In this document: positions 1-48,883 of the stretch, piece by piece
Numbering within the stretch: position 1 is the first letter of the stretch
Layout of the letters: every line of letters starts with the position of its first letter
Origin: a virus
Virus record (IMG/VR): IMGVR_UViG_3300031616_000011
Coordinates: 1 to 48,883 of that record
Reading direction: 5' to 3' (one strand)
DNA: 48,883 nt
The notes under the pieces: model-generated
What the model saw: only the letters and a program-made list of their open reading frames with translations
Databases searched by the model: none
What the model was told of the DNA's origin: nothing
Made by a program: the position numbers and the translations under genes

Positions 1-127
1 CTGTCCGCCGGTGTGATCATGCGGCAGTCCTCCGGCCCCTGGTCTTCTGTGGCTCGACGGGCTCCTCGCCGTAGTTCATCCGGGTGAAGAGTCCACCGCC
101 TTCGGCCTGGTCGTGCTGGACGACCTC
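1..127. repeat. Terminal overlap, copy 1 (identical to 48757..48883)
   Basis: Bases 1-127 match the last 127 bases exactly when read side by side. The junction falls inside a coupled gene pair, so this is a circular-assembly overlap, not a biological repeat. Confidence 0.9.
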
Positions 128-214
128 GTCGGTGTCGGCGAGGACGTCGCCCTTGTTGACCCGCCGCGGCGTGCCGGCCAACTCGATCACGAATGTGTCG
201 TTTGCCCTGTGCAT
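17..214 (-). CDS. Small head-module protein, 65 aa, function unknown
   Basis: ATG preceded by AGGAG 8 nt upstream. Its stop overlaps (ATGA) the start of the ORF that continues across the circular junction at 48776. Lies downstream of the capsid gene. Confidence 0.55.
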   Translation of the reverse strand: MHRANDTFVIELAGTPRRVNKGDVLADTDEVVQHDQAEGGGLFTRMNYGEEPVEPQKTRGRRTAA

Positions 215-225
215 CGCGGGCGCTC

Positions 226-438
226 CTATGTGGACGGGTAGGCCGCGAGGTACGCGGCCAGTTGCGGCGAAATCTGGGTGCCGGTCACGAGCTGTGTGGC
301 GGACCAGTACGACGCCGGGGTCTCCAGGAATGCCTGCGACGTGATCGAGTCACGCGTCGAGCCCTGGATGATCGTCTCTTCGTGTGTGGTGACGGTGTTG
401 CGGTAGACGAACTGTTGGAGGGCGAACATCGCGACCAC
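226..438 (-). CDS. Hypothetical protein, 70 aa, downstream of capsid gene
   Basis: GTG at 438 with GAGAGGA 7 nt upstream (ATG alternative at 429). Its composition is not Arg/Pro-biased, unlike the shadow ORFs. Confidence 0.55.
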   Translation of the reverse strand: MVAMFALQQFVYRNTVTTHEETIIQGSTRDSITSQAFLETPASYWSATQLVTGTQISPQLAAYLAAYPST

Positions 439-458
439 GGCCGTGTCCTCTCAAGACG

Positions 459-487
459 GCGAGGGACGGCCTGTGGCCGTCCCTCGC
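459..487 (-). terminator. GC-rich hairpin directly after the capsid gene stop
   Basis: Perfect 13-bp stem GCGAGGGACGGCC / GGCCGTCCCTCGC with a 3-nt loop. There is no long U tract, so it may be an attenuator or mRNA stabiliser rather than a strict terminator. Confidence 0.5.
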
Positions 488-500
488 GCCGTTGAACGTG

Positions 501-1979
501 CTACTTGCCCTTCATCACGCGGAACGCGTTGGTGGTGCTGATCTGCGACCCGAATCGCCAGAACATGAACCACCCTGCTTGCCCGGTTGGCCTGCCGGTG
601 GCGGTGTCCTTCACCAGGGGCTCGTAGATCATGGAGACCCCCACGCGGTCGCAGATGATGAACTGCGCGAAGTCGCCGTAGATCGCTTCGAGCGCGCCAA
701 CGGAGACGGTGGCGTCCATCGTGGTCGACTCGTAGATGGGTGCGCCGAGCAGCGTCGCCGGCTGGCCCTTGCCGAGGTTCGTCCAGAAAGAGCTGCCGCC
801 GGCCGTGTCGAGTTGCCGGAACCGGTTGATCTGCGCGACGTTCGCGACCCACGCCGCGCCGGGCGCGTTGCGGAACCGCGGCGGCAGCACCTGTTGGGTG
901 GCATAGACGTCGCCGACCGCCACGACCAGGGTGGTTGCGGTCGTGACAACGACCGTCGCCGCCGGGATGACACCCTGCACGTTCGGCGGGGTGCCGTTGC
1001 CGGTGGCGAACTGGGCCTCTTCGAGGCGGTCCTTCGCGTCGGCGAGGAGGACCGGGAGCTGCTGGCCGAAGTCGGTGTCCTCGAGGACCTCGTACGAGCC
1101 GAAGATCCACGCGTTCGCCTTCTGCGGCGTGATCACGATGTTCAGCACGGTCGGGGTGGCGTCCGCGACGACCGTTCCTTCACCGATCATCCCGGCGTTG
1201 ACGCCGGCGCTGTTCACACCGTTCCACGTGTTCGAGGTCGTCTGCACGACCCGGGAGATGCGCCGCCACGGGTTCGCGGACGACGCGTTCGTGAGGATGA
1301 TCGACGGATCCAGCACGAACGGCAGCAGGTACCCGCCGTTCGCGAGGGTCAGGGACAGCGCGGCACGGTTCGAGTGTGCCTGCGGGTCCCGGATGTAGTT
1401 CCGGAACTCGTCGAGGTACTCCGGACTGCCCGTCTCGAGGATGTGCTGCGCCACCTTCGACTGGCCCGTGAACTGGTTCTGGGTCATCCGGGTCGCGGTC
1501 TCGGCGTAGTCGTGCTGCAGGTCGCCGCGGCGGGACGCCATCTCGATCGCGTCGAGCGCCCGGCCGCGGACCTCGCCTGGCTCAACCATGTTGCGTCGTA
1601 CCCGGTCCAGGTCCCGGAACGGGTCCTGACCGATGACGTTGCGGGTGATCAGGTCCGGGCTGCGGACGTCCGCGGTGGCGTGCTCGACCTTCGCCGGGTC
1701 GGCGGCGGCGTGCATCACGCGCTCGAGATCTCGGGCGCGCTTGCGGAGCGGCACCACGAGCTCGTCGAGGTCGTCGAACTCGCTGATGAGGGTCGTCTGC
1801 CACGACAGGTCGTCGTCGGCCGGCTCCGGGATCGCGGAGATCGAGGCGAGCTCGGCGCGGATCGCGTCCTGCCGGCGTTCCATCTGCTGAAGGGTCGGGT
1901 AGGTGGTCCGCAGCGTCTGGTGGCGGGAGCGCTTGGCTTCCACGTCCTCAGGCGCGTCGCGGGTGGTGGTCTCAGGCAT
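501..1979 (-). CDS. Major capsid protein, HK97 fold family, with N-terminal delta/scaffold-like domain
   Basis: 492 aa. The C-terminal two thirds carry capsid-family signatures (LANGGYLLPFVLDPSIIL, FGSYEVLEDT, GAPIYESTTM). The N-terminal ~120 aa are charged and coiled. Follows portal and protease. Confidence 0.93.
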   Translation of the reverse strand: MPETTTRDAPEDVEAKRSRHQTLRTTYPTLQQMERRQDAIRAELASISAIPEPADDDLSWQTTLISEFDDLDELVVPLRKRARDLERVMHAAADPAKVEHATADVRSPDLITRNVIGQDPFRDLDRVRRNMVEPGEVRGRALDAIEMASRRGDLQHDYAETATRMTQNQFTGQSKVAQHILETGSPEYLDEFRNYIRDPQAHSNRAALSLTLANGGYLLPFVLDPSIILTNASSANPWRRISRVVQTTSNTWNGVNSAGVNAGMIGEGTVVADATPTVLNIVITPQKANAWIFGSYEVLEDTDFGQQLPVLLADAKDRLEEAQFATGNGTPPNVQGVIPAATVVVTTATTLVVAVGDVYATQQVLPPRFRNAPGAAWVANVAQINRFRQLDTAGGSSFWTNLGKGQPATLLGAPIYESTTMDATVSVGALEAIYGDFAQFIICDRVGVSMIYEPLVKDTATGRPTGQAGWFMFWRFGSQISTTNAFRVMKGK

Positions 1980-3489
1980 CTACTTGGCTCCCGTACTTCT
2001 GGATGAACCGCGCCCGCTGGGCGGCGAGTTCCTCCTTGACTGACCGACCGGAGCGCACCGTGTGCGAGTCCTCGGGCGGCGAGTCCCGGTGTTCGGGAGC
2101 GCCGGAAAGCGGGGGCAAGTCGCCCGGGTCGAAGGCCGGGAGAGTGCCGCCGCTGCGCAGTAGTTCCGTGATGCGGTCGAGCTGTTCGGTGATCTGCTCG
2201 GCGCGGATGCCGACGATCGACGCGGTCTCATAGGCGGGGAACGGGGTCGGCCCGTACTCCCGCAGCGTGCTTTCGGTGCGCCGGACCGTCGGCAGGTTCC
2301 CGCGGCGGTCGGCGCGGAAGCCGCCGCGCATCGGCATCGGGTCCGACCGGTCGAAACGGCCGGAGAACGAATAGGCGGACAGCGATCCCTCGCTGATTCG
2401 GTCGAGGATCCGGTCGACGTCCTCACCCTTGGAGTAGCGGGTGCGGGTGAACAGCCCGTTTCCGTCGGCTTTGATCTCCAGCGGGATGCCGATCGGGACC
2501 GAGTGCAGATCGGACGGTGTCCCGTGCAGGGTCATGCCGTGGTTGTAGAAGACGCCGACCCGCCACGAGCTGCGCCCGCCGGCCGGAGCGACCTTCTGCA
2601 GGATCCGGTCGAACGCCTTCCGGTCGATGACCTCGATGTAGTCGCCGTCCTGGTCGTGGATCGGCGTCGGCGTGTCGAAAACGGTCGCGTAGGCGTCGAC
2701 GGTGCGGCCGTCGCCGCCGGCCCGGATCGAGATGTCCGACAGCGCGAACGACCGCACGAACGGCAGCGGCGCGCCCACCTGGAGGTCTTCTTTCGTCGGC
2801 ATGTGAATTCCGTCCTCCGACCGGTGGCCGTCCATCTTGGCGTGCGTCGCGGGGTAATAGCCGAGCGCGGCGTGGTGGGCGAGGTTGCAGTAGCCTTTTG
2901 CGTCGCCGATGAACTTCGACAAGTGGGATACACAACGGTCGAAGTCACCAGGTGCGCCCCACGCGATTTTTGCGGCGCCCTCGCCGTGCACCCAGTACTG
3001 GTGGAGGCGTTCCGTGGCACCCTCGTGCAGCGTCTGAACACCGCGGACGGCGGGATCCGCGGAACGGTGTGGAAGTGCTTTCAGCGCCACTACCTGCGCG
3101 AAGAACGCCGGCGTGACGTGCCCATCGGCCTTCACGCCGAGCCGCGTCTGTAGCGCTTTGATCGACGAGGTGGTCAGCGGGCCGAGCTGGCCGTCTATCC
3201 TCAGCGGCTTGCCGTGGCTGTCGCTCAGGCCGAGTTTGTTCAGGGCCGTCTGCAACTGCTTGACGTTCGGGTCGCCGTGCGGCATCCCGTACCCGGCGCC
3301 CTTGTTCGTCTTCGGGTCGTAGGAGAGGGTGTGGTGCGGCGGGCCGGCGGGGGCCGTGTGTTGCGCCGCCGGGTGCGCTCCGGTGTGGCCGCCGGTCGGC
3401 TTCGCGCCACCCCCAGCGCTACCGAACTGGCCGCCCGTCGACGAGCCGGCGGCGACATGGGTCATGTTGAAGCGTTCGGCATCTGTCAC
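1972..3489 (-). CDS. Prohead (capsid maturation) protease fused to an N-terminal peptidoglycan-binding-like domain
   Basis: HK97/S78-type protease core (VDAYATVFDTPT, EVIDRKAF, VFYNHG, SAYSFSG). Upstream of it are a PG_binding_1-like repeat (VKQLQTALNKLGL..IDGQLGPLTTSSIKALQ) and a GEGAAKIAWGAPGDFDRCV module. GTG 3489 follows GGAGGAGG (ATG alternative at 3465). The track extension to 3606 overlaps portal and is Arg/Pro-rich. Confidence 0.85.
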   Translation of the reverse strand: MTDAERFNMTHVAAGSSTGGQFGSAGGGAKPTGGHTGAHPAAQHTAPAGPPHHTLSYDPKTNKGAGYGMPHGDPNVKQLQTALNKLGLSDSHGKPLRIDGQLGPLTTSSIKALQTRLGVKADGHVTPAFFAQVVALKALPHRSADPAVRGVQTLHEGATERLHQYWVHGEGAAKIAWGAPGDFDRCVSHLSKFIGDAKGYCNLAHHAALGYYPATHAKMDGHRSEDGIHMPTKEDLQVGAPLPFVRSFALSDISIRAGGDGRTVDAYATVFDTPTPIHDQDGDYIEVIDRKAFDRILQKVAPAGGRSSWRVGVFYNHGMTLHGTPSDLHSVPIGIPLEIKADGNGLFTRTRYSKGEDVDRILDRISEGSLSAYSFSGRFDRSDPMPMRGGFRADRRGNLPTVRRTESTLREYGPTPFPAYETASIVGIRAEQITEQLDRITELLRSGGTLPAFDPGDLPPLSGAPEHRDSPPEDSHTVRSGRSVKEELAAQRARFIQKYGSQVDA

Positions 3490-3538
3490 CCGACGCACCT
3501 CCTCCAAATGGCAGGGAATGCGCGGCGTGGTCAGGGAT

Positions 3539-4942
3539 TCAGGCCGAGGTGATCGCTGGGGTCTTCCCGTTCGTGGGACTGGACGGCAGCGCGGGTGCAC
3601 CACCACCGGCCGGTGCGGGCCCGCTGGACTGCTGGAGCTGGACGGACACCCAGTTCGGGTCTTCGACGAGCAGCGTCATGTCCTGCGCGACGACCGCGGC
3701 GATAGCCGAGTCGCGGGTGAAGCCGCCGGTCGCGAGGGAGACGATCGTGGAGGCCATGTTCTGCTGGATCTCAACAGCATCCTTCGCGTCCTCGCGCAGG
3801 AACGGGATGTCCCGCTTGTCGATGACGAGTTGCGCACCCTGCGGTGGCGGGACGAGCGTCGCCAGCGAGGCGGACACATTGCGCCACAGCGTGTTGAGCG
3901 TGCCTTCGGAGAAGAGCCGGCGGGCTTGGCCGAAGTTGCCGGCGTTCAGGCTGCTGCCGGCGAGGCCCTCGGACAGTCCGACGATCACCGGGTGCACGCC
4001 GGCGGCGGCGGCGATCCGGGTCTCCCCGGCGCCCTGGGTCACCTTGAAATCAAGCTGTTTCAGGTCGGCTCCGACGACGGTCGCGTCTGCTCCGCCGCCC
4101 AGGTACAGGGTCTTGTAGGCGTTCTGGGCGCCCTTGTGCGCGAGGTCCATCGTCTTCTGGAACGCCTCGAACTTCTCCTGCTTCATGTCCTTGAAGGACA
4201 CGATCGTCTGGAGGGTGGCGCCGTTCTCGAAGAACGCCAGCTTGTGGATCGTCGCCGCGGTATCCGCCTGGATCTCCCGGATGACCGGGGTCAGCCAGGA
4301 CATGCCCCGGTAGTGCGCGATCGGGTCCGGCACGGGAGCGAAGTGCGATACCTCGTCCGGGAGGAGGAAGATCGGTGGCCGGTCGGACATCCACCCGCCG
4401 GGGAAGTACCCGTAGCCGAGCAGTTCGGCGTCGAGGTCGTCGGGGAGGACCGACGGATCGTCGTGGGAGCCCATGACGATCGTCACCCAGTCCGGGCGCA
4501 TCCGGCGCAGGTGCCCGTTGCGGACGGTGAAGAACGCGTTACCGGCGAGGTCGGCGTCCTGCAAGTTCCGGGTCAGCAGGTCGCCGGTGGTGCCGTTCGG
4601 CCACGGGGTCTCGAGCAGGCTCAGGGACTGGTCGCCGAACAGGTCGCCCGGGCGGCCGTTGCGGATCCGCTGGTACTGGAACCGGCCGTCGGAGAACACG
4701 CCGAGGCGGGCGCGCATGCACGCGAAGATGATGCCGTTGCGCTTGTAGGCGCCCTGAACCATCCCGATGAAGTTGGACTCGATGCGTTCGGCCTGCGCGC
4801 CGGCCTGCCCGGGCAGTCCCGTGTACGTCGTCCCGCCGAAGCTGAAGCTGAAGTCGAGCGGGTCAAAGCCTGCGTAGTCGGCGCCGTCATAGCGTTGGGT
4901 CGTAGTGCCGGACCGGCGAAACAGCGACTGCAGGAGGTTCAC
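3539..4942 (-). CDS. Portal protein (HK97-type portal family)
   Basis: 467 aa between terL and the protease. Length, position and conserved central region (HYRGMSWLTPVIREI, AFFENGATL) are typical of siphovirus portals. Confidence 0.92.
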   Translation of the reverse strand: MNLLQSLFRRSGTTTQRYDGADYAGFDPLDFSFSFGGTTYTGLPGQAGAQAERIESNFIGMVQGAYKRNGIIFACMRARLGVFSDGRFQYQRIRNGRPGDLFGDQSLSLLETPWPNGTTGDLLTRNLQDADLAGNAFFTVRNGHLRRMRPDWVTIVMGSHDDPSVLPDDLDAELLGYGYFPGGWMSDRPPIFLLPDEVSHFAPVPDPIAHYRGMSWLTPVIREIQADTAATIHKLAFFENGATLQTIVSFKDMKQEKFEAFQKTMDLAHKGAQNAYKTLYLGGGADATVVGADLKQLDFKVTQGAGETRIAAAAGVHPVIVGLSEGLAGSSLNAGNFGQARRLFSEGTLNTLWRNVSASLATLVPPPQGAQLVIDKRDIPFLREDAKDAVEIQQNMASTIVSLATGGFTRDSAIAAVVAQDMTLLVEDPNWVSVQLQQSSGPAPAGGGAPALPSSPTNGKTPAITSA

Positions 4943-5098
4943 CCAGTGCCTCCTCGACGTCGGTCAGCAGCAGGAACGAGGCGGCGGTGATGATCCCGGC
5001 GGTGATGAGACCGCCGGCGAGGCCTTGCGCGACCCACATGCCGGCGACGACCAGGGCGCAGCCGAGGACGTAGCCGAGCAGGGCGCGCCGGCGGCGGG

Positions 5099-6685
5099 TC
5101 AGGCGAATACGGCCCACGGCTCGTTGTCCTCCTCCTCGAGGGCTCCGTCCTCGATGGCCTGCCCGCGGGCGGCCTCGGCGAGGAGTCCAGCAACGAGAGC
5201 GTCGATGTGGCCCTTGTCCCGTTTCGGGATGACCCGCAGGTAGTGGTGTGTCGCCGACGGGTCCTCTTCGGGGCGGGGTGCGCGTTTCCGGCCGCGGGCG
5301 ATCGCCGCCTGCATCGCGTGCGCGCGGAGGGTTTCGTCGCCGTCGTGGGTCAGGTCCCTGGCCAGGACCGTTTGGAAGCGGACGATGGCGTCGTCCATGC
5401 GTTTCTCGACGTTCGTGGGGAACTCGACGATCCGGTCCGGCCAGCGTGCCGCCCAGACGTCGAAGTACTCCTGCCACCGGTAGGGGTCGCCGAAGAAGTA
5501 CCGGACGTCGTAGGCGTCGAACGCGTCCGTCAGGGTCTGGTCGACCTCGGTGCGGGGGACCTTGTGGTCCGGATACTCGGCAGGGTTCCAGGTTTTCAGG
5601 TGAAACCAGCGGCCGTCGCCGACCCGGGACGCGACCAGGGATGTGCAGTCCTGGGAGCGGGACCCGTCGAAGCCGATCGCGATCATGTCGCCGGGCGCGA
5701 GGTCACGGTCGCGGACGAGCGCGTCCCAGCGGGTGGCGTCGACCGCGTCGCTGACGCCGACGACGATGAGGTTGAAGAAGTAGCGGAGGGCGTCGGGCCA
5801 GGTCGGGCAGACACCCGGGTCATGAGCGTCGGTCAGGACCCGTTCGCGGTCGACCCACCAGCTGTCGCCGTAGACGATTTCAAGGAGGGCGAGACAGTCC
5901 TCGTCGTCGTGCTCGTCCGGCTGCCGGGGCGGCGGCCGGTAGTCGACGACCACATCGGTGGCCTTGTGCTCGTGGGTGCGCTGCGCGACCGACTTCTGCG
6001 ACGGGTCGTACGCGTTCGTCGTCTCCAGCCAGCGGCCGGACATGCCGCCGATGTTCCGCTTCATCGTGCTGGCCAGCAGGACACCGCCGTTGGACTCGAC
6101 GAACAGGTGGGTCTCGTCGAACACGGCGAAGGTGAGGCGGGCACCGAGGCGGGCCTTGCCGGACGACGTCCGAGGTTCGATCTTCCCGCCGGAGGGCAGG
6201 TTGATGTCCTCGACGCCGATGTCGACACCGGGGATGTCGGCGACGGGGCCGCGGCGGGCCATCTCGTACACGCACAGCCACGTGTTGTCGGTCTGTTCCT
6301 CGGAGGTGGCGACGATCTGGATCCACGGCGTCGGGTGAGCGATGCCGAGGGGTTCGCCGTCGTCGTCCCAGCCGTCGAACCGGACCGGCCCGAACGCTTC
6401 GGCGAGGCAGATCGCGGCGGCGAACGGGCCCTTGCCCCACTTCTGTGGGCGCATCAGCAGGCCGCCGCGGTTGTGGAATGCGGCCGAGGGCCGGTCGGGG
6501 AGCCGGCGGGCGTGCGGCTTGAGCCGGTAGAACCGGAACAGGAACAGCCACATCTCGTCGGTGAGCTTGTACGGCTCGCCCTGGTGGTTGCCGTCCGGGA
6601 TGACGCAGTTCTCTTCGATCCACGCCCCGACGGCGTAGCCCAAAGTGGGATATTCGCCCTCGACCTCGGGGCCGCGCCAGGGCAT
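5099..6685 (-). CDS. terL: Terminase large subunit
   Basis: 528 aa from ATG 6685 (MPWRGPEVEGEYPTLGY). The ATPase region includes VFDETHLF and the nuclease region includes IAIGFDGSRSQDCTSL. The track N-terminus up to 7144 is an Arg/Pro shadow overlapping terS. Confidence 0.92.
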   Translation of the reverse strand: MPWRGPEVEGEYPTLGYAVGAWIEENCVIPDGNHQGEPYKLTDEMWLFLFRFYRLKPHARRLPDRPSAAFHNRGGLLMRPQKWGKGPFAAAICLAEAFGPVRFDGWDDDGEPLGIAHPTPWIQIVATSEEQTDNTWLCVYEMARRGPVADIPGVDIGVEDINLPSGGKIEPRTSSGKARLGARLTFAVFDETHLFVESNGGVLLASTMKRNIGGMSGRWLETTNAYDPSQKSVAQRTHEHKATDVVVDYRPPPRQPDEHDDEDCLALLEIVYGDSWWVDRERVLTDAHDPGVCPTWPDALRYFFNLIVVGVSDAVDATRWDALVRDRDLAPGDMIAIGFDGSRSQDCTSLVASRVGDGRWFHLKTWNPAEYPDHKVPRTEVDQTLTDAFDAYDVRYFFGDPYRWQEYFDVWAARWPDRIVEFPTNVEKRMDDAIVRFQTVLARDLTHDGDETLRAHAMQAAIARGRKRAPRPEEDPSATHHYLRVIPKRDKGHIDALVAGLLAEAARGQAIEDGALEEEDNEPWAVFA

Positions 6686-7092
6686 TACTCGACCGCCCGC
6701 AGGCGGGGCCGATCCTGTCGCTTCGGGGCGCGCTGCTCGGCGAGCTCGTCGACGACGACCTCCCAGCGCAGGCGCAGCATCGACATCGGGGTGAGGCCGA
6801 GGCGGTCCTCGAGCTGGCGGACCTCGGCGAGGTGCGAGGGTTTGGCCGTGCGGGACTCGCCGACGATGAGGGCCCTGACGTAGCGGGCGACGGTCCGGGT
6901 GACGTTCATCTGCGCCCAGGCGGCGGCCTGCGGGAGACGCCAGAGGTCTTCCCACGCGTCGAGTTCGTCGCCGTCGGGGTCGCCGATCGGCCAGTCGGGG
7001 GCCGGGCCGGTGAAGCCTTTGGCGGGGAGTTGGGTGGTGTTCGGGCGGGCGTTGCGGCGGCGCGGGTTCGCGGAGGGCGCAGGACCGGGCAT
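6685..7092 (-). CDS. terS: Terminase small subunit (putative)
   Basis: 135 aa. ATG 7092 is preceded by GAGGTGGG. There is a 1-nt stop/start overlap with terL. Lies directly downstream of the HNH gene and the cos-like non-coding region. Confidence 0.65.
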   Translation of the reverse strand: MPGPAPSANPRRRNARPNTTQLPAKGFTGPAPDWPIGDPDGDELDAWEDLWRLPQAAAWAQMNVTRTVARYVRALIVGESRTAKPSHLAEVRQLEDRLGLTPMSMLRLRWEVVVDELAEQRAPKRQDRPRLRAVE

Positions 7093-7146
7093 CGACGTCA
7101 CCCACCTCACGCTGAGTAGCTTCACGCAGAGTGGTGATGTCCACAT

Positions 7147-7360
7147 TGGACGGACGTAACGCTACGTGACGTGACTACGCTCCGTCAAGATCCACTTTTG
7201 TGGAATCCGTACATGGCGCGAGCCTCGTGGCCCGGGGTCCTGGCGCCGCGTTGATCTTGCGTCGCCGCCCCACCCCCCTACCCTGCGTGACGGCCACCGC
7301 TTAACGCTGCGTAATCATGAAATGATCTCACTCTTCGTACATCACTCTGTGTCACGCCTC
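7147..7360. promoter_or_regulatory. Lower-GC non-coding region between HNH and terS; candidate cos / terminase recognition region
   Basis: 214 bp without a credible ORF. It contains TAACGCT(A/G)CGT(G/A)A at 7157 and 7302, a related CTGCGTGAC at 7283 and a C-run at 7268-7281. The HNH-terS-terL order is typical of cos phages. Confidence 0.4.
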
Positions 7361-7696
7361 TCAGGCCACGCGATCCTGCTTCGCTCCGTTGCACGCACGG
7401 CACAGCACCGACAGGGGGCCTGCCTCGCTACCGCCAGCACCCACACCCACGACATGATCAGCCGTCAGGTCAGTAGCAGGGTGCTCGGCACGCTGCCACC
7501 CAGGGCACACATCCCCACGCTCAGCCCGCCACGCCCGCACCACAGCAGCCCGCCGCCGCTCCTCCACATACGACGCCCGCGGCCGGCGGGTGCGCTTGTC
7601 CTGCAACACCCAGCCACGACAGGCCGGGCAGCGGGTCTGGTCACTCAGCATGCGGCAGGGCTTGCCCGGACGGCCGAGGCAGGGGCGTAGAGCCAT
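7361..7696 (-). CDS. HNH endonuclease (packaging-associated)
   Basis: 111 aa with CxxC pairs (CPAC, CRAC) and an HNH core (DLTADHVV .. LCRACNGAKQD). Adjacent to the terminase genes. Confidence 0.85.
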   Translation of the reverse strand: MALRPCLGRPGKPCRMLSDQTRCPACRGWVLQDKRTRRPRASYVEERRRAAVVRAWRAERGDVCPGWQRAEHPATDLTADHVVGVGAGGSEAGPLSVLCRACNGAKQDRVA

Positions 7697-7707
7697 GGGC
7701 CATCACC

Positions 7708-7872
7708 TCAGGCGAAGCACAGCACGAGCACCAGGGCGGCGAGCGTGAGTACGGATGCGACGGCGACCGCGCCGCATCCACCTTTTCCCCGGCCGCCAGG
7801 ACGAGACCCGGCAGGACCACGCGGACCACGGCCGGCGGGACCGGACGGGCCCCGCTTGCCGAACTCGACCAT
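7708..7872 (-). CDS. Small membrane-anchored protein, 54 aa (Gly/Arg-rich N-terminus, C-terminal TM)
   Basis: Below the 60-aa track cutoff. ATG 7872 is preceded by GGAGGAG 6 nt upstream. Translation: MVEFGKRGPSGPAGRGPRGPAGSRPGGRGKGGCGAVAVASVLTLAALVLVLCFA. The stop lies 11 nt before the HNH start. Confidence 0.45.
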   Translation of the reverse strand: MVEFGKRGPSGPAGRGPRGPAGSRPGGRGKGGCGAVAVASVLTLAALVLVLCFA

Positions 7873-7913
7873 GGACACTCCTCCGAGCTGAAGTCAGCTG
7901 ACCATGGAGAGGT

Positions 7914-8192
7914 TCAGCGGAGCCAGGTCTGGACGTCGGCGTCCGGCTGCACGACCACCGGGACCGTCACCGAATGGGTAAGGGCCTTGTCGTCGGCGCC
8001 CGGGTCGAACTGGACACGACCAGCGGCCGACAGCGTGTACAGGCGGATCGTCAGTCGGCCGTCGGCGAAGGTCGGCCGCTCGCCGTAGGGCACGACACGG
8101 CCGCCGTCGTTGACGCCGTTCGCCTCGAGCCAGGCGATCAGCTTGTCCCGGAACGCTTGGTCCTGCTCGATGCGGTCCTGTACGGCGTCCAT
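7914..8192 (-). CDS. Hypothetical protein, 92 aa
   Basis: ATG 8192 with GGAGG 7 nt upstream (MDAVQDRIEQDQAFRDKLIAWLEANG). The track N-terminus to 8543 is a shadow frame. Confidence 0.6.
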   Translation of the reverse strand: MDAVQDRIEQDQAFRDKLIAWLEANGVNDGGRVVPYGERPTFADGRLTIRLYTLSAAGRVQFDPGADDKALTHSVTVPVVVQPDADVQTWLR

Positions 8193-8205
8193 GGGTGACC
8201 TCCGG

Positions 8206-8445
8206 TCAGGCGGCGATGGTGCGGCGGGCGCGCTCACGGGTGCGGCGCTCGGCCCGGGCCACCGCCAGCGGGGTGAGGCGTAGCTGCCGGCCGAACCGCT
8301 CGGCGACCTCAAGGTGTCCGCGCTCAACCCACTTCCAGATCGTCTCCGGGGATACGTGGGCCTTCGGGCCGAGGATCCGCCGGCGTACGTCGGTTGCCCA
8401 GTCGGCGGCGACGCGCACGTCCCACAGATCGTCGAGGTCGTCCAC
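8206..8445 (-). CDS. Small helix-turn-helix DNA-binding protein (excisionase/MerR-like), 79 aa
   Basis: GTG 8445 preceded by GGAGGAGG 6 nt upstream. HTH-like stretch SPETIWKWVERGHLEVAE. Basic C-terminus. Confidence 0.5.
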   Translation of the reverse strand: MDDLDDLWDVRVAADWATDVRRRILGPKAHVSPETIWKWVERGHLEVAERFGRQLRLTPLAVARAERRTRERARRTIAA

Positions 8446-8561
8446 GGAAGACCTCCTCCGCAGACAGCAAACAACCGCCAACACCTGTTTTTGGGCAGGG
8501 TCGACGGCTGCTTCATCCTGACGCAGAAAAGTGATCTTTGCAAGCGACGAACCGGCAGACG

Positions 8562-10145
8562 CTACCCGACGGGTGGGACGTTTTCCGCCAGCCATGGCCA
8601 GGTCGCGTTCCGACCGGCCTCGATCAGGGGCACCATCTTGAACGTCGCGTCGGTCAGGCCGCCCATCTCGACCCGGTTCGTCTTCCCGGCGTCGACCGCC
8701 CCGACCTTGTAGCCGCCGAGGTTGAAGCCGTACAGCGCCACGTTGCCCGGGACCGCGGTAGACACGTCGCCGGTCATGGTCTGCATGTCCGAGATCAGGA
8801 ACACCCGGTCGTGGCCCGACCACGTGCGCCGCAGCGAGCCCGCGATGTCGGTGCCGTGGCCGACCTCACCGGTGCGCTTCACGAACCGGTCGACTTCCTT
8901 CAGCACGCTGGCGCCCTTCGGCACGTCGTGGCGGAACACGCCGTCGGCGAAGCCGTGGACGTCCGCACCGCAGCGAGCGCCGAGCACCACGCCGAACACG
9001 GCCGCGGCCTTCGCCGGGGTCATCTTCGACTTCGCCGAGTAGGCCATGTTGGTCATGGACGCCGAGGTGTCGATGAGGACGAGGGTGCGGCCGTCGAGCC
9101 GCGGCACGTTGCCGAGCGCGGCGTTGAGCGCCTTGTCCAGGGCGTGGCCCCACCGCAGCGACGGAGCTGCCTCGTACGCCGCGAGGAACCGGTACGGGAA
9201 CTGGCGGGACTTCGCCACCTGCGCGGGGTCGGCCAGGCGGGCGGCCACCGTGTCCGCGACGTCGTCGGAGACGCCCGCCTCGTCGAAGTTCCGGAGGTTC
9301 CGCAGCAGCGCCATGTAGCCCATCGACGGGATCAGCGCAGCCCACAGCTTCGCCTTGTCGACCGTCGGGCCCGCCAGGGACAGCGCGTCCTCCCACGTCA
9401 TGCCCGCACGCTTGAGCGCGTCGGCGTTCAGCAGAGACTCCGGCTCCTCCTTGACCACGCCGCGGAGCCACGCGTTGAAGCTCACCATCGACAGTCCGGA
9501 CGGGATCGTGTCGCCGCGGCCGTGCCGCCGGTCCAGCGCGTAGCTGAACAGTTCGCCCTGCCACGGTTCCTTCGGTGACGGGTGGACGAGGTCGAGGACA
9601 TCGCCGAATCGGTAGCCCTTGCTCACCGTGTCGTACCGCAGGAGCGAATACTCCGTGTAGAGCCGCACCGCCGCGTCCGCGACACCGCGCTTGACCGGCT
9701 TCGGGATCGCCCGGCCGTAGCGGGACGTCCAGTAGGCGAGGGCCTCGCCGGGCTCGTCGGCGCGCTGGAGCACGCTGGCCACGATCGGACGGGCGCCGGG
9801 CACCTTCGCCGCAACCATCGCCTTCGCAGCCTCCAGCGCGCCGACCAGGGAGGCGGAACGCATGTTGCCGTCGCCGCGCAGCCAGCCGAGGAAACCGGCC
9901 GTCCAGTGCGGGTCGGCGACCGCGGTCTGCGCGACCAGCGACCGGTATCGGGCGTCGCGGTCGGTCGCGCCCTCATAGAACGTCTGCTCCCCGACCATGT
10001 TCGCGACCGCGAGGAGGAACAGCTCCGACTTGACCGTGCGGGCGTAGCCGGGCGCGCCCTCGTACGTTGAGCCGGTCGGCTGCGCTGCGGTCTCGATCGG
10101 ACCCTTGGCCACCACGCGGTGGTCGACGACGTTGAACTTGGTCAT
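8562..10145 (-). CDS. rsr: Ro60 orthologue (Rsr): TROVE domain plus vWA domain
   Basis: 527 aa from ATG 10145 (GAGGAG upstream). TROVE-like motifs FYEGATDRDARYRSLV and MGYMALLRNLRNF. The C-terminal vWA domain has MIDAS residues (LIDTSASM, GHGTD, ISDMQ). Y-RNA-like modules lie immediately upstream. Confidence 0.85.
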   Translation of the reverse strand: MTKFNVVDHRVVAKGPIETAAQPTGSTYEGAPGYARTVKSELFLLAVANMVGEQTFYEGATDRDARYRSLVAQTAVADPHWTAGFLGWLRGDGNMRSASLVGALEAAKAMVAAKVPGARPIVASVLQRADEPGEALAYWTSRYGRAIPKPVKRGVADAAVRLYTEYSLLRYDTVSKGYRFGDVLDLVHPSPKEPWQGELFSYALDRRHGRGDTIPSGLSMVSFNAWLRGVVKEEPESLLNADALKRAGMTWEDALSLAGPTVDKAKLWAALIPSMGYMALLRNLRNFDEAGVSDDVADTVAARLADPAQVAKSRQFPYRFLAAYEAAPSLRWGHALDKALNAALGNVPRLDGRTLVLIDTSASMTNMAYSAKSKMTPAKAAAVFGVVLGARCGADVHGFADGVFRHDVPKGASVLKEVDRFVKRTGEVGHGTDIAGSLRRTWSGHDRVFLISDMQTMTGDVSTAVPGNVALYGFNLGGYKVGAVDAGKTNRVEMGGLTDATFKMVPLIEAGRNATWPWLAENVPPVG

Positions 10146-10147
10146 GC

Positions 10148-10184
10148 GAAACGGGCTCCTCACGTGACGTGGGGAGCCCGTTTC
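10148..10184 (-). promoter_or_regulatory. 12-bp hairpin between the Y-RNA array and rsr; it sequesters the rsr Shine-Dalgarno
   Basis: Minus strand reads GAAACGGGCUCC-13 nt loop-GGAGCCCGUUUC followed by GCAUG. The GGAG of the 3' arm is the rsr SD. It could also act as a weak terminator or 3'-end former for the RNA array. Confidence 0.5.
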
Positions 10185-10190
10185 CAGAAA

Positions 10191-10337
10191 GCTGTGCCCG
10201 AGGTCAAGGCGGATCCGGTGACGTTTAGCGCTCTACCACTGAGCTACATCCCAGGTCTGACCCGGGACGACGGGATTCGAACCCGCGACCTCTCTATCCC
10301 AAATAGAAGTAACCGAGTCCTGCGCACCGGGCACAGC
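10191..10337 (-). ncRNA. yrlA: Y RNA, YrlA-like, with a complete circularly permuted tRNA-like domain (module 1)
   Basis: Terminal stem GCUGUGCCCG/CGGGCACAGC. Second helix GGACUCGGUUAC/GUCACCGGAUCC (10 of 12 pairs). T arm GCGGG-UUCGAAU-CCCGU. A 9-bp acceptor-like stem CGUCCCGGG/CCUGGGAUG is closed by a UCAGA loop. D arm GCUC-AGUGGUA-GAGC. Ends about 45 nt upstream of rsr on the same strand. Confidence 0.75.
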
Positions 10338-10351
10338 ATCTGAAGTTGTGA

Positions 10352-10481
10352 CTCCCCGAGATCAATTACAGGCTGACGGGATGCCACACGCCACGTGGCT
10401 GGCGAGCCGCGACCTTGCGGGAGCGGCTGCCTGGATTCGAACCAGATCCCAGAAGGAACCGTCGACCAGCGCACCGGGGAG
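10352..10481 (-). ncRNA. Y-RNA-like module 2 (T arm retained, divergent effector domain)
   Basis: Terminal stem CUCCCCG/CGGGGAG with the same flanking CGGUGCGC and UUGAUCUCGG strands as module 1. Inner helix GACGG/CCGUC. T arm UCUGG-UUCGAAU-CCAGG. Hairpin AGCCGC..CC-GCAA-GG..GCGGCU. Hairpin CGCCA-GCCACG-UGGCG. Confidence 0.6.
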
Positions 10482-10499
10482 GTGCATATCAAGTTGAGC

Positions 10500-10573
10500 C
10501 CCACCGAGATCAAAGCGCCTGCGGAACCGGTCAAAATCGCATTTGAAGTAACCGCGGGCTGCGCACCGATGGG
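10500..10573 (-). ncRNA. Y-RNA-like module 3 (minimal, no tRNA-like elements)
   Basis: Terminal stem CCCAUCG/CGGUGGG (one G-U) with the same CGGUGCGC .. CGGUUACUUC and UUGAUCUCGG strands. Only a short internal hairpin, CGGUU/GACCG. Confidence 0.5.
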
Positions 10574-10603
10574 AACGATCCTGACGCTAACCCACCCTGG
10601 ACC

Positions 10604-10744
10604 TCAGGAGCAAACACGTTTCGTGCCAACCGCCTTCTCCGGGTCCCAACCCGCATCGGCGAGCAGCTTCAGGGCTTCGCCGGAGACCCGGTAGCCCTTC
10701 CGTTCGCAAAGGCGATGGAAGCCGTACCCGTCGCGGAGCTCCAC
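10604..10744 (-). CDS. Possible small protein, 46 aa
   Basis: Below the track cutoff. GTG 10744 lies 2 nt after the upstream stop. High GC3. Translation: VELRDGYGFHRLCERKGYRVSGEALKLLADAGWDPEKAVGTKRVCS. The region could instead be the promoter leader for the RNA array. Confidence 0.35.
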   Translation of the reverse strand: MELRDGYGFHRLCERKGYRVSGEALKLLADAGWDPEKAVGTKRVCS

Positions 10745-10746
10745 CG

Positions 10747-10998
10747 TCAGCCCCCGATCCACAGCTCGACCGCACCGTGCGCATGGATGGCCGCGATCAG
10801 GTCGGCAGCGCCATCCACACCACAGTCGGCGAGCCCTTCGAGATACGGCACCATCGCTGGGCCCACCTCGACCTTGTTGCCGTGGATCGAGCCGTCATGG
10901 CCCCACAGGCGCGGGGCGATCTTCTTCTTCAGGTCGAAGTCGAGCGTGCGCTCCGGGTCAGGCTTCGGTACCGGGCACCAGTAGAGGCTGCTGCTCAC
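10747..10998 (-). CDS. Hypothetical protein, 83 aa
   Basis: GTG 10998 in a GTGA overlap with the upstream stop. The track N-terminus is an Arg/Gly shadow. Confidence 0.55.
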   Translation of the reverse strand: MSSSLYWCPVPKPDPERTLDFDLKKKIAPRLWGHDGSIHGNKVEVGPAMVPYLEGLADCGVDGAADLIAAIHAHGAVELWIGG

Positions 10999-11246
10999 GT
11001 GCTGGCCGCCTTTCGGGGATCGCCGGTGCTCCGGAGCTTCGCCAACGCCACCTGAGCCTCGGCGATGAACCGCTCCATCGCCGCGACCGCCTCGGCGTGC
11101 GGTGCACCGGCGCGCCACTCACCGGCGATGTCCCAGGAGTCGCACTGGTGGGGCAGGTAGACACGCCAGCCCGTGACATCCTCCGCGTAGCCGTCAGCGC
11201 CCCAGATCGGTTCGGGCTCGACGGTGAAGCCGAACGGCTTGCTCAT
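10995..11246 (-). CDS. Hypothetical protein, 83 aa
   Basis: ATG 11246 in an ATGA overlap with the upstream gene (MSKPFGFTVEPEPIWGADGY). Confidence 0.6.
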   Translation of the reverse strand: MSKPFGFTVEPEPIWGADGYAEDVTGWRVYLPHQCDSWDIAGEWRAGAPHAEAVAAMERFIAEAQVALAKLRSTGDPRKAAST

Positions 11247-11563
11247 GCCACCTGTCCTCTCTCGCAGCCACACTCACACGGGTCGGGGTGCGCCATGGTC
11301 ATCAGCTCTCGGCAGTCGTAGAGCAGCGTGTCGGCGCCGTCCGTCAGCCGCCACACGGTTTCGGGCAGCCACTCATCGAGGACGACGGCCAGGCCGACCA
11401 CCGTGACCTCACGGCCGCTAGGCGAGAATCCGAAGGTCGTCCACGGCGGCTCCATGGTCAGCACCGCGCGGTAGGCGAGGTGGCCGCAGCGGAACCGCTC
11501 GACCTTCCGCCGGTCACGCCGCATCGCGTCCATGGCGCCAAGCACCTCGCGGGCCGTCACCAT
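11243..11563 (-). CDS. Hypothetical protein, 106 aa, C-terminal HPDPCEC tail
   Basis: ATG 11563 overlaps the upstream stop. It ends in HPDPCECGCERGQVA, encoded by a 21-nt string repeated at 12037..12057. Confidence 0.6.
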   Translation of the reverse strand: MVTAREVLGAMDAMRRDRRKVERFRCGHLAYRAVLTMEPPWTTFGFSPSGREVTVVGLAVVLDEWLPETVWRLTDGADTLLYDCRELMTMAHPDPCECGCERGQVA

Positions 11564-11997
11564 GGCGTCACCGTGTCCCACGAGATTGCGGCGTCCGACT
11601 TGAGCACCACGTGCCCGTAGTCGCGGCCGGGCAGGACGGTCGTCGCACGCGGGTACGTCCACCGCGTCAGCACGTCGACCCGGGTGCGATGGCTGTGCGT
11701 TTCGTCTATGAACCTAGGTTCGCGCAGCCAGCGACCCCACCAGCGTTGCCGGTACGTCGCTGCGAAGTGATCCCGCCACGTCGCGAACCGGGGCACCTCG
11801 AACTCCACAACGTCGTCGAGATGCGTCGGCGGGAGTTGCTCAGCGAACAGGCCTACCTCCAGCGCCGCCACGATATCCCCGGTCAGTACGTCGGCGTACT
11901 CCTCGACGCGCAGAGACTCCGCCACCTGCCGGCCGATCCGCTGCTGTATGGCGTAGCGCAGCCGCTGGACTGTGACCTGATTGAACAGCGCGCTCAC
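11557..11997 (-). CDS. Hypothetical protein, 146 aa
   Basis: GTG 11997 in a GTGA overlap. Balanced composition (Trp/Arg-rich C-terminal half). Confidence 0.7.
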   Translation of the reverse strand: MSALFNQVTVQRLRYAIQQRIGRQVAESLRVEEYADVLTGDIVAALEVGLFAEQLPPTHLDDVVEFEVPRFATWRDHFAATYRQRWWGRWLREPRFIDETHSHRTRVDVLTRWTYPRATTVLPGRDYGHVVLKSDAAISWDTVTPW

Positions 11998-12686
11998 GCC
12001 ACCCGTCCCCTCTCGGTGATCTCTTCATAGCTCTTGCACTCACACGGGTCGGGGTGCTCGACCTCGACCTCTGTCTTGCACTCTCCGCACCGCCACGCTG
12101 GGTCGCCGCTGTTCCGCCGGAGCGCTGCCGTACCACAACTCGGGCACGCCAGCGGCGAGTACTCCGGGCGCCGGCTGACCGCCAGCACGCTGCGGCAGGT
12201 GTACAGCGTCATCGTGAGCTCGCGGGCGAACTCGTCGATTGCCGGGTGGACGTCCAACGCCCACGGGAGACGTCTGGACAGCCAGGACACGAGCGCATCG
12301 ACGGTCGGGTCGGGTAGCTCCTCGTCCTCGCGGATCGCTGACCAGTCGCGGGCCCAGGAGTCCAGGATCGCTGCGACCGCGACCGGGCCCTCCTGGTCGC
12401 CGCGGTAGTCCTGGACCTCCACCGTGCTGGGTCGGCCGGCGAGGTCGAGGGCGGTCGCGCGCAGCGGCAGCCCCGGATCCCGGTGGACGCGGCCCGGCAG
12501 CCGCTCACCCTGGCCGGGGATCAGCGCGTACGGGAGCAGGGCGTGGAGGTCGCGTAGCTCCCACAGGGCCTGAGCGAGGCGGTTGCGGTCCCGGGTGCAC
12601 ACCGGGGGCTGGTTGGGCTCGACCTGCTGGCACACGATGCACAAGAGCGCACCGGAGGGGCCACGGGGACGCTGGTCGTCAGGCAT
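11994..12686 (-). CDS. Zinc-ribbon protein, 230 aa, C-terminal HPDPCEC tail
   Basis: ATG 12686 after GGGTGGAG. N-terminal CIVCQQ..C and C-terminal CPSCG-x14-CGEC zinc ribbon. Ends in HPDPCECKSYEEITERGRVA. Confidence 0.65.
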   Translation of the reverse strand: MPDDQRPRGPSGALLCIVCQQVEPNQPPVCTRDRNRLAQALWELRDLHALLPYALIPGQGERLPGRVHRDPGLPLRATALDLAGRPSTVEVQDYRGDQEGPVAVAAILDSWARDWSAIREDEELPDPTVDALVSWLSRRLPWALDVHPAIDEFARELTMTLYTCRSVLAVSRRPEYSPLACPSCGTAALRRNSGDPAWRCGECKTEVEVEHPDPCECKSYEEITERGRVA

Positions 12687-12891
12687 GCCACTCCACCCAT
12701 GTCGGATTCTGCGGGCCGACCGGCGCCCCAGGATGAGGGGTGCGCGGCGAGCCGTGCGGCCCGGAGTGCGCCGCTGGCAGGCCACACCACGCCTTGGTCC
12801 AACTGATCACCGAGCAGTGGCCGTCGGCGACGTGCCGGTCGTGCGGCTCGGCGGGGCCGGTCGGGGAGCCACGAGGACGGTCGTCAGCCAC
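12679..12891 (-). CDS. Possible small protein, 70 aa
   Basis: GTG start and stop both sit in 8-nt overlaps with neighbours, which fits the local coupling pattern. Pro/His-rich composition makes the call weak. Confidence 0.35.
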   Translation of the reverse strand: MADDRPRGSPTGPAEPHDRHVADGHCSVISWTKAWCGLPAAHSGPHGSPRTPHPGAPVGPQNPTWVEWHA

Positions 12892-13168
12892 GGGTCACCC
12901 ACTTCCGCGCCTCGCGATCCCAGCGGGCGTTCACACCCAGGACGTAGCCGCGCGCCTCCGTGTTGTGGCCGTATGCAACGGCAGCGGGGAGTATCCAGCC
13001 GCCCTGGATGAGCATCAGCGGGAACGAGGGCTCGCCGAACGTGAGCCCGACGGCGACCTGTACCGCGAACGCCACGCAAGCCACGATGGTCCACCGGACG
13101 GCCAGCTGTCGGTGCCGACGGACCGGCAGTAACTGAAGGGTCGGGTCGTCGTCAGGCAAGGCAGTCAC
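12884..13168 (-). CDS. Membrane protein, 94 aa (two predicted TM segments)
   Basis: GTG 13168 in a GTGA overlap. Hydrophobic stretches WTIVACVAFAVQVAVGLTF and LMLIQGGWILPAAVAY. Confidence 0.55.
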   Translation of the reverse strand: MTALPDDDPTLQLLPVRRHRQLAVRWTIVACVAFAVQVAVGLTFGEPSFPLMLIQGGWILPAAVAYGHNTEARGYVLGVNARWDREARKWVTRG

Positions 13169-13329
13169 GTCCTGCACGGCCGGCAGTCCCGGACCCTCGC
13201 GAGCCTCTCCCGCTCGACCTGCTGCGGGTAGATCGGGCCGTCGGAGTCCGGGACGTTCCACTGCTGGAGTTGCTCGTGCTGGTAGACCACGGCGTCGATC
13301 CGGTCGAGCAGGGTGCGGAGATCAGCCAT
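13165..13329 (-). CDS. Small protein, 54 aa
   Basis: Below the track cutoff. ATG 13329 sits in an ATGGCTGA overlap with the upstream stop. Its own stop overlaps the next GTG. Translation begins MADLRTLLDRIDAVVYQHEQLQQWNVPDSDGPIYPQQVERERLARV. Confidence 0.45.
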   Translation of the reverse strand: MADLRTLLDRIDAVVYQHEQLQQWNVPDSDGPIYPQQVERERLARVRDCRPCRT

Positions 13330-13585
13330 CCTTGGCCTCCCGCTCCCGCAGCGACGCGCGCACCGTGGTGGCCGGCATCAGGTCGACCTCCACCCCGTCG
13401 ACGAGCCGACCCTTCCACACGTGGACCCGATGCCGGCGGTCGTTCACGTCACCAACCGTGCCGACGCGCCGCTTCACCTCGGACTCGACGATGTCGGCGA
13501 TGGACGGATGGTCGCTGGCGATCGCCGAGACCGGCCACTCGCCGTCGACCGTGATCAGGTAGACGTACTCCGGCAGGTCAGCCAT
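13322..13585 (-). CDS. Hypothetical protein, 87 aa
   Basis: ATG 13585 after GAGGTGG, overlapping the upstream stop (MADLPEYVYLITVDGEWPV). Confidence 0.6.
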   Translation of the reverse strand: MADLPEYVYLITVDGEWPVSAIASDHPSIADIVESEVKRRVGTVGDVNDRRHRVHVWKGRLVDGVEVDLMPATTVRASLREREAKDG

Positions 13586-14363
13586 GTTCCACCTCGGTGC
13601 GCTCTTCGGTTTCCTGTCGGCGGCCTCCCTCGGTGCCGTGGTCCCGGATCGCTTCCTCCAGCACCGAGATAGCCACATCCACAGGGTCGGAGTTGTCGCC
13701 CGCGTCGACGTGGAAGTACTGGTAGACCAGCTTGGCCAACTGGTAGGTGCGCCAGTTGTCGAACTCGTCCTCGGCGCGTCGGCGGCCTTCTTCTACACCA
13801 GCAGCCCACGCCTCGCCGTGCAGTCGGGCGACCTCGGAGAGCACCTTGTCTCGCATGTCGATCAGCGCCTCCTCGGCGACCACAACGCGGCCCCCGTCGC
13901 CGCGCCGTTCGCAGATGTCCCGGTACCGCTTCAACGCCAAGTCCAAGAACGCATCGACGGGAGGTGGCACCGGGACGGGCTCGTCGGCGAGCTGCGGCGT
14001 TGGTGGCGCGGCGAGCAGAGCCTCTGCCGCCTCGGCGAGGTCTCCCGGGTCGTAGCCTTCCTGACCGGCCGACCGCCACGCGGCGAGTTGGTACCGGAGC
14101 GTCTCCAGCGCGCTGGAAGGGTCGAGCACCAAACGGGCCGCCGGGGAGTCGAGGGGAGTGCTCCCCGCGACCGGCAGCGAGACGGCGGCGATCGGGTCGT
14201 CTGCCCAGAGGGCGTCGTCCTCTTCGCCGTTGAGTAGCGCCACGACCGCGATCGCGTCCACAGCCTCGGTGAACACCGCGACGCGCGGGTCCTCGTCGCT
14301 GGGCCCGTCGCCGAGCTGCCGGTACACGATGTCGGAATGGGACCGTCCGAGCCGGTACCTCAT
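13578..14363 (-). CDS. Hypothetical protein, 261 aa (acidic)
   Basis: ATG 14363 shares one nt with the upstream TGA. Long ORF with balanced, acidic composition. Confidence 0.75.
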   Translation of the reverse strand: MRYRLGRSHSDIVYRQLGDGPSDEDPRVAVFTEAVDAIAVVALLNGEEDDALWADDPIAAVSLPVAGSTPLDSPAARLVLDPSSALETLRYQLAAWRSAGQEGYDPGDLAEAAEALLAAPPTPQLADEPVPVPPPVDAFLDLALKRYRDICERRGDGGRVVVAEEALIDMRDKVLSEVARLHGEAWAAGVEEGRRRAEDEFDNWRTYQLAKLVYQYFHVDAGDNSDPVDVAISVLEEAIRDHGTEGGRRQETEERTEVEHG

Positions 14364-14623
14364 CACGGTGTCTCTCCTATCCCCAGTGCCTCAGCGATGG
14401 CAGTGATGGTCGGGCATGGCCACGAGGAGAGGCTTTCGGTCGCAGGCCATATGAATCCCGTGCACCAGCCGCACCTGATGTGCTCATGCCGCAGCGAACA
14501 CGGGCCGCACGGGATGGGCGCGTGCAGCTCCACCACAGCCCTCACCGCCTTCCACGCGGTCAGGAGTCTGTGCGGGTCGTCGCGGTCTATCCGGGCACGC
14601 AGCCGCTCGTACAAGGTGCTCAC
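14363..14623 (-). CDS. Hypothetical Cys-containing protein, 86 aa
   Basis: GTG 14623 in a GTGA overlap with the 59-aa ORF upstream. Confidence 0.55.
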   Translation of the reverse strand: MSTLYERLRARIDRDDPHRLLTAWKAVRAVVELHAPIPCGPCSLRHEHIRCGWCTGFIWPATESLSSWPCPTITAIAEALGIGETP

Positions 14624-14799
14624 GAGGCGGCTCGCGGGTCTTCGCACTCCACGCGCGGCGCCGCGATGACGTGGATGTTGAACAACCGCCCGTTCTCGTC
14701 CTCGACCAGGACCCAGTCAGGGCCCCGGTCCTCGATCGAGTGGCCGCGACGCGATAACCCCTCGACGACCTCTTGCAACATGTCGACGTAGCCGCTCAT
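14620..14799 (-). CDS. Small protein, 59 aa
   Basis: Just below the track cutoff. ATG 14799 in an ATGA overlap. Translation begins MSGYVDMLQEVVEGLSRRGHSIEDRGPDWVLVEDENGRLFNIHVIAAPRVE. Confidence 0.5.
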   Translation of the reverse strand: MSGYVDMLQEVVEGLSRRGHSIEDRGPDWVLVEDENGRLFNIHVIAAPRVECEDPRAAS

Positions 14800-15137
14800 G
14801 TGGTAGCTCCAGAGGAGCTACCCGAGGACCCGGCGGCGGTGTCGAACGGGAGCGGGGTGGGCCAGACGTCGGCGAGCGGTTCCGGGCCGACGTACCGGAC
14901 GCACGGGCACGGCACGTATTCATGCCCGACCCATTCGCCGTACTTGTTGTACTTGCTCCGCTGCTGCTGGGCTGTGCAAGCCCGTTGCGTGGAGTCGTGG
15001 GCGTGGAGGCCGTGGCCACATCCGCACGTCGGCCCTTTCGGTGCGCTCGTGCGGACACGGGGACGGCGGATGCGGCCCAGGACGTACCCGGCGGCGAGCA
15101 GGCCTCCACCGGCGAGCATGGACAACGCGTCGATCAT
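14796..15137 (-). CDS. Membrane-anchored Cys/His-rich protein, 113 aa
   Basis: ATG 15137 in an ATGA overlap. N-terminal TM segment LSMLAGGGLLAAGYVLG, then CGCGHGLHAH .. CPC. Confidence 0.6.
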   Translation of the reverse strand: MIDALSMLAGGGLLAAGYVLGRIRRPRVRTSAPKGPTCGCGHGLHAHDSTQRACTAQQQRSKYNKYGEWVGHEYVPCPCVRYVGPEPLADVWPTPLPFDTAAGSSGSSSGATT

Positions 15138-15553
15138 CGGGCGGTCTCGCTCTCCTGGATACCCGACTGGCGGGCGGCACGGATTCGGTGCTGCTGGAGC
15201 CGCGCCATGATCGGGCCGAGCACCTCGCGACACTGGGCGGCGCCGCGCTCGATCTGGATGTCTCGGATCATGTCGGGCTCGTACCGTGACGGGAGCGCGA
15301 GCGGCGGCGCGGCGTGGCGTCCGACCTCGCGGCGGCGCCGGTCCTCGCGGGCGACCTTCGCGTGACGGAGCAGGTCGGCGGGCATGATGCGCGCCGACGT
15401 CTCCGTGTAGTGCCTGGTGACGGCGATGAGCGCATCGACGAGATCGACGCGGGCCACGATTTCGTACCACGCGGCAACGTCGGCCTCGCCGATGGTGCGC
15501 TGGTCGAAGGCGGACGCCTTGGCCAGCACGCGGGCGACTTCTGCGGGGGTCAC
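15134..15553 (-). CDS. Replication-module protein, 139 aa (function uncertain)
   Basis: GTG 15553 in a GTGA overlap with the initiator gene. The AAWYEIV..ALIAVTRHYTETSARIMPADLL region resembles replisome-organiser-type accessory proteins, judged from memory only. Confidence 0.55.
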   Translation of the reverse strand: MTPAEVARVLAKASAFDQRTIGEADVAAWYEIVARVDLVDALIAVTRHYTETSARIMPADLLRHAKVAREDRRRREVGRHAAPPLALPSRYEPDMIRDIQIERGAAQCREVLGPIMARLQQHRIRAARQSGIQESETAR

Positions 15554-16350
15554 GCGGGTAGCTCCATTCGTTCGAGGCGCTCGGCGAGCGCGAGGCCTTC
15601 GGCGACGCGGGCGTCGGTGGTGGATGGCTTGTGGCCGCTGGTGCGGTCCTTGCGGGCGGCGATGTCGTCCTGGGCGCGGCGCATCCAGTTCCGCCAGGTC
15701 GCGAACCAGTCCGCCTTGCGGCCCTTGGCGCCGGGCTGGCCGCGCCAGTAGTCGCAGAACCGGTCGTGCTCCGGGAGGCGGACGTCGGGACATTCGGTGC
15801 GGACCCAGTCGCGCATCGCCTCGGTGATGTCGTACGGCTCCGGGAGCCGACTTCCGCGTGGCTCGGAAGATCTCTTCGAAGAAGAGATCTTCTTCTCTGA
15901 CGGATCAAGGACGGTTCCGGGTGCAAGATCTGCGTCATCCCGCCGCACATCCTGCGGGGTGCTGGATGTGCGGGGTGCTAGATGTGCGGGGTGCGAAACC
16001 ACCCATTCTTGTGACAGGTCGGACTTTGCGTGACGCAGGATCTGCGGGGGAGGTGCAAATTCTGCGGGGTGCTGGATTTGCGGGGTGCTGGCCATGACGA
16101 CCCGGTACCGGTTGCATCCCCGCGGTCCGCCGTTGGAGCTCACGAACAACTCGCCGAGCGTCATCAACCCCTTGAGTGCGTACTGCACGGCACGCTCGGA
16201 CAGCCGCGTCTTGCGCATCAGCTCGGTGATCGACGGATATGCGTTCGACCCGTCGTCGCTGGCGCAGTCCGCGATGGCCAGCAGGACGTGGTGCTGCGAC
16301 CCGCGCGCCCGCGAGTGGTCCCAGACCCACGTCATGACCTTTATCGACAC
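15550..16350 (-). CDS. Replication initiator-like protein, N-terminal winged HTH
   Basis: GTG 16350 after GGAGAGGG (ATG alternative 16335). The N-terminus MTWVWDHS..HHVLLAIADCASDDGSNAYPSITELMRKTRLSERAVQYALKGL is wHTH initiator-like. The C-terminus has DYWRG..ADWFATWRNWMRRA. The central linker carries DNA iterons. Confidence 0.72.
   Translation of the reverse strand: MSIKVMTWVWDHSRARGSQHHVLLAIADCASDDGSNAYPSITELMRKTRLSERAVQYALKGLMTLGELFVSSNGGPRGCNRYRVVMASTPQIQHPAEFAPPPQILRHAKSDLSQEWVVSHPAHLAPRTSSTPQDVRRDDADLAPGTVLDPSEKKISSSKRSSEPRGSRLPEPYDITEAMRDWVRTECPDVRLPEHDRFCDYWRGQPGAKGRKADWFATWRNWMRRAQDDIAARKDRTSGHKPSTTDARVAEGLALAERLERMELPA
15953..16093. repeat. Iteron cluster (six copies of TGCGGGGTGC-type repeat); candidate replication origin
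   Basis: Copies start at 15953, 15969, 15985, 16043, 16063 and 16079, mostly 16-nt phased. They lie inside the linker of the initiator gene. Confidence 0.6.
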
Positions 16351-16529
16351 TCGTCGCCCTCTCCGATGATCCTGTCGCTGATGTCGTCCTGCGGCGTCTC
16401 TGGCAGCTCGTGCACCGCGTTCGACCGGGGCAGCCCGCACGTCCCGCACGCCGCGTACGCGCCCGTCCAGTCCGTGCCCAACTCGCCGGACGGGTAGAAC
16501 GGGTGCACCGGCCTATCCACCGCGCTCAC
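16341..16529 (-). CDS. Hypothetical protein, 62 aa
   Basis: GTG start overlaps the whiB stop. The ORF ends just before or overlapping the initiator start. Confidence 0.45.
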   Translation of the reverse strand: MSAVDRPVHPFYPSGELGTDWTGAYAACGTCGLPRSNAVHELPETPQDDISDRIIGEGDECR

Positions 16530-16770
16530 CCCGGATCCGTTTCCGGTCCGCGCCTGTGGTCGCGCCGAAAATGCCGACCAAGTCCGTCACCGGGATAGCC
16601 CACTCCCGGCACTGGACCTCCAACGGGCACCTGCGGCAGATCTCTTTCGCCTCCCGTGCCGCCCACGGATAGCCCTGCTTCGGGAAGAACAGGTCTACGT
16701 CCTCGCCCTTGCAGGCACAGCGGGGATCGTCAGCATGTGGTGGTAGACCCACCGTCGACAGGCTCGTCAC
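16513..16770 (-). CDS. whiB: WhiB-family (Wbl) transcription factor
   Basis: 85 aa from GTG 16770 (GTGA overlap). Four Cys in the Wbl pattern (CACKGEDVDLFFP .. AKEICRRCPLEVQCREWA). Confidence 0.85.
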   Translation of the reverse strand: MTSLSTVGLPPHADDPRCACKGEDVDLFFPKQGYPWAAREAKEICRRCPLEVQCREWAIPVTDLVGIFGATTGADRKRIRGERGG

Positions 16771-17093
16771 TGCGGCTCCCTGGTGTGCATCTCCAACCGC
16801 ACCGCCGTCATCGGCCGCCCGTGACACGACTGACCTACCCGCCACGTCCGGTCCTGGCAGGTCTCGCACCACCACGAGTCCCACGCGAGGATCAGCGACG
16901 TCGGGGTGAGGTCTGAAAGCTCATCGACGAGCAGCAGGGCGGGGGGCTCGACCTCCTCCTCCTCGATGCGCTCTTGGTCGAAGCCCTCGCAGGAGTCGTG
17001 CCGGAAACACACCAGGACGACCGCTCCACGGCCCAACTCGGGGCGGTGCCGGCGGTACGGGCACCCGCAGGTGCACAGGGCCTCAGCGTCCAT
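16767..17093 (-). CDS. Cys-rich hypothetical protein, 108 aa
   Basis: ATG 17093 after GGAGG. Contains CTCGCPYRRH and WWCETC motifs. Confidence 0.55.
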   Translation of the reverse strand: MDAEALCTCGCPYRRHRPELGRGAVVLVCFRHDSCEGFDQERIEEEEVEPPALLLVDELSDLTPTSLILAWDSWWCETCQDRTWRVGQSCHGRPMTAVRLEMHTREPQ

Positions 17094-17499
17094 CTGGTGC
17101 CTCCGGGAGGTGGACGTCCTCGACCGGCCTATATCCACCATCGTCAGTGAGCAGGACCCACCGTCGGGTCCAAATACGCACCGGAGTAGCGGCCGGGCTC
17201 TTCGACTGCGCGACCAACCACCCCGCGTTGTAGGCCGTCGTGCGGTACTTCTCGACAAACTCGTGGTGGGCGCGGCACAGCAACAGCAGGTTCTCGATGC
17301 CGTTCGTGTCCCGGCGTTTGGAGCCGCCCATCTGGCGGGGCCGGCGGTGATGCACGTGCCAGTCGTCGCCGCGGTCGCCGTGCAGCTCCTCGTTGCCGAT
17401 CTCGCACCGGCCCTGCCCGCGGGCGACGAGCGCCTCCACGGTGAGGGCGTCCGGGCCCGTCGCGCGGCGGACCGGTGAGCGATGGTTCCGGATCGTCAT
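17083..17499 (-). CDS. HNH endonuclease (second copy, early region)
   Basis: 138 aa with the core HVHHRRPRQMGG .. NLLLLCRAHHEFV. Confidence 0.85.
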   Translation of the reverse strand: MTIRNHRSPVRRATGPDALTVEALVARGQGRCEIGNEELHGDRGDDWHVHHRRPRQMGGSKRRDTNGIENLLLLCRAHHEFVEKYRTTAYNAGWLVAQSKSPAATPVRIWTRRWVLLTDDGGYRPVEDVHLPEAPDGR

Positions 17500-18236
17500 G
17501 CCGCACCTGCCATGATCAGTCGGCCGACCAGTTCCGAGACCTGCGGCACGACGGCGTTCCCGAGCGCCTTCACTCGGGCCGGCTCCAGTTCGTCGGGAAT
17601 CCCATCAGCCACTCGACCGCTTCGGCGGGTGGCCTCCATGAGTCCGTCGACCGGATGTAGCCACTGACCCGCTCCTCCGTTGAGGGCTTCCAGCGCCCCC
17701 CCCGGCCGATTCCCCAGCCGCGGCGTCCCATTGCCGCCAGCGGTGTAGGCCACCACGAACAGCCGCTCACGCACGTGTGGTGCACCCACGGCGCACGCGG
17801 ATAGCACCGACCACTCCGCATCGAACCCGAGCGTGGCCAGCTCACCGAGGATCCAGCCGAAAGCGTCCCCGCCGAAAAGGTCAAGGAGAGCTGGCGGGTT
17901 CTCCACGACGACGACCTCCGGTTCCACTCCGCGAACCACGTCGAAGAGCCAGGGCCATCCCCAGCGCGGATCCCCGTCGCCGAGACGACGGCCCGCACGG
18001 CTGGCGGGCTGGCATGGTGGGCCGCCGGCGACAAGGCGAACAGTTGGCCTTGAATCGCCTCGCCACCAGGCAACGGCGCTTCGGACGTCGTCATGTCGCA
18101 GCACCTCCGGCCAGTGTTTCGCCAGCACGCGCCGGCAGAACGGATCGATCTCCACCTGGCCGACGACGGTCATGCCGGCGCGCTCCAGCCCGAGCTCCAG
18201 TCCGCCGATCCCGGAAAACAGCGACAGCACGTTCAC
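17496..18236 (-). CDS. dcm: DNA (cytosine-5)-methyltransferase
   Basis: 246 aa from GTG 18236 (AGGAGA upstream, GTGA overlap). Motif I LFSGIGG, motif IV GGPPCQ, ENP, and motif X GNAVVPQ. Confidence 0.9.
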   Translation of the reverse strand: MNVLSLFSGIGGLELGLERAGMTVVGQVEIDPFCRRVLAKHWPEVLRHDDVRSAVAWWRGDSRPTVRLVAGGPPCQPASRAGRRLGDGDPRWGWPWLFDVVRGVEPEVVVVENPPALLDLFGGDAFGWILGELATLGFDAEWSVLSACAVGAPHVRERLFVVAYTAGGNGTPRLGNRPGGALEALNGGAGQWLHPVDGLMEATRRSGRVADGIPDELEPARVKALGNAVVPQVSELVGRLIMAGAA

Positions 18237-18595
18237 CGCGGTCTCCTGTACTGCTCGGTAGGGGCGTCCGGAGGACGGGACCTCGCCAGCTGCTCCGGGG
18301 TCACCTGTGCGGTCGGCTCCTCGGCGAGCCGGCGTGCCTGCTCGACTCCCTGCCTCAGGTAGCGGTCCAGGCCGGCGTGCCGCACCGCCTGGGCGAGCGC
18401 GTACCGCAGGCGGGCGGCCTCGACCGCGTGTGCGGACCTCTCCTCGGCGAGCTTTTTCAGAGCCTCGGCCAGGGCGTCGCGGAGTCCCTCGATCTGCGCG
18501 TCCCGGACGTCGAACTGCGCACCGAGGAACGTGACCTCGTCGACGGAGCGGTGGACCCCCGGCGTGCGGCGGCGGGACAGCCATACCCGGATCAC
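18233..18595 (-). CDS. Coiled-coil hypothetical protein, 120 aa
   Basis: GTG start in a GTGA overlap. Heptad-like Ala/Leu/Glu/Arg composition. Confidence 0.6.
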   Translation of the reverse strand: MIRVWLSRRRTPGVHRSVDEVTFLGAQFDVRDAQIEGLRDALAEALKKLAEERSAHAVEAARLRYALAQAVRHAGLDRYLRQGVEQARRLAEEPTAQVTPEQLARSRPPDAPTEQYRRPR

Positions 18596-19026
18596 GGCTG
18601 CCGCCTTCCGTAGCCGCGCGGGGTCATCGTGAGAGTCAGTGCCGTCGACTTCATAACAGCGGCGATGTACGGTCCGTTGACCTCGGGCATCTCGTCGATG
18701 AGCGCGTCGTATGCCGGCCCGTCGTGGGCCGCTCGGGCAGCGACGAGACGGCCGCCCCAGACGGCCTCGGATGGCGCCTCATGCGCGCCCTCGGTGACCG
18801 AGTCGACCTGGAGCATCTGCATGTTCACCCGACCGGTCCAGGGCCCGTCGTAGACGTGATCGGCGAAGATGTCGCACCATCGGAGCAGCGCCAGGTATAG
18901 CCCCTCGGCACCGCACTCGTTGGAGATGCGGACGATCAGGTCCCGTGCGGCATCGTGGCGTTCATCGGCCTCGGCGCGCACGGCCGCGTCGGCGAGCCGG
19001 ACCGCCTTGCGGTAGTCCTCCTTCAC
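18592..19026 (-). CDS. Hypothetical protein, 144 aa
   Basis: GTG start in a GTGA overlap. Balanced composition. Confidence 0.7.
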   Translation of the reverse strand: MKEDYRKAVRLADAAVRAEADERHDAARDLIVRISNECGAEGLYLALLRWCDIFADHVYDGPWTGRVNMQMLQVDSVTEGAHEAPSEAVWGGRLVAARAAHDGPAYDALIDEMPEVNGPYIAAVMKSTALTLTMTPRGYGRRQP

Positions 19027-19400
19027 GGCCTCTCCTTCGGTGCGTTCTTGGTCCTGGGGAAGAGCGCGGCGAGGAGCGCATCAGCGCGTGGCGTGCCCGG
19101 CGTGACGAACGCGGCCTCGGCGCCGTCCGCCCGGGCGAGGCGCCGCAGCTCGGCGACCTCGTCCAGCGCGAGGATGGTCCGGGCGACCGCCTCGGCGTCG
19201 TCGGTCAGCTCGGGTGCCTCGGCCAGCCCCTGCTCGGCGACGGCGAGGATGTCTCCGTCGTGGTCGAACTCGGGTGCCTGCCCGATCGGTGGTTTCGGCT
19301 TCCGCGCCGGGTCGCCGGCGACGAGCAGGTATGTGGCGATGGTCGTGATGGCGATGGCGTACATGGCGAAAATGCCGATCAGCCAGGGCTGGAAGTTCAC
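19023..19400 (-). CDS. Membrane protein, about 125 aa (N-terminal TM)
   Basis: GTG 19400 (or 19403) overlaps the upstream TGA. TM segment WLIGIFAMYAIAITTIATYLLV. Confidence 0.6.
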   Translation of the reverse strand: MNFQPWLIGIFAMYAIAITTIATYLLVAGDPARKPKPPIGQAPEFDHDGDILAVAEQGLAEAPELTDDAEAVARTILALDEVAELRRLARADGAEAAFVTPGTPRADALLAALFPRTKNAPKERP

Positions 19401-19654
19401 CACGGCTTCGGCCGTTCCCGCGCGACGAGCAGCCACACCGCACCGCGTTCGTCGAAGTCGGGATACCCGACCCAGTACGAACCCTCATGGTTGGCGGTGA
19501 TCTCGGCGACTGCCGCGTACAGCATCAGGGCCCGGTTCGTCACGTCGGTACGGGTGTCGTTGTGCAGCGCGGCCGCCTTGTCGAGCGCGGACCGGGCCGC
19601 CGGCGTGAGGTTCACCGTGAACTTCGTCAGGTCATTCCTCAGTTCGTCGGCCAT
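19397..19654 (-). CDS. Ribbon-helix-helix-like DNA-binding protein, 85 aa
   Basis: FTVNLTPAARSALDKAAALHNDTRTDVTNRALMLYA looks like a CopG/Arc-type RHH. Confidence 0.55.
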   Translation of the reverse strand: MADELRNDLTKFTVNLTPAARSALDKAAALHNDTRTDVTNRALMLYAAVAEITANHEGSYWVGYPDFDERGAVWLLVARERPKPW

Positions 19655-19974
19655 GTCCTGTCCTTCCCGGCTGCACGTTCGACGAGGTAGGCGGTGCCGT
19701 ACACGAGGGCCCGGTTCAGGAAGTAGCCGTCATCGCTGGCGGCCTTCAACAGCCGGGCGTCCGTCGACGCCCGGATGTCGCTCGTCACCCGGGTGCGGCC
19801 CATCTTCTTGCCCTGCTCCCGGTGCTGGGCCTGGACTCGGACGTATGTGGCTTCGGCCTCCTCGGCAAGTCGGAGGCTTTCCCGGTGCTCGTCGAGGAGA
19901 TGCTGGAGTGTCGCCGGCACGGTGGCGCCCCGGTCGCGGAACCGGCCGCCGAGGTCGCGGAGGTCGTCGCTCAC
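19639..19974 (-). CDS. Hypothetical protein, 111 aa (possible RHH-like C-terminal half)
   Basis: GTG start in a GTGA overlap. RVTSDIRASTDARLLKAASDDGYFLNRALVYG. Confidence 0.55.
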   Translation of the reverse strand: MSDDLRDLGGRFRDRGATVPATLQHLLDEHRESLRLAEEAEATYVRVQAQHREQGKKMGRTRVTSDIRASTDARLLKAASDDGYFLNRALVYGTAYLVERAAGKDRTWPTN

Positions 19975-20432
19975 GGTCCCTCCAGGATCGGAAGGCGGAC
20001 GTTCTGGACCGGCCGCCAGTCCGGGTCGGGCTCGGCGCCGAGGATCAGCCGGGCTGCGACGAGGAGCGGGTGCTCGGGGCCATGCTGCGAGGCTTCGAGC
20101 ATCAGCTTCTGGAACGCCTCGTCGGTGCCGTTGCCGAAGTCGCTGGCGGCCTGGTCCATTGCGTCGGCCAGGGCCAGCCCGACGCCGGGGTGCACAGTGG
20201 CGATCCAGGCCATGTCCCCGTCCGGCGAGTAGTCGCCACGCGGGTAGCAGTCGCCTGCTGGTGCCGCGATCCCGCCGCCCTCAACGCCGTCGCCGAGGGT
20301 GTAGACCTCGCCGCATCCCATGTGCTCGTAGCCGGGTCCGTGACCGGTGTGCTTCCACGGACCCGGCGTCGCATCCTCAGCGCGCTGGCGTAGGAGTACA
20401 GCAGCGGAGCGCAGCTCCTCGACCGGTGTCAT
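19971..20432 (-). CDS. Hypothetical protein, 153 aa (possible ead/Ea22-like)
   Basis: The N-terminal LRQRAEDATPGPW motif is recalled from ead/Ea22-like actinophage proteins. Not verified. Confidence 0.6.
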   Translation of the reverse strand: MTPVEELRSAAVLLRQRAEDATPGPWKHTGHGPGYEHMGCGEVYTLGDGVEGGGIAAPAGDCYPRGDYSPDGDMAWIATVHPGVGLALADAMDQAASDFGNGTDEAFQKLMLEASQHGPEHPLLVAARLILGAEPDPDWRPVQNVRLPILEGP

Positions 20433-20587
20433 GCCGCTTCCTTCCGTCGAATGTGGACCGTGTCCGGTCGTGCCGCCCTGCCGTCGCGTAGCGCCTCGTC
20501 GAGCCGCGTCGGGAACTCGATCGGGGGCAGCAGTGCACGCTCGTCGACGGGCTCGTCTGGCTGCTCGGTGATGGGTAGGACGCTCAC
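20429..20587 (-). CDS. Small protein, 52 aa
   Basis: Below the track cutoff. GTGA overlap at the start and ATGA overlap at the stop. Translation: VSVLPITEQPDEPVDERALLPPIEFPTRLDEALRDGRAARPDTVHIRRKEAA. Confidence 0.4.
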   Translation of the reverse strand: MSVLPITEQPDEPVDERALLPPIEFPTRLDEALRDGRAARPDTVHIRRKEAA

Positions 20588-20811
20588 GACGGCCCGCCCT
20601 TCGCGCGCTCCTCGATGAGCAGCAGCGAGGCGAACGCGGCGATCGAGCAGACCTGGATGCGGTCCATCTCCGGCTCGTCGATCAGCCCCTTGAGGACGCC
20701 GAGATAGGCGTTGTGGCGCGTCATGCCGACGGTCGCGGCGCGAACCGACTCAAGGCCAGCCTCGAACTCACGCTGCCCCTCGTCGATCAGGGCGCCCATC
20801 TCCTCGCTCAT
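20584..20811 (-). CDS. Hypothetical protein, 75 aa
   Basis: ATG 20811 in an ATGA overlap (MSEEMGALIDEGQREFEAGL). The rest of the track ORF is an Arg/Pro shadow. Confidence 0.55.
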   Translation of the reverse strand: MSEEMGALIDEGQREFEAGLESVRAATVGMTRHNAYLGVLKGLIDEPEMDRIQVCSIAAFASLLLIEERAKGGPS

Positions 20812-21548
20812 CGCGCGGCACCTGCTTTCGCCTCTGCGACGATCGCGGCCAGCTCGGCGGCGGCCATCTCCACGGACGGGTCGTCGACGTCCTCGTGGGC
20901 GTGCCGGCGGGCCTCGAGCAGGAACGGGAGCCGTTCCTCGCCGCGCAGCCAGTCGTCGATCGTGCCGTCCGTCGCCGAGGCGTGGAACCCGGCGACGGCC
21001 GCGTCGTGCCGGCGGCGACTCTCCCGGTACTCGTCCTCCCACAGGGCTTCGTCGTGCAGGTCGGCCATCTTGCGCTCCGCCTCGGTGGGTTCGGCCAACT
21101 CCGGTGAGGGCTCGTCGTGCAGCAGCCCGTCGAGCCCGGTCTCCTCGTCGACTTCGACGTGCTCGACGGGCGCCGGCTCCTCGAACTCCGGGATCGGTAC
21201 CTGCATCGGCATCGGGTCGGGGTCGCGGGGCAGGTCGGCGCGCGGCCGGCGGGGAGGCCGGACATGGTTGTTGAACGCCGGGTACTCCTCGGTGTGCTCC
21301 TGGATGGCGGGGAGGCGGATCACCTCCGTTGGTGCGTCGGCGAGGCGGGACAGGGCCGCGTACCGCGGTGAGCCGGTCGCATCCCAGTCCGTGTCCCGGG
21401 TGGTGGGTAGCGGATCGTCGACACGGTGGGTGCCGCCGGTCTCGATGGGTCGTGAAGCCCACCGGTCCAGGAGCCATCCGACAGCGACGACGAGCAGGAT
21501 GGCGCCGAGACCGCAGGCGCCGATCGCCATCCAGAACATCCAGTTCAC
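20808..21548 (-). CDS. Membrane protein, 246 aa (N-terminal TM, acidic C-terminal region)
   Basis: GTG 21548 in a GTGA overlap. TM segment WMFWMAIGACGLGAILLVVAVGWLL. Confidence 0.65.
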   Translation of the reverse strand: MNWMFWMAIGACGLGAILLVVAVGWLLDRWASRPIETGGTHRVDDPLPTTRDTDWDATGSPRYAALSRLADAPTEVIRLPAIQEHTEEYPAFNNHVRPPRRPRADLPRDPDPMPMQVPIPEFEEPAPVEHVEVDEETGLDGLLHDEPSPELAEPTEAERKMADLHDEALWEDEYRESRRRHDAAVAGFHASATDGTIDDWLRGEERLPFLLEARRHAHEDVDDPSVEMAAAELAAIVAEAKAGAAR

Positions 21549-21904
21549 GATGTGGTCCTCTCCAGGTAGCGGTAGCGGAGGTGTTCCATGTCGTCGTAGT
21601 CGCCGATGAAGTCCGAGGCCGGGTCCGGGGTTTCGACGTCGACGAACTCGTGGTCGTGCTCGACGAGCCCGTCGGTGATGACCACGACGTCCCGATCTAG
21701 CCGGATCCACTCCCGGTCCACGCGGACGGTCGCGTCGGGGAACAGTGAACAGAGGTAGGCGACCAGCGGGCACGACTGGCACATGCCCCGGTCGCCGTGG
21801 ATGCCGCGCTGCCGCAGTGCCTCGGCGACCTCCTCGGAGGTGTTACCGAGGACGTCGAGCGCTGCCGTGACGCCCTCTTCGGTGAAGTCGTAGGGATCAG
21901 CCAT
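21545..21904 (-). CDS. Hypothetical protein, 119 aa
   Basis: ATG 21904 (GTG alternative at 21913). Acidic composition, with a CQSCP motif. Confidence 0.65.
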   Translation of the reverse strand: MADPYDFTEEGVTAALDVLGNTSEEVAEALRQRGIHGDRGMCQSCPLVAYLCSLFPDATVRVDREWIRLDRDVVVITDGLVEHDHEFVDVETPDPASDFIGDYDDMEHLRYRYLERTTS

Positions 21905-21992
21905 CGTCGTCACTGCCGTTGGCCGCCAACACGACCATCACGAAGACGAACATGGCCGCCCCGCAGAGGAGGATCCCGACGGTGCTACCCAC
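21897..21992 (-). CDS. Possible micro-protein, 31 aa, single TM
   Basis: GTG overlaps the upstream TAG and its stop overlaps the next ATG. Translation: VGSTVGILLCGAAMFVFVMVVLAANGSDDDG. Confidence 0.25.
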   Translation of the reverse strand: MGSTVGILLCGAAMFVFVMVVLAANGSDDDG

Positions 21993-22092
21993 GGCGGTCC
22001 ACCTCGTCCGGCGCTTCGGGGCTACCGGCGATGGCGAATCCGGTGAAGAGCGCAGCGAGGAGGAGCAGCGCGGCCAGCGCGATCCCGTTCAC
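21985..22092 (-). CDS. Possible micro-protein, 35 aa, single TM
   Basis: GTGA overlap with the upstream gene. Translation: VNGIALAALLLLAALFTGFAIAGSPEAPDEVDRRG. Confidence 0.3.
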   Translation of the reverse strand: MNGIALAALLLLAALFTGFAIAGSPEAPDEVDRRG

Positions 22093-22310
22093 CGGATCGC
22101 CTCGCGCCACGGATCGCCGATCGACGGCGCAGCGATGGCGATGGCCTGCACAGCCGTCGCAGCGGTGAGCGCGAGCGTGGCGTGGACCTGCGCCGCAGCC
22201 ACGATCTCCTCGACGGTCAGCCAGTTCGGCACCGCCCGTTCGCGCGCCGGGATGCGGGCCTGCGCCAGCAGCTGCTCGGCTTCGCGGTAGTGCTCCGCGC
22301 CCATGCTCAT
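22089..22310 (-). CDS. Hypothetical protein, 73 aa
   Basis: ATG 22310 in an ATGA overlap (MSMGAEHYREAEQLLAQAR). Confidence 0.55.
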   Translation of the reverse strand: MSMGAEHYREAEQLLAQARIPARERAVPNWLTVEEIVAAAQVHATLALTAATAVQAIAIAAPSIGDPWREAIR

Positions 22311-22522
22311 GCGACCCTCGCGTACTCGCACGACGTGCAGGAGCAGCACACGTAGCAGCAGTCGCAGTAGGGGTCTTCGGGGTCATTGCAGTAGCCCTTG
22401 CTACAGGCGCACTCGCCGTCGCAATCGTCCTCCTCGACGCGGGCTGCTCCGGCGGCCTCGTAGGCGGCGACGTCGTAGCCGACCACGGCCGGGTCCTCGC
22501 GGTACTGCGGGTCGTCGTTCAC
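22307..22522 (-). CDS. Cysteine-rich small protein, 71 aa (12 Cys in the last 38 residues)
   Basis: GTG start in a GTGA overlap. C-terminus CDGECACSKGYCNDPEDPYCDCCYVCCSCTSCEY. Confidence 0.6.
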   Translation of the reverse strand: MNDDPQYREDPAVVGYDVAAYEAAGAARVEEDDCDGECACSKGYCNDPEDPYCDCCYVCCSCTSCEYARVA

Positions 22523-22800
22523 CGTCGTCCCCTCTCGATAGCCGCCCGGCCGAACTCGTTGTCGGCGGGCTGGAAGTAGTTGCGTTGCGGGGACCAGTCG
22601 TTGCGGTAGCCGTCACGGGGGACCGGTTCGATCCACTTGTGGTGGAGCAGCTCCCCGACGCGGCGGGTGACCTTGTAGCCGGTCACCTTGTCCCAGACCT
22701 CGCCGGCCTCGCCGTAGATCCGACCGGGCACCTGAACGGCGGCGACGAGCTTGAGGCGCACCGGGGTCGGGTACAGGCCGTTGATCTCGCCCTCCATCAC
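22519..22800 (-). CDS. Hypothetical protein, about 92 aa
   Basis: Start at 22800 (GTG) or 22797 (ATG) overlapping the upstream stop. Balanced composition. Confidence 0.65.
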   Translation of the reverse strand: MMEGEINGLYPTPVRLKLVAAVQVPGRIYGEAGEVWDKVTGYKVTRRVGELLHHKWIEPVPRDGYRNDWSPQRNYFQPADNEFGRAAIERGRR

Positions 22801-23153
22801 GCACCTGCCAGGACAGCAGCAAGCTCAGCCGGGTCGACGGGCTCCGGGTCGGCGGCGTAGGTGGCGTTGAGGAACTCCTCGACGTCGGCGAGCTCCATCA
22901 CGAGGTGCAGCGGCAGCCCGAGCGCCAGGTCCATGACGACGAGGTCGTCGATGACGTGCGCCCCGAAGACCGTGTCGTCGACCTGGCGGACCGGGAAGAT
23001 GAGGGACTCGGCGAGGAGCGTCCGGCTGACCGTCCACACCAGATGCTTGGCGACGGTGATGCAGACGTCGTGCCCGCAGTAGACGAGGGACATCGGTACG
23101 CCGGCTTGGGAGCCGACCTGGCATTCGAAGTGGTGCACGACCGGGGCGTTCAC
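22797..23153 (-). CDS. SsgA/SsgB-like protein (SALP family, cell-division/sporulation regulator)
   Basis: 118 aa from GTG 23153 (GTGA overlap). LVWTVSRTLLAESL and VVMDLALG..LVMELADVEEFLNATYAA align by eye with the SsgB core (VEWVFARDLLAEGL .. ALESFLKRT). Confidence 0.55.
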   Translation of the reverse strand: MNAPVVHHFECQVGSQAGVPMSLVYCGHDVCITVAKHLVWTVSRTLLAESLIFPVRQVDDTVFGAHVIDDLVVMDLALGLPLHLVMELADVEEFLNATYAADPEPVDPAELAAVLAGA

Positions 23154-23506
23154 TCGGACACCGCCCCGGCGATCGCGCGAACCGACGTCAGGTCCTCGGC
23201 GACGGGTTCGGGCTCGGGCTCGATGGGCGGATAGGCGCACAGCGAGACGGCCCAGCCGTTCCAGTCGCCGTGCCCGGTCAGGATCCAGTGGCTTCCGTCC
23301 GTCGCGAGTTGGCGCGGCACGGTGCGGCGGCAGCCGAGCAGGCCGGCCCAGGCGTCGAAGTCTTCGCTGGATTCGGCCTGGACGGCGACGATCGCCGTGT
23401 CGTCGGACTCCTCGCCCTGGAACCGGATGGCCAGCGGCGGCGGCGCCCCGTCAGCAATGAGGACGGCGAGCTTGCACCACGCCTGCGTGCGGGAAATCTG
23501 GGTCAC
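23150..23506 (-). CDS. Hypothetical protein, 118 aa
   Basis: GTG 23506 preceded by GGAAGGAA 7 nt upstream. First gene after the 23507..23670 intergenic region. Confidence 0.6.
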   Translation of the reverse strand: MTQISRTQAWCKLAVLIADGAPPPLAIRFQGEESDDTAIVAVQAESSEDFDAWAGLLGCRRTVPRQLATDGSHWILTGHGDWNGWAVSLCAYPPIEPEPEPVAEDLTSVRAIAGAVSE

Positions 23507-23582
23507 GGTACGATTCCTTCCGTCTGCCGGTCCCGCTCCTGCCAAGGAATCCGTGGGGCCGGCTTTGCTGTGTCTGGGTAAG

Positions 23583-23665
23583 TCCGGGTCGACCGGCGGG
23601 CTCGGCTGCTGCTAACTCGAGACGCCAGTCGTCAAGTGGGCTGTGCCGCCCCACCGGTCGACCCG
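23583..23665. promoter_or_regulatory. 13-bp inverted repeat pair CCGGGTCGACCGG / CCGGTCGACCCGG in an intergenic region
   Basis: Arms at 23583..23595 and 23653..23665, spaced 57 nt. Located downstream of the 528-aa gene and upstream of the next operon segment. Confidence 0.35.
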
Positions 23666-23670
23666 GGGCT

Positions 23671-25257
23671 CTACGGGGTGTGCCAGTGCGAGATCAGCTC
23701 GACGTACGCGGTCACCCGCTCGGCGGCCTCGTGGAGCTGCTTCACCTCTTCGGTGAGTAGTAGCGGTGCGAGGACGTCGACGTCGGTGCGGTCGAGGGCG
23801 TGGAGGAACTCGGCGAAGAGGCGTTGGAGCGCGCCGGGGTCGCTGGAGGACGACGACGCGAGGGAGGTCCCGCCGTCGTCCTCCAGCCCCCCAACCGGCT
23901 CGACCACAGCGACTGCAACTGCGGGAGCCACACCACCAGCGGCCGTCCCTGAACGCTGGTGGTGGTCTTGCCCCGGCTGCTGCGACTGCTCGGGGTTGGG
24001 GTTTCCTTCGCCGTCCGGGAGGGACGTCGTGGCAGCAGCCGGGGAGTTCGTGGTGTGCGCTTCGGCGGCGTCGCCTCCGCCGCACATCGTGCAGAGCAGG
24101 CCTTCGCCCTCGAACGGGTGCGGAGTGCAGGAGCGGCATCCGCCGTCCAGCTCGATCGCGGAAGCGTGGAGGCCGTCCGGGTCGCAGGTGCCGCACCGGA
24201 GGTAGCCGGCCTTGGCCTCCTCGGCCTCGATCCCGCCGCCGCACTTCTCGCAGCCGGCGACGACCTCAGGCCCGGCGGCCTCCTCCTCGTCGAGTTCTTC
24301 GGGGTTCGCGATATGCCGGTTGAGCAGCACCAGCGCTTCGGCAATCGTGTCGAACCCGTCGAACATCACGCCGCAGGTGCAGGAGACACCGCAGTCACCG
24401 GGGACACCTCCCCAGCCGTTCTCCTGCTCGTGGAGGGTTTCCCCGACCGGCACCGGGGCTGCGGTGCCGGCCGGGTCGCTCAGCCGTCGCCCATCGCTAC
24501 CCCCTTCGTCGGAAGTGCCGGACGACTCCGCCGCCTGCTCGGAGCCGTCCGGCTCACCGGCTGCGCGGCCGGTGTTCGCCGCGGCGACGGATGCCGCGGA
24601 CGTCTGGATTGCGACCCGAGTGCACTCCTCGCACTCGCCGTGTCCCTCGTCGAAGCCGATCCCGACGGCGCGGTGCCGCTGGCCCGGGTCGCAGGCCTTG
24701 CAGCGGAGGGTGCCGGCGTTCTGGTCGTGCATCGGGATCGCCGTGCCGCAGCCGGCGGCGCAGTGCTCGCGGTCGGGGGCGGTCGAACACGGCACCGAGG
24801 CGGGCGCGGTGGCGGACATGGGTACGCCCTGGGCGATGCTGGCCGCGGTGTCCGTGAGCGCCTGCGTCATCGCGGCCGTGACGTCGTCAGTTTGCTTGAC
24901 CTGCGGTTCGACAGTCGGGGGTGCGTAATTTTGCGCACCCTTGGATCGCTTGACGTCGTTGCGTACGGTGCCCTCGCTGACGCCGAGGGCCTTGGCGGCG
25001 CCGCGCTTGGACATGCCGCCGGCAACGAGGATGCCGACGACCTGCCCCCGGCGCTCCGCGGACAGCTTCAGCTGGTCGGGCCCGAACTCGTTGACGCAGT
25101 ACTCGTCGAAGTCCCTGTAGCCGAGGACCGTCCAGTCCTGCCGCTCCTGCACCTCGACGAGCGTGTCGAGGACGTCGGAGATGCTGGAGACGCCGTCGCG
25201 GATCCGCTGCGCCCGGCGGACAGCCCCCACCCGGTCGAGCCGGTTGTTGGCGGCCAT
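23671..25257 (-). CDS. ParB/KorB-like HTH protein with two zinc-ribbon repeats, 528 aa
   Basis: N-terminus WTVLGYRDFDEYCVNEFG .. GMSKRGAAKALGVSEGTVRNDVKR. Duplicated CxxC .. LRC(K/G)xCDP(G/D) modules. Low-complexity acidic linker. Confidence 0.7.
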   Translation of the reverse strand: MAANNRLDRVGAVRRAQRIRDGVSSISDVLDTLVEVQERQDWTVLGYRDFDEYCVNEFGPDQLKLSAERRGQVVGILVAGGMSKRGAAKALGVSEGTVRNDVKRSKGAQNYAPPTVEPQVKQTDDVTAAMTQALTDTAASIAQGVPMSATAPASVPCSTAPDREHCAAGCGTAIPMHDQNAGTLRCKACDPGQRHRAVGIGFDEGHGECEECTRVAIQTSAASVAAANTGRAAGEPDGSEQAAESSGTSDEGGSDGRRLSDPAGTAAPVPVGETLHEQENGWGGVPGDCGVSCTCGVMFDGFDTIAEALVLLNRHIANPEELDEEEAAGPEVVAGCEKCGGGIEAEEAKAGYLRCGTCDPDGLHASAIELDGGCRSCTPHPFEGEGLLCTMCGGGDAAEAHTTNSPAAATTSLPDGEGNPNPEQSQQPGQDHHQRSGTAAGGVAPAVAVAVVEPVGGLEDDGGTSLASSSSSDPGALQRLFAEFLHALDRTDVDVLAPLLLTEEVKQLHEAAERVTAYVELISHWHTP

Positions 25258-25889
25258 CAGGAGTCCACCTCGTCGGCTAGCCGGTCGTGAGCGTCCTGCC
25301 AGGTGGCGGAGAGGTCACCCTCGGCCGCCTCGATCAGCCGGTCGAGATATTCGCGCCGCTTCCGGCCATGCTCGACAAACCGGGCGGTCAGCGACTCCTG
25401 CTGGTCGGCGTACTCCTGCAACTCCTTGAGCGTCGTGGTGATCGGCTCGAAGTCTCGGAGCGGGAAGAGTGAGCCCTGCTCGCCGACGAGTTCGGCGAGC
25501 GCGCGGGCGTGGTCGTGGTCGCGCTCGGCCGGGGTGCGGTGGTCGACGAGCGGCTCACCTTCCGGCGCCACGAACGGCGGGAAATCCGCCTGGATCAATG
25601 CCGTCCAGGTCCCGAATTCCGCAAGCGCCTGCGCAATTTCCGCCTCAGTTCCGTACGCCCGAGCGACCCTCAGTCGGTACTGGATCTCACGGGCAGACAG
25701 CTTGCAGCCACTCGCCGTGGCGGCCTTCACGAGCAGGTCGGTCAGGCCCGGCTTCAGCTGGGAACTGCCCGGCGAGAACGCCTCGGCGTCGCGCAGGAGC
25801 CGCAGGCCCCAGAGCCAACGCTCGCGGATACCGCCACGGTCGGCCGCGACGATCGCCTTTTCCTGGCGGACGTACTGGGTCGTCTTCAT
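25257..25889 (-). CDS. Hypothetical protein, 210 aa
   Basis: ATG 25889 in an ATGA overlap with the cro-like gene. Balanced composition. Confidence 0.7.
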   Translation of the reverse strand: MKTTQYVRQEKAIVAADRGGIRERWLWGLRLLRDAEAFSPGSSQLKPGLTDLLVKAATASGCKLSAREIQYRLRVARAYGTEAEIAQALAEFGTWTALIQADFPPFVAPEGEPLVDHRTPAERDHDHARALAELVGEQGSLFPLRDFEPITTTLKELQEYADQQESLTARFVEHGRKRREYLDRLIEAAEGDLSATWQDAHDRLADEVDS

Positions 25890-26104
25890 GCCGCCGGCTC
25901 CAGAAGCTCGTCGGCTTCCATCCCGAGCGCTGTCGCCAACCTCTCGAGATCGCCGAGGTGAAGCTCCGTCTTGCCGCGGAGTCGTCTCGACACCCACATG
26001 TCGCTCACGCCGGCCAGCGCGGCGAGTTGGGTGGTGTTGAGCTGGCGTTTCGCCATCTCGATCCGGAGGCGGAGCCGGACCCTCTCGCCGAGCGCGTCAC
26101 TCAT
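25886..26104 (-). CDS. Cro-like XRE-family HTH regulator
   Basis: 72 aa. HTH QLNTTQLAALAGVSDMWVSRRLRG. First gene of the long minus-strand direction, divergent from the cI-like gene. Confidence 0.8.
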   Translation of the reverse strand: MSDALGERVRLRLRIEMAKRQLNTTQLAALAGVSDMWVSRRLRGKTELHLGDLERLATALGMEADELLEPAA

Positions 26105-26197
26105 GATGGATATCCTCTAACTGTGAGAGTTACGTGTCAACCCCGGAGTGGGAGATCTTGTCCGTGAGGTTGACCGGCCAACGCTTTTTGATAGACG
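26105..26197. promoter_or_regulatory. Divergent promoter/operator region of the genetic switch
   Basis: 93 bp, lower GC. Inverted repeats TAACT-5-AGTTA (26118..26132) and GTCAACC-25-GGTTGAC (26136..26174). No SD before the cI-like ATG, so it may be leaderless. Confidence 0.5.
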
Positions 26198-26614
26198 ATG
26201 TCGGACATGGAGAGTCCAACTCGCAAGGCGAGCGGCCTCAATGAGGCTGTCGCGGGAGAGATCCGCGCGGAACTGGCGCGGCGAAGATGGTCACAGGCGG
26301 AGCTGGCGGCGAAGCTCGGCGAGGATCAGATGTGGCTGAGCCGCAGGCTGCGTGCGTCGAAACCGTTGACCCTCACGGAATTCGACGCTATCGCGCAGGC
26401 TCTGGAGATCACACCGGCCGAACTGCTGGGCCGGGCGCTACGAGTGGCGTCGGTACCTACGGTATCGAATATTGAACGGCACGATCGTCCACCCACGAAG
26501 ACGGTCGACCATGGGCCGAAGGGACGGCCGGGTGCCGTGGCGGGACATCGCCGGACGCGGATGAAACGCGCCTTCACACCCGAGGAGCTGTCGCTCCTGA
26601 CGGCGGCAGGCTGA
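26198..26614 (+). CDS. CI-like XRE-family repressor
   Basis: 138 aa. HTH WSQAELAAKLGEDQMWLSRRLRA is paralogous to the cro-like HTH. Followed by the integrase gene. Confidence 0.8.
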   Translation: MSDMESPTRKASGLNEAVAGEIRAELARRRWSQAELAAKLGEDQMWLSRRLRASKPLTLTEFDAIAQALEITPAELLGRALRVASVPTVSNIERHDRPPTKTVDHGPKGRPGAVAGHRRTRMKRAFTPEELSLLTAAG

Positions 26615-26618
26615 CGAC

Positions 26619-27467
26619 ATGAATAAATTGATTCAGCTGCACCTCGTGGCGCTACGCCAACAGAGCATGTCCGAACGCAGCCGCGAGGACGCCGCCGCCG
26701 TCCTCGAACGTATGCACGCGGCGCTGAAGCTCGGCATCGCCAAGACCAGCAGAACCGAGTTGGAGAGTTTCCTCGCCGGCCCCGCAGACTCGAAACGGGC
26801 CTGGTCCGACGGGACCCGCGCAACGTACTTCGGTCACGCGGCCCGCTTCTACGCCTGGGCGACCGACCCCGACGTCGACCTGATCAGCCACAACCCGATG
26901 GAGAACATGCCCCGGCCGCAGACACGCAGGGGGAAACCCCGTCCGCTGTCACCCCGCGAGCTGGACATCGTGCTCACCCGGTCGGCGCAGCCGTTCCGGC
27001 TGTGCGCGTTGATCGCGTTCGAGACCGGCTTGAGGTGCTGCGAGATCGCCGGGCTGCGGAAGTGCGACGTCGGGGAGGACGACGTCTACATCCGCAAGGC
27101 GAAGGGCGGCGGCAGCGAGACAGTCCCCGGGCGGCCGGCGGCGCTGATCGACGCCATCAGCGACCTGCCGGACGGGCTGCTCGTCGAGGCGGTCGGCGGG
27201 ATCGCGGACGCCCGGTGGATCTCGATCCGGTCCGCGGTCTACTTCCGGCGCACGCTCGGCCTGCCCGGGGTGAGCCTGCACCGGATGCGGCACACCTACG
27301 CGAAACGGCTCCGGGACGCCGGGCACGACCTGTTCGTCCTGCAACGGCAGCTCCGCCACAAGAGCGTCCAATCGACGCAGATCTACGCGGGGGCTACGGA
27401 TGAGGAGTGTCGCCAGGCCGTACGGGGCCTGACGACACCCTCATACCTGTCTCAGATCGCCAGCTAG
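26619..27467 (+). CDS. int: Tyrosine integrase/recombinase
   Basis: 282 aa with catalytic pattern GLRCCEIAGLR .. HRMRHTYA .. LRHKSVQSTQIYAG (R, HxxR, H, Y). Confidence 0.92.
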   Translation: MNKLIQLHLVALRQQSMSERSREDAAAVLERMHAALKLGIAKTSRTELESFLAGPADSKRAWSDGTRATYFGHAARFYAWATDPDVDLISHNPMENMPRPQTRRGKPRPLSPRELDIVLTRSAQPFRLCALIAFETGLRCCEIAGLRKCDVGEDDVYIRKAKGGGSETVPGRPAALIDAISDLPDGLLVEAVGGIADARWISIRSAVYFRRTLGLPGVSLHRMRHTYAKRLRDAGHDLFVLQRQLRHKSVQSTQIYAGATDEECRQAVRGLTTPSYLSQIAS

Positions 27468-27493
27468 CAGATCGAGCACTGCCAGAAAGTATC

Positions 27494-27525
27494 GGCGCCC
27501 ACCCGCGTGATCGCGAGTGGGCGCC
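27494..27525. terminator. Strong hairpin between convergent int and the 27558 gene
   Basis: GGCGCCCAC-C-CGCG-TGAT-CGCG-A-GTGGGCGCC. Positioned between the two convergent stops. Confidence 0.55.
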
Positions 27526-27557
27526 GCACATTGAGTTACCTATCTGACAGCTGGCTT

Positions 27558-27974
27558 TTACCTACCCTTGGGTGGCAGCGTGGACCGGCGCAGGTGGTCG
27601 ACGACGTCCGCGGTGGTGGCGCCGATCGCCCGCGCGATCGTGGCCGGGGTCCAGCCAAGCCTGCGGGCCAGGCTGGTGATGACCGACCTGACGGTGAGCC
27701 GGCCCTGGTCGGCGAGGACGTATTCGACCCGGCCGCCGGCGGCCTCGATCTCCTGGGAGATCTCGAGCTTCGGATCGCGGTAGGCGGCGACGACGACGTC
27801 GGCCCGGCCGCTGCGGACCGCGTCCGCCACTGCGTTGGTGTCGGTGCCGTGCCGGACCACGCCGGCGAGGTCGAGGTCCGGTATGGCGTCGATGTACTCG
27901 TAGCAGGCGTCCATCTGCCTGTCGTCGTCCACCACACCACTGTCGTTGATCATGATCAGGGCCCGTACGCCCAT
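27558..27974 (-). CDS. Resolvase-N-terminal-like domain plus C-terminal HTH, 138 aa (function uncertain)
   Basis: ATG 27974 after GGAGGGAG. RALIMINDSG..DRQMDACYEYI..RSGRADVVVAAY..EIEAAGGRVEYV resembles a serine-recombinase catalytic fold but lacks the canonical RVS and DRLGR motifs. C-terminal HTH GWTPATIARAIGATTADVVDHL. Confidence 0.45.
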   Translation of the reverse strand: MGVRALIMINDSGVVDDDRQMDACYEYIDAIPDLDLAGVVRHGTDTNAVADAVRSGRADVVVAAYRDPKLEISQEIEAAGGRVEYVLADQGRLTVRSVITSLARRLGWTPATIARAIGATTADVVDHLRRSTLPPKGR

Positions 27975-28093
27975 GATCGCTCCCTCCACTCGTGATGAGC
28001 TTCGCGGGAGGCCAGGGTCCGGGGTCTGGCGCGAAATTAATGATCGCAACGTAATCAGCGGTTAACTGTCTGACCTATCCCCCGTTCGGGTGA

Positions 28094-28333
28094 TTACGGA
28101 CTGTCCGTCTGGTCCAGCGGAGGGTGATCGGATACGAAGACTCCGTCACCGGGCTGACCACGGGTCCAGCCCTCCATCCGCAAAACGCGCATCGCCCACG
28201 TGATCGTCCCCTGACTCCAGCCGGCGGTCTTGAGCTGCGAGGTGGACGGCAGGCGGTCGCCGGGCGCGAGGACACCGGACCGGATCTGGTCCCGGATCTC
28301 CTCGGCCAACACTTCGTACTTGGGCATGGTCAT
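28094..28333 (-). CDS. GntR-family winged-HTH regulator (DNA-binding domain only), 79 aa
   Basis: MPKYEVLAEEIRDQIRSGVLAPGDRLPSTSQLKTAGWSQGTITWAMRVLRMEGW. ATG 28333 or 28327 after GGGAG. Confidence 0.75.
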   Translation of the reverse strand: MTMPKYEVLAEEIRDQIRSGVLAPGDRLPSTSQLKTAGWSQGTITWAMRVLRMEGWTRGQPGDGVFVSDHPPLDQTDSP

Positions 28334-28345
28334 GGCACTACTCCC

Positions 28346-28359
28346 TGGGTCGCGACCCA
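28346..28359. promoter_or_regulatory. 14-bp perfect palindrome TGGGTCGCGACCCA; candidate GntR operator
   Basis: 13 nt upstream of the GntR-like start. Contains the GT-N-AC core typical of GntR-family operators. A half-site-like CCCTGGGTCGC recurs at about 28449. Confidence 0.4.
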
Positions 28360-28623
28360 AGGTCACCACGAGCTGCTTGACCATGTCAATCAGGCTACAC
28401 CTACTCGACATACTCGACATGCCCGAGTAGCTTCGGTTACGCACCGCCCCCTGGGTCGCACTAGGTGGTGGTCAGAGCCGGGCGGGAACTGCTGGCGTGG
28501 CCATGGTTCCCCAGCTCCCGCCCGGCGCTCCCGGACCGAGCGCGGTCCGGTCTGCGGCCCCCGTAGTGCCCGGTAGCCGCGGGTTGGAAGCCGGACCGCG
28601 CTCACCCACAGATGGAGGGCGAC

Positions 28624-28737
28624 ATGGAGGAGCACCGACCGGTCAAGCACTGGTGGAGCAGACACCTGCGCTGCTCCTGCGGACTGTGGCTGGACCGCTG
28701 CACGTCGTACTGGGCCCGGTTGGCGAGGCCCTGGTGA
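28624..28737 (+). CDS. Small Trp/Cys-rich protein, 37 aa
   Basis: ATG 28624 preceded by GGAGGG 4 nt upstream. Translation: MEEHRPVKHWWSRHLRCSCGLWLDRCTSYWARLARPW. Its stop overlaps the next GTG (GTGA). Confidence 0.4.
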   Translation: MEEHRPVKHWWSRHLRCSCGLWLDRCTSYWARLARPW

Positions 28738-28985
28738 GCACCCGGGTAGAGACGGACGCCGAGTTGGGCAGCCTCGCCGCGCACGCGCTCGCCGCCCGGA
28801 TCGACCTCGTCGACGGCCAGCAGGGTGTCGTCCTCGACGACGGCGACGCCGAGCTCGAGCTCTCGGAGGTCTTCGGGCATCGGGAGGACATCGTCCGCGG
28901 GTACAAGCGGGCCGCCGGGGTGCTGCTGGCCCGGGCGGCGATGCTCGAGGCCGAGGGTGTCGACCGCAACCGGGGCGAGACGTGA
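28734..28985 (+). CDS. Hypothetical protein, 83 aa
   Basis: GTG 28734 in a GTGA overlap. VSTRVETDAELGSLAAHALAARIDLVDGQQGVVLDDGDAELELSEVFGH. The track ORF start at 28497 is Pro/Gly shadow. Confidence 0.5.
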   Translation: MSTRVETDAELGSLAAHALAARIDLVDGQQGVVLDDGDAELELSEVFGHREDIVRGYKRAAGVLLARAAMLEAEGVDRNRGET

Positions 28986-29158
28986 CCCGGGTCGACGCGC
29001 TGGAGCGGATCTCGGCGGAGGTGGCGATCCTGTCGGCGGCCCTGGACTCGGTCAGCGCCGTGGTCGGTAGGACAGATCTGGACCGGGACGAGATGGCGGC
29101 CGTCGTGCGGCGGCTGGTTGCGACCGCCCGCAGGCGTGTCGCCGGGGGCGGGCGGTGA
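28982..29158 (+). CDS. Small protein, 58 aa
   Basis: Below the track cutoff. GTGA overlaps at both ends. VTRVDALERISAEVAILSAALDSVSAVVGRTDLDRDEMAAVVRRLVATARRR. Confidence 0.45.
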   Translation: MTRVDALERISAEVAILSAALDSVSAVVGRTDLDRDEMAAVVRRLVATARRRVAGGGR

Positions 29159-29454
29159 CCCGGGTCGCGGCCCGACTCGGCGGGACTCTCGGTGTCGCCG
29201 CAGTTCTGGTGTGGGCGACCGCTGCGGCGGGAGTAGACGGGCCCGCTGTCGATCCGGGGGTGCGGGCGTGCGGGTATATCGCGGCAGGTCAGATGTCGTC
29301 GGATCCGGGGGCGGTCGGAGCGTTGGCAGCCCGGTCGGCGGATCCGGCGATCGCGGTGTCCGGCGTCAGGCTGCGGGACGCGGCGTCTGTCGGTGAGGTT
29401 GCGGCGGCGTCGGCGCAGCTGGCGCGGGTGTGTGGGGCGTGGTCGGCGCGCTGA
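29155..29454 (+). CDS. Secreted or membrane-anchored protein, 99 aa
   Basis: N-terminal signal/TM-like RLGGTLGVAAVLVWATAAAG. Last gene of the coupled plus-strand operon. Confidence 0.55.
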   Translation: MTRVAARLGGTLGVAAVLVWATAAAGVDGPAVDPGVRACGYIAAGQMSSDPGAVGALAARSADPAIAVSGVRLRDAASVGEVAAASAQLARVCGAWSAR

Positions 29455-29458
29455 CGTC

Positions 29459-29486
29459 ACCGGGCGTGGCGCCCGTTTCGTTCTTT
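29459..29486 (+). terminator. Rho-independent terminator of the plus-strand four-ORF operon
   Basis: Stem CGGGCG-TGG-CGCCCG followed by TTTCGTTCTTT, beginning about 5 nt after the stop at 29454. Confidence 0.65.
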
Positions 29487-29743
29487 GATCAAGGTGGAAT
29501 GTCCGTTGTCAATGCCAACTTCTGGATCAACGCCTGTCGTGTCCGGTTTTGCCGGTGTCATTCTGCTGACACCGCGTCGGCGGGTGTCCGGTTCGGTAGC
29601 ATCTCGCGTCTGTCCATGTTGGACACTCCACAGTGGATTCGGTGACGCGTCGTGATGCTGTCCGGGAATGTCCAGATTCGTCAAGCGGCCCTGCGCGGCC
29701 AACAGGCACGGCCCAGTGCTCAGCAGCAGGTCAGGGGGCCACT

Positions 29744-29767
29744 TGCAGCGCACGCGCGTGCGCTGCA
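29744..29767. promoter_or_regulatory. 24-bp perfect palindrome TGCAGCGCACGCGCGTGCGCTGCA upstream of the xis-like operon
   Basis: Ends 11 nt before ATG 29779. Candidate operator or 5'-UTR hairpin. Confidence 0.45.
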
Positions 29768-29778
29768 CACTCAGGGGC

Positions 29779-29997
29779 ATGACGCAGACGATGAACACCA
29801 CCTACGAACTCCTCCAGATCGAAGACGGCGCCGGCGGCGAGCTGGGAAGCATCGCCCTCGACGTCGAGGACGATCTGATCAGCCTCACCGTCGATGACGA
29901 GTCCGGCACGGTGCTGCTCGGCCTGAGCATCACCGAGGCCGAGCAGCTGATCGCGAAACTGGCCGTGAAGGTCGCGCAGGCCCGGATGGCGCGGTGA
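29779..29997 (+). CDS. Hypothetical acidic protein, 72 aa
   Basis: MTQTMNTTYELLQIEDGAGGELGSIALDVEDDLISLTVDDESG. The track ORF start at 29668 lies in non-coding-looking sequence. Confidence 0.6.
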   Translation: MTQTMNTTYELLQIEDGAGGELGSIALDVEDDLISLTVDDESGTVLLGLSITEAEQLIAKLAVKVAQARMAR

Positions 29998-30185
29998 GCG
30001 ACCCGCTCGTCATTACCTGGAACGGCCGCCGGGTCCTGACCACCGGCCAGGCGGCCGAGGCGCTGAGCATCAAGCCCAACTCGTTCCGGGGTCGGATGAC
30101 CCGCCACGGCATCCGCCCCGCCGGACACGTCGACCCCCGCACACCCCTGTGGTACCCGGAAGACCTGGGACTGGAGCAGTCATGA
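29994..30185 (+). CDS. Excisionase-like HTH protein, 63 aa
   Basis: GTG in a GTGA overlap. LTTGQAAEALSIKPNSFRGRMTRHGIRPAG resembles excisionase/MerR-type HTH. Lies in the lysogeny region. Confidence 0.6.
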   Translation: MSDPLVITWNGRRVLTTGQAAEALSIKPNSFRGRMTRHGIRPAGHVDPRTPLWYPEDLGLEQS

Positions 30186-30421
30186 TCGGCATGGACGCGA
30201 TCGAGCGCACCGCCCGCGAGACCGGCACCTACGAGTCGACCCTCACCTACCTCGCCGAGCTCGTCGACGCGGACTACCTCACCGACGAGGAGTTCCGGAC
30301 CCACGTGCGCCGGGAGCTCGGCCGGAACCGCAGCAGGATCGCCGAGCTGCGCGCCGAGCCCGCGGCGGTGACGAGGATGCCCGTGGGCAGCAAGAAGCGC
30401 CCCCCGACCTCACCGGAGTGA
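30182..30421 (+). CDS. Hypothetical protein, 79 aa
   Basis: ATG 30182 in an ATGA overlap (MIGMDAIERTARETGTYESTLTYLAELVD). Confidence 0.55.
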   Translation: MIGMDAIERTARETGTYESTLTYLAELVDADYLTDEEFRTHVRRELGRNRSRIAELRAEPAAVTRMPVGSKKRPPTSPE

Positions 30422-30444
30422 GATCGGGGGGCGCTCTGCGCGCA

Positions 30445-30756
30445 CTACGGCGCGGGCGGCGGCGCGGGTGGCTGCCACGCTCCTTGCGGGACACCGGGTA
30501 GATCTGGGGCGGCATGCCGGGCCATCGCGATCGGGATCAACGGTGTGCCGGCGGCGTCGACGGGCTTCGCGAGCGGTGTGACCGCGGCGCGGGCCTTGGC
30601 TCCGGCGATGATCAGACCGAGCGCGGCGGCGGCGTAGGCGAGCCAGTGTCCCCACCCGGTCGGCAGGACGTGGAACTGCTGGTCGGCTTCGAGGAGCGCA
30701 CCGACAACGACGGCGGCCGTGGTGAGCACGGCGACGGGCTCGGTCCGGAGCTTCAT
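30445..30756 (-). CDS. Membrane protein, 103 aa (two TM; holin-like candidate)
   Basis: TM segments VAVLTTAAVVVGALL and WLAYAAAALGLIIAGA. Last gene of the lysis-proximal block. Confidence 0.5.
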   Translation of the reverse strand: MKLRTEPVAVLTTAAVVVGALLEADQQFHVLPTGWGHWLAYAAAALGLIIAGAKARAAVTPLAKPVDAAGTPLIPIAMARHAAPDLPGVPQGAWQPPAPPPAP

Positions 30757-31028
30757 CAGACACGCTCGGGCCAGTGCCAGGTTCCGCCCCGCTGGCCCTC
30801 TTCGTCCTGCTGGCAGCGGTTGAAGAACAGCCCGGTCGGGTTGAGCACGACCAGATCGGCGCGATTGGCGGCCGGGGCGCCCTCAACGAAATCCTGCGCG
30901 TCGTTGTCGTCTGGCGCTGGCACCGCGGCGATGATCGCGGCGCGGCACTGCGAGGTGTACTCGCCGCCGGGCGTGCCGTAGCTGACGTAGTGGACGATCC
31001 GGCCGACGGACGGCTGCGGGCTGGTCAA
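30756..31028 (-). CDS. Hypothetical protein, 90 aa
   Basis: GRIVHYVSYG .. DLVVLNPTGLFF .. GTWHWPE. Balanced composition. Confidence 0.65.
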   Translation of the reverse strand: MTSPQPSVGRIVHYVSYGTPGGEYTSQCRAAIIAAVPAPDDNDAQDFVEGAPAANRADLVVLNPTGLFFNRCQQDEEGQRGGTWHWPERV

Positions 31029-31318
31029 GGTGTCCTCCGCGGTGGTCGGGCCGGTGCGGTCTGGCCGTTGGACCGGTCCCGGGGCTGATGCCAGGCCAGG
31101 TGCTCGTCGAGCTTCGTCTCCAGCGTGGTCATCCGCTCGGTCATGCTCGGGATCCGTTTGGCCTTGTCGCCGAGCAACTGGTCAGCTACCTCGTTCAGCC
31201 GTCGCAGTGTCCGCCACACAGGGCGCACCACCCATCGGTAGAGGAGACCGATCAACGTGAGCAGCGCGATCAGGGAGCCGCAGACGACGCCGAGGGCCTG
31301 CCATCGGTCGAGACTCAT
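31025..31318 (-). CDS. Membrane protein, 97 aa (N-terminal TM plus coiled region)
   Basis: ATG 31318 after GAGGG. TM segment ALGVVCGSLIALLTLIGLLY. Confidence 0.55.
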   Translation of the reverse strand: MSLDRWQALGVVCGSLIALLTLIGLLYRWVVRPVWRTLRRLNEVADQLLGDKAKRIPSMTERMTTLETKLDEHLAWHQPRDRSNGQTAPARPPRRTP

Positions 31319-31382
31319 GGAACCCTCAATTTCGGGGGCTGATGCTTCCTGCGGCGGGGTCTCGGTCGCAGGGTGGAGCAGT

Positions 31383-31832
31383 TCACTGCACGAGGTGCGC
31401 GATGAGCAGGATGACCACGGAGGCACCTGCGATGATCAGGCCGCCGATGGCGAAGAACGTCGAACGGGTCGTCGCGCCACCCGACACCGATGCCTGGGCT
31501 GCCGCCACTTCCTCGGCGAGTTTCGCGACCAGCTTCTCCAGGGCCTGAAACTGCTCCTGGGTGGCGACACCCATCCGCAGCTCGTTGAGCAGGTCGAATC
31601 GTTTCTCGGCGGCGATCTCAGCCTTCGCGACCGCCTCTTTCTGGTTGGTGATGATCGTCGCGTTGAGTTTGTCGGCGGCGTCGAGCGCGGCCCTCATCGC
31701 GGTCTGCTGCGCCGCCATGGCCGTCTCGACCGCTTTGGTCTGCGCGTCGTACCGTTGTTGATCCCGGAGATCTTTCTCGGCGAGCAGCGCCCGGATGTAG
31801 TCCAGGATCGGAACGCTGCGCCGTAGGTTCAT
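31383..31832 (-). CDS. Coiled-coil protein with C-terminal TM anchor, 149 aa (lysis cassette)
   Basis: ATG 31832 in an ATGA overlap with the endolysin stop. C-terminus STFFAIGGLIIAGASVVILLIAHLV. Confidence 0.6.
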   Translation of the reverse strand: MNLRRSVPILDYIRALLAEKDLRDQQRYDAQTKAVETAMAAQQTAMRAALDAADKLNATIITNQKEAVAKAEIAAEKRFDLLNELRMGVATQEQFQALEKLVAKLAEEVAAAQASVSGGATTRSTFFAIGGLIIAGASVVILLIAHLVQ

Positions 31833-32812
31833 CCGCCCGCAGTGTGGACGGTGGCGCCGTCGAGCCGGGCCTTGACGGCCGCGTCGACGATGGTCCGCAG
31901 TTCCTCGACCGTGGGGACGAGCCCGGCCAGAGCAGCGGCGATCTCGGTGATCTGATCCGCGGACAGGGTGATCGGCGGCGGTGAGGAGACCGCCTGCTTC
32001 ACGGCGCCCAGGTCGACGCCGAGGTCGTGGACCGCGTTGACGAGGGTCGCCGTGCGCAGGTCTCCATCGGCCAGGCACTCGGCCACGGTGCGGTTGCGGT
32101 TGAAACCCGGCGTCGCGGTCCCGGCGACCTGGTCGGTGAGTTCCACGTCTGCTCCTGGTGAGGTCGTGCCGGCGACGAGCGCCCGCAGCTGGTCGAGGGT
32201 GCCTCGGTAGGCGTTGCGGTCGCAGGTGGTCAGCCCCGCGATCGTCGCCGAGCTCGTGTACTGCAAGAACGTCGGCGCCTGCCCGGAGTACGGGGCCCAG
32301 CCCGGCGCCCAGTTGTCTCCCGGGTACGCGGCCGTGGGGCCGTAGTCGGCGTTCCACAGCGGTCCGTCCCAGCCGCCGAGTTGGCTGCCGTACTGGCTGC
32401 GGGACGCGTACAGGATCGTCCACCGGCCTGTCCTGGCCCGCAGCTGCTGCGCGGCGGCGATCCCCACCGAGGCGGGTACCGCGTCATACGGCCAGCGCTC
32501 CAAGTCCACCTGCCAGAACCAGCCGGGGAAGGTCCGCCACCACGACTCGCCCGCGTCGGCGAGTTTCAGCCAGTAGTCGACCTGGGAGGTCACGGTCGCC
32601 GTGGACCGCGGGATCAGATACCCGCCGACGAGCGGGATACCCGCCGCCCGCGCGGCGGCGAGAGCGGTGTCGTCGTGGCCGCCCTCGGTGTCGGCGAGCC
32701 CTTCGGCGATCTTCGCGGTGAAGAACTCGATGCCCTCACTCTTGGCCCGGGCCAGGATCGACGGGGACAGCTGGCCGTCGAAATGGCTGCTATCCCAACC
32801 GAAGACGGTCAT
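31829..32812 (-). CDS. Endolysin, GH25 muramidase domain plus C-terminal domain of unknown type
   Basis: GWDSSHFDG, FFTAKIAEG, GGYL, WQVDLERW and LQYTS..CDRNAY match the GH25 lysozyme pattern. Confidence 0.85.
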   Translation of the reverse strand: MTVFGWDSSHFDGQLSPSILARAKSEGIEFFTAKIAEGLADTEGGHDDTALAAARAAGIPLVGGYLIPRSTATVTSQVDYWLKLADAGESWWRTFPGWFWQVDLERWPYDAVPASVGIAAAQQLRARTGRWTILYASRSQYGSQLGGWDGPLWNADYGPTAAYPGDNWAPGWAPYSGQAPTFLQYTSSATIAGLTTCDRNAYRGTLDQLRALVAGTTSPGADVELTDQVAGTATPGFNRNRTVAECLADGDLRTATLVNAVHDLGVDLGAVKQAVSSPPPITLSADQITEIAAALAGLVPTVEELRTIVDAAVKARLDGATVHTAGG

Positions 32813-32821
32813 CCGACCTCC

Positions 32822-33325
32822 CTACGCGATCTGCGTGCCGACCATGTACGAGCCGGCCTTGACGACGGTCCCCGTACCCGACGAGGCGGACGGAGCCCAG
32901 CGCAGTTGGAGCGTCCCCGGTGTGGTGCCGACGACGAGCCGGCCGGTGACCCGGGCCGCCCCGGGGGAGGTGTTCCCGCCGAACTGCTGGGTGTCGGAGA
33001 CGGTCCGCGCCAGGAGCCGGACCGAACCGGCGTTGCTCGCGGTGACCGAGTTGTCGAGGGCGACCGCCATCCAGTCGAACGTCGCGAGGGCCGGTGCCGT
33101 CCAGGCGATCAACAGTTGCCCGACAGCGCCTTGCGTGTAGAACAACTGCACCGCGATGTCGTACTCGCAGTTCGCGCTGACGCCGATGAACAGGTCCGGG
33201 TCGTTGCTGAACGTCGTCGTGCTGACGAGGGTCGTGTCGGCGGCTTTCGCGGCCCGGATCGGGAGCAGCGCCTGCAGCAGGGGACCGAGCGGCCGCCCGC
33301 CGGCGACGAAGCTGGGCAGTGCCAT
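32822..33325 (-). CDS. Minor tail-associated or hypothetical protein, 167 aa
   Basis: Located between the large minor tail gene and the endolysin. Thr/Ala/Gly-rich, beta-type composition. Confidence 0.5.
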   Translation of the reverse strand: MALPSFVAGGRPLGPLLQALLPIRAAKAADTTLVSTTTFSNDPDLFIGVSANCEYDIAVQLFYTQGAVGQLLIAWTAPALATFDWMAVALDNSVTASNAGSVRLLARTVSDTQQFGGNTSPGAARVTGRLVVGTTPGTLQLRWAPSASSGTGTVVKAGSYMVGTQIA

Positions 33326-33334
33326 GTCAGCTCC

Positions 33335-36300
33335 TCACAGGCCGATCACACCGGGCTGCCACAGCGACACCTTCGCGCCGGCGTTGTGGGCGATGGCAGT
33401 CCCGTTGACCCCGCGGGTCACGGTGAACAGTTGGGTTTGCGGCAGGGTGATGCCGTCGAACTCGGTGAAGTACGGCGCCGCGTTCGTGACACCGGCGTCG
33501 CGTTCCGCCTGGACGGCGATGTCCCCGACCGGCGGGATGGCACCGGTCGCGACCGTCGACGTCGGGGCGCCCGGCCGGGTCGTGCCGCGGATCCACACCC
33601 ACGCCTGCAGGAGCGTCGGGGTGACCCGCAGCAGCACCGAGTACGGGGTTGTCGTCCCGCCGATGCTCGGGAAGGTGCCGTCCTGCGCGACGAGGCTGCC
33701 GCCGGACACCTGCCCGACCGCGCACGACGCGGTACCGCCGACGCCGCAGTACAGCTGGACCCGGACGTAGTTGTTGGCGTCCGCGCGGCACGCGAACAGC
33801 GTGAGGGTCACATTCCCGCTGCCGGTCGGGGCGGCGGCGACGTGCATCAGGTCGGCGTACACGTCGAGGGTCGGACCGACCCCGACGGGCAGGACCGACA
33901 GCCGCTGCGTCACCGTGGTGGAAAGGTTGATGACGCCGAGCGTCCCGTTGGTGGAGAAGTCGCTGGCCGAACCGCCGGAGGATGCCCACACCTGCCCGCT
34001 GTCCGCGGTACCCCAGGTGCTGCTGGTGGTGCGGGTGAACGTGTCGTTGACGAGGCCGCCGATTCCTGTGACGGTGATCCGTTCGCCGTCGACGTTGACG
34101 TTGAACGGCCAATCCCCGCTCGCTGTCGTCCACAGGGGACTTCCGGCCAGGGTGCTGACCGGCAGCGTTCCCGACGCCAGGGCTGCCGTCGCCGCGACCG
34201 TCCCGGCCAGGGTCGAGTCGTCGGTGTCGATCCGGCCGAGGTTCCCGACCGTGGACTCGACCTCCCACACCTGGTACGGCCGCGCGCTGGTCAGGTTCAG
34301 GACCACCGTCCAGGAGCCTTCGCCCGGGTCGATGGTCTCGGTCCAGCCCTCGATGTGCAGGTCCAGGAGTGGCACCCCGAGCTCCGGGGGCGGGTTGAGA
34401 ATCTGGATCCGGGACCCGACCCAGCACCGTTTCCACGCCTGCAGCAGCTGCGGGGTGGCGGCGAAGTTCAACGTCAGCTGCGGGATGCGGATGTCGTCGA
34501 CGGTGCCGATGTTGACCCGCCAGCCGGCCTGCTGGACGGTGTCGGTGTCCAGCAGGGTGTTGAGGGTGATGCCCTCGTCGTAGTCCTGGTAGAGGGCGAT
34601 GTGGGCCGCGTTGAACGCGATCCCCCGCGACCCCCCGGACCGGGTGACGACCTCGTAGTTGCGGGACGTCTGGTCGTCGTCGGCGGTCTTCAGGTCCGAC
34701 AGGTGTTTCAGGGCGTGGTTGAGGGTCAGGTCGACGGGCCGGTTGTACCGCTCATACCTGGCCATGTAGTAGAGGCCGAAGCCGCGTTCGGACAGGATCC
34801 CGCCGTCGACGGTGGCCGCGTCCTGGATCAGGCCGAGGGTGTTGGTGGCGGGCTGCGGGCCGAGCTTCGACACCTTCGTCGCGTCGTCGGCCACCGACAC
34901 CGGGATGCCGGCGTCGGCGCAGACGCCCGCAATCCGGTTAGCGGCCGTGTTCGCGACCCAGCCGCCGAACGCCCCCGAGAACGGGCCGCCCGACTGGTCG
35001 GAGAAGAACGCGATCTCCCCGACGGCGCCGGTGAACGCGTTGCCGGTGCCGAAACCGGCGGTCGCCTGGACCGGCCAGCCGACATTCCGTCCGGTGAGGG
35101 TGCCGGTGATCGGCGCGTAGGTGACGTTGCCGAGGATGTCGTAGAACTGGAGCGAGTAGGCGATGTCGGCGCCGGACTGGGAGGCGTTCGCGACCATGTA
35201 CCAGGGCTTGTTGTAGAACGCGGCCCAGGTGACGTTGGTGAAGCCGATCTGCGTGCCGGTCGAGTCCAACGCGCGCATGATCATGGCGTCGCCGGCGGAG
35301 ATGACGAGCCGCCACGTGATCCCGCTGGTTGTCGTCCACGAGACGAGGAACGCGTCGACGGACGGGGTGCCGTCGATCTCCAGGACGCAGCGCATCCCCC
35401 AGCTGGTGTTGCCGGTGACCAGCGGGATCGGGCCGGTCGCGTAGCCGGTCGCCCCGAACCGGGGCAGCGCCGCACACCCGGGGGCACCCGTGTAGCTCGC
35501 GAGGCTCAGGCCCAGCATCGTCATCGGGGCCGCACCGACCTGGCTGGTCAGCGTGATGGATCCGGTCGGGTCCTCCATCGGCCAGTACTGGACCGGCTGG
35601 AGATGGTTCCGGGACGTCAGCGCGCGGACGGCCGCCGAGGTGGCGGGGCCGGTGCCCTGCTGCATCTGCTGCAAGATCCCGGCCGCGGTGATGGAGACCG
35701 TCGAGTCCCGGGCGGTCGGGTCCCAACTGACCGGGAGGGTGGCGATCCGGCCCTCGAACCGCACCGGCGGCGCCTCGACGAGGATCTGGTCGTAGGAGAA
35801 CTGGACCGGCAGGGCGTTGGTGTTGCCGGTCGCGACCCCGGACCGCACCCCGATGTGGCCCGGCTGATCCAGCGGCGCCGGGTCCACGACGGACACCGTG
35901 TAGCTGGCGGGTTTCGCGGCGCCCTGCCAGATCCGCATCCTGATCGTGGAGCCGTAGCACTCCGCCTCGATGTTCAGTGGTGTCCCGGCGGCGTGGGTCA
36001 GGCCGGGGACGGTGACCGGACCCAGCAGGGTCGTCGAGCCCGTCGCGGTCGCGTTCCGGAAGATGATGATCTGCACGGCCGCCGCGGTCGTGACCTGGAC
36101 CCGGCACAGGTAGTAGTCGAGGTTCCCGAGCCGGCGCAGGGCGATGTTGCCGGGTTCGAGGTTCGCGCCGGTCGGGACCGGGCAGGACACGGTGAGGTTC
36201 ACCCGGACGTCGGCGAGGTTCGGCCGCAGCGGCAGGTTCGACTGCCGGAACCCGTTCGTCGTCGGCTGGGAATGGATCCCGAACCCGCCCGAGACCGGGA

Positions 36301-36706
36301 AGTCGGTGCCGAGGACGGAGCCGCCGAGGCCCTGGTTGGCCCACACCTGACCGGTGTCCGCGGCCGGCGCCCACGAGTTCGCGGACGTCCGGGAGAACGT
36401 GTCGAGGGCCTGCTGGACGTAGTTCGCCGTGTCCGCCAGCAAACGGATCGGGATGTTCCGGCGGATCTGCCCGTACCAGGGTCCGGCCAAATTCCGGGCG
36501 ACCCACCGGCCGCCCTTGTTGTCGACCAACAGCTGGAACGTCGACGGCGGCATCTGGGAGAACCCGTCGCGGCGGCCCTGCGTCGTCGTGGTCTTGTTCG
36601 CCGCCCGCACCCACGGGGTTGCATCGGTCCAGGTGATGGCGCCCGGACCGAGTGTCGGATCGGCGCCGAGGCCGAGTTCGACAGCGACGGGGGTGTTGAG
36701 CGCCAT
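33335..36706 (-). CDS. Large minor tail protein, 1123 aa (Dit-like N-terminus, probable baseplate/tip functions)
   Basis: ATG 36706 after GGAGGTG. First minus-strand gene after the tape measure. N-terminal STFQLLVDNKGGRWVARNLAGPWYGQIRRNIPIRL resembles distal tail proteins. Confidence 0.75.
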   Translation of the reverse strand: MALNTPVAVELGLGADPTLGPGAITWTDATPWVRAANKTTTTQGRRDGFSQMPPSTFQLLVDNKGGRWVARNLAGPWYGQIRRNIPIRLLADTANYVQQALDTFSRTSANSWAPAADTGQVWANQGLGGSVLGTDFPVSGGFGIHSQPTTNGFRQSNLPLRPNLADVRVNLTVSCPVPTGANLEPGNIALRRLGNLDYYLCRVQVTTAAAVQIIIFRNATATGSTTLLGPVTVPGLTHAAGTPLNIEAECYGSTIRMRIWQGAAKPASYTVSVVDPAPLDQPGHIGVRSGVATGNTNALPVQFSYDQILVEAPPVRFEGRIATLPVSWDPTARDSTVSITAAGILQQMQQGTGPATSAAVRALTSRNHLQPVQYWPMEDPTGSITLTSQVGAAPMTMLGLSLASYTGAPGCAALPRFGATGYATGPIPLVTGNTSWGMRCVLEIDGTPSVDAFLVSWTTTSGITWRLVISAGDAMIMRALDSTGTQIGFTNVTWAAFYNKPWYMVANASQSGADIAYSLQFYDILGNVTYAPITGTLTGRNVGWPVQATAGFGTGNAFTGAVGEIAFFSDQSGGPFSGAFGGWVANTAANRIAGVCADAGIPVSVADDATKVSKLGPQPATNTLGLIQDAATVDGGILSERGFGLYYMARYERYNRPVDLTLNHALKHLSDLKTADDDQTSRNYEVVTRSGGSRGIAFNAAHIALYQDYDEGITLNTLLDTDTVQQAGWRVNIGTVDDIRIPQLTLNFAATPQLLQAWKRCWVGSRIQILNPPPELGVPLLDLHIEGWTETIDPGEGSWTVVLNLTSARPYQVWEVESTVGNLGRIDTDDSTLAGTVAATAALASGTLPVSTLAGSPLWTTASGDWPFNVNVDGERITVTGIGGLVNDTFTRTTSSTWGTADSGQVWASSGGSASDFSTNGTLGVINLSTTVTQRLSVLPVGVGPTLDVYADLMHVAAAPTGSGNVTLTLFACRADANNYVRVQLYCGVGGTASCAVGQVSGGSLVAQDGTFPSIGGTTTPYSVLLRVTPTLLQAWVWIRGTTRPGAPTSTVATGAIPPVGDIAVQAERDAGVTNAAPYFTEFDGITLPQTQLFTVTRGVNGTAIAHNAGAKVSLWQPGVIGL

Positions 36707-36760
36707 CCATCACCTCCGCCGATCATGGGCTCGGAGATGACCGACCAGCTGAGGTGACCA

Positions 36761-37219
36761 TTGCGTGACGCTGAGACACTGTCGGGCGTGAATACGTCGA
36801 CACAACCCGAGTACTTACGGAACTACGTCCCCAAGTACGAGCCGACCACCGGCGTGCTCCTGACCGCGTGGCTCGGCGACGTTCTGATCGACGGCGACGT
36901 GATCCACACACCGGTCGGTGACATGCCGCGCAACCGGACCCGTTGGCAGGTCGGCGAGACCATCCCCCAGCCGGGTCGGGTCCCGACCTGGGCGATTGCC
37001 TGCGCGGTCATCCTCTTCTTTTGCATGGGGCCGTTCTCGCTGCTGTTCCTGCTGGTGAAGGACGCCGGCGGTCAGATGACGGCGGTCCACCTCACCGACG
37101 GCCGCGCGCGGTACACGACGACCGCCTTCACCGTCGACCAGAACGGCTATCGGCTCATCCATCAGACCGTTGAATGGGCGGAGCAGGCGCTTCCGGAGCG
37201 TCGGGCGATCGGCGGCTAG
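36761..37219 (+). CDS. Reverse-oriented membrane protein, 152 aa (moron-like)
   Basis: TTG 36761 preceded by GAGGTG 4 nt upstream. High GC3. Central TM segment WAIACAVILFFCMGPFSLLFLLV. Its TAG shares the CTAG tetranucleotide with the tape measure stop. Confidence 0.65.
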   Translation: MRDAETLSGVNTSTQPEYLRNYVPKYEPTTGVLLTAWLGDVLIDGDVIHTPVGDMPRNRTRWQVGETIPQPGRVPTWAIACAVILFFCMGPFSLLFLLVKDAGGQMTAVHLTDGRARYTTTAFTVDQNGYRLIHQTVEWAEQALPERRAIGG

Positions 37220-39246
37220 TTCACGATCGACTTGGCGTGGATCTGGAGGTGGCCGGTGCGGCTCTGCTCGGCGAGCCAGGTGGCGAAGAACCCGTCCAGG
37301 CCGCCGGTCGGCCCGCTGTAGATCAGGTACGCCGGGCCGCTCGCCGACGACGGGGAGTTCCGGGAGACCTGGAAGCCGTAGTTGTTGCCGACGATCTGCG
37401 CGAGTCCCATAGCTGCTGTCTGGCTGATCCCCCGTAGCGGGATGAACGCTTCACCGCCGGTCTGCGGCTCACCGAACAGCACGGTGCCCGGGTTGCGGGG
37501 CGGGACGATCAGGCCCTCGGCAGCCCGCCGGATACCGCCGTGGGCGTAGGCGCCCTTGAGCGGCACCCCGCCGATCGGCTGGCCGTTCGGACCGCTCTCG
37601 GTGACCCTGACGTTGACTTTGACGTTGACCGTCTTGTCCTTGATCTGGCTCAGCGAGCCGACCAGGGCGTCAACGGCGGCCTTGTTGAAGCCCAACTGCG
37701 CCAGCAGGCCCCGGAGCTGGCTGATCTGCCGGCCGAACGCCGCGTTCGCCGCGTCGGTCGCCTGCTGGGTGCCGCCGCCGGCCTCGATCGCCTTTTCGCG
37801 CTGCTGCTCCAGCTTGCCGATCATGTCGGTGACGACGCCGATGTTGGTCCGGCCGGCGTCGGAGTTGATGTCCAGGCTGTGGGCGTGGCCGGAGACGGCC
37901 TTCGCCATGTCGGCGAATCCTGCCGCTACCGCAACGTTGGCGTTCTCCAACCCGAGCGCCTGGTTGATGGCCGAAGCCATCTGGTCGTTGAGGTTCTTCA
38001 ACGCCTGCGCGGCGTTGTTGCCCTTGTCCGCGACGTCACCGAGGCTCTGCGAGACGCCGGGCAGGACGCTGCCGAACGCGGCCGGTTTCCGGTCGTCCCA
38101 GATGCCGAACCAGTTCGAGATCGGCTTCAGGATCGGGTCGAACTCCGCGACCTTCGCGACCACGTCGGTGACGCCGTGGCCGAACTGGTCGAGGGCGTCA
38201 TAGGCCTTGCCGAACCAGCCGATCATCGTCCCGGTGGCCTGGATCGTGGCGCCGACCACGTGGAGGATCTGCGAGAGCGCCTCGGCCTCGCCCTTGGCGC
38301 CGGAGCCGATGCTGTTCAACGCCTCCTCGATCGAATGGCCGAGGTCGGCGATGGAGGGTCCGAGCGCCTTCAGAATGGGCGCCCCGTCGTGGATCAGGTT
38401 GGCGATGCCGGTGCCGATCTCGGCGACCGCCGAAGCCACCCCGGCGCCGATGCCCTCGGTGTACTGCGACAGTTCCTCGAGGGTCTTCTGGATCGGTAGG
38501 CCGTTGAGGGCATCGCCGAGCATCTGGACGTCTTTGAGCGCCGGTTCGATGAACGACGCGGACCCGCGCGACCAGGCGGCCTCAACCTTGTCCAGCTCGT
38601 TGTTGAACGCTGTCGAGATCCTCGGGGCCTGCTGGACGGCGCCGGCGATGCCCGCGGCGATACCGGCCGCGCCGACGGCCGCGATGGCCGCACCCGCCGC
38701 GGCAGCCACTACCGGGATGGCCGCGAGCGCGATGCCTCCGATCGCGGCCGGGCTGGTCAGACCACCGGAGAACAGGGTCCCGATGGACGGGGCGGTCTTT
38801 TCCGCCGACGTACCCAACTGGCCGATGTCGCCGGTGAGGTTGCCGATCTCCTTGCGCATCTTCGACAGCCCGGCCAACTCGGACGAGTCGGACCGGAACT
38901 TCTTCATCAGCGCCGGGTCGCCGGTCCGGTCGAACTCGGCGGCCAGGTTCTTCAGGGAGGCTTTCAGCTCGTCGGCACGGCTGACGAACTTTCCCGTCGC
39001 GTCGGTGTTCGCCGTGGTCTTCTTACTCAGGTCCTCGACGGAGGTTGAGGTCCTCTTCGCCTCGGCACCCATCACGCCGATCGCTGCGCCGGCCTTGGCC
39101 GCATCGGCGGGGATCTTGTTGATGTCCCGGTCGAGGGCGGAGACCTTCCGGTCCAATCCGTCGACGCTGCGCTCTGCCGCTGCGGCTTCGGCCTTGAACT
39201 GCGAGGCCTTGAGCTCGAGGGCAACGGATGCCTTGCGGTCGGCCAC
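37216..39246 (-). CDS. Tape measure protein
   Basis: 676 aa, Ala/Gly-rich and coiled, with a hydrophobic central stretch (AIGGIALAAIPVVAAAAGAAIAAVGAAGIAAGIAG). Follows the chaperone pair. Confidence 0.9.
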   Translation of the reverse strand: MADRKASVALELKASQFKAEAAAAERSVDGLDRKVSALDRDINKIPADAAKAGAAIGVMGAEAKRTSTSVEDLSKKTTANTDATGKFVSRADELKASLKNLAAEFDRTGDPALMKKFRSDSSELAGLSKMRKEIGNLTGDIGQLGTSAEKTAPSIGTLFSGGLTSPAAIGGIALAAIPVVAAAAGAAIAAVGAAGIAAGIAGAVQQAPRISTAFNNELDKVEAAWSRGSASFIEPALKDVQMLGDALNGLPIQKTLEELSQYTEGIGAGVASAVAEIGTGIANLIHDGAPILKALGPSIADLGHSIEEALNSIGSGAKGEAEALSQILHVVGATIQATGTMIGWFGKAYDALDQFGHGVTDVVAKVAEFDPILKPISNWFGIWDDRKPAAFGSVLPGVSQSLGDVADKGNNAAQALKNLNDQMASAINQALGLENANVAVAAGFADMAKAVSGHAHSLDINSDAGRTNIGVVTDMIGKLEQQREKAIEAGGGTQQATDAANAAFGRQISQLRGLLAQLGFNKAAVDALVGSLSQIKDKTVNVKVNVRVTESGPNGQPIGGVPLKGAYAHGGIRRAAEGLIVPPRNPGTVLFGEPQTGGEAFIPLRGISQTAAMGLAQIVGNNYGFQVSRNSPSSASGPAYLIYSGPTGGLDGFFATWLAEQSRTGHLQIHAKSIVN

Positions 39247-39259
39247 GACAACCTCCCGG

Positions 39260-40122
39260 TCAGGTTGTGCGGCGGACCGCGTACCGCTGGCCCCGCTTCG
39301 GACGTTTGTCCTCGCGGTCGTTGTCGACCTCGGCCTCGAGGATCCGGCAGGCCTCGCAGGTGACCCGGTGCACGGTCCAGGTCCGTTGCGTAGTCGGGTC
39401 GGTGGAGACCTCGAGGGGCCAGCCGCAGCCGTGGCACTCCTCGGCCTCTTCGGCGAGGAGCGCGATCAGGAGGTCGCGGTCCTCGTCCGTCCAGAGTGGA
39501 TCCGGCTGGGAGTGGGTCAGTCGTCCGGTGTCGTCGTAGTGGTGTCGGACGGCGGGTTCCCGGCCAAGGAGCCGTGAGCGGGGTTGCTGGACGGCTCGGG
39601 CTGCTTCGACTTCCCGCCGGAGCTCCGGGACAGCACGGAGGCGGCGGCGGAGAAAGGAATCCCCTGGGAGTCCTCGTTGACGTTCCACGCGGCGTTGCTG
39701 AGTTTCGTCCACTGCCCGTTGGAGAGCCGGTCGGCGAGCCGCTGGACCTGCTCGGCGGTCATCGCCGGGTCGAGGGAACTGGCGGCGACGACATCGCAGA
39801 GCCACGCGTGGAACTGGTCGGCGTAGGCGTCCTCGTCGGCTTCCTCAGTCCGGACCGGCTGTTTGCCGCGGAGCGCCCGCCAGACGCCGCGCGGCGTGAC
39901 AGCCCGGAACGAGAACGCGCGCTCGTGGGCGAGCATCTCCTCCCGCAGCTGGACGAGCCGGTCGGCGATGTCCCGGCCCGGACTGTCCCCGGCGAGGTTC
40001 GTCGGGTCCGCGGTCATCCCGGCGAGTTGCGCGGACAGCCGCTCGTGCTCGGCGACCAGTTTCCCCTTCAGGCACAGGGTGACGCTGGTTTCCGGTGTTT
40101 CGATGTCGTCGATCCAGTCCAT
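39260..40122 (-). CDS. Tail assembly chaperone, -1 frameshift fusion product (GT-like)
   Basis: The -1 frame stays open past the G stop and encodes WTDEDRDLLIALLAEEAEECHGCGWPLEV..VTCEACRILE. It has no in-frame ATG/GTG/TTG near its beginning, so a frameshift is needed. The slip site was not identified. Confidence 0.55.
39517..40122 (-). CDS. Tail assembly chaperone (G-like)
   Basis: 201 aa between the tail tube and tape measure genes. Acidic, with a Thr/Pro-rich tail. Confidence 0.72.
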   Translation of the reverse strand: MDWIDDIETPETSVTLCLKGKLVAEHERLSAQLAGMTADPTNLAGDSPGRDIADRLVQLREEMLAHERAFSFRAVTPRGVWRALRGKQPVRTEEADEDAYADQFHAWLCDVVAASSLDPAMTAEQVQRLADRLSNGQWTKLSNAAWNVNEDSQGIPFSAAASVLSRSSGGKSKQPEPSSNPAHGSLAGNPPSDTTTTTPDD

Positions 40123-40200
40123 GGTGCGTGCCCCTTCGGCGTGCCCCGGGGCGTGGAGGAAGAGGCGGCCCGGGGCACCGAGACCGCCTCTCCCGCTTCG

Positions 40201-40680
40201 TTAGGCGACGACGGCGCGGCTGGCGAAGCCGAGTTCGGTGACGAAGAAGTCGGACATGAAGTCCCAGGTGCCGTCGGGCTTCGGGTCGACGTCATCCGGT
40301 TCGCCGGTTTCGATGTTCCACACCTGGACCTTCTGGGTGGACGCGATCGCGGTCGCCTTGTCGATTCCCTTGCGGACCCACAGGTATCCGTCGGTCCGGT
40401 ACGGGAACAGGTTCCAGGCCGTGTCGACAACCCCGTCGTGGTGGAACGTGAGCTTGATCGTCCAGGTGATCCGGCCGGCCCGGCCCGCGTTCTGGACGCT
40501 GCCGAGGTTCGACACGTCGACGGTCCCGGTCGCCGGGGTGATGACGAGCCCGTCGGGAGTGATCAGCGTTTCGAGGCGGGTGCTGCCGGTCGTCAGCTCG
40601 GTGACGGTCGGCGAGCCGATGGTGGCGATGCTGGTGGCGAACCCGACGATGGTCCGCCCGTCCATGGTGACAACGGCCAT
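40201..40680 (-). CDS. Major tail (tube) protein
   Basis: 159 aa immediately upstream of the chaperones. TELTTGSTRLETLITPDGLVITPATGTVDVSNLGS .. GYLWVRKG resembles actinophage tail tube proteins. Confidence 0.62.
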   Translation of the reverse strand: MAVVTMDGRTIVGFATSIATIGSPTVTELTTGSTRLETLITPDGLVITPATGTVDVSNLGSVQNAGRAGRITWTIKLTFHHDGVVDTAWNLFPYRTDGYLWVRKGIDKATAIASTQKVQVWNIETGEPDDVDPKPDGTWDFMSDFFVTELGFASRAVVA

Positions 40681-40683
40681 GGC

Positions 40684-40893
40684 CTACTCCTTTGCGGGCT
40701 TGGCCGACGCCTTGGCGGGCGGTGCGGCGTCGAGGTCGGTCGTGTAGTCGTCGAGGCGCAGCTGGTCCTTGTTGGCCTCGGCGATCGGGCCGGAGCAACG
40801 GATCCAGCCGCGGTCGAGATGAAGGGGGAGAGCGGACTCGGCGACGACACCGACGCCGCCGGTCGCAGGGAGGCGCACCACAAACCAGTCCAT
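40684..40893 (-). CDS. Hypothetical protein, 69 aa
   Basis: ATG 40893 after GAGGCGG. Lys/Ala/Pro-rich C-terminus. Confidence 0.45.
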   Translation of the reverse strand: MDWFVVRLPATGGVGVVAESALPLHLDRGWIRCSGPIAEANKDQLRLDDYTTDLDAAPPAKASAKPAKE

Positions 40894-40900
40894 GTCCGCC

Positions 40901-41239
40901 TCAGACCCGGTACAGCTCGTAGGTGACACCTGTGCGTGCCCCGGACCAGTTCAGGGTCGCCAGGCCCGTAGCCGGGGCGATCGCGGCCAGCGGTATGAAG
41001 AACATCGCGTTGCCGGTCGCCGACGTGGTTTGGCTGGCAAGAGTTCCGACGTTGCCGAGCCCGGTCGTGGTCGGGTCGGTCACGGTGAGCGTGGTCAGCG
41101 TGCCGGTCGTGATGACCCGGCCCATGACCCCGTTGGGCCCGAACTGGCTGCGGTCGATCGTGTCGACGGCAGCGGGCGTGAGCGGGGACGGGTTCGTCAA
41201 CACCCCGTTGGAGACGGACTGGGTGAGTTGCGCCGTCAT
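40901..41239 (-). CDS. Structural-module protein, 112 aa (unknown)
   Basis: Thr/Gly/Ala-rich beta-type composition. Lies between the tail terminator and the tube gene. Confidence 0.55.
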   Translation of the reverse strand: MTAQLTQSVSNGVLTNPSPLTPAAVDTIDRSQFGPNGVMGRVITTGTLTTLTVTDPTTTGLGNVGTLASQTTSATGNAMFFIPLAAIAPATGLATLNWSGARTGVTYELYRV

Positions 41240-41287
41240 AGCGGCGTACCTCCTTGGTGGAAGTGGACCGCCGCTTGGCGGGGAAAC

Positions 41288-41722
41288 TCAGGTGACGGCG
41301 GACAGCCGGTAGGTGATGACGGCGTCCATGACGAGCGCGCCGGTGGTTTCGTCGCGCACCGGTGGGCCGGAGCCCGGTTCCTCGCGGATCATCCCGAGGT
41401 CGAGGCCGGCAATCGTCGGGCGTTTGTTGAGCAGCGCGGTCCGCACCCGTTCCCGGACAGCGCGGGCGGCCGACGCGGTGCCGCCGACGCAGTGACAGAT
41501 CCACCGGACCGTCGGGGATCCGGTGATGCCGTCGAGGGCGTCGCCTGGCGCGCCGGTCGGCCATTCGGTGTACCCGTAGACCAGCACGTAGCCGGCGTTG
41601 ACCGGCGTGTTGGGCGGGACGACGCCGTCGAAGACGACCAGCGCCGGCGGCCCGGTGTCGGCGGCGAGCAGGGCGAGGCCGACGGTCACGAGGGCCTGGT
41701 CGATGCCGTCGGTGATCGGCAT
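41288..41722 (-). CDS. Tail terminator-like neck protein
   Basis: 144 aa directly after the gp10-like gene (1-nt overlap). Called from position and size. Confidence 0.5.
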   Translation of the reverse strand: MPITDGIDQALVTVGLALLAADTGPPALVVFDGVVPPNTPVNAGYVLVYGYTEWPTGAPGDALDGITGSPTVRWICHCVGGTASAARAVRERVRTALLNKRPTIAGLDLGMIREEPGSGPPVRDETTGALVMDAVITYRLSAVT

Positions 41723-42150
41723 CAGCCGCCGCCGTCGACGACCGGACCGTCCGGTCCGCGCTGCCCGTTGATGAGCTTCTCGCCGAGTTCGGCTACGTAC
41801 CGCTCGAACTTGGGGATCTCGTCGTCGAGGCTCGGGCTTAGGTGCGGGATCGGAGCATTGTGGACAGAGCCGTACTCGATGATCCGCGCGAGTCCGCCCT
41901 GTAGTTTCGCCGCGTCCGGGCCGACGGTGCCGGTGATGCTGTCGCCGTTGGCGTTCACCTCGTAGGAGATGGCGCGCGGGTAGTGCGGGAGGTAGCCGCG
42001 GGTCGAGCGGTCCCGGATGATCCGCTGCGCCTGCCGCTTGATGTTCAGGCAGCCCTGCCCAACGACCTTCTTGCCGTCCTCGATGATCTTTTCGCTGGCC
42101 TGGTTGAGGTCATGGCCGAGTTCTTTCCAGCCCGTCATCTTGGCGCCCAT
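41722..42150 (-). CDS. HK97 gp10-family neck/tail completion protein
   Basis: LNQASEKIIEDGKKVVGQGCLNIKRQAQRII .. GYLPHYPRAISYEV .. IIEYGSVHNAP is gp10-like. Confidence 0.78.
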   Translation of the reverse strand: MGAKMTGWKELGHDLNQASEKIIEDGKKVVGQGCLNIKRQAQRIIRDRSTRGYLPHYPRAISYEVNANGDSITGTVGPDAAKLQGGLARIIEYGSVHNAPIPHLSPSLDDEIPKFERYVAELGEKLINGQRGPDGPVVDGGG

Positions 42151-42160
42151 TTACCGCCGC

Positions 42161-42556
42161 CTATCCCATGATCTCGAATATCTCGAACCGGGCGGCCGTC
42201 ATATGGGTCTGCCCCGGGACGGCCCGGAGGTGGAAGACCCGCCCGACGAGGATCGGCATCAGCAGCGACGCAGTGACCGTCAGGATGTCGTCGACGAGAA
42301 TCCCGGTGGTCGTCGCGGGCAAGCTCAGGATCGGGTGCTGGGTGAACTCCTGCGCCTCACCGACGGTCAGCGGGCGAGCTACCGCGACCGCGAGCTTCAA
42401 CCGGCACTTGCCGGTGTAGACCGTCGAGTACGTCGGTGTGACCACACCGGTGTCGGGGTCGGTGGCGAGGCTTGCGACCCGTTGGATCTGGCAGGTGTCG
42501 ACCATCAGGGCTTCCGCTGCTGTGCGACCGCGCAAGGTGATAGAGGTGGCGGACAT
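42161..42556 (-). CDS. Head closure / head-tail stopper protein
   Basis: 131 aa upstream of the gp10-like gene. The pattern TCQIQRV .. TPTYSTVYTGKCRL is typical of head-tail joining proteins. Confidence 0.6.
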   Translation of the reverse strand: MSATSITLRGRTAAEALMVDTCQIQRVASLATDPDTGVVTPTYSTVYTGKCRLKLAVAVARPLTVGEAQEFTQHPILSLPATTTGILVDDILTVTASLLMPILVGRVFHLRAVPGQTHMTAARFEIFEIMG

Positions 42557-42568
42557 GCACCACCTCCG

Positions 42569-45250
42569 TCAGCACGGGTCCTGAGTCACTCCGGTATTCG
42601 GCCGGGCTGTGGTGCCGGTGCTGGGTCTCGCGGTGGTGGCGAGGTTGTAGGCCGTGATCCCGGCGTTCGGCGGCGATGTGGTGCCGGTGGTCGGCCGTGG
42701 GGTTGTGCAGCTGTGCGTGAGCCGCCCGAACAGCGAGATGCCGGCAGCGATGAGCCGTCGTCCGGCGGTGACGACGAGCGGCTGCCGGATCGTGTCGCCG
42801 GGGACGATCGGCGCCGTGAACGTCGAGCGCAGCACGGTCGAGCTCGCCGCGGCCGTGGGAGCCCGGAACGTGGTGGGTGAGACGACCGCCTCGGGCGGCA
42901 GGGTCGCCGGTGTGGGGTCGGTCCGGACGTAGACGAGGACGACGCCGCCGGCGGGCTGCGCGGCGGCCCTTCCCGCGGCGACCGCGGGCTGAGGGACGGG
43001 CGTGTCCGGGGCTGCGCTGGTCGGGTCGGTTCGCGGCGCGGCCAGAACGACCGCACCCGCAGGCTGCAGGGCGGGTCGGCCGGCGGTGACGAGGGCCTGC
43101 GGGACCGGGGCTGCCGGTGTGGCGTCAGTCCGCGGTGCGAGTAGGGCAGTGCTGCCCGGCTGCGGTCCGGGCCGGCCGGCGACGATGAACGGTTCTGGTG
43201 TGGGCGTGTCCGCCGTCGGATCAGTTCGCGGTCCGGCCAGAACGGCACTACCTGCTGGCGCCGGCGGGCGTCCCGCGGTGATGGTCGGCTGCGGGCAGGA
43301 GTTGGTGCCGGCGGCGAGCGGGTCGGTCCGCGATCCGGTGAGCAGTACGGCGCCGGCGAGGATCGCCGTAGGCCGACCGGCGGACAGGACGGGTTCCGGG
43401 CACGGCGTGTCCGGGGTGGGGTCGGTGTGCGGTGCGAGGATCTGCGCGCTGCCGGCCGCCGGGAGCGGCCGGACCGCGGTGACGGTGGTCTGGCGCGGCG
43501 GTGCGACGTCCTCGGAGTCGAACGCCGGCAGGATGAGGACGGTCCCGGACGGCTGCCGGGTGGTGCCGAGCGTGACGACGACGCGTGGCGGGAAGTCCTG
43601 CGCGGTGCCGGTCGGGTCCGCGCGGGAGCCGGTGAGCGTTGCGGTACCGGAGAGTTTCGGGAGCGGCTGTGCGGCGACGATCGCGGCGCCGCGGGTGGCG
43701 GGGCCGGCGCCGAAGAGGAACAGGCCGATGATCGCGGGTTCGGCGTTGGCGCAGAGGAACGTGTCGGAAACCGTCCCGGCGCCGACGGGCCGGTTCTGGA
43801 CAGACACCTGCATGTTGGTGACGCCGTCGCCGCCGACGGTCTGGACGCGTTCGTCCCACGAGCCGGCCTGGTTCTCCGTCCACGCGCACAGCGGGAAGGA
43901 GCGGTTGGTGAGGACGGCGACCGCGAGCCGGTCGGTGCCGGCCGACGTGACGGACGGAGAGACGTGGCTCGTCGACGTCGCGGTTTCGAGGGTGTCGCCG
44001 CCCTCGAAGACCCCTCCCCGGACGAGGATGCCGGTGATGGTGCGGCGGCCACCGACGACTGTCCACGTGTAGGTGGTTGAGGCTGCGGGGTTGGCGAGTA
44101 GGAAGTAGTGGGTTTCGAACTGTGTGCCCTGGTCGGTGTCGGAGACCGGGATCTCCGCCCAGCCCGCGGGCGGGGTCGGGGCGGTCGCGGACTGGCTGTC
44201 GCAGACCGCGACGAGCAGCTGGTCGCCCGGCTGCGGCTGGCTGTCGGTGGTGATCGCGGAGCCGTCGTTGCCGCCGTCGCCCTGGAAGCTCGAATACTGG
44301 GCGGCGACGTACGGGCCGGTGATCGGCGGGGTGCGGTAGACGAGGGCGCTGCCGGGGCGGGTCGGGTCGCACCGGTTCGCCGGGTCGCGGCGGGTCGGGA
44401 CGTCGGGCCCGGGCGGCGGCGGATCCGACCGGGGTGTGACGATGACCGCGGTGCCGGGCATCTTCGGCGGTGAGCCGACAGACCCGAGCATGTAGTTGCG
44501 GCTGTCGTCCTGGACCCGGGCTTCGCGCTTCCACGCGGTCTGGGAGATGGCGATCTGCTGCCGGATCCACGGCGGCGGGCACAGCTGCGGGATCGGGTCG
44601 AGGGGGTCCGCGCCCGCCGGGGACTTGACGGCGACGGACCAGGTGCCGCCGTTGGTGCCGGTCGGGCTGACCGATGTCCAGGTCCGCACGCCCGTCGCCG
44701 CGCCCGACACGAGCGCCTGCGAGGCCGCGGCGAGCGCCATGTACAGACCGGACACCTGCGTCTGGCCCTGGGTCGTCATCCCGGATGGGACGGTGACGGT
44801 GAACGCTGCGCCGTTGCCGTGGTCGGCGATGAGGCTGATCAGCAGGTCGTCGGAGCCCGCCGGGGTGAGGGTCGGGGAGTCCATCGGCGACGTCGTGGAC
44901 GACGTAGCCATCGAGGTGACGGTGACGACGGGTGCCTGGTCGGCTCCGGCGATCCGGAAGACACCCATGCACACGTCGGCGGTGGAGCGGTACGTGAATG
45001 TCCAGGTCGACGGGTCGCCGGGGTCGTAAACGTGGGAGAAGATCTTTCCGTCGACGAGGGTCCCGTCGAGGTTGCCTTCGAGGTTCCAGTCCGCCGAGGT
45101 GGTCAGATCCGTTTGGAGCGACGGGTTGTTGTGCTGGATGAACGCCGCAACGAGGATGTCGCCGGACGCGAACGCTGCCGGCTTGGAGATGACGAGCGGG
45201 GCGGTGGAGTCTTCCCAGTACCAGTCGACTCCGGCGATCGTGGGGGCCAC
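42569..45250 (-). CDS. Large repeat-containing structural protein, 893 aa (fibre/receptor-binding candidate)
   Basis: GTG 45250. Two homologous N-terminal domains (aa 1-215 and about 310-515) followed by Pro-rich tandem repeats. Overlapping alternative-frame track ORFs are Arg/Pro shadows. Confidence 0.75.
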   Translation of the reverse strand: MAPTIAGVDWYWEDSTAPLVISKPAAFASGDILVAAFIQHNNPSLQTDLTTSADWNLEGNLDGTLVDGKIFSHVYDPGDPSTWTFTYRSTADVCMGVFRIAGADQAPVVTVTSMATSSTTSPMDSPTLTPAGSDDLLISLIADHGNGAAFTVTVPSGMTTQGQTQVSGLYMALAAASQALVSGAATGVRTWTSVSPTGTNGGTWSVAVKSPAGADPLDPIPQLCPPPWIRQQIAISQTAWKREARVQDDSRNYMLGSVGSPPKMPGTAVIVTPRSDPPPPGPDVPTRRDPANRCDPTRPGSALVYRTPPITGPYVAAQYSSFQGDGGNDGSAITTDSQPQPGDQLLVAVCDSQSATAPTPPAGWAEIPVSDTDQGTQFETHYFLLANPAASTTYTWTVVGGRRTITGILVRGGVFEGGDTLETATSTSHVSPSVTSAGTDRLAVAVLTNRSFPLCAWTENQAGSWDERVQTVGGDGVTNMQVSVQNRPVGAGTVSDTFLCANAEPAIIGLFLFGAGPATRGAAIVAAQPLPKLSGTATLTGSRADPTGTAQDFPPRVVVTLGTTRQPSGTVLILPAFDSEDVAPPRQTTVTAVRPLPAAGSAQILAPHTDPTPDTPCPEPVLSAGRPTAILAGAVLLTGSRTDPLAAGTNSCPQPTITAGRPPAPAGSAVLAGPRTDPTADTPTPEPFIVAGRPGPQPGSTALLAPRTDATPAAPVPQALVTAGRPALQPAGAVVLAAPRTDPTSAAPDTPVPQPAVAAGRAAAQPAGGVVLVYVRTDPTPATLPPEAVVSPTTFRAPTAAASSTVLRSTFTAPIVPGDTIRQPLVVTAGRRLIAAGISLFGRLTHSCTTPRPTTGTTSPPNAGITAYNLATTARPSTGTTARPNTGVTQDPC
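42881..43672 (-). repeat. About eight tandem 32-36-aa Pro-rich coding repeats inside the 893-aa gene
   Basis: The unit GRPxxxPAGxxVLxxPRTDPTxxxPxxPxPxxxxA recurs between residues about 527 and 790. Confidence 0.7.
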
Positions 45251-45294
45251 CGGCCTACCGCCCTTCGGTCACGAGCGGTGGGGCGTGCCCTTCC

Positions 45295-45594
45295 CTACAC
45301 CACGCCGGAGAGGTGCTTAGCGTTGAACCAGAAGTCGTTCGGACCGCCCGGGAGAGTGCCGGCGTGGGAGATCGAATACAGGCTCTTGAGGTCGGTGAAC
45401 GAGGCCCGCAGCAGGGTCACCTCGCCCGAGGTGTAGCCGAGCGCGGTGAGCGCCGCGTCGTTCGCGAAGATCGACGTGTCGTTGAGCAGGTCGCAGAACT
45501 TCGCGCAGTTGAACAGGTCGTCGCGGAGCGAGGTGGCGAGTTGCCCTGCCCGGGTGTCGAGGTCGGCTTTCGCGATGGAGAAACCTACGGCCAC
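45295..45594 (-). CDS. Hypothetical protein, 99 aa
   Basis: GTG 45594 preceded by GAAAGGG 7 nt upstream. VAVGFSIAKADLDTRAGQLATSLRDDLFNCAKF. Confidence 0.5.
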   Translation of the reverse strand: MAVGFSIAKADLDTRAGQLATSLRDDLFNCAKFCDLLNDTSIFANDAALTALGYTSGEVTLLRASFTDLKSLYSISHAGTLPGGPNDFWFNAKHLSGVV

Positions 45595-45610
45595 TGTGGA
45601 CCCTTTCCGG

Positions 45611-46156
45611 TCAGTTGAGGATAGTGACGTTGTGTGAATAGACCCTGACGGCGTTCGACACGCTCGATGTGCCGTATGTGGCGCACACCCCGATGCCACG
45701 CGCGATCGTCGTGTCCCACACGATCGTGCGCAGTGCGAGCGTGACAGGGATCGGCGTCGCCGAGTACGCGGTCAGCGACGTGCCGAGTTGCAGCGTCCCC
45801 GCGCCGGTGACCGACCCGGCCGTCCCGAGCCCCGTACAGACACCGGTCCACTCCAAGTCGAACGGCCACGACGCCGCACCCGTGCCGGTCGTGATGGCCG
45901 CCGACTCGGCGATAACGGTTGTGATCGCGCCCGCGATGGTGCCGATGTAGTGCCCGAGCGCGAGAGTTGGTGTGCCCGTTGTCGAGAACTCGCCGACGGA
46001 TTTGATCCAAATGTGGGAGCCGAGCCGCAGCTGGTAGCCCTGCACGATCGGCAGCGGCTGCGGCGACACATCCTGGCGGGTCGTGAAAGTGTTGAAGGCG
46101 GCACCGAGCGCGGCCGGGAACGGCCCGACCGGTGTCGTCATGTAGAAGTCGCCCAC
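45611..46156 (-). CDS. Structural-module protein, 181 aa (unknown)
   Basis: GTG 46156 (ATG alternative at 46141). Thr/Gly/Ala-rich beta-type composition. Confidence 0.6.
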   Translation of the reverse strand: MGDFYMTTPVGPFPAALGAAFNTFTTRQDVSPQPLPIVQGYQLRLGSHIWIKSVGEFSTTGTPTLALGHYIGTIAGAITTVIAESAAITTGTGAASWPFDLEWTGVCTGLGTAGSVTGAGTLQLGTSLTAYSATPIPVTLALRTIVWDTTIARGIGVCATYGTSSVSNAVRVYSHNVTILN

Positions 46157-46173
46157 GGTGGCCGCCCTTCAGG

Positions 46174-46452
46174 TCAGGCTGTGGCGTCCCGGACGAGGTC
46201 GCCGAGCGTGTGCGTCGGGGAGGACACGTACTGGCCGCCGCCGAGCTCGAGGAGTTTCCGGGCCGGCTCGGCTAGCGCGTCGACGTCGCCTGCGGCGAAC
46301 GTCCGCGCGCACGGGCAGGTGTCGAGCCGCTCGTCGGGACCTTCCGGGTTGCGTCGCGACACGTGCTGGATGGCGCACGGCCCGCCGTCCAGCGTTCCGA
46401 TGGCGTGGGCGTTCGCCGCGATCGCCTTCAGGACGTCACCGGCGCTCAGCAC
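46174..46452 (-). CDS. Hypothetical protein, 92 aa
   Basis: GTG start overlaps the upstream stop by 7 nt. Confidence 0.5.
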   Translation of the reverse strand: MLSAGDVLKAIAANAHAIGTLDGGPCAIQHVSRRNPEGPDERLDTCPCARTFAAGDVDALAEPARKLLELGGGQYVSSPTHTLGDLVRDATA

Positions 46453-46901
46453 CGGCTGAACCGCATCGACGCATTACAGTTCACCGTTGCTGGTGCGGTC
46501 ACCCGAATGGCGAATCCGTTGGAAACGGGCGAGTCGGGCTCCTGACCGGGCGTGAACTGGACGATGCCGGTGCCGCCGTAGACCGGCAGGTAGAAGGTTT
46601 TGAAGGCGGCCAGGACGGTGCCCTCGACGGTGTAGTTGGTGCCGGCGGTGAAACCCGTCGTCACCCGCTGGCCCGCGCTGTTGACGATCGTCACCGCGGT
46701 CGACGTCCCCGCACCGGCGGCGGTGAAGGTGCACAGCTCGATACGCGCCGGTGTTGCGGTGGATGTGGCGCCGTCGAACGAAAGCTCGTAGGCGAGCCAG
46801 TTCACGCCGAACTGGGCCGGCGCTGTGACGGCGATGACGGTCTTTGCCGTGGTCGCGGCCAAGGCGCTGACCGCACCCGGCGCGTCATAGATGCTGATCA
46901 T
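46446..46901 (-). CDS. Structural-module protein, 151 aa (unknown)
   Basis: ATG 46901 after GGGAGA. Beta-type composition (VNWLAYELSFDGATSTATPARIELCTFTAAGAG). Confidence 0.6.
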   Translation of the reverse strand: MISIYDAPGAVSALAATTAKTVIAVTAPAQFGVNWLAYELSFDGATSTATPARIELCTFTAAGAGTSTAVTIVNSAGQRVTTGFTAGTNYTVEGTVLAAFKTFYLPVYGGTGIVQFTPGQEPDSPVSNGFAIRVTAPATVNCNASMRFSRC

Positions 46902-46987
46902 GCGGTCTCCCTGCTCGGGCATGACGGATTACCCGAGCACCTAGGCCCGGGGTGGGTGTGCACAGAGGTCGTCCACAGGTTGTGGAC

Positions 46988-47548
46988 TCAGGCGACGAGG
47001 ACGCCCGCGTAGTAGTCGGCGACCATCTGCCCGGCCTTCGACAGCGAGACGCCGCCGTTCTCGGGTGCGCCGGACACCGAGTAGTCGTCGATCGACTCGC
47101 TCTTGGTGGTGATGTCCGGGTTGATGTAGGCGGCGGCGGCGGATTCGAGTACGGCGCCCTTGACGTCGTCCGGGACGACCGTGTAGCCGTGCGTGTAGTC
47201 GATTTCGACGAGGTCCGGCGGGAACGACTGGTAGCGGCCGAACCCGGTCCGTCGGTAGATCGACGGGGGGATCACCGAATACTCGGTGCTGGCGATGGTT
47301 TGCGGGCTCCCGCCGAACACGGTGATCCGGACCTGCTGGACCGCGATGACCGGCTGGAACGGCAGCACGATTTCGAACGCGCACCGGCCGGGCTGGCTGT
47401 ACGTCGCCGACGTTGACTCGAACCGGGTGTGTGCCCTACGTGCGAACAACTCGCTGACCACCTGGATCGCGAGGGTCGCCGTCGAAGTGTCGACGTCCTG
47501 CTTCAGGAAGCTGGCGAGTTCGGCGACCGTGCAGTACATGACCGACAC
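46988..47548 (-). CDS. Head-tail adaptor (gp6-like connector)
   Basis: The N-terminus YCTVAELASFLKQDVDTSTATLAIQVVSELF is typical of gp6-like head-tail connector proteins. Confidence 0.68.
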   Translation of the reverse strand: MSVMYCTVAELASFLKQDVDTSTATLAIQVVSELFARRAHTRFESTSATYSQPGRCAFEIVLPFQPVIAVQQVRITVFGGSPQTIASTEYSVIPPSIYRRTGFGRYQSFPPDLVEIDYTHGYTVVPDDVKGAVLESAAAAYINPDITTKSESIDDYSVSGAPENGGVSLSKAGQMVADYYAGVLVA

Positions 47549-47552
47549 GGAC

Positions 47553-48206
47553 TCACCCGACCTTCCCGAGCATGACGGTCTTCATGTGGCCGATTTGGAT
47601 GCCGGTGTGGACATAGATCGGGAGGTCGGCGGCGGCGGCGCGGAGGCAGAACGTCATGTCCTCGCCCATCAGCGCGAGCGGTGCGCCGACGTTCGCCTCC
47701 CGGAACCAGGGCGCGGCGGTGTCGCCGGACACCTTCGCGATCTTCCGGAGCGCCCTGCGGTGCATCAGCAGGAACGCGGCGCCGGTCGCGGAGACCCGCT
47801 GGAGCCCGGACTCCGGCCACGTCGTGTATCGGATGAACGCGAGCGAGCCGTTGGCGCCCTCGCCGAGCTCGTACATGACCGGGTACGACGTGTCGCCGTC
47901 CTGGGAGAAGCACAGTCCGCCGACGATGGGCCGGTTGTTCGGGTCGGCCGCGGCGATGAGCCGGTCCAGGGCGTCGCTCGACCAGACCATGTCGGTGTCG
48001 ACCATCAGCAGCCACGGCGCCCGCTGGCGTTCGAGGAAGTCGTCGACGACCCGGTTCCGGGCGGTGGAGATGTTCGGCCCGGACGCCAGCATCAGCACCG
48101 AGTCGAGCGGGGTCTTACCCTCCATCGCGGTAGCTAGGAGCGACGCGCAGAACTCGGCCCGGACGACCCCGGGATGGACGCACCCGATGACGGCGTGGTC
48201 AGCCAC
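47553..48206 (-). CDS. Family 2 glycosyltransferase
   Basis: 217 aa with a DxD motif (MVDTDMVW) and GEDMTFC. Embedded in the head module. Confidence 0.78.
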   Translation of the reverse strand: MADHAVIGCVHPGVVRAEFCASLLATAMEGKTPLDSVLMLASGPNISTARNRVVDDFLERQRAPWLLMVDTDMVWSSDALDRLIAAADPNNRPIVGGLCFSQDGDTSYPVMYELGEGANGSLAFIRYTTWPESGLQRVSATGAAFLLMHRRALRKIAKVSGDTAAPWFREANVGAPLALMGEDMTFCLRAAAADLPIYVHTGIQIGHMKTVMLGKVG

Positions 48207-48456
48207 CGGGCTCGACGTTGGTGTCCCACCCGGCCGCGAAGCCGCTGTCGATGTCGTAGCCCTCGACCGCGAACCCCTGCGGCGACTGGAGCAGGGTCTC
48301 TGTCATCGCCTGCCGCGGGCCGCCGGGTGCGGCGAGCCCGGTCGCGGCGTGGAACGCGCCGGACACGTCGCCCTGCGGCGCCTGGATGTCCGTGTTCTGC
48401 ACCGGTACCGCGCTGTACAGCTCGGGTGCGGACGCCGAATCGCTGGGCGTGATCAT
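48199..48456 (-). CDS. Small head-module protein, 85 aa (MITPxDS paralogue B)
   Basis: ATGA overlap at the start. The N-terminus MITPSDS .. DIQAPQGDVSGAF parallels the upstream paralogue. Confidence 0.55.
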   Translation of the reverse strand: MITPSDSASAPELYSAVPVQNTDIQAPQGDVSGAFHAATGLAAPGGPRQAMTETLLQSPQGFAVEGYDIDSGFAAGWDTNVEPGG

Positions 48457-48776
48457 GAGTCCTCCTCGAATGGATGGCCGGCTCCGTCGCCGCCGGTCAT
48501 CAGGCTGTGGTCGGACACGACGTCCGGCAGCGTGATCAGGTCGCCGATGCGGCCGCCCTGCCCGTACGTGTCGCTCTGCAACTCGTGGAACCGGGCCTCT
48601 GCGCTCGCCTGCGCGGCGGCGACACTGCCCGCCACCGGGTCCCGGCCGCCGGCGTCCGGGTCGGCGCCGGTGAAGATGCCCGCCGGCGCACCGGTCGCGG
48701 CCGGGGCCTGAATGTTCCAGGTCGACGCCGGTTCCTGGTCCGGGCGCGCCGGGTCGCTGTCCGCCGGTGTGATCAT
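48453..48776 (-). CDS. Small head-module protein, 107 aa (MITPxDS paralogue A)
   Basis: Its start lies in the terminal overlap (equivalent to position 20) and overlaps the stop of 17..214. N-terminus MITPADS .. NIQAPAATGAPAGIF. Confidence 0.55.
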   Translation of the reverse strand: MITPADSDPARPDQEPASTWNIQAPAATGAPAGIFTGADPDAGGRDPVAGSVAAAQASAEARFHELQSDTYGQGGRIGDLITLPDVVSDHSLMTGGDGAGHPFEEDS

Positions 48777-48883
48777 GCGGCAGTCCTCCGGCCCCTGGTC
48801 TTCTGTGGCTCGACGGGCTCCTCGCCGTAGTTCATCCGGGTGAAGAGTCCACCGCCTTCGGCCTGGTCGTGCTGGACGACCTC
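48757..48883. repeat. Terminal overlap, copy 2 (identical to 1..127)
   Basis: See the copy 1 entry. Confidence 0.9.

Follow-up and report, generated by a model that had tools for sequence, protein, structure and literature searches.

The question raised by this locus is whether a phage gene for a Ro60 homologue is accompanied by Y RNAs of its own, and of what kind these might be. Phage Ro60/Y RNA systems are known but poorly understood, and to our knowledge that of phage phiLo (2025) is the only one to have been studied biochemically. The DNA analysed here, a metagenomic contig of 48,883 nt from a virus (IMG/VR record IMGVR_UViG_3300031616_000011; referred to throughout as the window), carries a Ro60/Rsr-like gene (rsr), and a first-pass annotation had proposed that the stretch directly upstream encodes three Y-RNA-like modules. 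The core of that proposal, a phage Ro60/Rsr gene with three Y-RNA modules that differ in their internal domains and stem from a probable single precursor, held on every computational test that was run. The mobile phage cassette is very probably a Ro60/Rsr RNP system, composed of a ring protein and three Y RNA paralogues that belong to the actinobacterial YrlA/YrlB class. What we count against this reading is that the gathering cut-off of the Rfam YrlA model and the NCBIfam Rsr cut-off were missed, that the published GNCGAA(N)G motif is present as a variant, that neither promoter nor terminator was called by a simple scan, and that the U-tract of the hairpin before rsr is 3 nt long.

The rsr gene and its phage context

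The rsr gene (8562..10145, minus strand) encodes a full-length Ro60/Rsr homologue of 527 aa, with a TROVE ring and a C-terminal vWA-like domain containing DxSxS. In the ORF listing the frame extends as far as a GTG (10163); homologous loci conserve the ATG at 10145, which gives the 527-aa product. That the ORF is TROVE-like, as first proposed, was borne out by Pfam TROVE (PF05731; 69.4 bits against a cut-off of 23, E 4.6e-19) over residues 255–333, which contain MGYMALLRNLRNF, by PHROG 850 'RNA-binding protein' (E 1.8e-48, residues 20–521) and by an end-to-end match to the Ro60 of Thermus phage phiLo (9KOP; E 2e-28, residues 24–523/20–498). Rsr of D. radiodurans (2NVO) was matched with an E of 5e-6 over 258–448. 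The C-terminal region had also been described as a vWA domain with an intact MIDAS, and its motifs do align to 9KOP (LIDTSASM over LVDVSGSM, DTSAS over DVSGS, ISDMQ over ITDEQ), but Pfam VWA_2 scored 18.6 bits, under its cut-off of 27, and this assignment is weaker than was implied. The NCBIfam model NF041674 'RNA-binding protein Rsr' gave 28.7 bits and its equivalog cut-off of 900 was not reached; the phage protein is a divergent homologue that falls outside the equivalog group defined by the curated bacterial Rsr proteins.

Downstream of rsr, on the same strand, are capsid, protease, portal, TerL, TerS-like and HNH genes, and an integrase gene is found at 26619..27467. The structural and packaging genes, together with the integrase, confirm the phage context first proposed, and the carrier of the cassette is a temperate, probably actinobacterial, phage.

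Three Y-RNA modules upstream of rsr

Three Y-RNA modules, here named A (distal), B (middle) and C (rsr-proximal), lie 47–430 nt upstream of rsr, all on the minus strand. A covariance model, R1, trained on 56 other loci with the window left out, matched C at 10192..10335 (119 bits, E 2e-26), A at 10498..10574 (48.2 bits, E 9e-10) and B at 10350..10482 (42.3 bits, E 2e-8), each on the minus strand; elsewhere in the 48.9 kb nothing else was convincing, the next best match scoring just 16 bits. The shared 5' and 3' strands were located at 10567/10513, 10475/10365 and 10328/10207, RNA folding returned every module as a separate stem-closed unit, and within the array the best partner of each 5' strand was the 3' strand of its own module. 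Strand positions, folding and R1 matches thus bear out the three stem-closed modules with shared strands that had been described. Equally, the upstream stretch had been said to hold no convincing ORF; a metagenome gene caller left 10190..10600 empty, and the ORFs listed there (e.g. 10244..10534) overlap the Y-RNA structures.

In all three modules a helix with a conserved 5' Rsr-binding motif forms between the 5' and 3' ends. The common bulged helix, 5' CCCGGUGCG(N)AGG..GGUUACUUC and 3' UUGAYCUCGGG, is the counterpart of the Ro60-binding helix in known Y RNAs, with binding itself putative. At the position of the published GNCGAA(N0-1)G motif the window has GCGCAG/GCGCUG (GGUGCGCAGG in modules A and C, GGUGCGCUGG in module B); since the base after GCG is variable among homologues (C commonest, A next, then U), the motif appears here as a variant.

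No match was obtained with Rfam at gathering thresholds over the whole window. In a permissive search (E up to 10, region 9900..10900) the YrlA model (RF02553) aligned to module C over model positions 1–114 of 114 with 37.7 bits (E 1.7e-6), about half of the gathering score of 69, and gave no match to modules A and B. The anticipated likeness to Rfam YrlA is therefore full-length in module C, though below the gathering score, and does not extend to the other two. The gathering score is an operational threshold; the 119 bits of module C come from R1, built on actinobacterial and phage homologues.

Module C (10192..10335, minus strand), identified by R1, Rfam YrlA, RNAfold and 56 homologues, combines a closing and a second helix with a V arm, a T arm (GCGGGUUCGAAUCCCGU), an acceptor-like stem of 7+3 bp and a D arm (GCUCAGUGGUAGAGC). 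It is the only module with the tRNA-like order of V arm, T arm, acceptor-like stem and D arm, all five of its helices are supported across the 56 homologues, and it is predicted to be a canonical YrlA-type tRNA-like Y RNA, a full tRNA mimic. Could the tRNA-like sequences instead have been left behind by tRNA genes, or by a tRNA-borne attachment site, and be unrelated to the TROVE gene? We consider this highly improbable. The T and D arms are indeed tRNA-like, and in Gordonia phage VanLee the corresponding module contains a 'tRNA-Arg' according to ARAGORN; the Rfam tRNA model likewise gives 21.1 bits at 10262..10329, but this is below its cut-off of 29, and ARAGORN finds 0 tRNA genes in the window. 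Moreover, the arms stand in the circularly permuted order V, T, acceptor, D within a Ro-type helix, exactly as in YrlA, and the modules track rsr on one strand despite wholly different flanking genes. We also rejected, on the homologue alignment, another cloverleaf in which the 5' Ro strand would serve as acceptor (Rfam tRNA, 21 bits): its pairing is not maintained, because GGUGCG is invariant whereas the 3' strand of the acceptor differs from one homologue to another.

Module B (10350..10482, minus strand) has Ro-type helices as in A and C, around an internal domain made up of a T arm (CUGGUUCGAAUCCAG) and two non-canonical hairpins. A mascRNA/tRNA-like model picks up this T arm at 17.9 bits, and in its predicted composition the module resembles M. 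smegmatis YrlB (a T arm plus two hairpins). The same subtype is found in the related loci L001/L002, L023 and L136, with compensatory changes in all three internal hairpins. Module A (10498..10574, minus strand) is minimal, about 75 nt in length, was matched by R1 via a local end, and comprises two Ro-type helices and a small hairpin, without tRNA-like arms.

Conservation of the helices

The helices are maintained by compensatory changes across dozens of homologous loci. In the alignment of 56 homologues 97.0 % of cells were paired, as against 80.8 % in shuffles, with slid controls at 39–47 %, and 22 of the 34 pairs were compensatory. The covariation score was 0.442 versus 0.140 in shuffles, none of 500 of which was as high, so that the covariation expected of the proposed helices proved strong. 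Helix 1 was 96 % paired with five compensatory pairs and helix 2 94 % with six; the T, acceptor and D helices were 97–100 % paired, the acceptor pairs being compensatory in 7/7 cases.

For the 48 short, A-type modules the closing stem covaries (e.g. C-G to A-U at columns 7/92). MAFFT with RNAalifold recovered this stem alone, the second being missed because it was misaligned, and the procedure was replaced by a self-versus-cross duplex test. Over 234 modules, closing-stem strands paired at –15.1 kcal/mol with their own partner and –9.4 with that of another module, and second-stem strands at –13.4 and –9.0 kcal/mol, respectively.

These results bear on whether module C might be the sole functional Y RNA, with A and B decaying duplicates that have no role. 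Such decay would fit the R1 scores of 48 (A) and 42 bits (B) against 119 for C, the absence of a canonical D-loop sequence from B and of tRNA-like arms from A. However, modules of A and B type recur at corresponding positions in many loci, the closing and second stems of the short and T-arm modules keep module-specific complementarity, the three internal hairpins of B show compensatory changes in L001, L023 and L136, and the T-arm-only YrlB of M. smegmatis is bound by Rsr in vivo (PMC4201824); loss of function in A and B is in our judgement improbable.

Spacers, candidate promoter and the hairpin preceding rsr

The spacer between modules B and C (10336..10349, minus strand) contains a motif, ACAACUUCAGA, that is conserved in loci L001/L002/L023/L074 and is a candidate processing site; it is present in about half of 122 distinct inter-module spacers. 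Spacer comparison places a variant, CAACUUGAUAUGCA, between A and B (10483..10497, minus strand).

A candidate promoter for the array lies at 10584..10613 (minus strand), with a –35-like TTGCTC (10613..10608), an 18-nt spacer and a –10-like TAGCGT (10589..10584), and the start predicted from it approximates to the 5' end of module A. In most arrays a TANNNT hexamer is located 20–24 nt ahead of the first-module GGUGCG, and the interval –66..–6 holds TANNNT in 73/124 arrays compared with 12/124 for a control interval. The last Y RNA is separated from the rsr start codon by a strong hairpin (10150..10186, minus strand; –29.9 kcal/mol, z = –6.0, 0/200 shuffles equally stable) whose 3' arm holds the GAGGAG Shine–Dalgarno (SD) sequence and ends with UUU, 5 nt short of the AUG. 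In 102 of 126 distinct loci the corresponding place is taken by a hairpin of at least 6 bp; among the 126, an SD-like purine run is found in its 3' arm in 81 and a U-run of at least three in 38. The arms covary between the window and L001/L023, and the U-tract in the window is just 3 nt. The hairpin may be a leaky terminator and/or an SD-sequestering element. A simple promoter/terminator consensus scan called neither the candidate promoter nor this hairpin, and showed no strong terminator between the modules; since it gave no call, we infer promoter function, and both elements rest on comparative evidence.

The same features invite the explanation that the 430 nt serve chiefly as a structured leader acting in cis on the rsr mRNA, with decoy sites for Rsr and an SD-sequestering hairpin providing autoregulation, rather than a source of trans-acting small RNAs. 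A leader would account for the location of the region, which immediately precedes rsr on its strand and has no strong terminator separating the modules, for the inclusion of the rsr SD sequence in the last hairpin and for a promoter-like element ahead of the entire array. The equivalent region of M. smegmatis, however, gives rise to discrete Rsr-bound RNAs from a precursor (PMC4201824), the conserved spacer motifs suggest cleavage sites, and the modules of phage Atuin, like those of some loci, are downstream of rsr, where a leader role is impossible. A region acting mainly as a leader thus seems to us a little less credible even than decay of modules A and B. The leader and separate-RNA readings are compatible and can coexist.

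Distribution of the cassette

When the locus was searched by megablast, none of 50,697 phage records matched it, indicating no close cultured relative, and protein-level tblastn was required. The 160 related loci yielded 374 R1 matches, all on the rsr strand and nearly all directly upstream of rsr; 55 of the loci have at least three modules, and the maximum is seven. When grouped by regex classes, the modules occur in the orders AC, BC, BBC and ABC, among others. Searches of the same loci by tblastn with ten neighbouring window proteins gave almost no matches; the modules keep with rsr, on one strand, while the flanking genes differ completely. Across the actinobacteria and actinophages surveyed, the cassette comprises a –10 element, one to seven Y-RNA modules with the spacer motif, the SD hairpin and rsr. 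In deposited phage genomes annotation of the Y RNAs is systematically absent, or they are mislabelled as tRNAs or small CDSs, and the cultured phages Quantum and Atuin carry unannotated triplets. The novelty that the first-pass annotation had implied for a three-module array was overstated, given the 55/160 loci, the cultured phages and published tandem Y RNAs. The cassette is not unusual: with two to seven such RNAs it is frequent in related phages and bacteria, and because multi-RNA cassettes are common in these relatives the window represents a fresh instance of a known system. It nevertheless adds a clean, compact example from a temperate phage, and the survey provides a usable picture of how the actinobacterial and actinophage cassette is laid out.

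Comparison with bacterial and phage systems

In the Rsr/Y RNA/PNPase machine (RYPER) of D. radiodurans and in Salmonella, a helix of the Y RNA binds the Ro60 ring and the variable domain tethers an effector (PNPase), with YrlA acting as a tRNA mimic. As in the window, the D. radiodurans locus and the Salmonella rsr-yrlBA-rtcBA locus combine a Ro60 ring with adjacent Y RNA genes, but they are chromosomal and regulated by stress or RtcR, the Salmonella Y RNAs are downstream of rsr, and the window lacks RtcB/RtcA genes.

[quoted passage not shown] YrlA is cut by RNase P and CCA-tailed, and YrlB is a T-arm-only RNA (PMC4201824). Both loci have one full tRNA-like RNA with a 7-bp acceptor-like stem and one RNA with a T arm, and the M. 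smegmatis probe sequences have UUAC(C)ACUUC, V-arm and T-arm motifs in common with the window. They differ in that M. smegmatis has two RNAs and the window three, the extra one being the minimal module, in that the carrier here is a phage, and in order, the YrlA type being rsr-proximal in the window and distal in M. smegmatis. Furthermore, conservation of the 3' strand, UUGAYCUCGG, equals that of the 5' strand in the window, whereas in M. smegmatis the 5' strand alone was recognisable (PMC4201824).

Among phages, Thermus phage phiLo has a Ro60 that binds host PNPase as well as two Yrl RNAs (Yrl1/Yrl2) encoded upstream (NAR 2025, PMC12135203; PDB 9KOP, 9L5Y). It shares with the window Y-RNA-like genes immediately upstream of a phage Ro60, and its Ro60 is the best solved-structure match of the window protein; in contrast, its two RNAs were found by the CGAA motif with no tRNA-like domain reported, its host belongs to another phylum and the protein similarity is distant. 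Listeria phage CKA15 has an Rsr-like gene and, in the same orientation and no more than 2 kb upstream of it, three highly transcribed non-coding regions that were proposed to be Y RNAs (mSystems 2025, PMC12282133). That proposal came from transcript abundance, without a structural model, whereas the window array is predicted from structure and covariation.

Proposed mode of action

Our working model for the Ro60/Rsr RNP cassette draws on motif conservation and on the characterised relatives. Its own candidate promoter would drive the array, with a transcription start close to the 5' end of module A, and the array would end at the strong hairpin that also buries the rsr ribosome-binding site. 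The precursor would be cut at the conserved ACAACUU spacers into separate Y RNAs, as for YrlA/YrlB of M. smegmatis. With such an end, Y RNAs would exceed rsr mRNA, and synthesis of Rsr would need both read-through and opening of the hairpin. Rsr would bind the conserved helix of each Y RNA, as suggested by D. radiodurans, Salmonella and phiLo, and by analogy we assume PNPase and RNase P to be partners of the RNP. The phage might thereby redirect decay or quality control of structured host RNAs during infection or lysogeny.

It is tempting to speculate further, and here we are doubtful, that the locus as a whole is a self-promoted polycistronic Y-RNA operon in which the hairpin, as leaky terminator and ribosome-binding-site mask, sets the ratio of Y RNA to Rsr, and in which three (elsewhere up to seven) Y RNAs steer one Ro60 ring to PNPase, to RNase P/CCA enzyme and to other tRNA-binding proteins, enabling the phage to reprogramme host RNA decay or to counter a tRNA-targeting defence. 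If this were true, array size would reflect the number of host targets.

Relation to metazoan Y RNAs

A resemblance to metazoan Y RNAs had also been suggested. It is apparent in the short helix motif, GGUGCG/UUGAYC in the window resembling metazoan GGUCCGA/UUGAC, but does not reach the level of the Rfam metazoan Y_RNA model, which gave no match at E up to 10 in 9900..10900. Metazoan Y RNAs are, in addition, products of separate Pol III genes and have no tRNA-like domain. The window and metazoan Ro60 systems are alike in having several Y RNA paralogues (two to four per species in metazoans) with one Ro-binding bulged helix and loops that differ. Should the module types recruit different host factors, the cassette would offer a natural system in which to study how Y RNA loops specify the partners of Ro60, a question that concerns bacteria and animals alike.

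The rsr gene and its phage

The first-pass annotation had proposed, from sequence alone, that this phage carries a Ro60/Rsr gene with three Y-RNA modules, and on the evidence of protein matches, a covariance model and covariation this core reading is real and was rightly interpreted; the identity of the cassette is well supported, and the system belongs to a known kind rather than a new one. The product of rsr (ORF 8562..10145, minus strand) is, by sequence comparison, a complete yet divergent Ro60 homologue. The predicted TROVE similarity was borne out by Pfam (TROVE, E 4.6e-19) and by a full-length match (E 2e-28, residues 24-523) to the crystallised Ro60 of Thermus phage phiLo (9KOP), and further matches were to PHROG 850 'RNA-binding protein' (E 1.8e-48) and Deinococcus radiodurans Rsr (2NVO; E 5e-6). 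The proposed vWA domain fared less evenly: the DxSxS motif aligns with that of 9KOP, but Pfam VWA_2 gave only 18.6 bits, under the 27-bit cut-off. The ORF also fell far short of the cut-off of the NCBIfam Rsr equivalog model.

The window covers nearly all of the ENA metagenome contig ERZ27251740 k141_2180493 (48,894 bp), in which the gene caller left ~600 nt upstream of the TROVE gene empty. On the minus strand, small early-type ORFs are followed by this non-coding stretch, rsr, a small ORF and an HNH gene, and then by a small-terminase-like gene (top PHROG match labelled 'minor tail protein'; Pfam Terminase_7 on the contig's gene call), large terminase, portal, protease and major head protein genes. 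A DNA methyltransferase is encoded at 17496..18584. Because of this gene order, a tyrosine integrase at 26619..27467 and a GC content of ~69%, the window is a temperate siphophage-like genome from a high-GC actinobacterial host, and the suggestion of a temperate phage with rsr placed just before the packaging genes is upheld.

Three Y-RNA modules

Upstream of rsr, 10574-10192 of the minus strand resolves into three units, each with C(C/U)CGGUGCGC...CGGUU(A/C)CUUC at its start and UUGA(U/C)CUCGG(G/U)G at its end, and each folds independently as a stem-closed module, as had been described. Module C, the rsr-proximal one (10192..10335), consists of two nested helices enclosing a small hairpin, a T arm (GCGGG-UUCGAAU-CCCGU), an acceptor-like stem (7 bp with a 3-bp extension) and a D arm (GCUC-AGUGGUA-GAGC); a tRNA mimic circularly permuted in this way is the defining feature of YrlA. 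In module B (10350..10482) the T arm is retained and accompanied by two other hairpins, and the distal module A (10498..10574) has a small hairpin only. The Rfam YrlA model aligned over its whole length to module C (E 1.7e-6), but its 37.7 bits lie under the gathering score of 69, and no Rfam family matched anywhere in the window at gathering thresholds.

R1, a covariance model made from 56 rsr-proximal modules of related loci, recovered all three modules (C, 119 bits, E 2e-26; A, 48.2 bits, E 9e-10; B, 42.3 bits, E 2e-8), the next-best match in the window being 16 bits. That match is local (E 0.03), covers part of the Ro-binding helix in a short hairpin, GGUCGCCGGUCCG..CGAACUCGGCGGCC, at 38916..38945 on the plus strand, and is probably due to chance.

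Comparative support for the structure

Protein relatives 44-71% identical to the rsr product defined 80 viral (IMG/VR) and 80 bacterial-genome loci, from which 56 non-redundant rsr-proximal modules were aligned, the window itself being left out. Of the 34 pairs in the RNAalifold prediction, 22 show compensatory changes. Cells paired on this structure amounted to 97.0%, compared with 80.8% after column shuffling and 39-47% when partners were slid by 1-3 columns, and the covariation score was 0.442 against 0.140 for shuffles; none of 500 shuffles matched any measure. Double changes occurred in 7/7 acceptor-stem pairs and 6/7 second-helix pairs. Across 234 distinct modules, 5' strands paired more stably with their own 3' strand than with one taken from a different module (-15.1 versus -9.4 kcal/mol for the closing stem, -13.4 versus -9.0 kcal/mol for the second stem), and all three 5' closing strands of the window prefer their own partner. 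The module B subtype is also found in L001/L002, L023 and L136, where its T arm, acceptor-like stem and third hairpin all show compensatory changes.

Candidate expression signals

Of 124 distinct arrays, 73 have a TANNNT hexamer (such as TACCGT, TACGGT or TACAGT), located 20-24 nt upstream of the first module's GGUGCG; in a control window the count is 12 of 124. In the phage studied here the candidate promoter (10584..10613, minus strand) has a -10-like TAGCGT at 10589..10584 and TTGCTC 18 nt upstream; only a minority of arrays have a TTG-type -35 at 18-19 nt. From the hexamer's position, transcription is predicted to begin near the 5' end of module A, and a promoter function may be proposed for the element.

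The median spacer between modules is 18 nt long, and (C)ACAACUUCAGA occurs in roughly half of the 122 distinct spacers; those of the window (10336..10349 and 10483..10497, minus strand) have GUCACAACUUCAGAUGC and CUCAACUUGAUAUGCA. The longer form (C)ACAACUUCAGA(U/G)GC is conserved in ~60 related loci, and the motif also precedes the first module in L018, L021, L028, L034, L035 and L038. It may serve as a signal for endonuclease processing. Mycobacterial RNase E cleaves just 5' of cytidines (PMC10641625), and cleavage at AA|CUU would be compatible with that preference, which we offer only as a suggestion.

Immediately before the rsr AUG, a hairpin (10150..10186, minus strand; -29.9 kcal/mol, z = -6.0) carries the GAGGAG Shine-Dalgarno sequence within a 3' arm ending in UUU. 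Of 126 distinct loci, 102 have a comparable hairpin, 81 of them with a Shine-Dalgarno-like run in its 3' arm, and in many loci U5-6 stands between the hairpin and the start codon. The element looks like a terminator fused to a ribosome-binding site, of which we found no description in the literature on rsr/Y RNA loci consulted for comparison. We read it as a putative leaky terminator and/or translational mask, in which case Y RNAs would outnumber Rsr-encoding transcripts.

Relation to known systems and distribution of the cassette

Chen et al. (2014; PMC4201824) identified YrlA-like RNAs adjacent to Ro60 genes in 254 bacteria and 22 phages. In Mycobacterium smegmatis, Rsr binds both YrlA and YrlB, which are encoded upstream of rsr and released by processing of one common precursor; YrlA is cleaved by RNase P and given CCA, and YrlB has a T arm (PMC4201824). 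These classes correspond to modules C and B, and the published probes share ACUUC/V-arm and ACUUC/T-arm motifs with the window modules. For phiLo, a 2025 study solved the Ro60 structure and showed binding of the protein to host PNPase and to two Y-like RNAs encoded upstream (PMC12135203). By homology, the array would be transcribed as one precursor and processed into Y RNAs that Rsr may bind, possibly with recruitment of host PNPase or tRNA enzymes. The published accounts compared here state neither a third, minimal module class, nor the prevalence of three-to-seven-module arrays, nor the conserved promoter/spacer/hairpin layout.

A three-module phage array is nevertheless not the novelty that had been implied, since at least three modules are frequent in related loci. 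R1 gave 178 matches in the viral and 196 in the genome loci, always on the rsr strand and mostly directly upstream of rsr. Viral loci had 0 (4 loci), 1 (16), 2 (36), 3 (16), 4 (5), 5 (1) or 7 (2) modules, and genome loci 0 (3), 1 (17), 2 (29), 3 (21) or 4 (10). The window shares its three-module array with its closest relatives (L001, L002 and L074; ~70% protein identity), and L023 carries four modules. Among cultured phages, Streptomyces phage Quantum has three modules upstream of rsr and Arthrobacter phage Atuin three downstream (L165:3899-4332). For Listeria phage CKA15, a 2025 transcriptome led to the proposal that three abundant RNAs, located upstream of its Rsr-like gene, are Y RNAs (PMC12282133). 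The largest arrays, L015:2025-2923 and L048:1709-2921 (on IMG/VR contigs 106 and 111 kb long), have seven modules each by R1, possibly eight in L015 by motif search, with one rsr downstream.

No Y RNA is annotated in the deposited phage records examined. Streptomyces phages pSt2308 and BRock have two modules and one weak match each, and Gordonia phages VanLee and Neville two modules each, with a third, short one by eye in VanLee. In VanLee (NC_073474; L163:1702-1842), an annotated tRNA-Arg(tct) (record 65454-65525) lies inside a 107-bit YrlA-type match; ARAGORN makes the same call, and the tRNA is therefore probably a misannotated Y RNA. In Neville (L166:1506-1878), small hypothetical CDSs gp88-gp90 overlap both modules.

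Genes flanking rsr (window 7146..13145) are not conserved among the 160 loci, except in L023 (HNH and one upstream ORF), and rsr and its Y RNAs therefore travel as one mobile unit. Several 'genome' loci coincide exactly with prophages predicted in IMG/VR (L007=L099, L008=L101, L010=L112, L080=L146). In the large lytic actinophages pSt2308, BRock and Atuin (L161, L162, L165), the Ro-like gene and modules lie amid long tRNA gene clusters, whereas ARAGORN found no tRNA in the whole window. Modules also lie downstream of rsr in a lower-GC subset (L060, L067, L075 and L076; positions ~4750-5260), which thus resembles, as does Atuin, the arrangement in Salmonella.

Follow-up and report, generated by a model that had tools for sequence, protein, structure and literature searches.

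The temperate phage genome analysed here (the window, i.e. the whole 48,883-nt stretch of IMG/VR record IMGVR_UViG_3300031616_000011) is ~49 kb long, 69% GC and siphovirus-like, and no close relative of it was found in GenBank. Its minus strand carries rsr, whose product is 44-71% identical to those of 160 other rsr loci; the closest solved relative is the Ro60 of phage phiLo (PDB 9KOP/9L5Y, E 2e-28), and D. radiodurans Rsr (2NVO) is matched with an E of 5e-6. On the same strand, 45 nt upstream of the rsr ORF, ends the last of three Y RNAs arranged in tandem, which is the subject of this analysis. PHROGs/NCBIfam scans assigned no function to the small neighbouring ORFs, and Pfam on two of them likewise gave none. 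The features of the locus, together with the integrase gene, are collected in Table 1.

Table 1. Features of the Y RNA-rsr locus and the integrase gene, in window coordinates.
Feature	Position	Strand	Remarks
Very probable YrlA-type Y RNA gene (module 1 / module C)	10191..10337	-	147 nt between terminal-stem ends
Terminal stem, 5' strand GCUGUGCCCG	10328..10337	-	Partner is 10191-10200
Terminal stem, 3' strand CGGGCACAGC	10191..10200	-	Perfect 10 bp with 10328-10337
Near-invariant 5' motif GGUGCGCAGG	10319..10328	-	Internal loop above terminal stem; columns invariant or at least 90% (alignment A1)
Conserved 3' motif CCGCCUUGACCUCGGG	10197..10212	-	Faces 5' motif
Long helix, 5' strand GGACUCGGUUAC	10309..10320	-	Pairs with GUCACCGGAUCC at 10 of 12 positions
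Long helix, 3' strand GUCACCGGAUCC	10211..10222	-	Helix 2 of covariation set
13-nt hairpin CUA-UUUGGGA-UAG	10294..10306	-	Between long helix and AGGUC
A45, G46 (tRNA positions 42, 43)	10292..10293	-	Partners at 10227-10228
Variable-loop pentamer AGGUC (A44 G45 G46 U47 C48)	10287..10291	-	From sequence; C48 can form Levitt pair with G15
T arm GCGGG-UUCGAAU-CCCGU	10270..10286	-	From sequence and MFE fold; helix 5
Closed acceptor-like hairpin CGUCCCGGG-UCAGA-CCUGGGAUG	10247..10269	-	9 bp, 2 of them G-U; loop UCAGA
U8-A9 linker	10245..10246	-	From sequence; kept across family
D arm GCUC-AGUGGUA-GAGC (A14 G15 G18 G19 A21 present)	10230..10244	-	From sequence and MFE fold; helix 7
G26, C27, U28 equivalents	10227..10229	-	Immediately 3' of D stem
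rsr, Ro60/Rsr orthologue (TROVE + vWA-like, 527 aa), presumed protein partner	8562..10145	-	Pfam TROVE, E 4.5e-19
Strong hairpin between Y RNA and rsr start codon	10148..10184	-	dG -29.9, z -6.0
Module B, second Y RNA	10352..10481	-	CM R1 37.4 bits, E 1.2e-5
Module A, short Y RNA	10499..10574	-	CM R1 48.1 bits, E 1e-7
Tyrosine integrase	26619-27467	+	16 kb from element

Read from 10337 to 10191, the element has a terminal stem of 10 bp, then a long helix, and then a tRNA-like core whose parts follow one another as anticodon-like hairpin, T arm, closed acceptor-like hairpin and D arm. The MFE fold of the 147 nt (-64.8 kcal/mol, z = -3.28; none of 200 shuffles is equally stable) gives the same arrangement of T, acceptor-like and D arms. 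The inner 7 bp of the acceptor-like hairpin correspond to tRNA pairs 1-7:66-72, and the helix runs 2-3 bp beyond 1:72, without an encoded CCA. Among the tRNA-core nucleotides that can be read from the sequence, U8, A9, A14, G15, G18, G19, A21, G26, A44, G46, C48, G53, U54, U55, C56, A58 and C61 are present. The 5' strand of the long helix contains a conserved UUAC (10312-10309), which is the counterpart of the YUAY described for YrlA RNAs (Chen et al., 2014, RNA 20:1715, PMC4201824). The two upstream modules share parts of this layout: the 5' motif GGUGCGCAGG is also found at the head of modules A and B, and the 3' motif recurs likewise. Module B has the same Rsr-stem motifs, a T arm (CUGG-UUCGAAU-CCAG) and an acceptor-like hairpin, with another hairpin where the D arm is expected, and module A has a predicted Rsr-binding stem, a UUACUUC junction and a small loop only.

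The element is widespread. A single-sequence nhmmer search returned 164 matches, every one on the rsr strand, and matches lie upstream of rsr in 123 of the 154 eligible related loci, in the same place and orientation; the family HMM scores the element at 114 bits. Among 60 homologues, 95.0% of the cells are paired (versus 39-44% with partners slid) and compensatory changes are seen in 26 of 41 pairs, values that none of 500 shuffles attains, and RNAalifold yields the terminal stem, the long helix and the T, acceptor-like and D helices. Helix by helix, (i) the terminal stem (helix 1) is 96.9% paired, with compensatory changes in 6 of 12 pairs and 10-20 such changes at four of the outer pairs across the 60 homologues, (ii) the long helix (helix 2) has them in 6 of 9 pairs, (iii) the T arm (helix 5) is 100% paired, with compensatory changes at three pairs, (iv) the acceptor-like helix (helix 6) has them in 4 of 5 alignable pairs and (v) the D arm (helix 7) is 98.8% paired. 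With such changes, and at a fixed distance upstream of rsr, the element is kept in over 100 loci of phages and bacteria.

This pattern of change bears on two readings that would deny the element an RNA function. The region could be protein-coding, as mechanical ORFs overlap it (10244-10534 minus, 96 aa; 10119-10343 plus, 74 aa) and homologous mycobacteriophage regions are annotated as small hypothetical proteins. Both ORFs, however, fail the GC3/GC2 filter, which true genes get through in this genome of 69% GC, and the substitutions are paired-stem compensations and loop indels, not codon-like, and we give coding almost no credence. Just as little can be said for a degenerate tRNA remnant without a function of its own, be it a tRNA pseudogene or an attP core that stems from a tRNA gene of the host. 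The element does show blocks of tRNA-like sequence, and the temperate phage encodes a tyrosine integrase, but this integrase is 16 kb off, the element is conserved with rsr and not with the integrase, its compensatory changes occur at that fixed distance from rsr in more than 100 loci, and the order of its arms is unlike that of the tRNA 3' fragment used for integration.

A sequence-only reading of this stretch had named AGGUC, the T arm, the acceptor-like stem, UCAGA, UA, the D arm and the helices, and all of them lie on the minus strand where it had placed them. Its T-then-acceptor-then-D order is borne out by both the MFE fold of the 147-nt minus-strand sequence and the covariation, and the D/T/acceptor arrangement, whose absence from a covariation-supported fold it had regarded as decisive, does form. 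The alternatives that it had considered, a translated region or an attP remnant, fail against an integrase 16 kb away and an element found upstream of rsr in more than 100 loci. Its statement that this is not a linear tRNA gene also stands, with no ARAGORN call in the window and an Rfam tRNA match (21.1 bits) below the cutoff of 29. Other RNA classes that were considered and rejected are tmRNA, two-piece permuted forms included (none by ARAGORN, no Rfam tmRNA match), and mascRNA and HOXB13-AS1, whose Rfam matches (17.9 and 13.8 bits) are weak and attributed to chance.

What the element very probably represents is a YrlA-type bacterial Y RNA gene in a temperate actinobacterial phage. Wang et al. 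(2018, bioRxiv 10.1101/312249) liken YrlA RNAs to tRNAs that are circularly permuted and have a closed acceptor stem, and the sequence-only reading had likewise spoken of a circularly permuted tRNA mimic of YrlA type, an assignment upheld by the published features, by homology to ET08 and by the Rfam YrlA match. The features are (i) adjacency to rsr and paired 5' and 3' ends, (ii) T and D arms with the invariant tRNA nucleotides and, between them, a closed acceptor-like hairpin, (iii) the UA linker (10246-10245), named as conserved in YrlA (Wang et al., 2018, bioRxiv 10.1101/312249), G15 with C48 (Levitt 15:48) and UUAC for YUAY and (iv) homology to a published member. The published anchor for this comparison is ET08 YrlA, which is drawn in Fig. 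1D of Chen et al. (2014, PMC4201824). CM R1, the training of which left out Bxz1-like mycobacteriophages, matches the ET08 element over its full length (70.6 bits, E 5e-12), and blastn finds ~77% identity over ~95 nt in ~200 Bxz1-like mycobacteriophages, directly upstream of a Ro-like gene. The score of CM R1 on the window element (133.4 bits) is that of a sequence belonging to the R1 training set. The Rfam YrlA model (RF02553) gives 37.7 bits (E 1.7e-6) and does not reach its gathering cutoff of 69 bits; a scan of the window at gathering cutoffs returns nothing, the YrlA match appearing in the E-value scan only. None of 20 related actinobacterial/phage loci scanned reaches the RF02553 cutoff, ET08-type phage Issimir included, and this cutoff is therefore without discriminating power inside the clade. 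The YrlA family is already known, phages included, and the window element adds one member to it.

The presumed Rsr-binding site is a variant. The published motif GNCGAA(N0-1)G is absent, and the window carries UGCGCAGG inside the near-invariant GGUGCGCAGG, with CGCA for CGAA; among homologues, a minority has GUGCGAAGG, and ET08 has GCCGAGAG. By analogy with Chen et al. (2014, PMC4201824) and with phiRo60-Yrl2 of phiLo (PMC12135203), we presume that GGUGCGCAGG is the Rsr site, as a CGCA variant of the published GNCGAA/CGAA. Its position and invariance agree with such a role, which its sequence would fill in altered form.

The part of the core that lies 5' of the T arm deserves attention of its own. 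It contains the hairpin known as the 'V' stem-loop in the literature, and the tRNA body is closed off beneath the D stem by two pairs, A45-U111 and G46-C110 (RNA numbering). Neither the hairpin CUA-UUUGGGA-UAG nor these two pairs figure in the sequence-only reading. Among the 60 homologues, columns 47-119 hold AU 30, GC 19, CG 7 and UA 2, and columns 48-118 hold GC in 56; in alignment A5, the counts are AU 40, GC 39, CG 10 and UA 8 for 28:42 and GC 65, UA 12, AU 10 and CG 9 for 27:43. Since the pairs 27:43 and 28:42 covary, the break in the tRNA falls within the anticodon stem, on its 5' strand, and not in the anticodon loop, where the sequence-only reading had put the opening: covariation places the exit of the chain between tRNA nucleotides 28 and 29, at a three-way junction, and an anticodon-like stem-loop is retained. 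A different pairing, in which the invariant UU (columns 31-32) would bind columns 47-48 and lengthen the hairpin as in the MFE fold, was discarded, since the covariation partners of columns 47-48 are columns 118-119.

The hairpin segment is 13 nt long in 52 of the 60 homologues, and its loop follows a signature in these 52, with Y32 in 45, U33 in 48, R37 in 50 and A38 in 49 (the count was repeated on 114 viral matches). The window has U32 U33 UGG G37 A38, and the triplet comes in 22-23 different kinds on a near-invariant body. We read the 10306-10294 hairpin here as the lower 3 bp and the 7-nt loop of an anticodon-arm mimic, which, stacked on 27:43 and 28:42, would amount to a 5-bp stem capped by a 7-nt loop of the signature Y32-U33-NNN-R37-A38.

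With so complete a set of parts, the gene might be thought to be a permuted or split tRNA gene that yields a functional, aminoacylated decoding tRNA, RNase P/Z opening the acceptor loop and the anticodon stem being ligated or assembled with a nick. None of the four tRNA arms is missing, the anticodon-like loop has 7 nt, the tertiary-contact nucleotides are in place, and M. smegmatis YrlA is cut by RNase P and given CCA (PMC4201824). When re-permuted constructs are made (joined at 28|29, acceptor loop open), ARAGORN calls a tRNA in 60 of 60 family members, a weak test, as 56 of 60 controls are still called after their hairpin has been shuffled; it backs the acceptor/D/T geometry only and does not discriminate the hairpin. 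We nevertheless hold a decoding tRNA to be very improbable: a hypervariable triplet on a near-invariant body is the opposite of what a decoding tRNA has, the acceptor helix extends past 1:72 and no CCA is encoded, no bulge-helix-bulge motif is evident on inspection, the scans of neighbouring ORFs turned up neither a splicing endonuclease nor a ligase, and both the linkage to rsr and the invariance of the Rsr-stem motifs favour a Y RNA. Within the YrlA assignment, a tentative and rather doubtful generalisation would be that YrlA of the actinobacterial/actinophage clade, the ET08 RNA included, is a whole-tRNA mimic and not a tRNA deprived of its anticodon loop, in which mimic the V hairpin completes the anticodon stem, the triplet evolves freely and the Rsr arm exits at 28|29. 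Were the anticodon-like loop functional, the phage RNP could offer a tRNA decoy or sensor to host enzymes directed at anticodon loops, such as anticodon nucleases or modification enzymes, and the three tandem Y RNAs, with their graded tRNA-likeness, could serve a single Rsr as alternative adaptors.

Between the Y RNA and rsr, the 3' arm of the strong hairpin holds a GGAG Shine-Dalgarno (10159-10156), and a hairpin pairing an SD-like motif occupies the same place in 78 of 84 related loci. The terminator scan did not flag this rsr-proximal hairpin, which has three U only, and the upstream scan for sigma-70-like promoters found none. A cis-acting leader of the rsr mRNA (e.g. an Rsr-binding autoregulatory or attenuator element), from which no free trans-acting RNA would accumulate, fits the position 5' of rsr, the want of a predicted promoter of its own, the conserved hairpin that sequesters the rsr Shine-Dalgarno directly 3' and the precursor that M. 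smegmatis Y RNAs share with rsr (PMC4201824). As the sole role of the element, this seems distinctly unlikely, however, given that the homologous M. smegmatis RNA is processed to stable species that co-precipitate with Rsr (PMC4201824), that the homologous element of Gordonia phage Boopy is located not in the leader of the Ro-like gene but ~1.1 kb downstream of it, within a tRNA array, and that the full tRNA tertiary core is kept, for which a leader would have no need. The leader and Y RNA roles are not mutually exclusive.

For the element as a Y RNA, the following course can be proposed. It would be transcribed from the minus strand together with the two upstream Y RNA modules, and with rsr by read-through, and the transcript would then be trimmed to ~147 nt. 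The paired ends and the internal loop (5' GGUGCGCAGG, 3' CCUUGACCUCGGG) would bind the ring-shaped phage Rsr/Ro60, whereas the remainder of the RNA, by sequence and covariation, folds as a complete tRNA-shaped body with all canonical tertiary-contact nucleotides. The RNA could act as tether and gate, linking Rsr to a host factor that recognises tRNA or degrades RNA. Most likely this would be PNPase, the partner in the RYPER complexes known from Deinococcus, Salmonella and Thermus phage phiLo; tethering to PNPase is here an extrapolation from these systems. The outcome might be altered RNA turnover in infection or lysogeny. In M. smegmatis, YrlA is itself ~147 nt long and encoded upstream of rsr; Rsr binds this RNA, which is processed out of a precursor that it shares with YrlB (Chen et al., 2014, PMC4201824), and the Ro60 of phage phiLo binds two upstream phage Y RNAs as well as host PNPase (NAR 2025, PMC12135203).

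The Y RNA/Rsr cassette is now seen in a small temperate actinophage, which means that Ro60-Y RNA modules are not limited to the large Bxz1-like mycobacteriophages and phiLo. There is also value for annotation, as the Rfam YrlA model misses the whole clade at its gathering cutoff, ARAGORN miscalls 25 of 60 relatives as tRNAs, and deposited phage genomes show the homologous elements as tRNA-Arg or tRNA-Leu, or with invented small ORFs across them. Y RNA specialists might take an interest in (i) the 'V' hairpin, by covariation a probable anticodon-arm mimic, and (ii) the conserved SD-sequestering hairpin before rsr, both of which bear on what the tRNA-like domain recruits.

M. smegmatis YrlA and its ET08 counterpart are among the closest known systems: all are of ~147 nt, upstream of rsr and on its strand, with UUAC (YUAY) and the same succession of hairpin, AGGUC, T arm, closed acceptor-like hairpin, UA and D arm. 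With ET08, the T arm GCGGG-UUCGAAU-CCCGU and the D arm GCUC-AGUGGUA-GAGC are identical, and the extra Y RNAs alongside include one with a T arm only, like M. smegmatis YrlB. The differences lie in the Rsr-stem motif (GGUGCGCAGG in the window, GGCCGAGAG in ET08), in the three tandem modules of the window, in the phage that carries the element (a ~49-kb temperate siphovirus-like genome versus an ET08-type 155-kb myovirus) and in the acceptor-like stem, which has 9-10 bp in the window versus 7 bp in M. smegmatis YrlA, making RNase P processing uncertain here. Salmonella Typhimurium YrlA (6CU1, RF02553; bioRxiv 10.1101/312249) also joins an Rsr-binding stem to a tRNA-like domain with a closed acceptor stem, and, like the window element, it shows the UA linker, the conserved D/T elbow and a pyrimidine at position 48. 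It differs in that its T arm is not preceded by a hairpin and in that it 'lacks the anticodon loop', its anticodon stem leading directly into the Rsr module; the window element keeps a hairpin of 3 bp with a 7-nt loop, stacked on a stub of 2 bp, and lies outside any rtcBA operon.

Thermus phage phiLo, with phiRo60 and Yrl1/Yrl2 (PMC12135203; 9KOP, 9L5Y), likewise combines a phage Ro60 with tandem Y RNAs directly upstream, in which a 5'-3' stem flanks an internal bulge bearing the protein-binding motif, a presumed one in the window. In phiLo, phiRo60 forms a RYPER-like complex with host PNPase, which is slowed, and this is the only experimental phage-Ro60 mechanism (PMC12135203). The motif is CGAA in phiLo and CGCA in the window, the hosts are Thermus and an actinobacterium, respectively, and the terms 'tRNA-like' and 'YrlA' are used 0 times for Yrl1/Yrl2 in the phiLo paper (PMC12135203). 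D. radiodurans Yrn1 is another Rsr-bound Y RNA with a T-arm-like stem-loop, and tethers Rsr to PNPase in RYPER, but its T and D elements differ in order and orientation, no sequence similarity between it and the window element was detected, and it evolved independently of YrlA according to Chen et al. (2014, PMC4201824). Finally, the permuted tRNA genes of Cyanidioschyzon merolae also have the 3' half before the 5' half and an acceptor end that is at first closed by a loop. Their transcripts are circularised and processed to decoding tRNAs (Soma et al., 2007, as cited in Wang et al., 2018, bioRxiv 10.1101/312249), whereas in the window the junction carries predicted Rsr-binding motifs and the 'anticodon' is hypervariable.

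From the end of the element under study (module C) it is 45 nt to the start codon (ATG) of a co-directional 527-aa ORF, which has a TROVE domain (Pfam E 4.5e-19). Among solved structures, the closest to this Rsr, the presumed protein partner, is Thermus phage phiLo Ro60 (9KOP/9L5Y), matched over the full length at E 2e-28, D. radiodurans Rsr (2NVO) being a more remote relative. All the motifs named in the sequence-only reading are present where it had placed them (see table), and folding of the 147 nt returns the arm arrangement it had claimed as the minimum-free-energy structure (-64.8 kcal/mol), with a stability equalled by 0/200 shuffles (z = -3.28). The nucleotides that make tertiary contacts in tRNA were all found (U8, A9, A14, G15, G18, G19, A21 and G26, then A44, G46, C48, G53, U54, U55, C56, A58 and C61). 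ARAGORN found no tRNA or tmRNA across the whole window, and no family passed the Rfam gathering thresholds in a window scan. When the surrounding kilobase was scanned permissively, YrlA (RF02553) was the top match (37.7 bits, E 1.7e-6, whole model covered), and the Rfam tRNA model, with a cutoff of 29 bits, scored only 21.1.

Y RNA modules, their parts and neighbouring or related features. Positions after an L-number refer to that related locus, all others to the window.
Feature	Position	Strand	Description
Module A	10574-10499	-	short, minimal Y RNA: Rsr stem and UUACUUC junction only
Module B	10481-10352	-	T arm and acceptor-like hairpin; D arm replaced by a different hairpin
Module C	10337-10191	-	element under study, nearest rsr
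Terminal stem	within 10337-10191	-	GCUGUGCCCG/CGGGCACAGC
Long helix	within 10337-10191	-	GGACUCGGUUAC/GUCACCGGAUCC, 10/12 positions paired
'V' hairpin	10306-10294	-	CUA-UUUGGGA-UAG, 13 nt, between long helix and AGGUC
AGGUC	within 10337-10191	-	directly 5' of T arm
T arm	within 10337-10191	-	GCGGG-UUCGAAU-CCCGU
Acceptor-like hairpin	within 10337-10191	-	9 bp, loop UCAGA
D arm	within 10337-10191	-	UA, then GCUC-AGUGGUA-GAGC
Hairpin before rsr	10184-10148	-	-29.9 kcal/mol, z -6.0; GGAG Shine-Dalgarno in 3' arm
rsr	8562-10145	-	Ro60/Rsr (TROVE) gene
Longest mechanical TerL ORF	5099-7144	-	
153-aa ORF	6685-7146	-	overlaps TerL ORF
1123-aa ORF	33335-36706	-	
VanLee YrlA	L003 2118-2261		R1 117.9 bits
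VanLee GenBank tRNA-Arg(tct)	L003 2122-2193		5' part of VanLee YrlA
Boopy YrlA	L002 2982-3119		R1 67.4 bits
Boopy GenBank tRNA-Leu	L002 2968-3056		5' part of Boopy YrlA; overlaps genuine tRNA-Gln
Rfam tRNA model, above cutoff	L065 1773-1846		part of a YrlA copy
Rfam tRNA model, above cutoff	L120 2312-2383		part of a YrlA copy
Issimir CDS	L001 2917-3256		small 'hypothetical protein'
ET08 CDS	L164 2260-2433		small 'hypothetical protein'
Catelliglobosispora koreensis tRNA array	L084 634-1930		~15 tRNA genes

With the window Rsr as query, 80 viral and 80 actinobacterial loci were retrieved, in which nhmmer (single 147-nt query, E < 1e-3) gave 164 matches, every one on the rsr strand. Of the 154 loci having enough flank, 123 have a match upstream of rsr; matches end 20-90 nt before its start codon in 98 loci and are present in two or three copies in 33. 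RNAalifold, applied to 60 distinct full-length homologues aligned with MAFFT (A1), finds the terminal stem, the long helix and the T, acceptor-like and D helices. In the refined structure, standard pairs fill 95.0% of cells (vs 39-44% with the 3' partners slid by 1-3 columns), compensatory double changes occur in 26/41 pairs, and 0/500 column shuffles attain any observed measure. Selection therefore acts on the fold, which is not a by-product of GC content. Position and covariation contradict both a protein-coding reading of the region and an origin as an attP or tRNA remnant, each of which is extremely improbable. Module C is a conserved structured RNA gene beside rsr, with a tRNA-shaped core; its end-stem is conserved and includes an internal loop that is invariant.

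That this gene belongs to the YrlA type of Y RNA is very likely. YrlA RNAs are encoded beside Ro60/Rsr in >250 bacteria and phages, one of them mycobacteriophage ET08; their T and D stem-loops are nearly invariant, a fourth 'V' stem-loop is often present 5' of T, YUAY is conserved and a GNCGAA(N)G motif is found on the 5' side (Chen et al., 2014; PMC4201824). The M. smegmatis YrlA (~147 nt) has its gene upstream of rsr and binds Rsr; it shares a precursor with YrlB and is cut by RNase P and CCA-tailed (Chen et al., 2014). [quoted passage not shown] The family, its tRNA mimicry, the 'circularly permuted' description and its occurrence in phages are already published (2014, 2018, 2025).

The element shows ~77% identity over ~95 nt to about 200 Bxz1-like mycobacteriophages, directly upstream of their Ro-like gene, and its T and D arms are identical to those of ET08. 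The covariance model built from A1 (R1), whose training set includes no Bxz1-like mycobacteriophage, matches the ET08 element over its full length (70.6 bits, E 5e-12) as well as elements in the Gordonia phages VanLee and Boopy. The window element misses the RF02553 gathering score of 69 bits, a cutoff that is uninformative for this clade because it is reached by 0/20 related loci scanned, including that of the ET08-type phage Issimir (L001-L004, L007, L026, L065, L084, L085, L095, L101, L113, L120, L121, L127, L138, L139, L141, L149 and L153). These actinobacterial and actinophage loci all encode Rsr, most with a clear homologue of the element. The exact GNCGAA motif is absent, near-invariant GGUGCGCAGG standing in its place (CGCA for CGAA), and GUGCGAAGG is found in a minority of homologues.

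A departure from published accounts concerns the 'V' hairpin, which the sequence-only reading had left out. This stem-loop has been equated with the tRNA variable arm (Chen et al., 2014), and S. Typhimurium YrlA is described as being without an anticodon loop (Wang et al., 2018), but for the window clade the alignment points to another reading. In A1, C110 and U111 (RNA numbering), right after G26, covary with G46 and A45, right before the AGGUC loop: columns 47-119 are paired in 58/60 (AU 30, GC 19, CG 7, UA 2) and columns 48-118 are GC in 56/60. These two pairs closing the tRNA body are tRNA positions 27:43 and 28:42, which in an alignment of 114 distinct viral matches to the covariance model are GC 65, UA 12, AU 10, CG 9 and AU 40, GC 39, CG 10, UA 8, respectively. 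The hairpin adjoins them on the 3' strand with no gap and is exactly 13 nt long (3 bp and a 7-nt loop) in 52/60, with Y32 in 45/52, U33 in 48/52, R37 in 50/52 and A38 in 49/52, the three positions between U33 and R37 being hypervariable (23 different triplets). Viral loops are similar (U33 61/65, R37 61/65, A38 60/65; 22 triplets). Such a loop has the signature of an anticodon loop, and the canonical 5-bp stem is made up of 2 + 3 bp. ET08 (CUC-AUUGAAA-GAG, AG, AGGUC), Boopy and VanLee follow the same scheme, VanLee with a compensatory C28-G42. Closing-pair covariation and hairpin statistics therefore argue best for a full cloverleaf whose acceptor end is closed. Entry and exit of the chain would be at a three-way junction that separates nt 28 from nt 29 on the 5' strand of the anticodon stem, instead of the opening at the anticodon loop that had been proposed. 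ARAGORN is non-discriminating here, as it called a tRNA in 60/60 re-permuted constructs but also in 56/60 shuffled-hairpin controls. Use of such a permuted tRNA in decoding is extremely unlikely, given a hypervariable triplet on an invariant body.

Because relatives keep the anticodon-like arm, they are prone to tRNA miscalls. The GenBank tRNA calls in VanLee and Boopy are such miscalls, caused by the anticodon-like hairpin and the T arm, and ARAGORN calls a tRNA in 25/60 native homologues. In Bxz1-like mycobacteriophages (Issimir and ET08 in the table), the small CDS annotated across YrlA, ahead of the Ro-like gene, are probably spurious. The tRNA array of Catelliglobosispora koreensis, directly upstream of its YrlA-rsr cassette, recalls the Boopy array beside the Ro-like gene; it could be a sign of a prophage or of a tRNA-array island.

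Module C is separated from the rsr ATG by a strong hairpin. A counterpart in which an SD-like motif is paired is predicted at this position in 78/84 distinct related loci (median z -2.9), and a U run extending to the ATG often comes after it. The hairpin is probably either a terminator/attenuator setting the Y RNA:Rsr ratio or a translational gate for rsr. That module C is itself a purely cis-acting rsr leader is improbable: the M. smegmatis precedent speaks against it, as does Boopy, whose element belongs to a tRNA array located downstream of the Ro-like gene.

The window is a temperate siphovirus-like phage genome (GC 69%), whose rsr strand also encodes major capsid, protease, portal, large terminase (TerL) and an HNH-like ORF, with a tyrosine integrase on the opposite strand, 16 kb from the element. 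A comparison with 50,697 GenBank phage records turned up no close relative; for TerL, Streptomyces phage Kromp matches best (40% amino-acid identity). The Arg/Pro-rich N-terminal ~150 aa of the longest mechanical TerL ORF are without PHROG match, matches beginning at residue 159, and the true start is probably near 6670; the overlapping 153-aa ORF has good codon statistics and is possibly the small terminase. Unrelated to the Y RNA, the 1123-aa ORF matches phrog_5313 (E 9.5e-122) and, in its C-terminal region, phrog_24476, a family annotated as phosphodiesterase.

By analogy, the Y RNA would (i) be processed out of a multi-Y-RNA precursor, as in M. smegmatis (Chen et al., 2014), (ii) bind the Rsr ring through its end-stem and internal loop (Chen et al., 2014), as suggested by phiRo60-Yrl2, for which cryo-EM and CGAA mutagenesis are available (NAR 2025; PMC12135203), and (iii) recruit an effector through its tRNA-like domain. 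Host PNPase is the only effector demonstrated for phage Ro60, a RYPER-like complex attenuating its activity in vitro (PMC12135203). Chances are roughly even that PNPase tethering would be the specific role of the Y RNA.

The cassette is now known from a new phage lineage, in a clade systematically missed or miscalled by Rfam and genome annotations, to which this analysis adds the anticodon-arm reading of the 'V' hairpin and a conserved SD-sequestering hairpin. Module C does not stand alone. The upstream ORF and rsr are separated by 440 nt, in which the motif pair 5' GGUGCGCWG and 3' UUGAYCUCGG occurs three times; modules A and B (R1 scores 48.1 and 37.4 bits) share the Rsr-stem motifs of module C (5' GGUGCGCWG, 3' UUGAUCUCGG), and each has conserved homologues and covarying terminal stems. 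In related loci, such motifs are found upstream of rsr in two to five copies. These tandem modules parallel YrlA/YrlB of M. smegmatis and Yrl1/Yrl2 of phage phiLo.

Follow-up and report, generated by a model that had tools for sequence, protein, structure and literature searches.

Ro60-Y RNA systems of bacteria and phages are poorly understood. In Mycobacterium smegmatis, Chen et al. 2014 found that YrlA and YrlB are encoded upstream of rsr, are bound by Rsr and are 'processed from a single precursor' (PMC4201824). The M. smegmatis YrlB keeps a T arm (PMC4201824). The crystal structure of S. Typhimurium YrlA has shown that the T loop docks on two guanines of the D loop (bioRxiv 10.1101/312249). 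[quoted passage not shown] The Ro-binding motif on the end stem of Y RNAs is GNCGAAN0-1G in bacteria and GGUCCGA in vertebrates. In the Thermus phage phiLo, Ro60 and the RNAs Yrl1/Yrl2 bind the PNPase of the host (PMC12135203). According to Zhou et al. 2023, the RNase E of mycobacteria cleaves RNA at RN|CNU where it is single-stranded, with >85-90% C at +1 (PMC10641625), and one of its sites has been mapped in the spacer between 16S and 23S rRNA (PMC10641625).

Here, we explored a viral sequence of 48.9 kb (48,883 nucleotides; referred to below as the window) with a G+C content of 69%, in which three Y RNA modules lie in tandem upstream of rsr. Genes for the large terminase, the portal, the protease and the major head protein follow on the same strand beyond rsr, and this gene content identifies the window as a phage or prophage genome.

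Three Y RNA modules upstream of rsr

The features of the locus are listed below in the order in which they occur on the minus strand.

10584..10613, minus strand: candidate promoter, with a -35-like TTGCTC (10613..10608), an 18-nt spacer and a -10-like TAGCGT (10589..10584)
10573..10500, minus strand: module 3, a short Y RNA of 74 nt, from its fold and homologue covariation
10499..10482, minus strand: linker from module 3 to module 2, GCUCAACUUGAUAUGCAC, 18 nt, carrying the proposed cleavage site CAA|CUU
10481..10352, minus strand: module 2, a mid-type Y RNA of 130 nt, from its fold and homologues
10351..10338, minus strand: linker from module 2 to module 1, UCACAACUUCAGAU, 14 nt, carrying CAA|CUU
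10337..10191, minus strand: module 1, a full YrlA-type Y RNA, from Rfam YrlA similarity and its fold
10184..10148, minus strand: hairpin of -29 kcal/mol, whose 3' arm holds the GAGGAG Shine-Dalgarno sequence of rsr
8562..10145, minus strand: rsr, the Ro60/TROVE protein gene, 527 aa, from Pfam TROVE and PHROG 850

Read from 5' to 3' on the minus strand, a small ORF is followed by the -10-like element, module 3, a linker, module 2, a linker, module 1, the hairpin and the start codon of rsr (ATG at 10145), which lies directly downstream of the array. The small ORF ends at 10604 on the minus strand. Two further ORFs (10244..10534 and 10395..10694) merely overlap the array and were set aside. The product of rsr contains a TROVE domain (Pfam, E = 4.5e-19) and matches PHROG 850, an RNA-binding protein (E = 1.8e-48); its annotated relatives are called 'Ro-like RNA binding protein'. 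From the TROVE and PHROG 850 matches, the 527-aa protein is identified by homology as the Rsr/Ro60 orthologue, and it is the presumed partner of all three modules. Bacterial Y RNA genes usually share the strand of rsr and are no more than a few kb away from it; here, the three modules are on the minus strand and precede the rsr ATG by 46-428 nt.

The sequence features given in the preliminary description were all located on the minus strand where it had placed them. Each module has one 5' box GGUGCGC after its first stem strand (starts at 10567, 10475 and 10328) and one 3' box UUGAYCUCGG (starts at 10513, 10365 and 10207), after which the complementary stem strand comes. On the minus strand of the 48.9 kb, UUGAYCUCGG occurs only at the three array sites, and the plus strand has one match. 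The closing stem is common to all three modules and is flanked by the invariant boxes GGUGCG ... GAUCUC. Next to the terminal stem, the window modules have the box GGUGCGCAG or GGUGCGCUG, and many relatives have GGUGCGAAG; it is one base off GGUCCGA and is not an exact GNCGAA.

The contents of the modules differ. Module 3 had been described as only a Ro-type stem with a short hairpin, and this is what we found: a closing stem P1 (CCCAUCGG/UCGGUGGG), the boxes GGUGCGC and UUGAUCUC, the inner stem P2 and, in its apical loop, GGUUACUUC. It has neither a T arm nor a D arm, and no tRNA-like domain. Module 2 is closed by P1 (CUCCCCGG/UCGGGGAG) and contains P2 and GGUUCCUUC, and module 1 has a T arm, a 7-bp acceptor-like stem-loop and a canonical D arm. 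The T-loop sequence GGUUCGAAUCC was found in modules 2 and 1 only.

Single-sequence folding closed every module by its own terminal stem. The z-scores of the folds against shuffles were modest (-2.2, -2.2 and -1.3 for the three modules), so it is the comparison with relatives, rather than the folding of single sequences, that supports the structures. At the gathering threshold, Rfam found nothing in the whole window. A permissive scan matched module 1 to YrlA (RF02553, 37.7 bits, E = 1.2e-6, 10316..10212; the gathering score is 69), and modules 2 and 3 gave no match to RF02553 even at E <= 10. ARAGORN found no tRNA in the window. A mascRNA-menRNA match on module 2 (E = 0.81) was discarded as a resemblance of the T arm only.

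Module classes and arrays in related loci

We retrieved relatives of the locus with the Rsr protein and obtained 80 IMG/VR viral loci (<=71% identity) and the closest 80 loci from actinomycete genomes. The best-matching actinomycete loci belonged to Micromonosporaceae (67-68% identity), followed by Actinomadura, Lentzea, Streptosporangiaceae, Nocardiopsis and Streptomyces. The host of the phage is likely to be of the Micromonosporaceae type. Modules were parsed by the two boxes together with a complementarity check on the flanking 8 nt. When phage genomes were searched with blastn, the array as a whole had no relative, and only the tRNA-like core of module 1 was matched.

The array architecture was found in >100 related viral and actinomycete loci. 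Arrays of 2-7 modules were present in about 45 viral loci; among the closest 80 actinomycete loci, 11 had one module, 32 had two, 19 had three and 10 had four. In the usual layout, a short module of 68-77 nt is farthest from rsr, mid-type modules lie between, and a full YrlA-type module with T and D arms is beside rsr. The layout of the window (short, T-arm-only, full) was seen again in the viral loci L001 and L002, and with extra modules in L004, L023, L026, L033 and L037, of which L026 has a tRNA-like head in normal order. Cultured phages also carry arrays, namely the Streptomyces phages pSt2308 (four modules) and Quantum (three), the Gordonia phage VanLee (four) and the Mycobacterium phage Yucca (three). 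These arrays sit in unannotated gaps upstream of genes for a 'Ro-like RNA binding protein'. No module of the window or of 18 relatives reached the YrlA gathering threshold of Rfam, and therefore such loci are unannotated or mis-annotated. Arrays are sometimes called as tRNAs or hypothetical proteins. Rfam-based annotation is blind to Y RNA arrays, and carrying 2-7 distinct Y RNAs on one scaffold is routine in actinomycetes and their phages.

We investigated whether the stems covary across relatives. In 37 distinct short modules, double compensatory changes occurred in 5/6 of the closing P1 pairs, and GGUGCG, ACUUC and GAUCUC were invariant. The motif GUUACUUC is invariant and lies inside every module. 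A pattern with fixed spacing for the two 5' motifs gave no match, as the spacing varies by 1 nt. In the MAFFT alignment of module 2 homologues and in the RNAalifold columns of P2 and the D-like hairpin, gaps were too frequent for an analysis of covariation by columns. P2 was therefore tested without an alignment, by comparing the duplex energy of its own strands with that of duplexes between different modules, and the D-like hairpin was assessed by per-sequence folds. The own strands of P2 formed a better duplex than pairings with the 3' strands of other modules in 74/77 short modules (p = 5e-14) and in 158/167 long modules (p = 2e-27). The P1 of the rsr-proximal module was GYGCCC in most arrays, and that of short modules was mostly CCUCCC. 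Short, mid and full modules are each a conserved, position-specific class with P1 sequences of its own. The earlier proposal that modules 2 and 3 are built on the scaffold of module 1 agrees with these data, because the same boxes occur three times and P1 and P2 both covary across relatives. On this comparative evidence, modules 2 and 3 are real structured RNAs on a shared scaffold that belong to conserved classes, rather than decaying copies.

Module 2 was the subject of several more detailed claims. Its T arm is at 10446..10430, and the perfect T loop that had been reported is present (GGUUCGAAUCC, 10443..10433). The GCAA-loop hairpin AGCCGC-UC-CC-GCAA-GG-UC-GCGGCU is likewise present at 10428..10405. 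The GNRA loop of this hairpin is kept only in the nearest relative (GCGA in L001), and other loops are found farther out. The CGCCA/UGGCG hairpin can be drawn at 10404..10389 and overlaps an alternative, GCCACG-UGGCG-UGUGGC (10399..10383), with 6 bp and a UGGCG loop. In the window, the two hairpins are isoenergetic (-6.9 vs -6.8 kcal/mol), and the relatives favour the second, a small D-like hairpin with GG in its loop. In L023, CGCCA/UGGCG is broken and GCCACG/UGUGGC is kept; in L001, the second stem is altered with compensation (GCCGCA/UGCGGU); L033 and L037 have no CGCCA, with CCCCC-GCUGGCA-UGGGGG instead. A second hairpin with GG in a loop of 4-9 nt was found in 14/37 mid-type modules, whereas shuffles gave 1.5 (maximum 6). 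When 17 mid-type modules were folded together with RNAalifold, the consensus contained P1, P2 with many compensatory pairs, the T arm, the acceptor-like hairpin and a hairpin that encloses the UGG loop.

These results do not support the earlier view that the acceptor and D arms have been replaced in module 2. A canonical D arm is not present in module 2. However, the GCAA hairpin occupies the site of the closed, variable-length acceptor-like stem of YrlA, and with the D-like hairpin favoured next to it, module 2 is less reduced than had been described. Because the T loop of YrlA docks on two D-loop guanines and module 2 has a GG loop, we infer that module 2 retains a mimic of the tRNA elbow with a non-canonical D arm; it would then be a head variant and not a stripped form. 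Its closest homologues are module 2 of L001 and L002 and module 4 of L023.

Linkers, proposed transcription unit and biogenesis

Both linkers of the window have CAACUU-N-A-N-AUGC in common, exactly as the preliminary description had it. The 13-mer CAACTTNANATGC (CAACUUNANAUGC) has two exact matches in the 48.9 kb, which are the two linkers; 0.10 matches would be expected in the window with <=1 mismatch allowed. A comparison of relatives had been suggested as a check on this similarity, and we carried it out on 119 distinct linkers, half of them no longer than the median of 17 nt. The pentamer CAACU was found in 65/119 (shuffle mean 3.2, maximum 10), and its density was 30.9 per kb in linkers and 0.70 per kb in flanking DNA, a 44-fold difference. 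Anchored on CAAC, the profile of the linkers is (C)A-C-A-A-C-U-U-C-A-N-A-N-G, i.e. (C)ACAACUUCA-N-A-N-G, which is nearly the pattern given in the preliminary description; A is present at +7 and at +9 in about 90%. CAAC is absent from about 40% of linkers; many of these have degenerate versions (CGACUUCAGAG, UAACUUCAGAG), and one subclass has CACAGCAUCGGGG. The distance from the motif to the downstream stem is 14-15 nt (range 9-21), and the offset from the upstream stem is 1-28 nt.

In pSt2308 (a low-GC phage), Quantum and VanLee the boxes differ, yet AACUUGA or AACUUCA is found in the linkers. A particular flavour, GAUAUGCAC, is found at the linker from the short to the mid module in L001, L002, L008, L074, L007 and L026. 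Linker conservation is selective and not residual, because such position-specific flavours survive even where the Rsr proteins of the loci are only 59-70% identical. Seven related loci also have the motif ahead of the first module, just after the -10 element, which would not be needed if it served purely to separate modules.

We examined whether the linkers resemble known cleavage sites. RNCNU was present in 81/119 linkers (shuffle mean 42, maximum 59). The core A-A|C-U-U fits RN|CNU, and so does A-G|C-A-U of the second linker class. The mean predicted unpaired probability was 0.48 for linkers, 0.17 for P1 stems and 0.36 for whole modules, so that the linkers are predicted to be only moderately more accessible than P1. 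In the full-length fold, most of the window's linker from module 2 to module 1 is predicted to be base-paired, and the AAC core is predicted to be the most open part of the window linkers.

A strict scan for sigma-70 promoters and intrinsic terminators in 10050..10850 gave 0 promoter-like and 0 terminator-like sites. Across relatives, the strict scan was replaced by the looser actinobacterial TANNNT. This promoter-like element started 10-16 nt before the stem of the first module in 22/39 distinct leaders, compared with 1/61 linkers. In the window, the candidate -10 TAGCGT ends 10 nt ahead of the stem of module 3, and L003 has a textbook TTGACA-N16-TACAGT just ahead of its first module. At the other end, 84/90 distinct array trailers folded at <= -10 kcal/mol, and the Shine-Dalgarno sequence of rsr lay within the 3' arm of the hairpin in 83/88 trailers. 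In relatives, a U-run often follows the trailer hairpin and abuts the start codon. The array probably has its 3' boundary at the hairpin 10184..10148, which would be a terminator or would occlude the ribosome-binding site. The array looks like one transcription unit, from the promoter to a hairpin that may both terminate transcription and occlude the translation of rsr. By prediction, it also has the properties of an M. smegmatis-type precursor, i.e. tandem Y RNAs behind one promoter, with no internal promoter or terminator. The idea of one primary transcript is thus plausible, given the distribution of TANNNT, the predictions inside the array and the precedent of M. smegmatis.

We suggest, with a probability of about 0.6, that the locus is a polycistronic phage Y RNA array in which one transcript is cut at the linkers into Rsr-bound modules that act as three adaptors. 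A single promoter just upstream of module 3 would give one transcript with three Y RNAs, all of them Rsr-binding: one of the short hairpin type, one of the mid type with a non-canonical tRNA-like domain and one of the full YrlA type. This transcript would stop at the hairpin that occludes the rsr ribosome-binding site, or read through it. An endonucleolytic cut in the conserved linker, most likely at ACAA|CUU, could be made by RNase E, and exonucleases would then trim the ends back to the P1 stem, which would be protected by Rsr. The three mature RNAs would serve as adaptors for the phage Rsr, with a common Rsr-binding scaffold and different heads for distinct effectors. Natural head variants offer a catalogue for finding effectors, and the arrays give a testable model for Y RNA biogenesis.

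RNase E as the linker nuclease is the weakest step of this model, because the information in the motif exceeds what RN|CNU needs, and because the specificity for RN|CNU is known from mycobacteria and the likely phage host is of the Micromonosporaceae type. A factor more specific than RNase E may read the linker, as indicated by the A at +7 and +9 and by GAUAUGCAC at one position. One may speculate, with considerable reserve, that (C)ACAACUUCA-N-A-N-G is a dedicated signal of module boundaries for a specific factor and not for the general RNase E, and that arrays are programmable operons of 2-7 interchangeable adaptors. If so, the same Rsr-binding scaffold would carry a hairpin, a permuted tRNA-like head or a tRNA-like head in normal order (as in L026), and phages could redirect the RNA decay or tRNA-handling enzymes of the host via such adaptors. 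Other explanations of the module borders were rejected. RNase P or RNase Z would find no acceptor-type end there, because the tRNA-like domain is internal and permuted. RNase III would meet only short helices with bulges in P1 and P2, and by cutting them it would destroy the Ro-binding stem. The linkers were also considered as the site of a small ORF, but its AUG is only partly conserved.

The linker motif might instead be kept on the mature RNA as a functional single-stranded extension or protein-binding element, for example as the 5' tail of the downstream module. Several observations agree with this: the motif lies at a fixed 14-15 nt from the downstream stem, with an offset of 1-28 nt from the upstream stem, it precedes the first module in the seven loci mentioned above and begins there at about the expected transcription start, and it carries more information than RN|CNU. 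Its core AACUUCA also resembles the invariant GUUACUUC of every module, and the same factor might read both. However, we regard a retained tail as rather unlikely, as about 40% of linkers do not have the motif and most first modules begin a few nt from the predicted start of transcription, without a tail of this kind; the seven loci with the motif in the leader are close relatives of one another and probably represent a single evolutionary event. The individual Y RNAs must still be separated somewhere, as in M. smegmatis. Separation is what is denied if the array stays unprocessed as one RNA, which would be either a multivalent scaffold to which several Rsr rings bind or a structured 5' leader for a feedback of Rsr on its own mRNA. 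The array does adjoin rsr, the conserved hairpin occludes the Shine-Dalgarno sequence, no U-run terminator is predicted between module 1 and rsr in the window, and Ro60 and Y-like RNAs of a Thermus phage form higher-order complexes (PMC12135203). Nevertheless, M. smegmatis accumulates YrlA and YrlB as discrete, Rsr-bound RNAs that stem from a single precursor, a conserved single-stranded motif at the junctions is what processing predicts, and many relatives have a terminator-like hairpin with a U-run right before the rsr start codon. We hence consider it unlikely that the array acts uncut.

If every module had its own promoter, the 3' box UUGAUC would be the -35 element and the linker would hold the -10 element. 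In each of the two window linkers, GATATG or CAGATG does have a TTGATC 17 nt upstream, and many actinobacterial promoters match the consensus weakly. This is quite improbable, however, since TANNNT at promoter distance was found in 1/61 linkers against 22/39 leaders, the putative -10 hexamers have no conserved final T, the sigma-70 scan found none, and the most conserved linker bases (ACAACU) would lie in the spacer and not in a hexamer. The preliminary description had also raised a series of duplication and decay, in which modules 2 and 3 would be decaying duplicates of module 1 and the likeness of the spacers would be left over from duplication. Sequence is common to the three modules and two linkers of the window, and loci carry anything from 1 to 7 modules, which shows that duplication and loss take place. 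But the short class and the mid class both persist in loci with only 45-70% identity between the Rsr proteins, the stems of these modules have compensatory changes, invariant boxes and a P1 specific to class and position, and module 2 of the window is nearer to module 2 of L001 and module 4 of L023 than to module 1 of the window. Decay is already largely refuted by these comparisons and seems very improbable.

Comparison with described systems

The locus of M. smegmatis and that of the window are similar in several respects. In both, rsr is directly preceded on its own strand by at least two Y RNAs, among them a full YrlA and a reduced RNA with a T arm, and M. smegmatis and the host of the phage belong to the same phylum, Actinomycetota. 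The number of modules is different, being YrlA plus YrlB in M. smegmatis, three in the window and up to seven in relatives. The Y RNA next to rsr is the full YrlA in the window, whereas in M. smegmatis it is YrlB, which lies between YrlA and rsr. Unlike the M. smegmatis locus, the array of the window is phage-borne. The main text of Chen et al. 2014 makes no mention of a conserved linker motif (PMC4201824). Operons of tRNA or rRNA are also comparable, in that structured stable RNAs are joined by short single-stranded spacers with an endonuclease site, which is putative here. However, the units of the array are Y RNAs, and their borders have no determinants for RNase P or RNase Z.

The tRNA-like domains of the window follow the permuted order of YrlA, and the small hairpin of module 2 keeps the GG loop. 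In place of the GNCGAA box of YrlA, the window modules have GGUGCG(C/A), and they have GUUACUUC at the position that the Rfam YrlA model aligns to GGCGAAUGC. Module 3 is a P1-P2 hairpin with a UUACUUC loop. It resembles the short hairpin Y RNAs (S. Typhimurium YrlB, D. radiodurans Yrn2 and M. smegmatis YrlB) in architecture only.

Cluster C mycobacteriophages and phiLo are like the window in that a phage Ro60 has at least two Y-like RNAs immediately upstream. The array of Mycobacterium phage Yucca has three modules in the order short-full-short. The box sequences differ from those of the window, being GGCCGA/CCAUGUCU in Yucca and a CGAA motif in phiLo. At the position of the Ro box, Yucca has GGCCGAAGG, which is an exact match to the GNCGAA motif, unlike the window. 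The reports on phiLo and cluster C do not address processing and linkers. Cultured phages with arrays, such as Quantum, pSt2308, VanLee and the cluster C mycobacteriophages, make experiments feasible.

Much of this system has already been published, namely multiple Y RNAs by rsr, a tRNA-like and a reduced Y RNA in one locus, co-transcription and processing in an actinobacterium, and phages with Ro60 and Y RNAs. In the literature that we searched, arrays of 2-7 modules in >100 loci, their position-specific classes, the linker motif with its fit to RN|CNU and the hairpin that occludes the Shine-Dalgarno sequence appear to be undescribed. Thus, the array of the window is an ordinary member of a known system, to which the linker motif adds a useful new detail.

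Conserved boxes of the modules and linkers

We located a conserved box following the inner stem (P2) in every module, and it was invariant in all lineages examined. In the window it lies at the following positions:

10545..10553, minus strand, GGUUACUUC box of module 3
10452..10460, minus strand, box of module 2, in the version GGUUCCUUC
10306..10314, minus strand, GGUUACUUC box of module 1

The box is kept even in pSt2308, VanLee and Quantum, phages in which the boxes adjacent to the closing stem (P1) are different, and it aligns with the position of GGCGAAUGC (GNCGAA) in the Rfam model of YrlA, the tRNA-like Y RNA family. It is one of the candidate motifs for the Rsr contact. The core of the linker motif between modules, AACUUCA, is similar to GGUUACUUC.

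The linker motif CACAACUUCAUGCA was also found 14 nt 5′ of the first module in seven related loci (L018, L021, L028, L032, L034, L035 and L038), where it begins approximately at the transcription start expected downstream of the −10-like element TANNNT. Either this copy was left behind when an upstream module was lost, or it indicates that the motif is part of the unit that follows it.

The hairpin upstream of rsr

Between module 1 and the ATG of rsr, the Ro60/TROVE protein gene, the following structure was predicted:

10148..10184, minus strand, hairpin of 16 bp, −29 kcal/mol

The Shine-Dalgarno sequence of rsr, GAGGAG, lies within its 3′ arm. This arrangement recurred in 83 of the 88 distinct relatives, often accompanied by a U-run abutting the start codon. 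The hairpin looks as if it both terminated transcription and occluded translation; if so, Y RNA output would be uncoupled from Rsr output.

Reading frames and annotations overlapping modules

Two ORFs overlap the RNA array of the window:

10244..10534, minus strand, ORF of 96 aa
10395..10694, plus strand, ORF of 99 aa

They are almost certainly not genes. The genome has 69% G+C, and gene callers could report both.

Annotations of two cultured phages concern similar modules:

L162 904..975 (Gordonia phage VanLee, NC_073474.1 65454..65525), annotated tRNA-Arg(tct), a call that ARAGORN reproduces
L164 2385..2740 (Mycobacterium phage Yucca, KX721255.1), three Y-like modules located 5′ of the Ro gene, in the order short, full YrlA, short

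What is annotated as a tRNA in VanLee makes up the 5′ half of a module of the YrlA type. The annotated stretch runs from the P1 strand through GCUUACUUC and a small stem, taken for the anticodon arm, to the T arm; the module's D arm and 3′ P1 strand lie downstream of it. The tRNA annotation is probably wrong. The Yucca modules carry the boxes GGCCGA(A/G) and CCAUGUCU, and two of the three are overlapped by the hypothetical CDS SEA_YUCCA_231 (2342..2578), which is probably spurious.

Array size, cargo and likeness to known YrlA

The largest array seen, in L015 (IMGVR_UViG_3300036794_000053), has seven modules and lies about 970 nt upstream of rsr. Another related locus has the following module:

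L026 2472..2612, module with a tRNA-like insert (Rfam tRNA, 36.4 bits at 2516..2580)

ARAGORN called no tRNA for this insert despite the Rfam score. Inside the Y scaffold it has the normal D-anticodon-T order, whereas YrlA has the permuted T-acceptor-D order, which suggests that the scaffold is able to host different cargo.

Module 1 (10191..10337, minus strand) has an acceptor-like stem able to pair over 7 bp (GUCCCGG/CUGGGAU). Chen et al. (PMC4201824) attributed to such a 7-bp stem both the cleavage of M. smegmatis YrlA by RNase P and the addition of CCA to it. Module 1 might be split into two halves in the same way.
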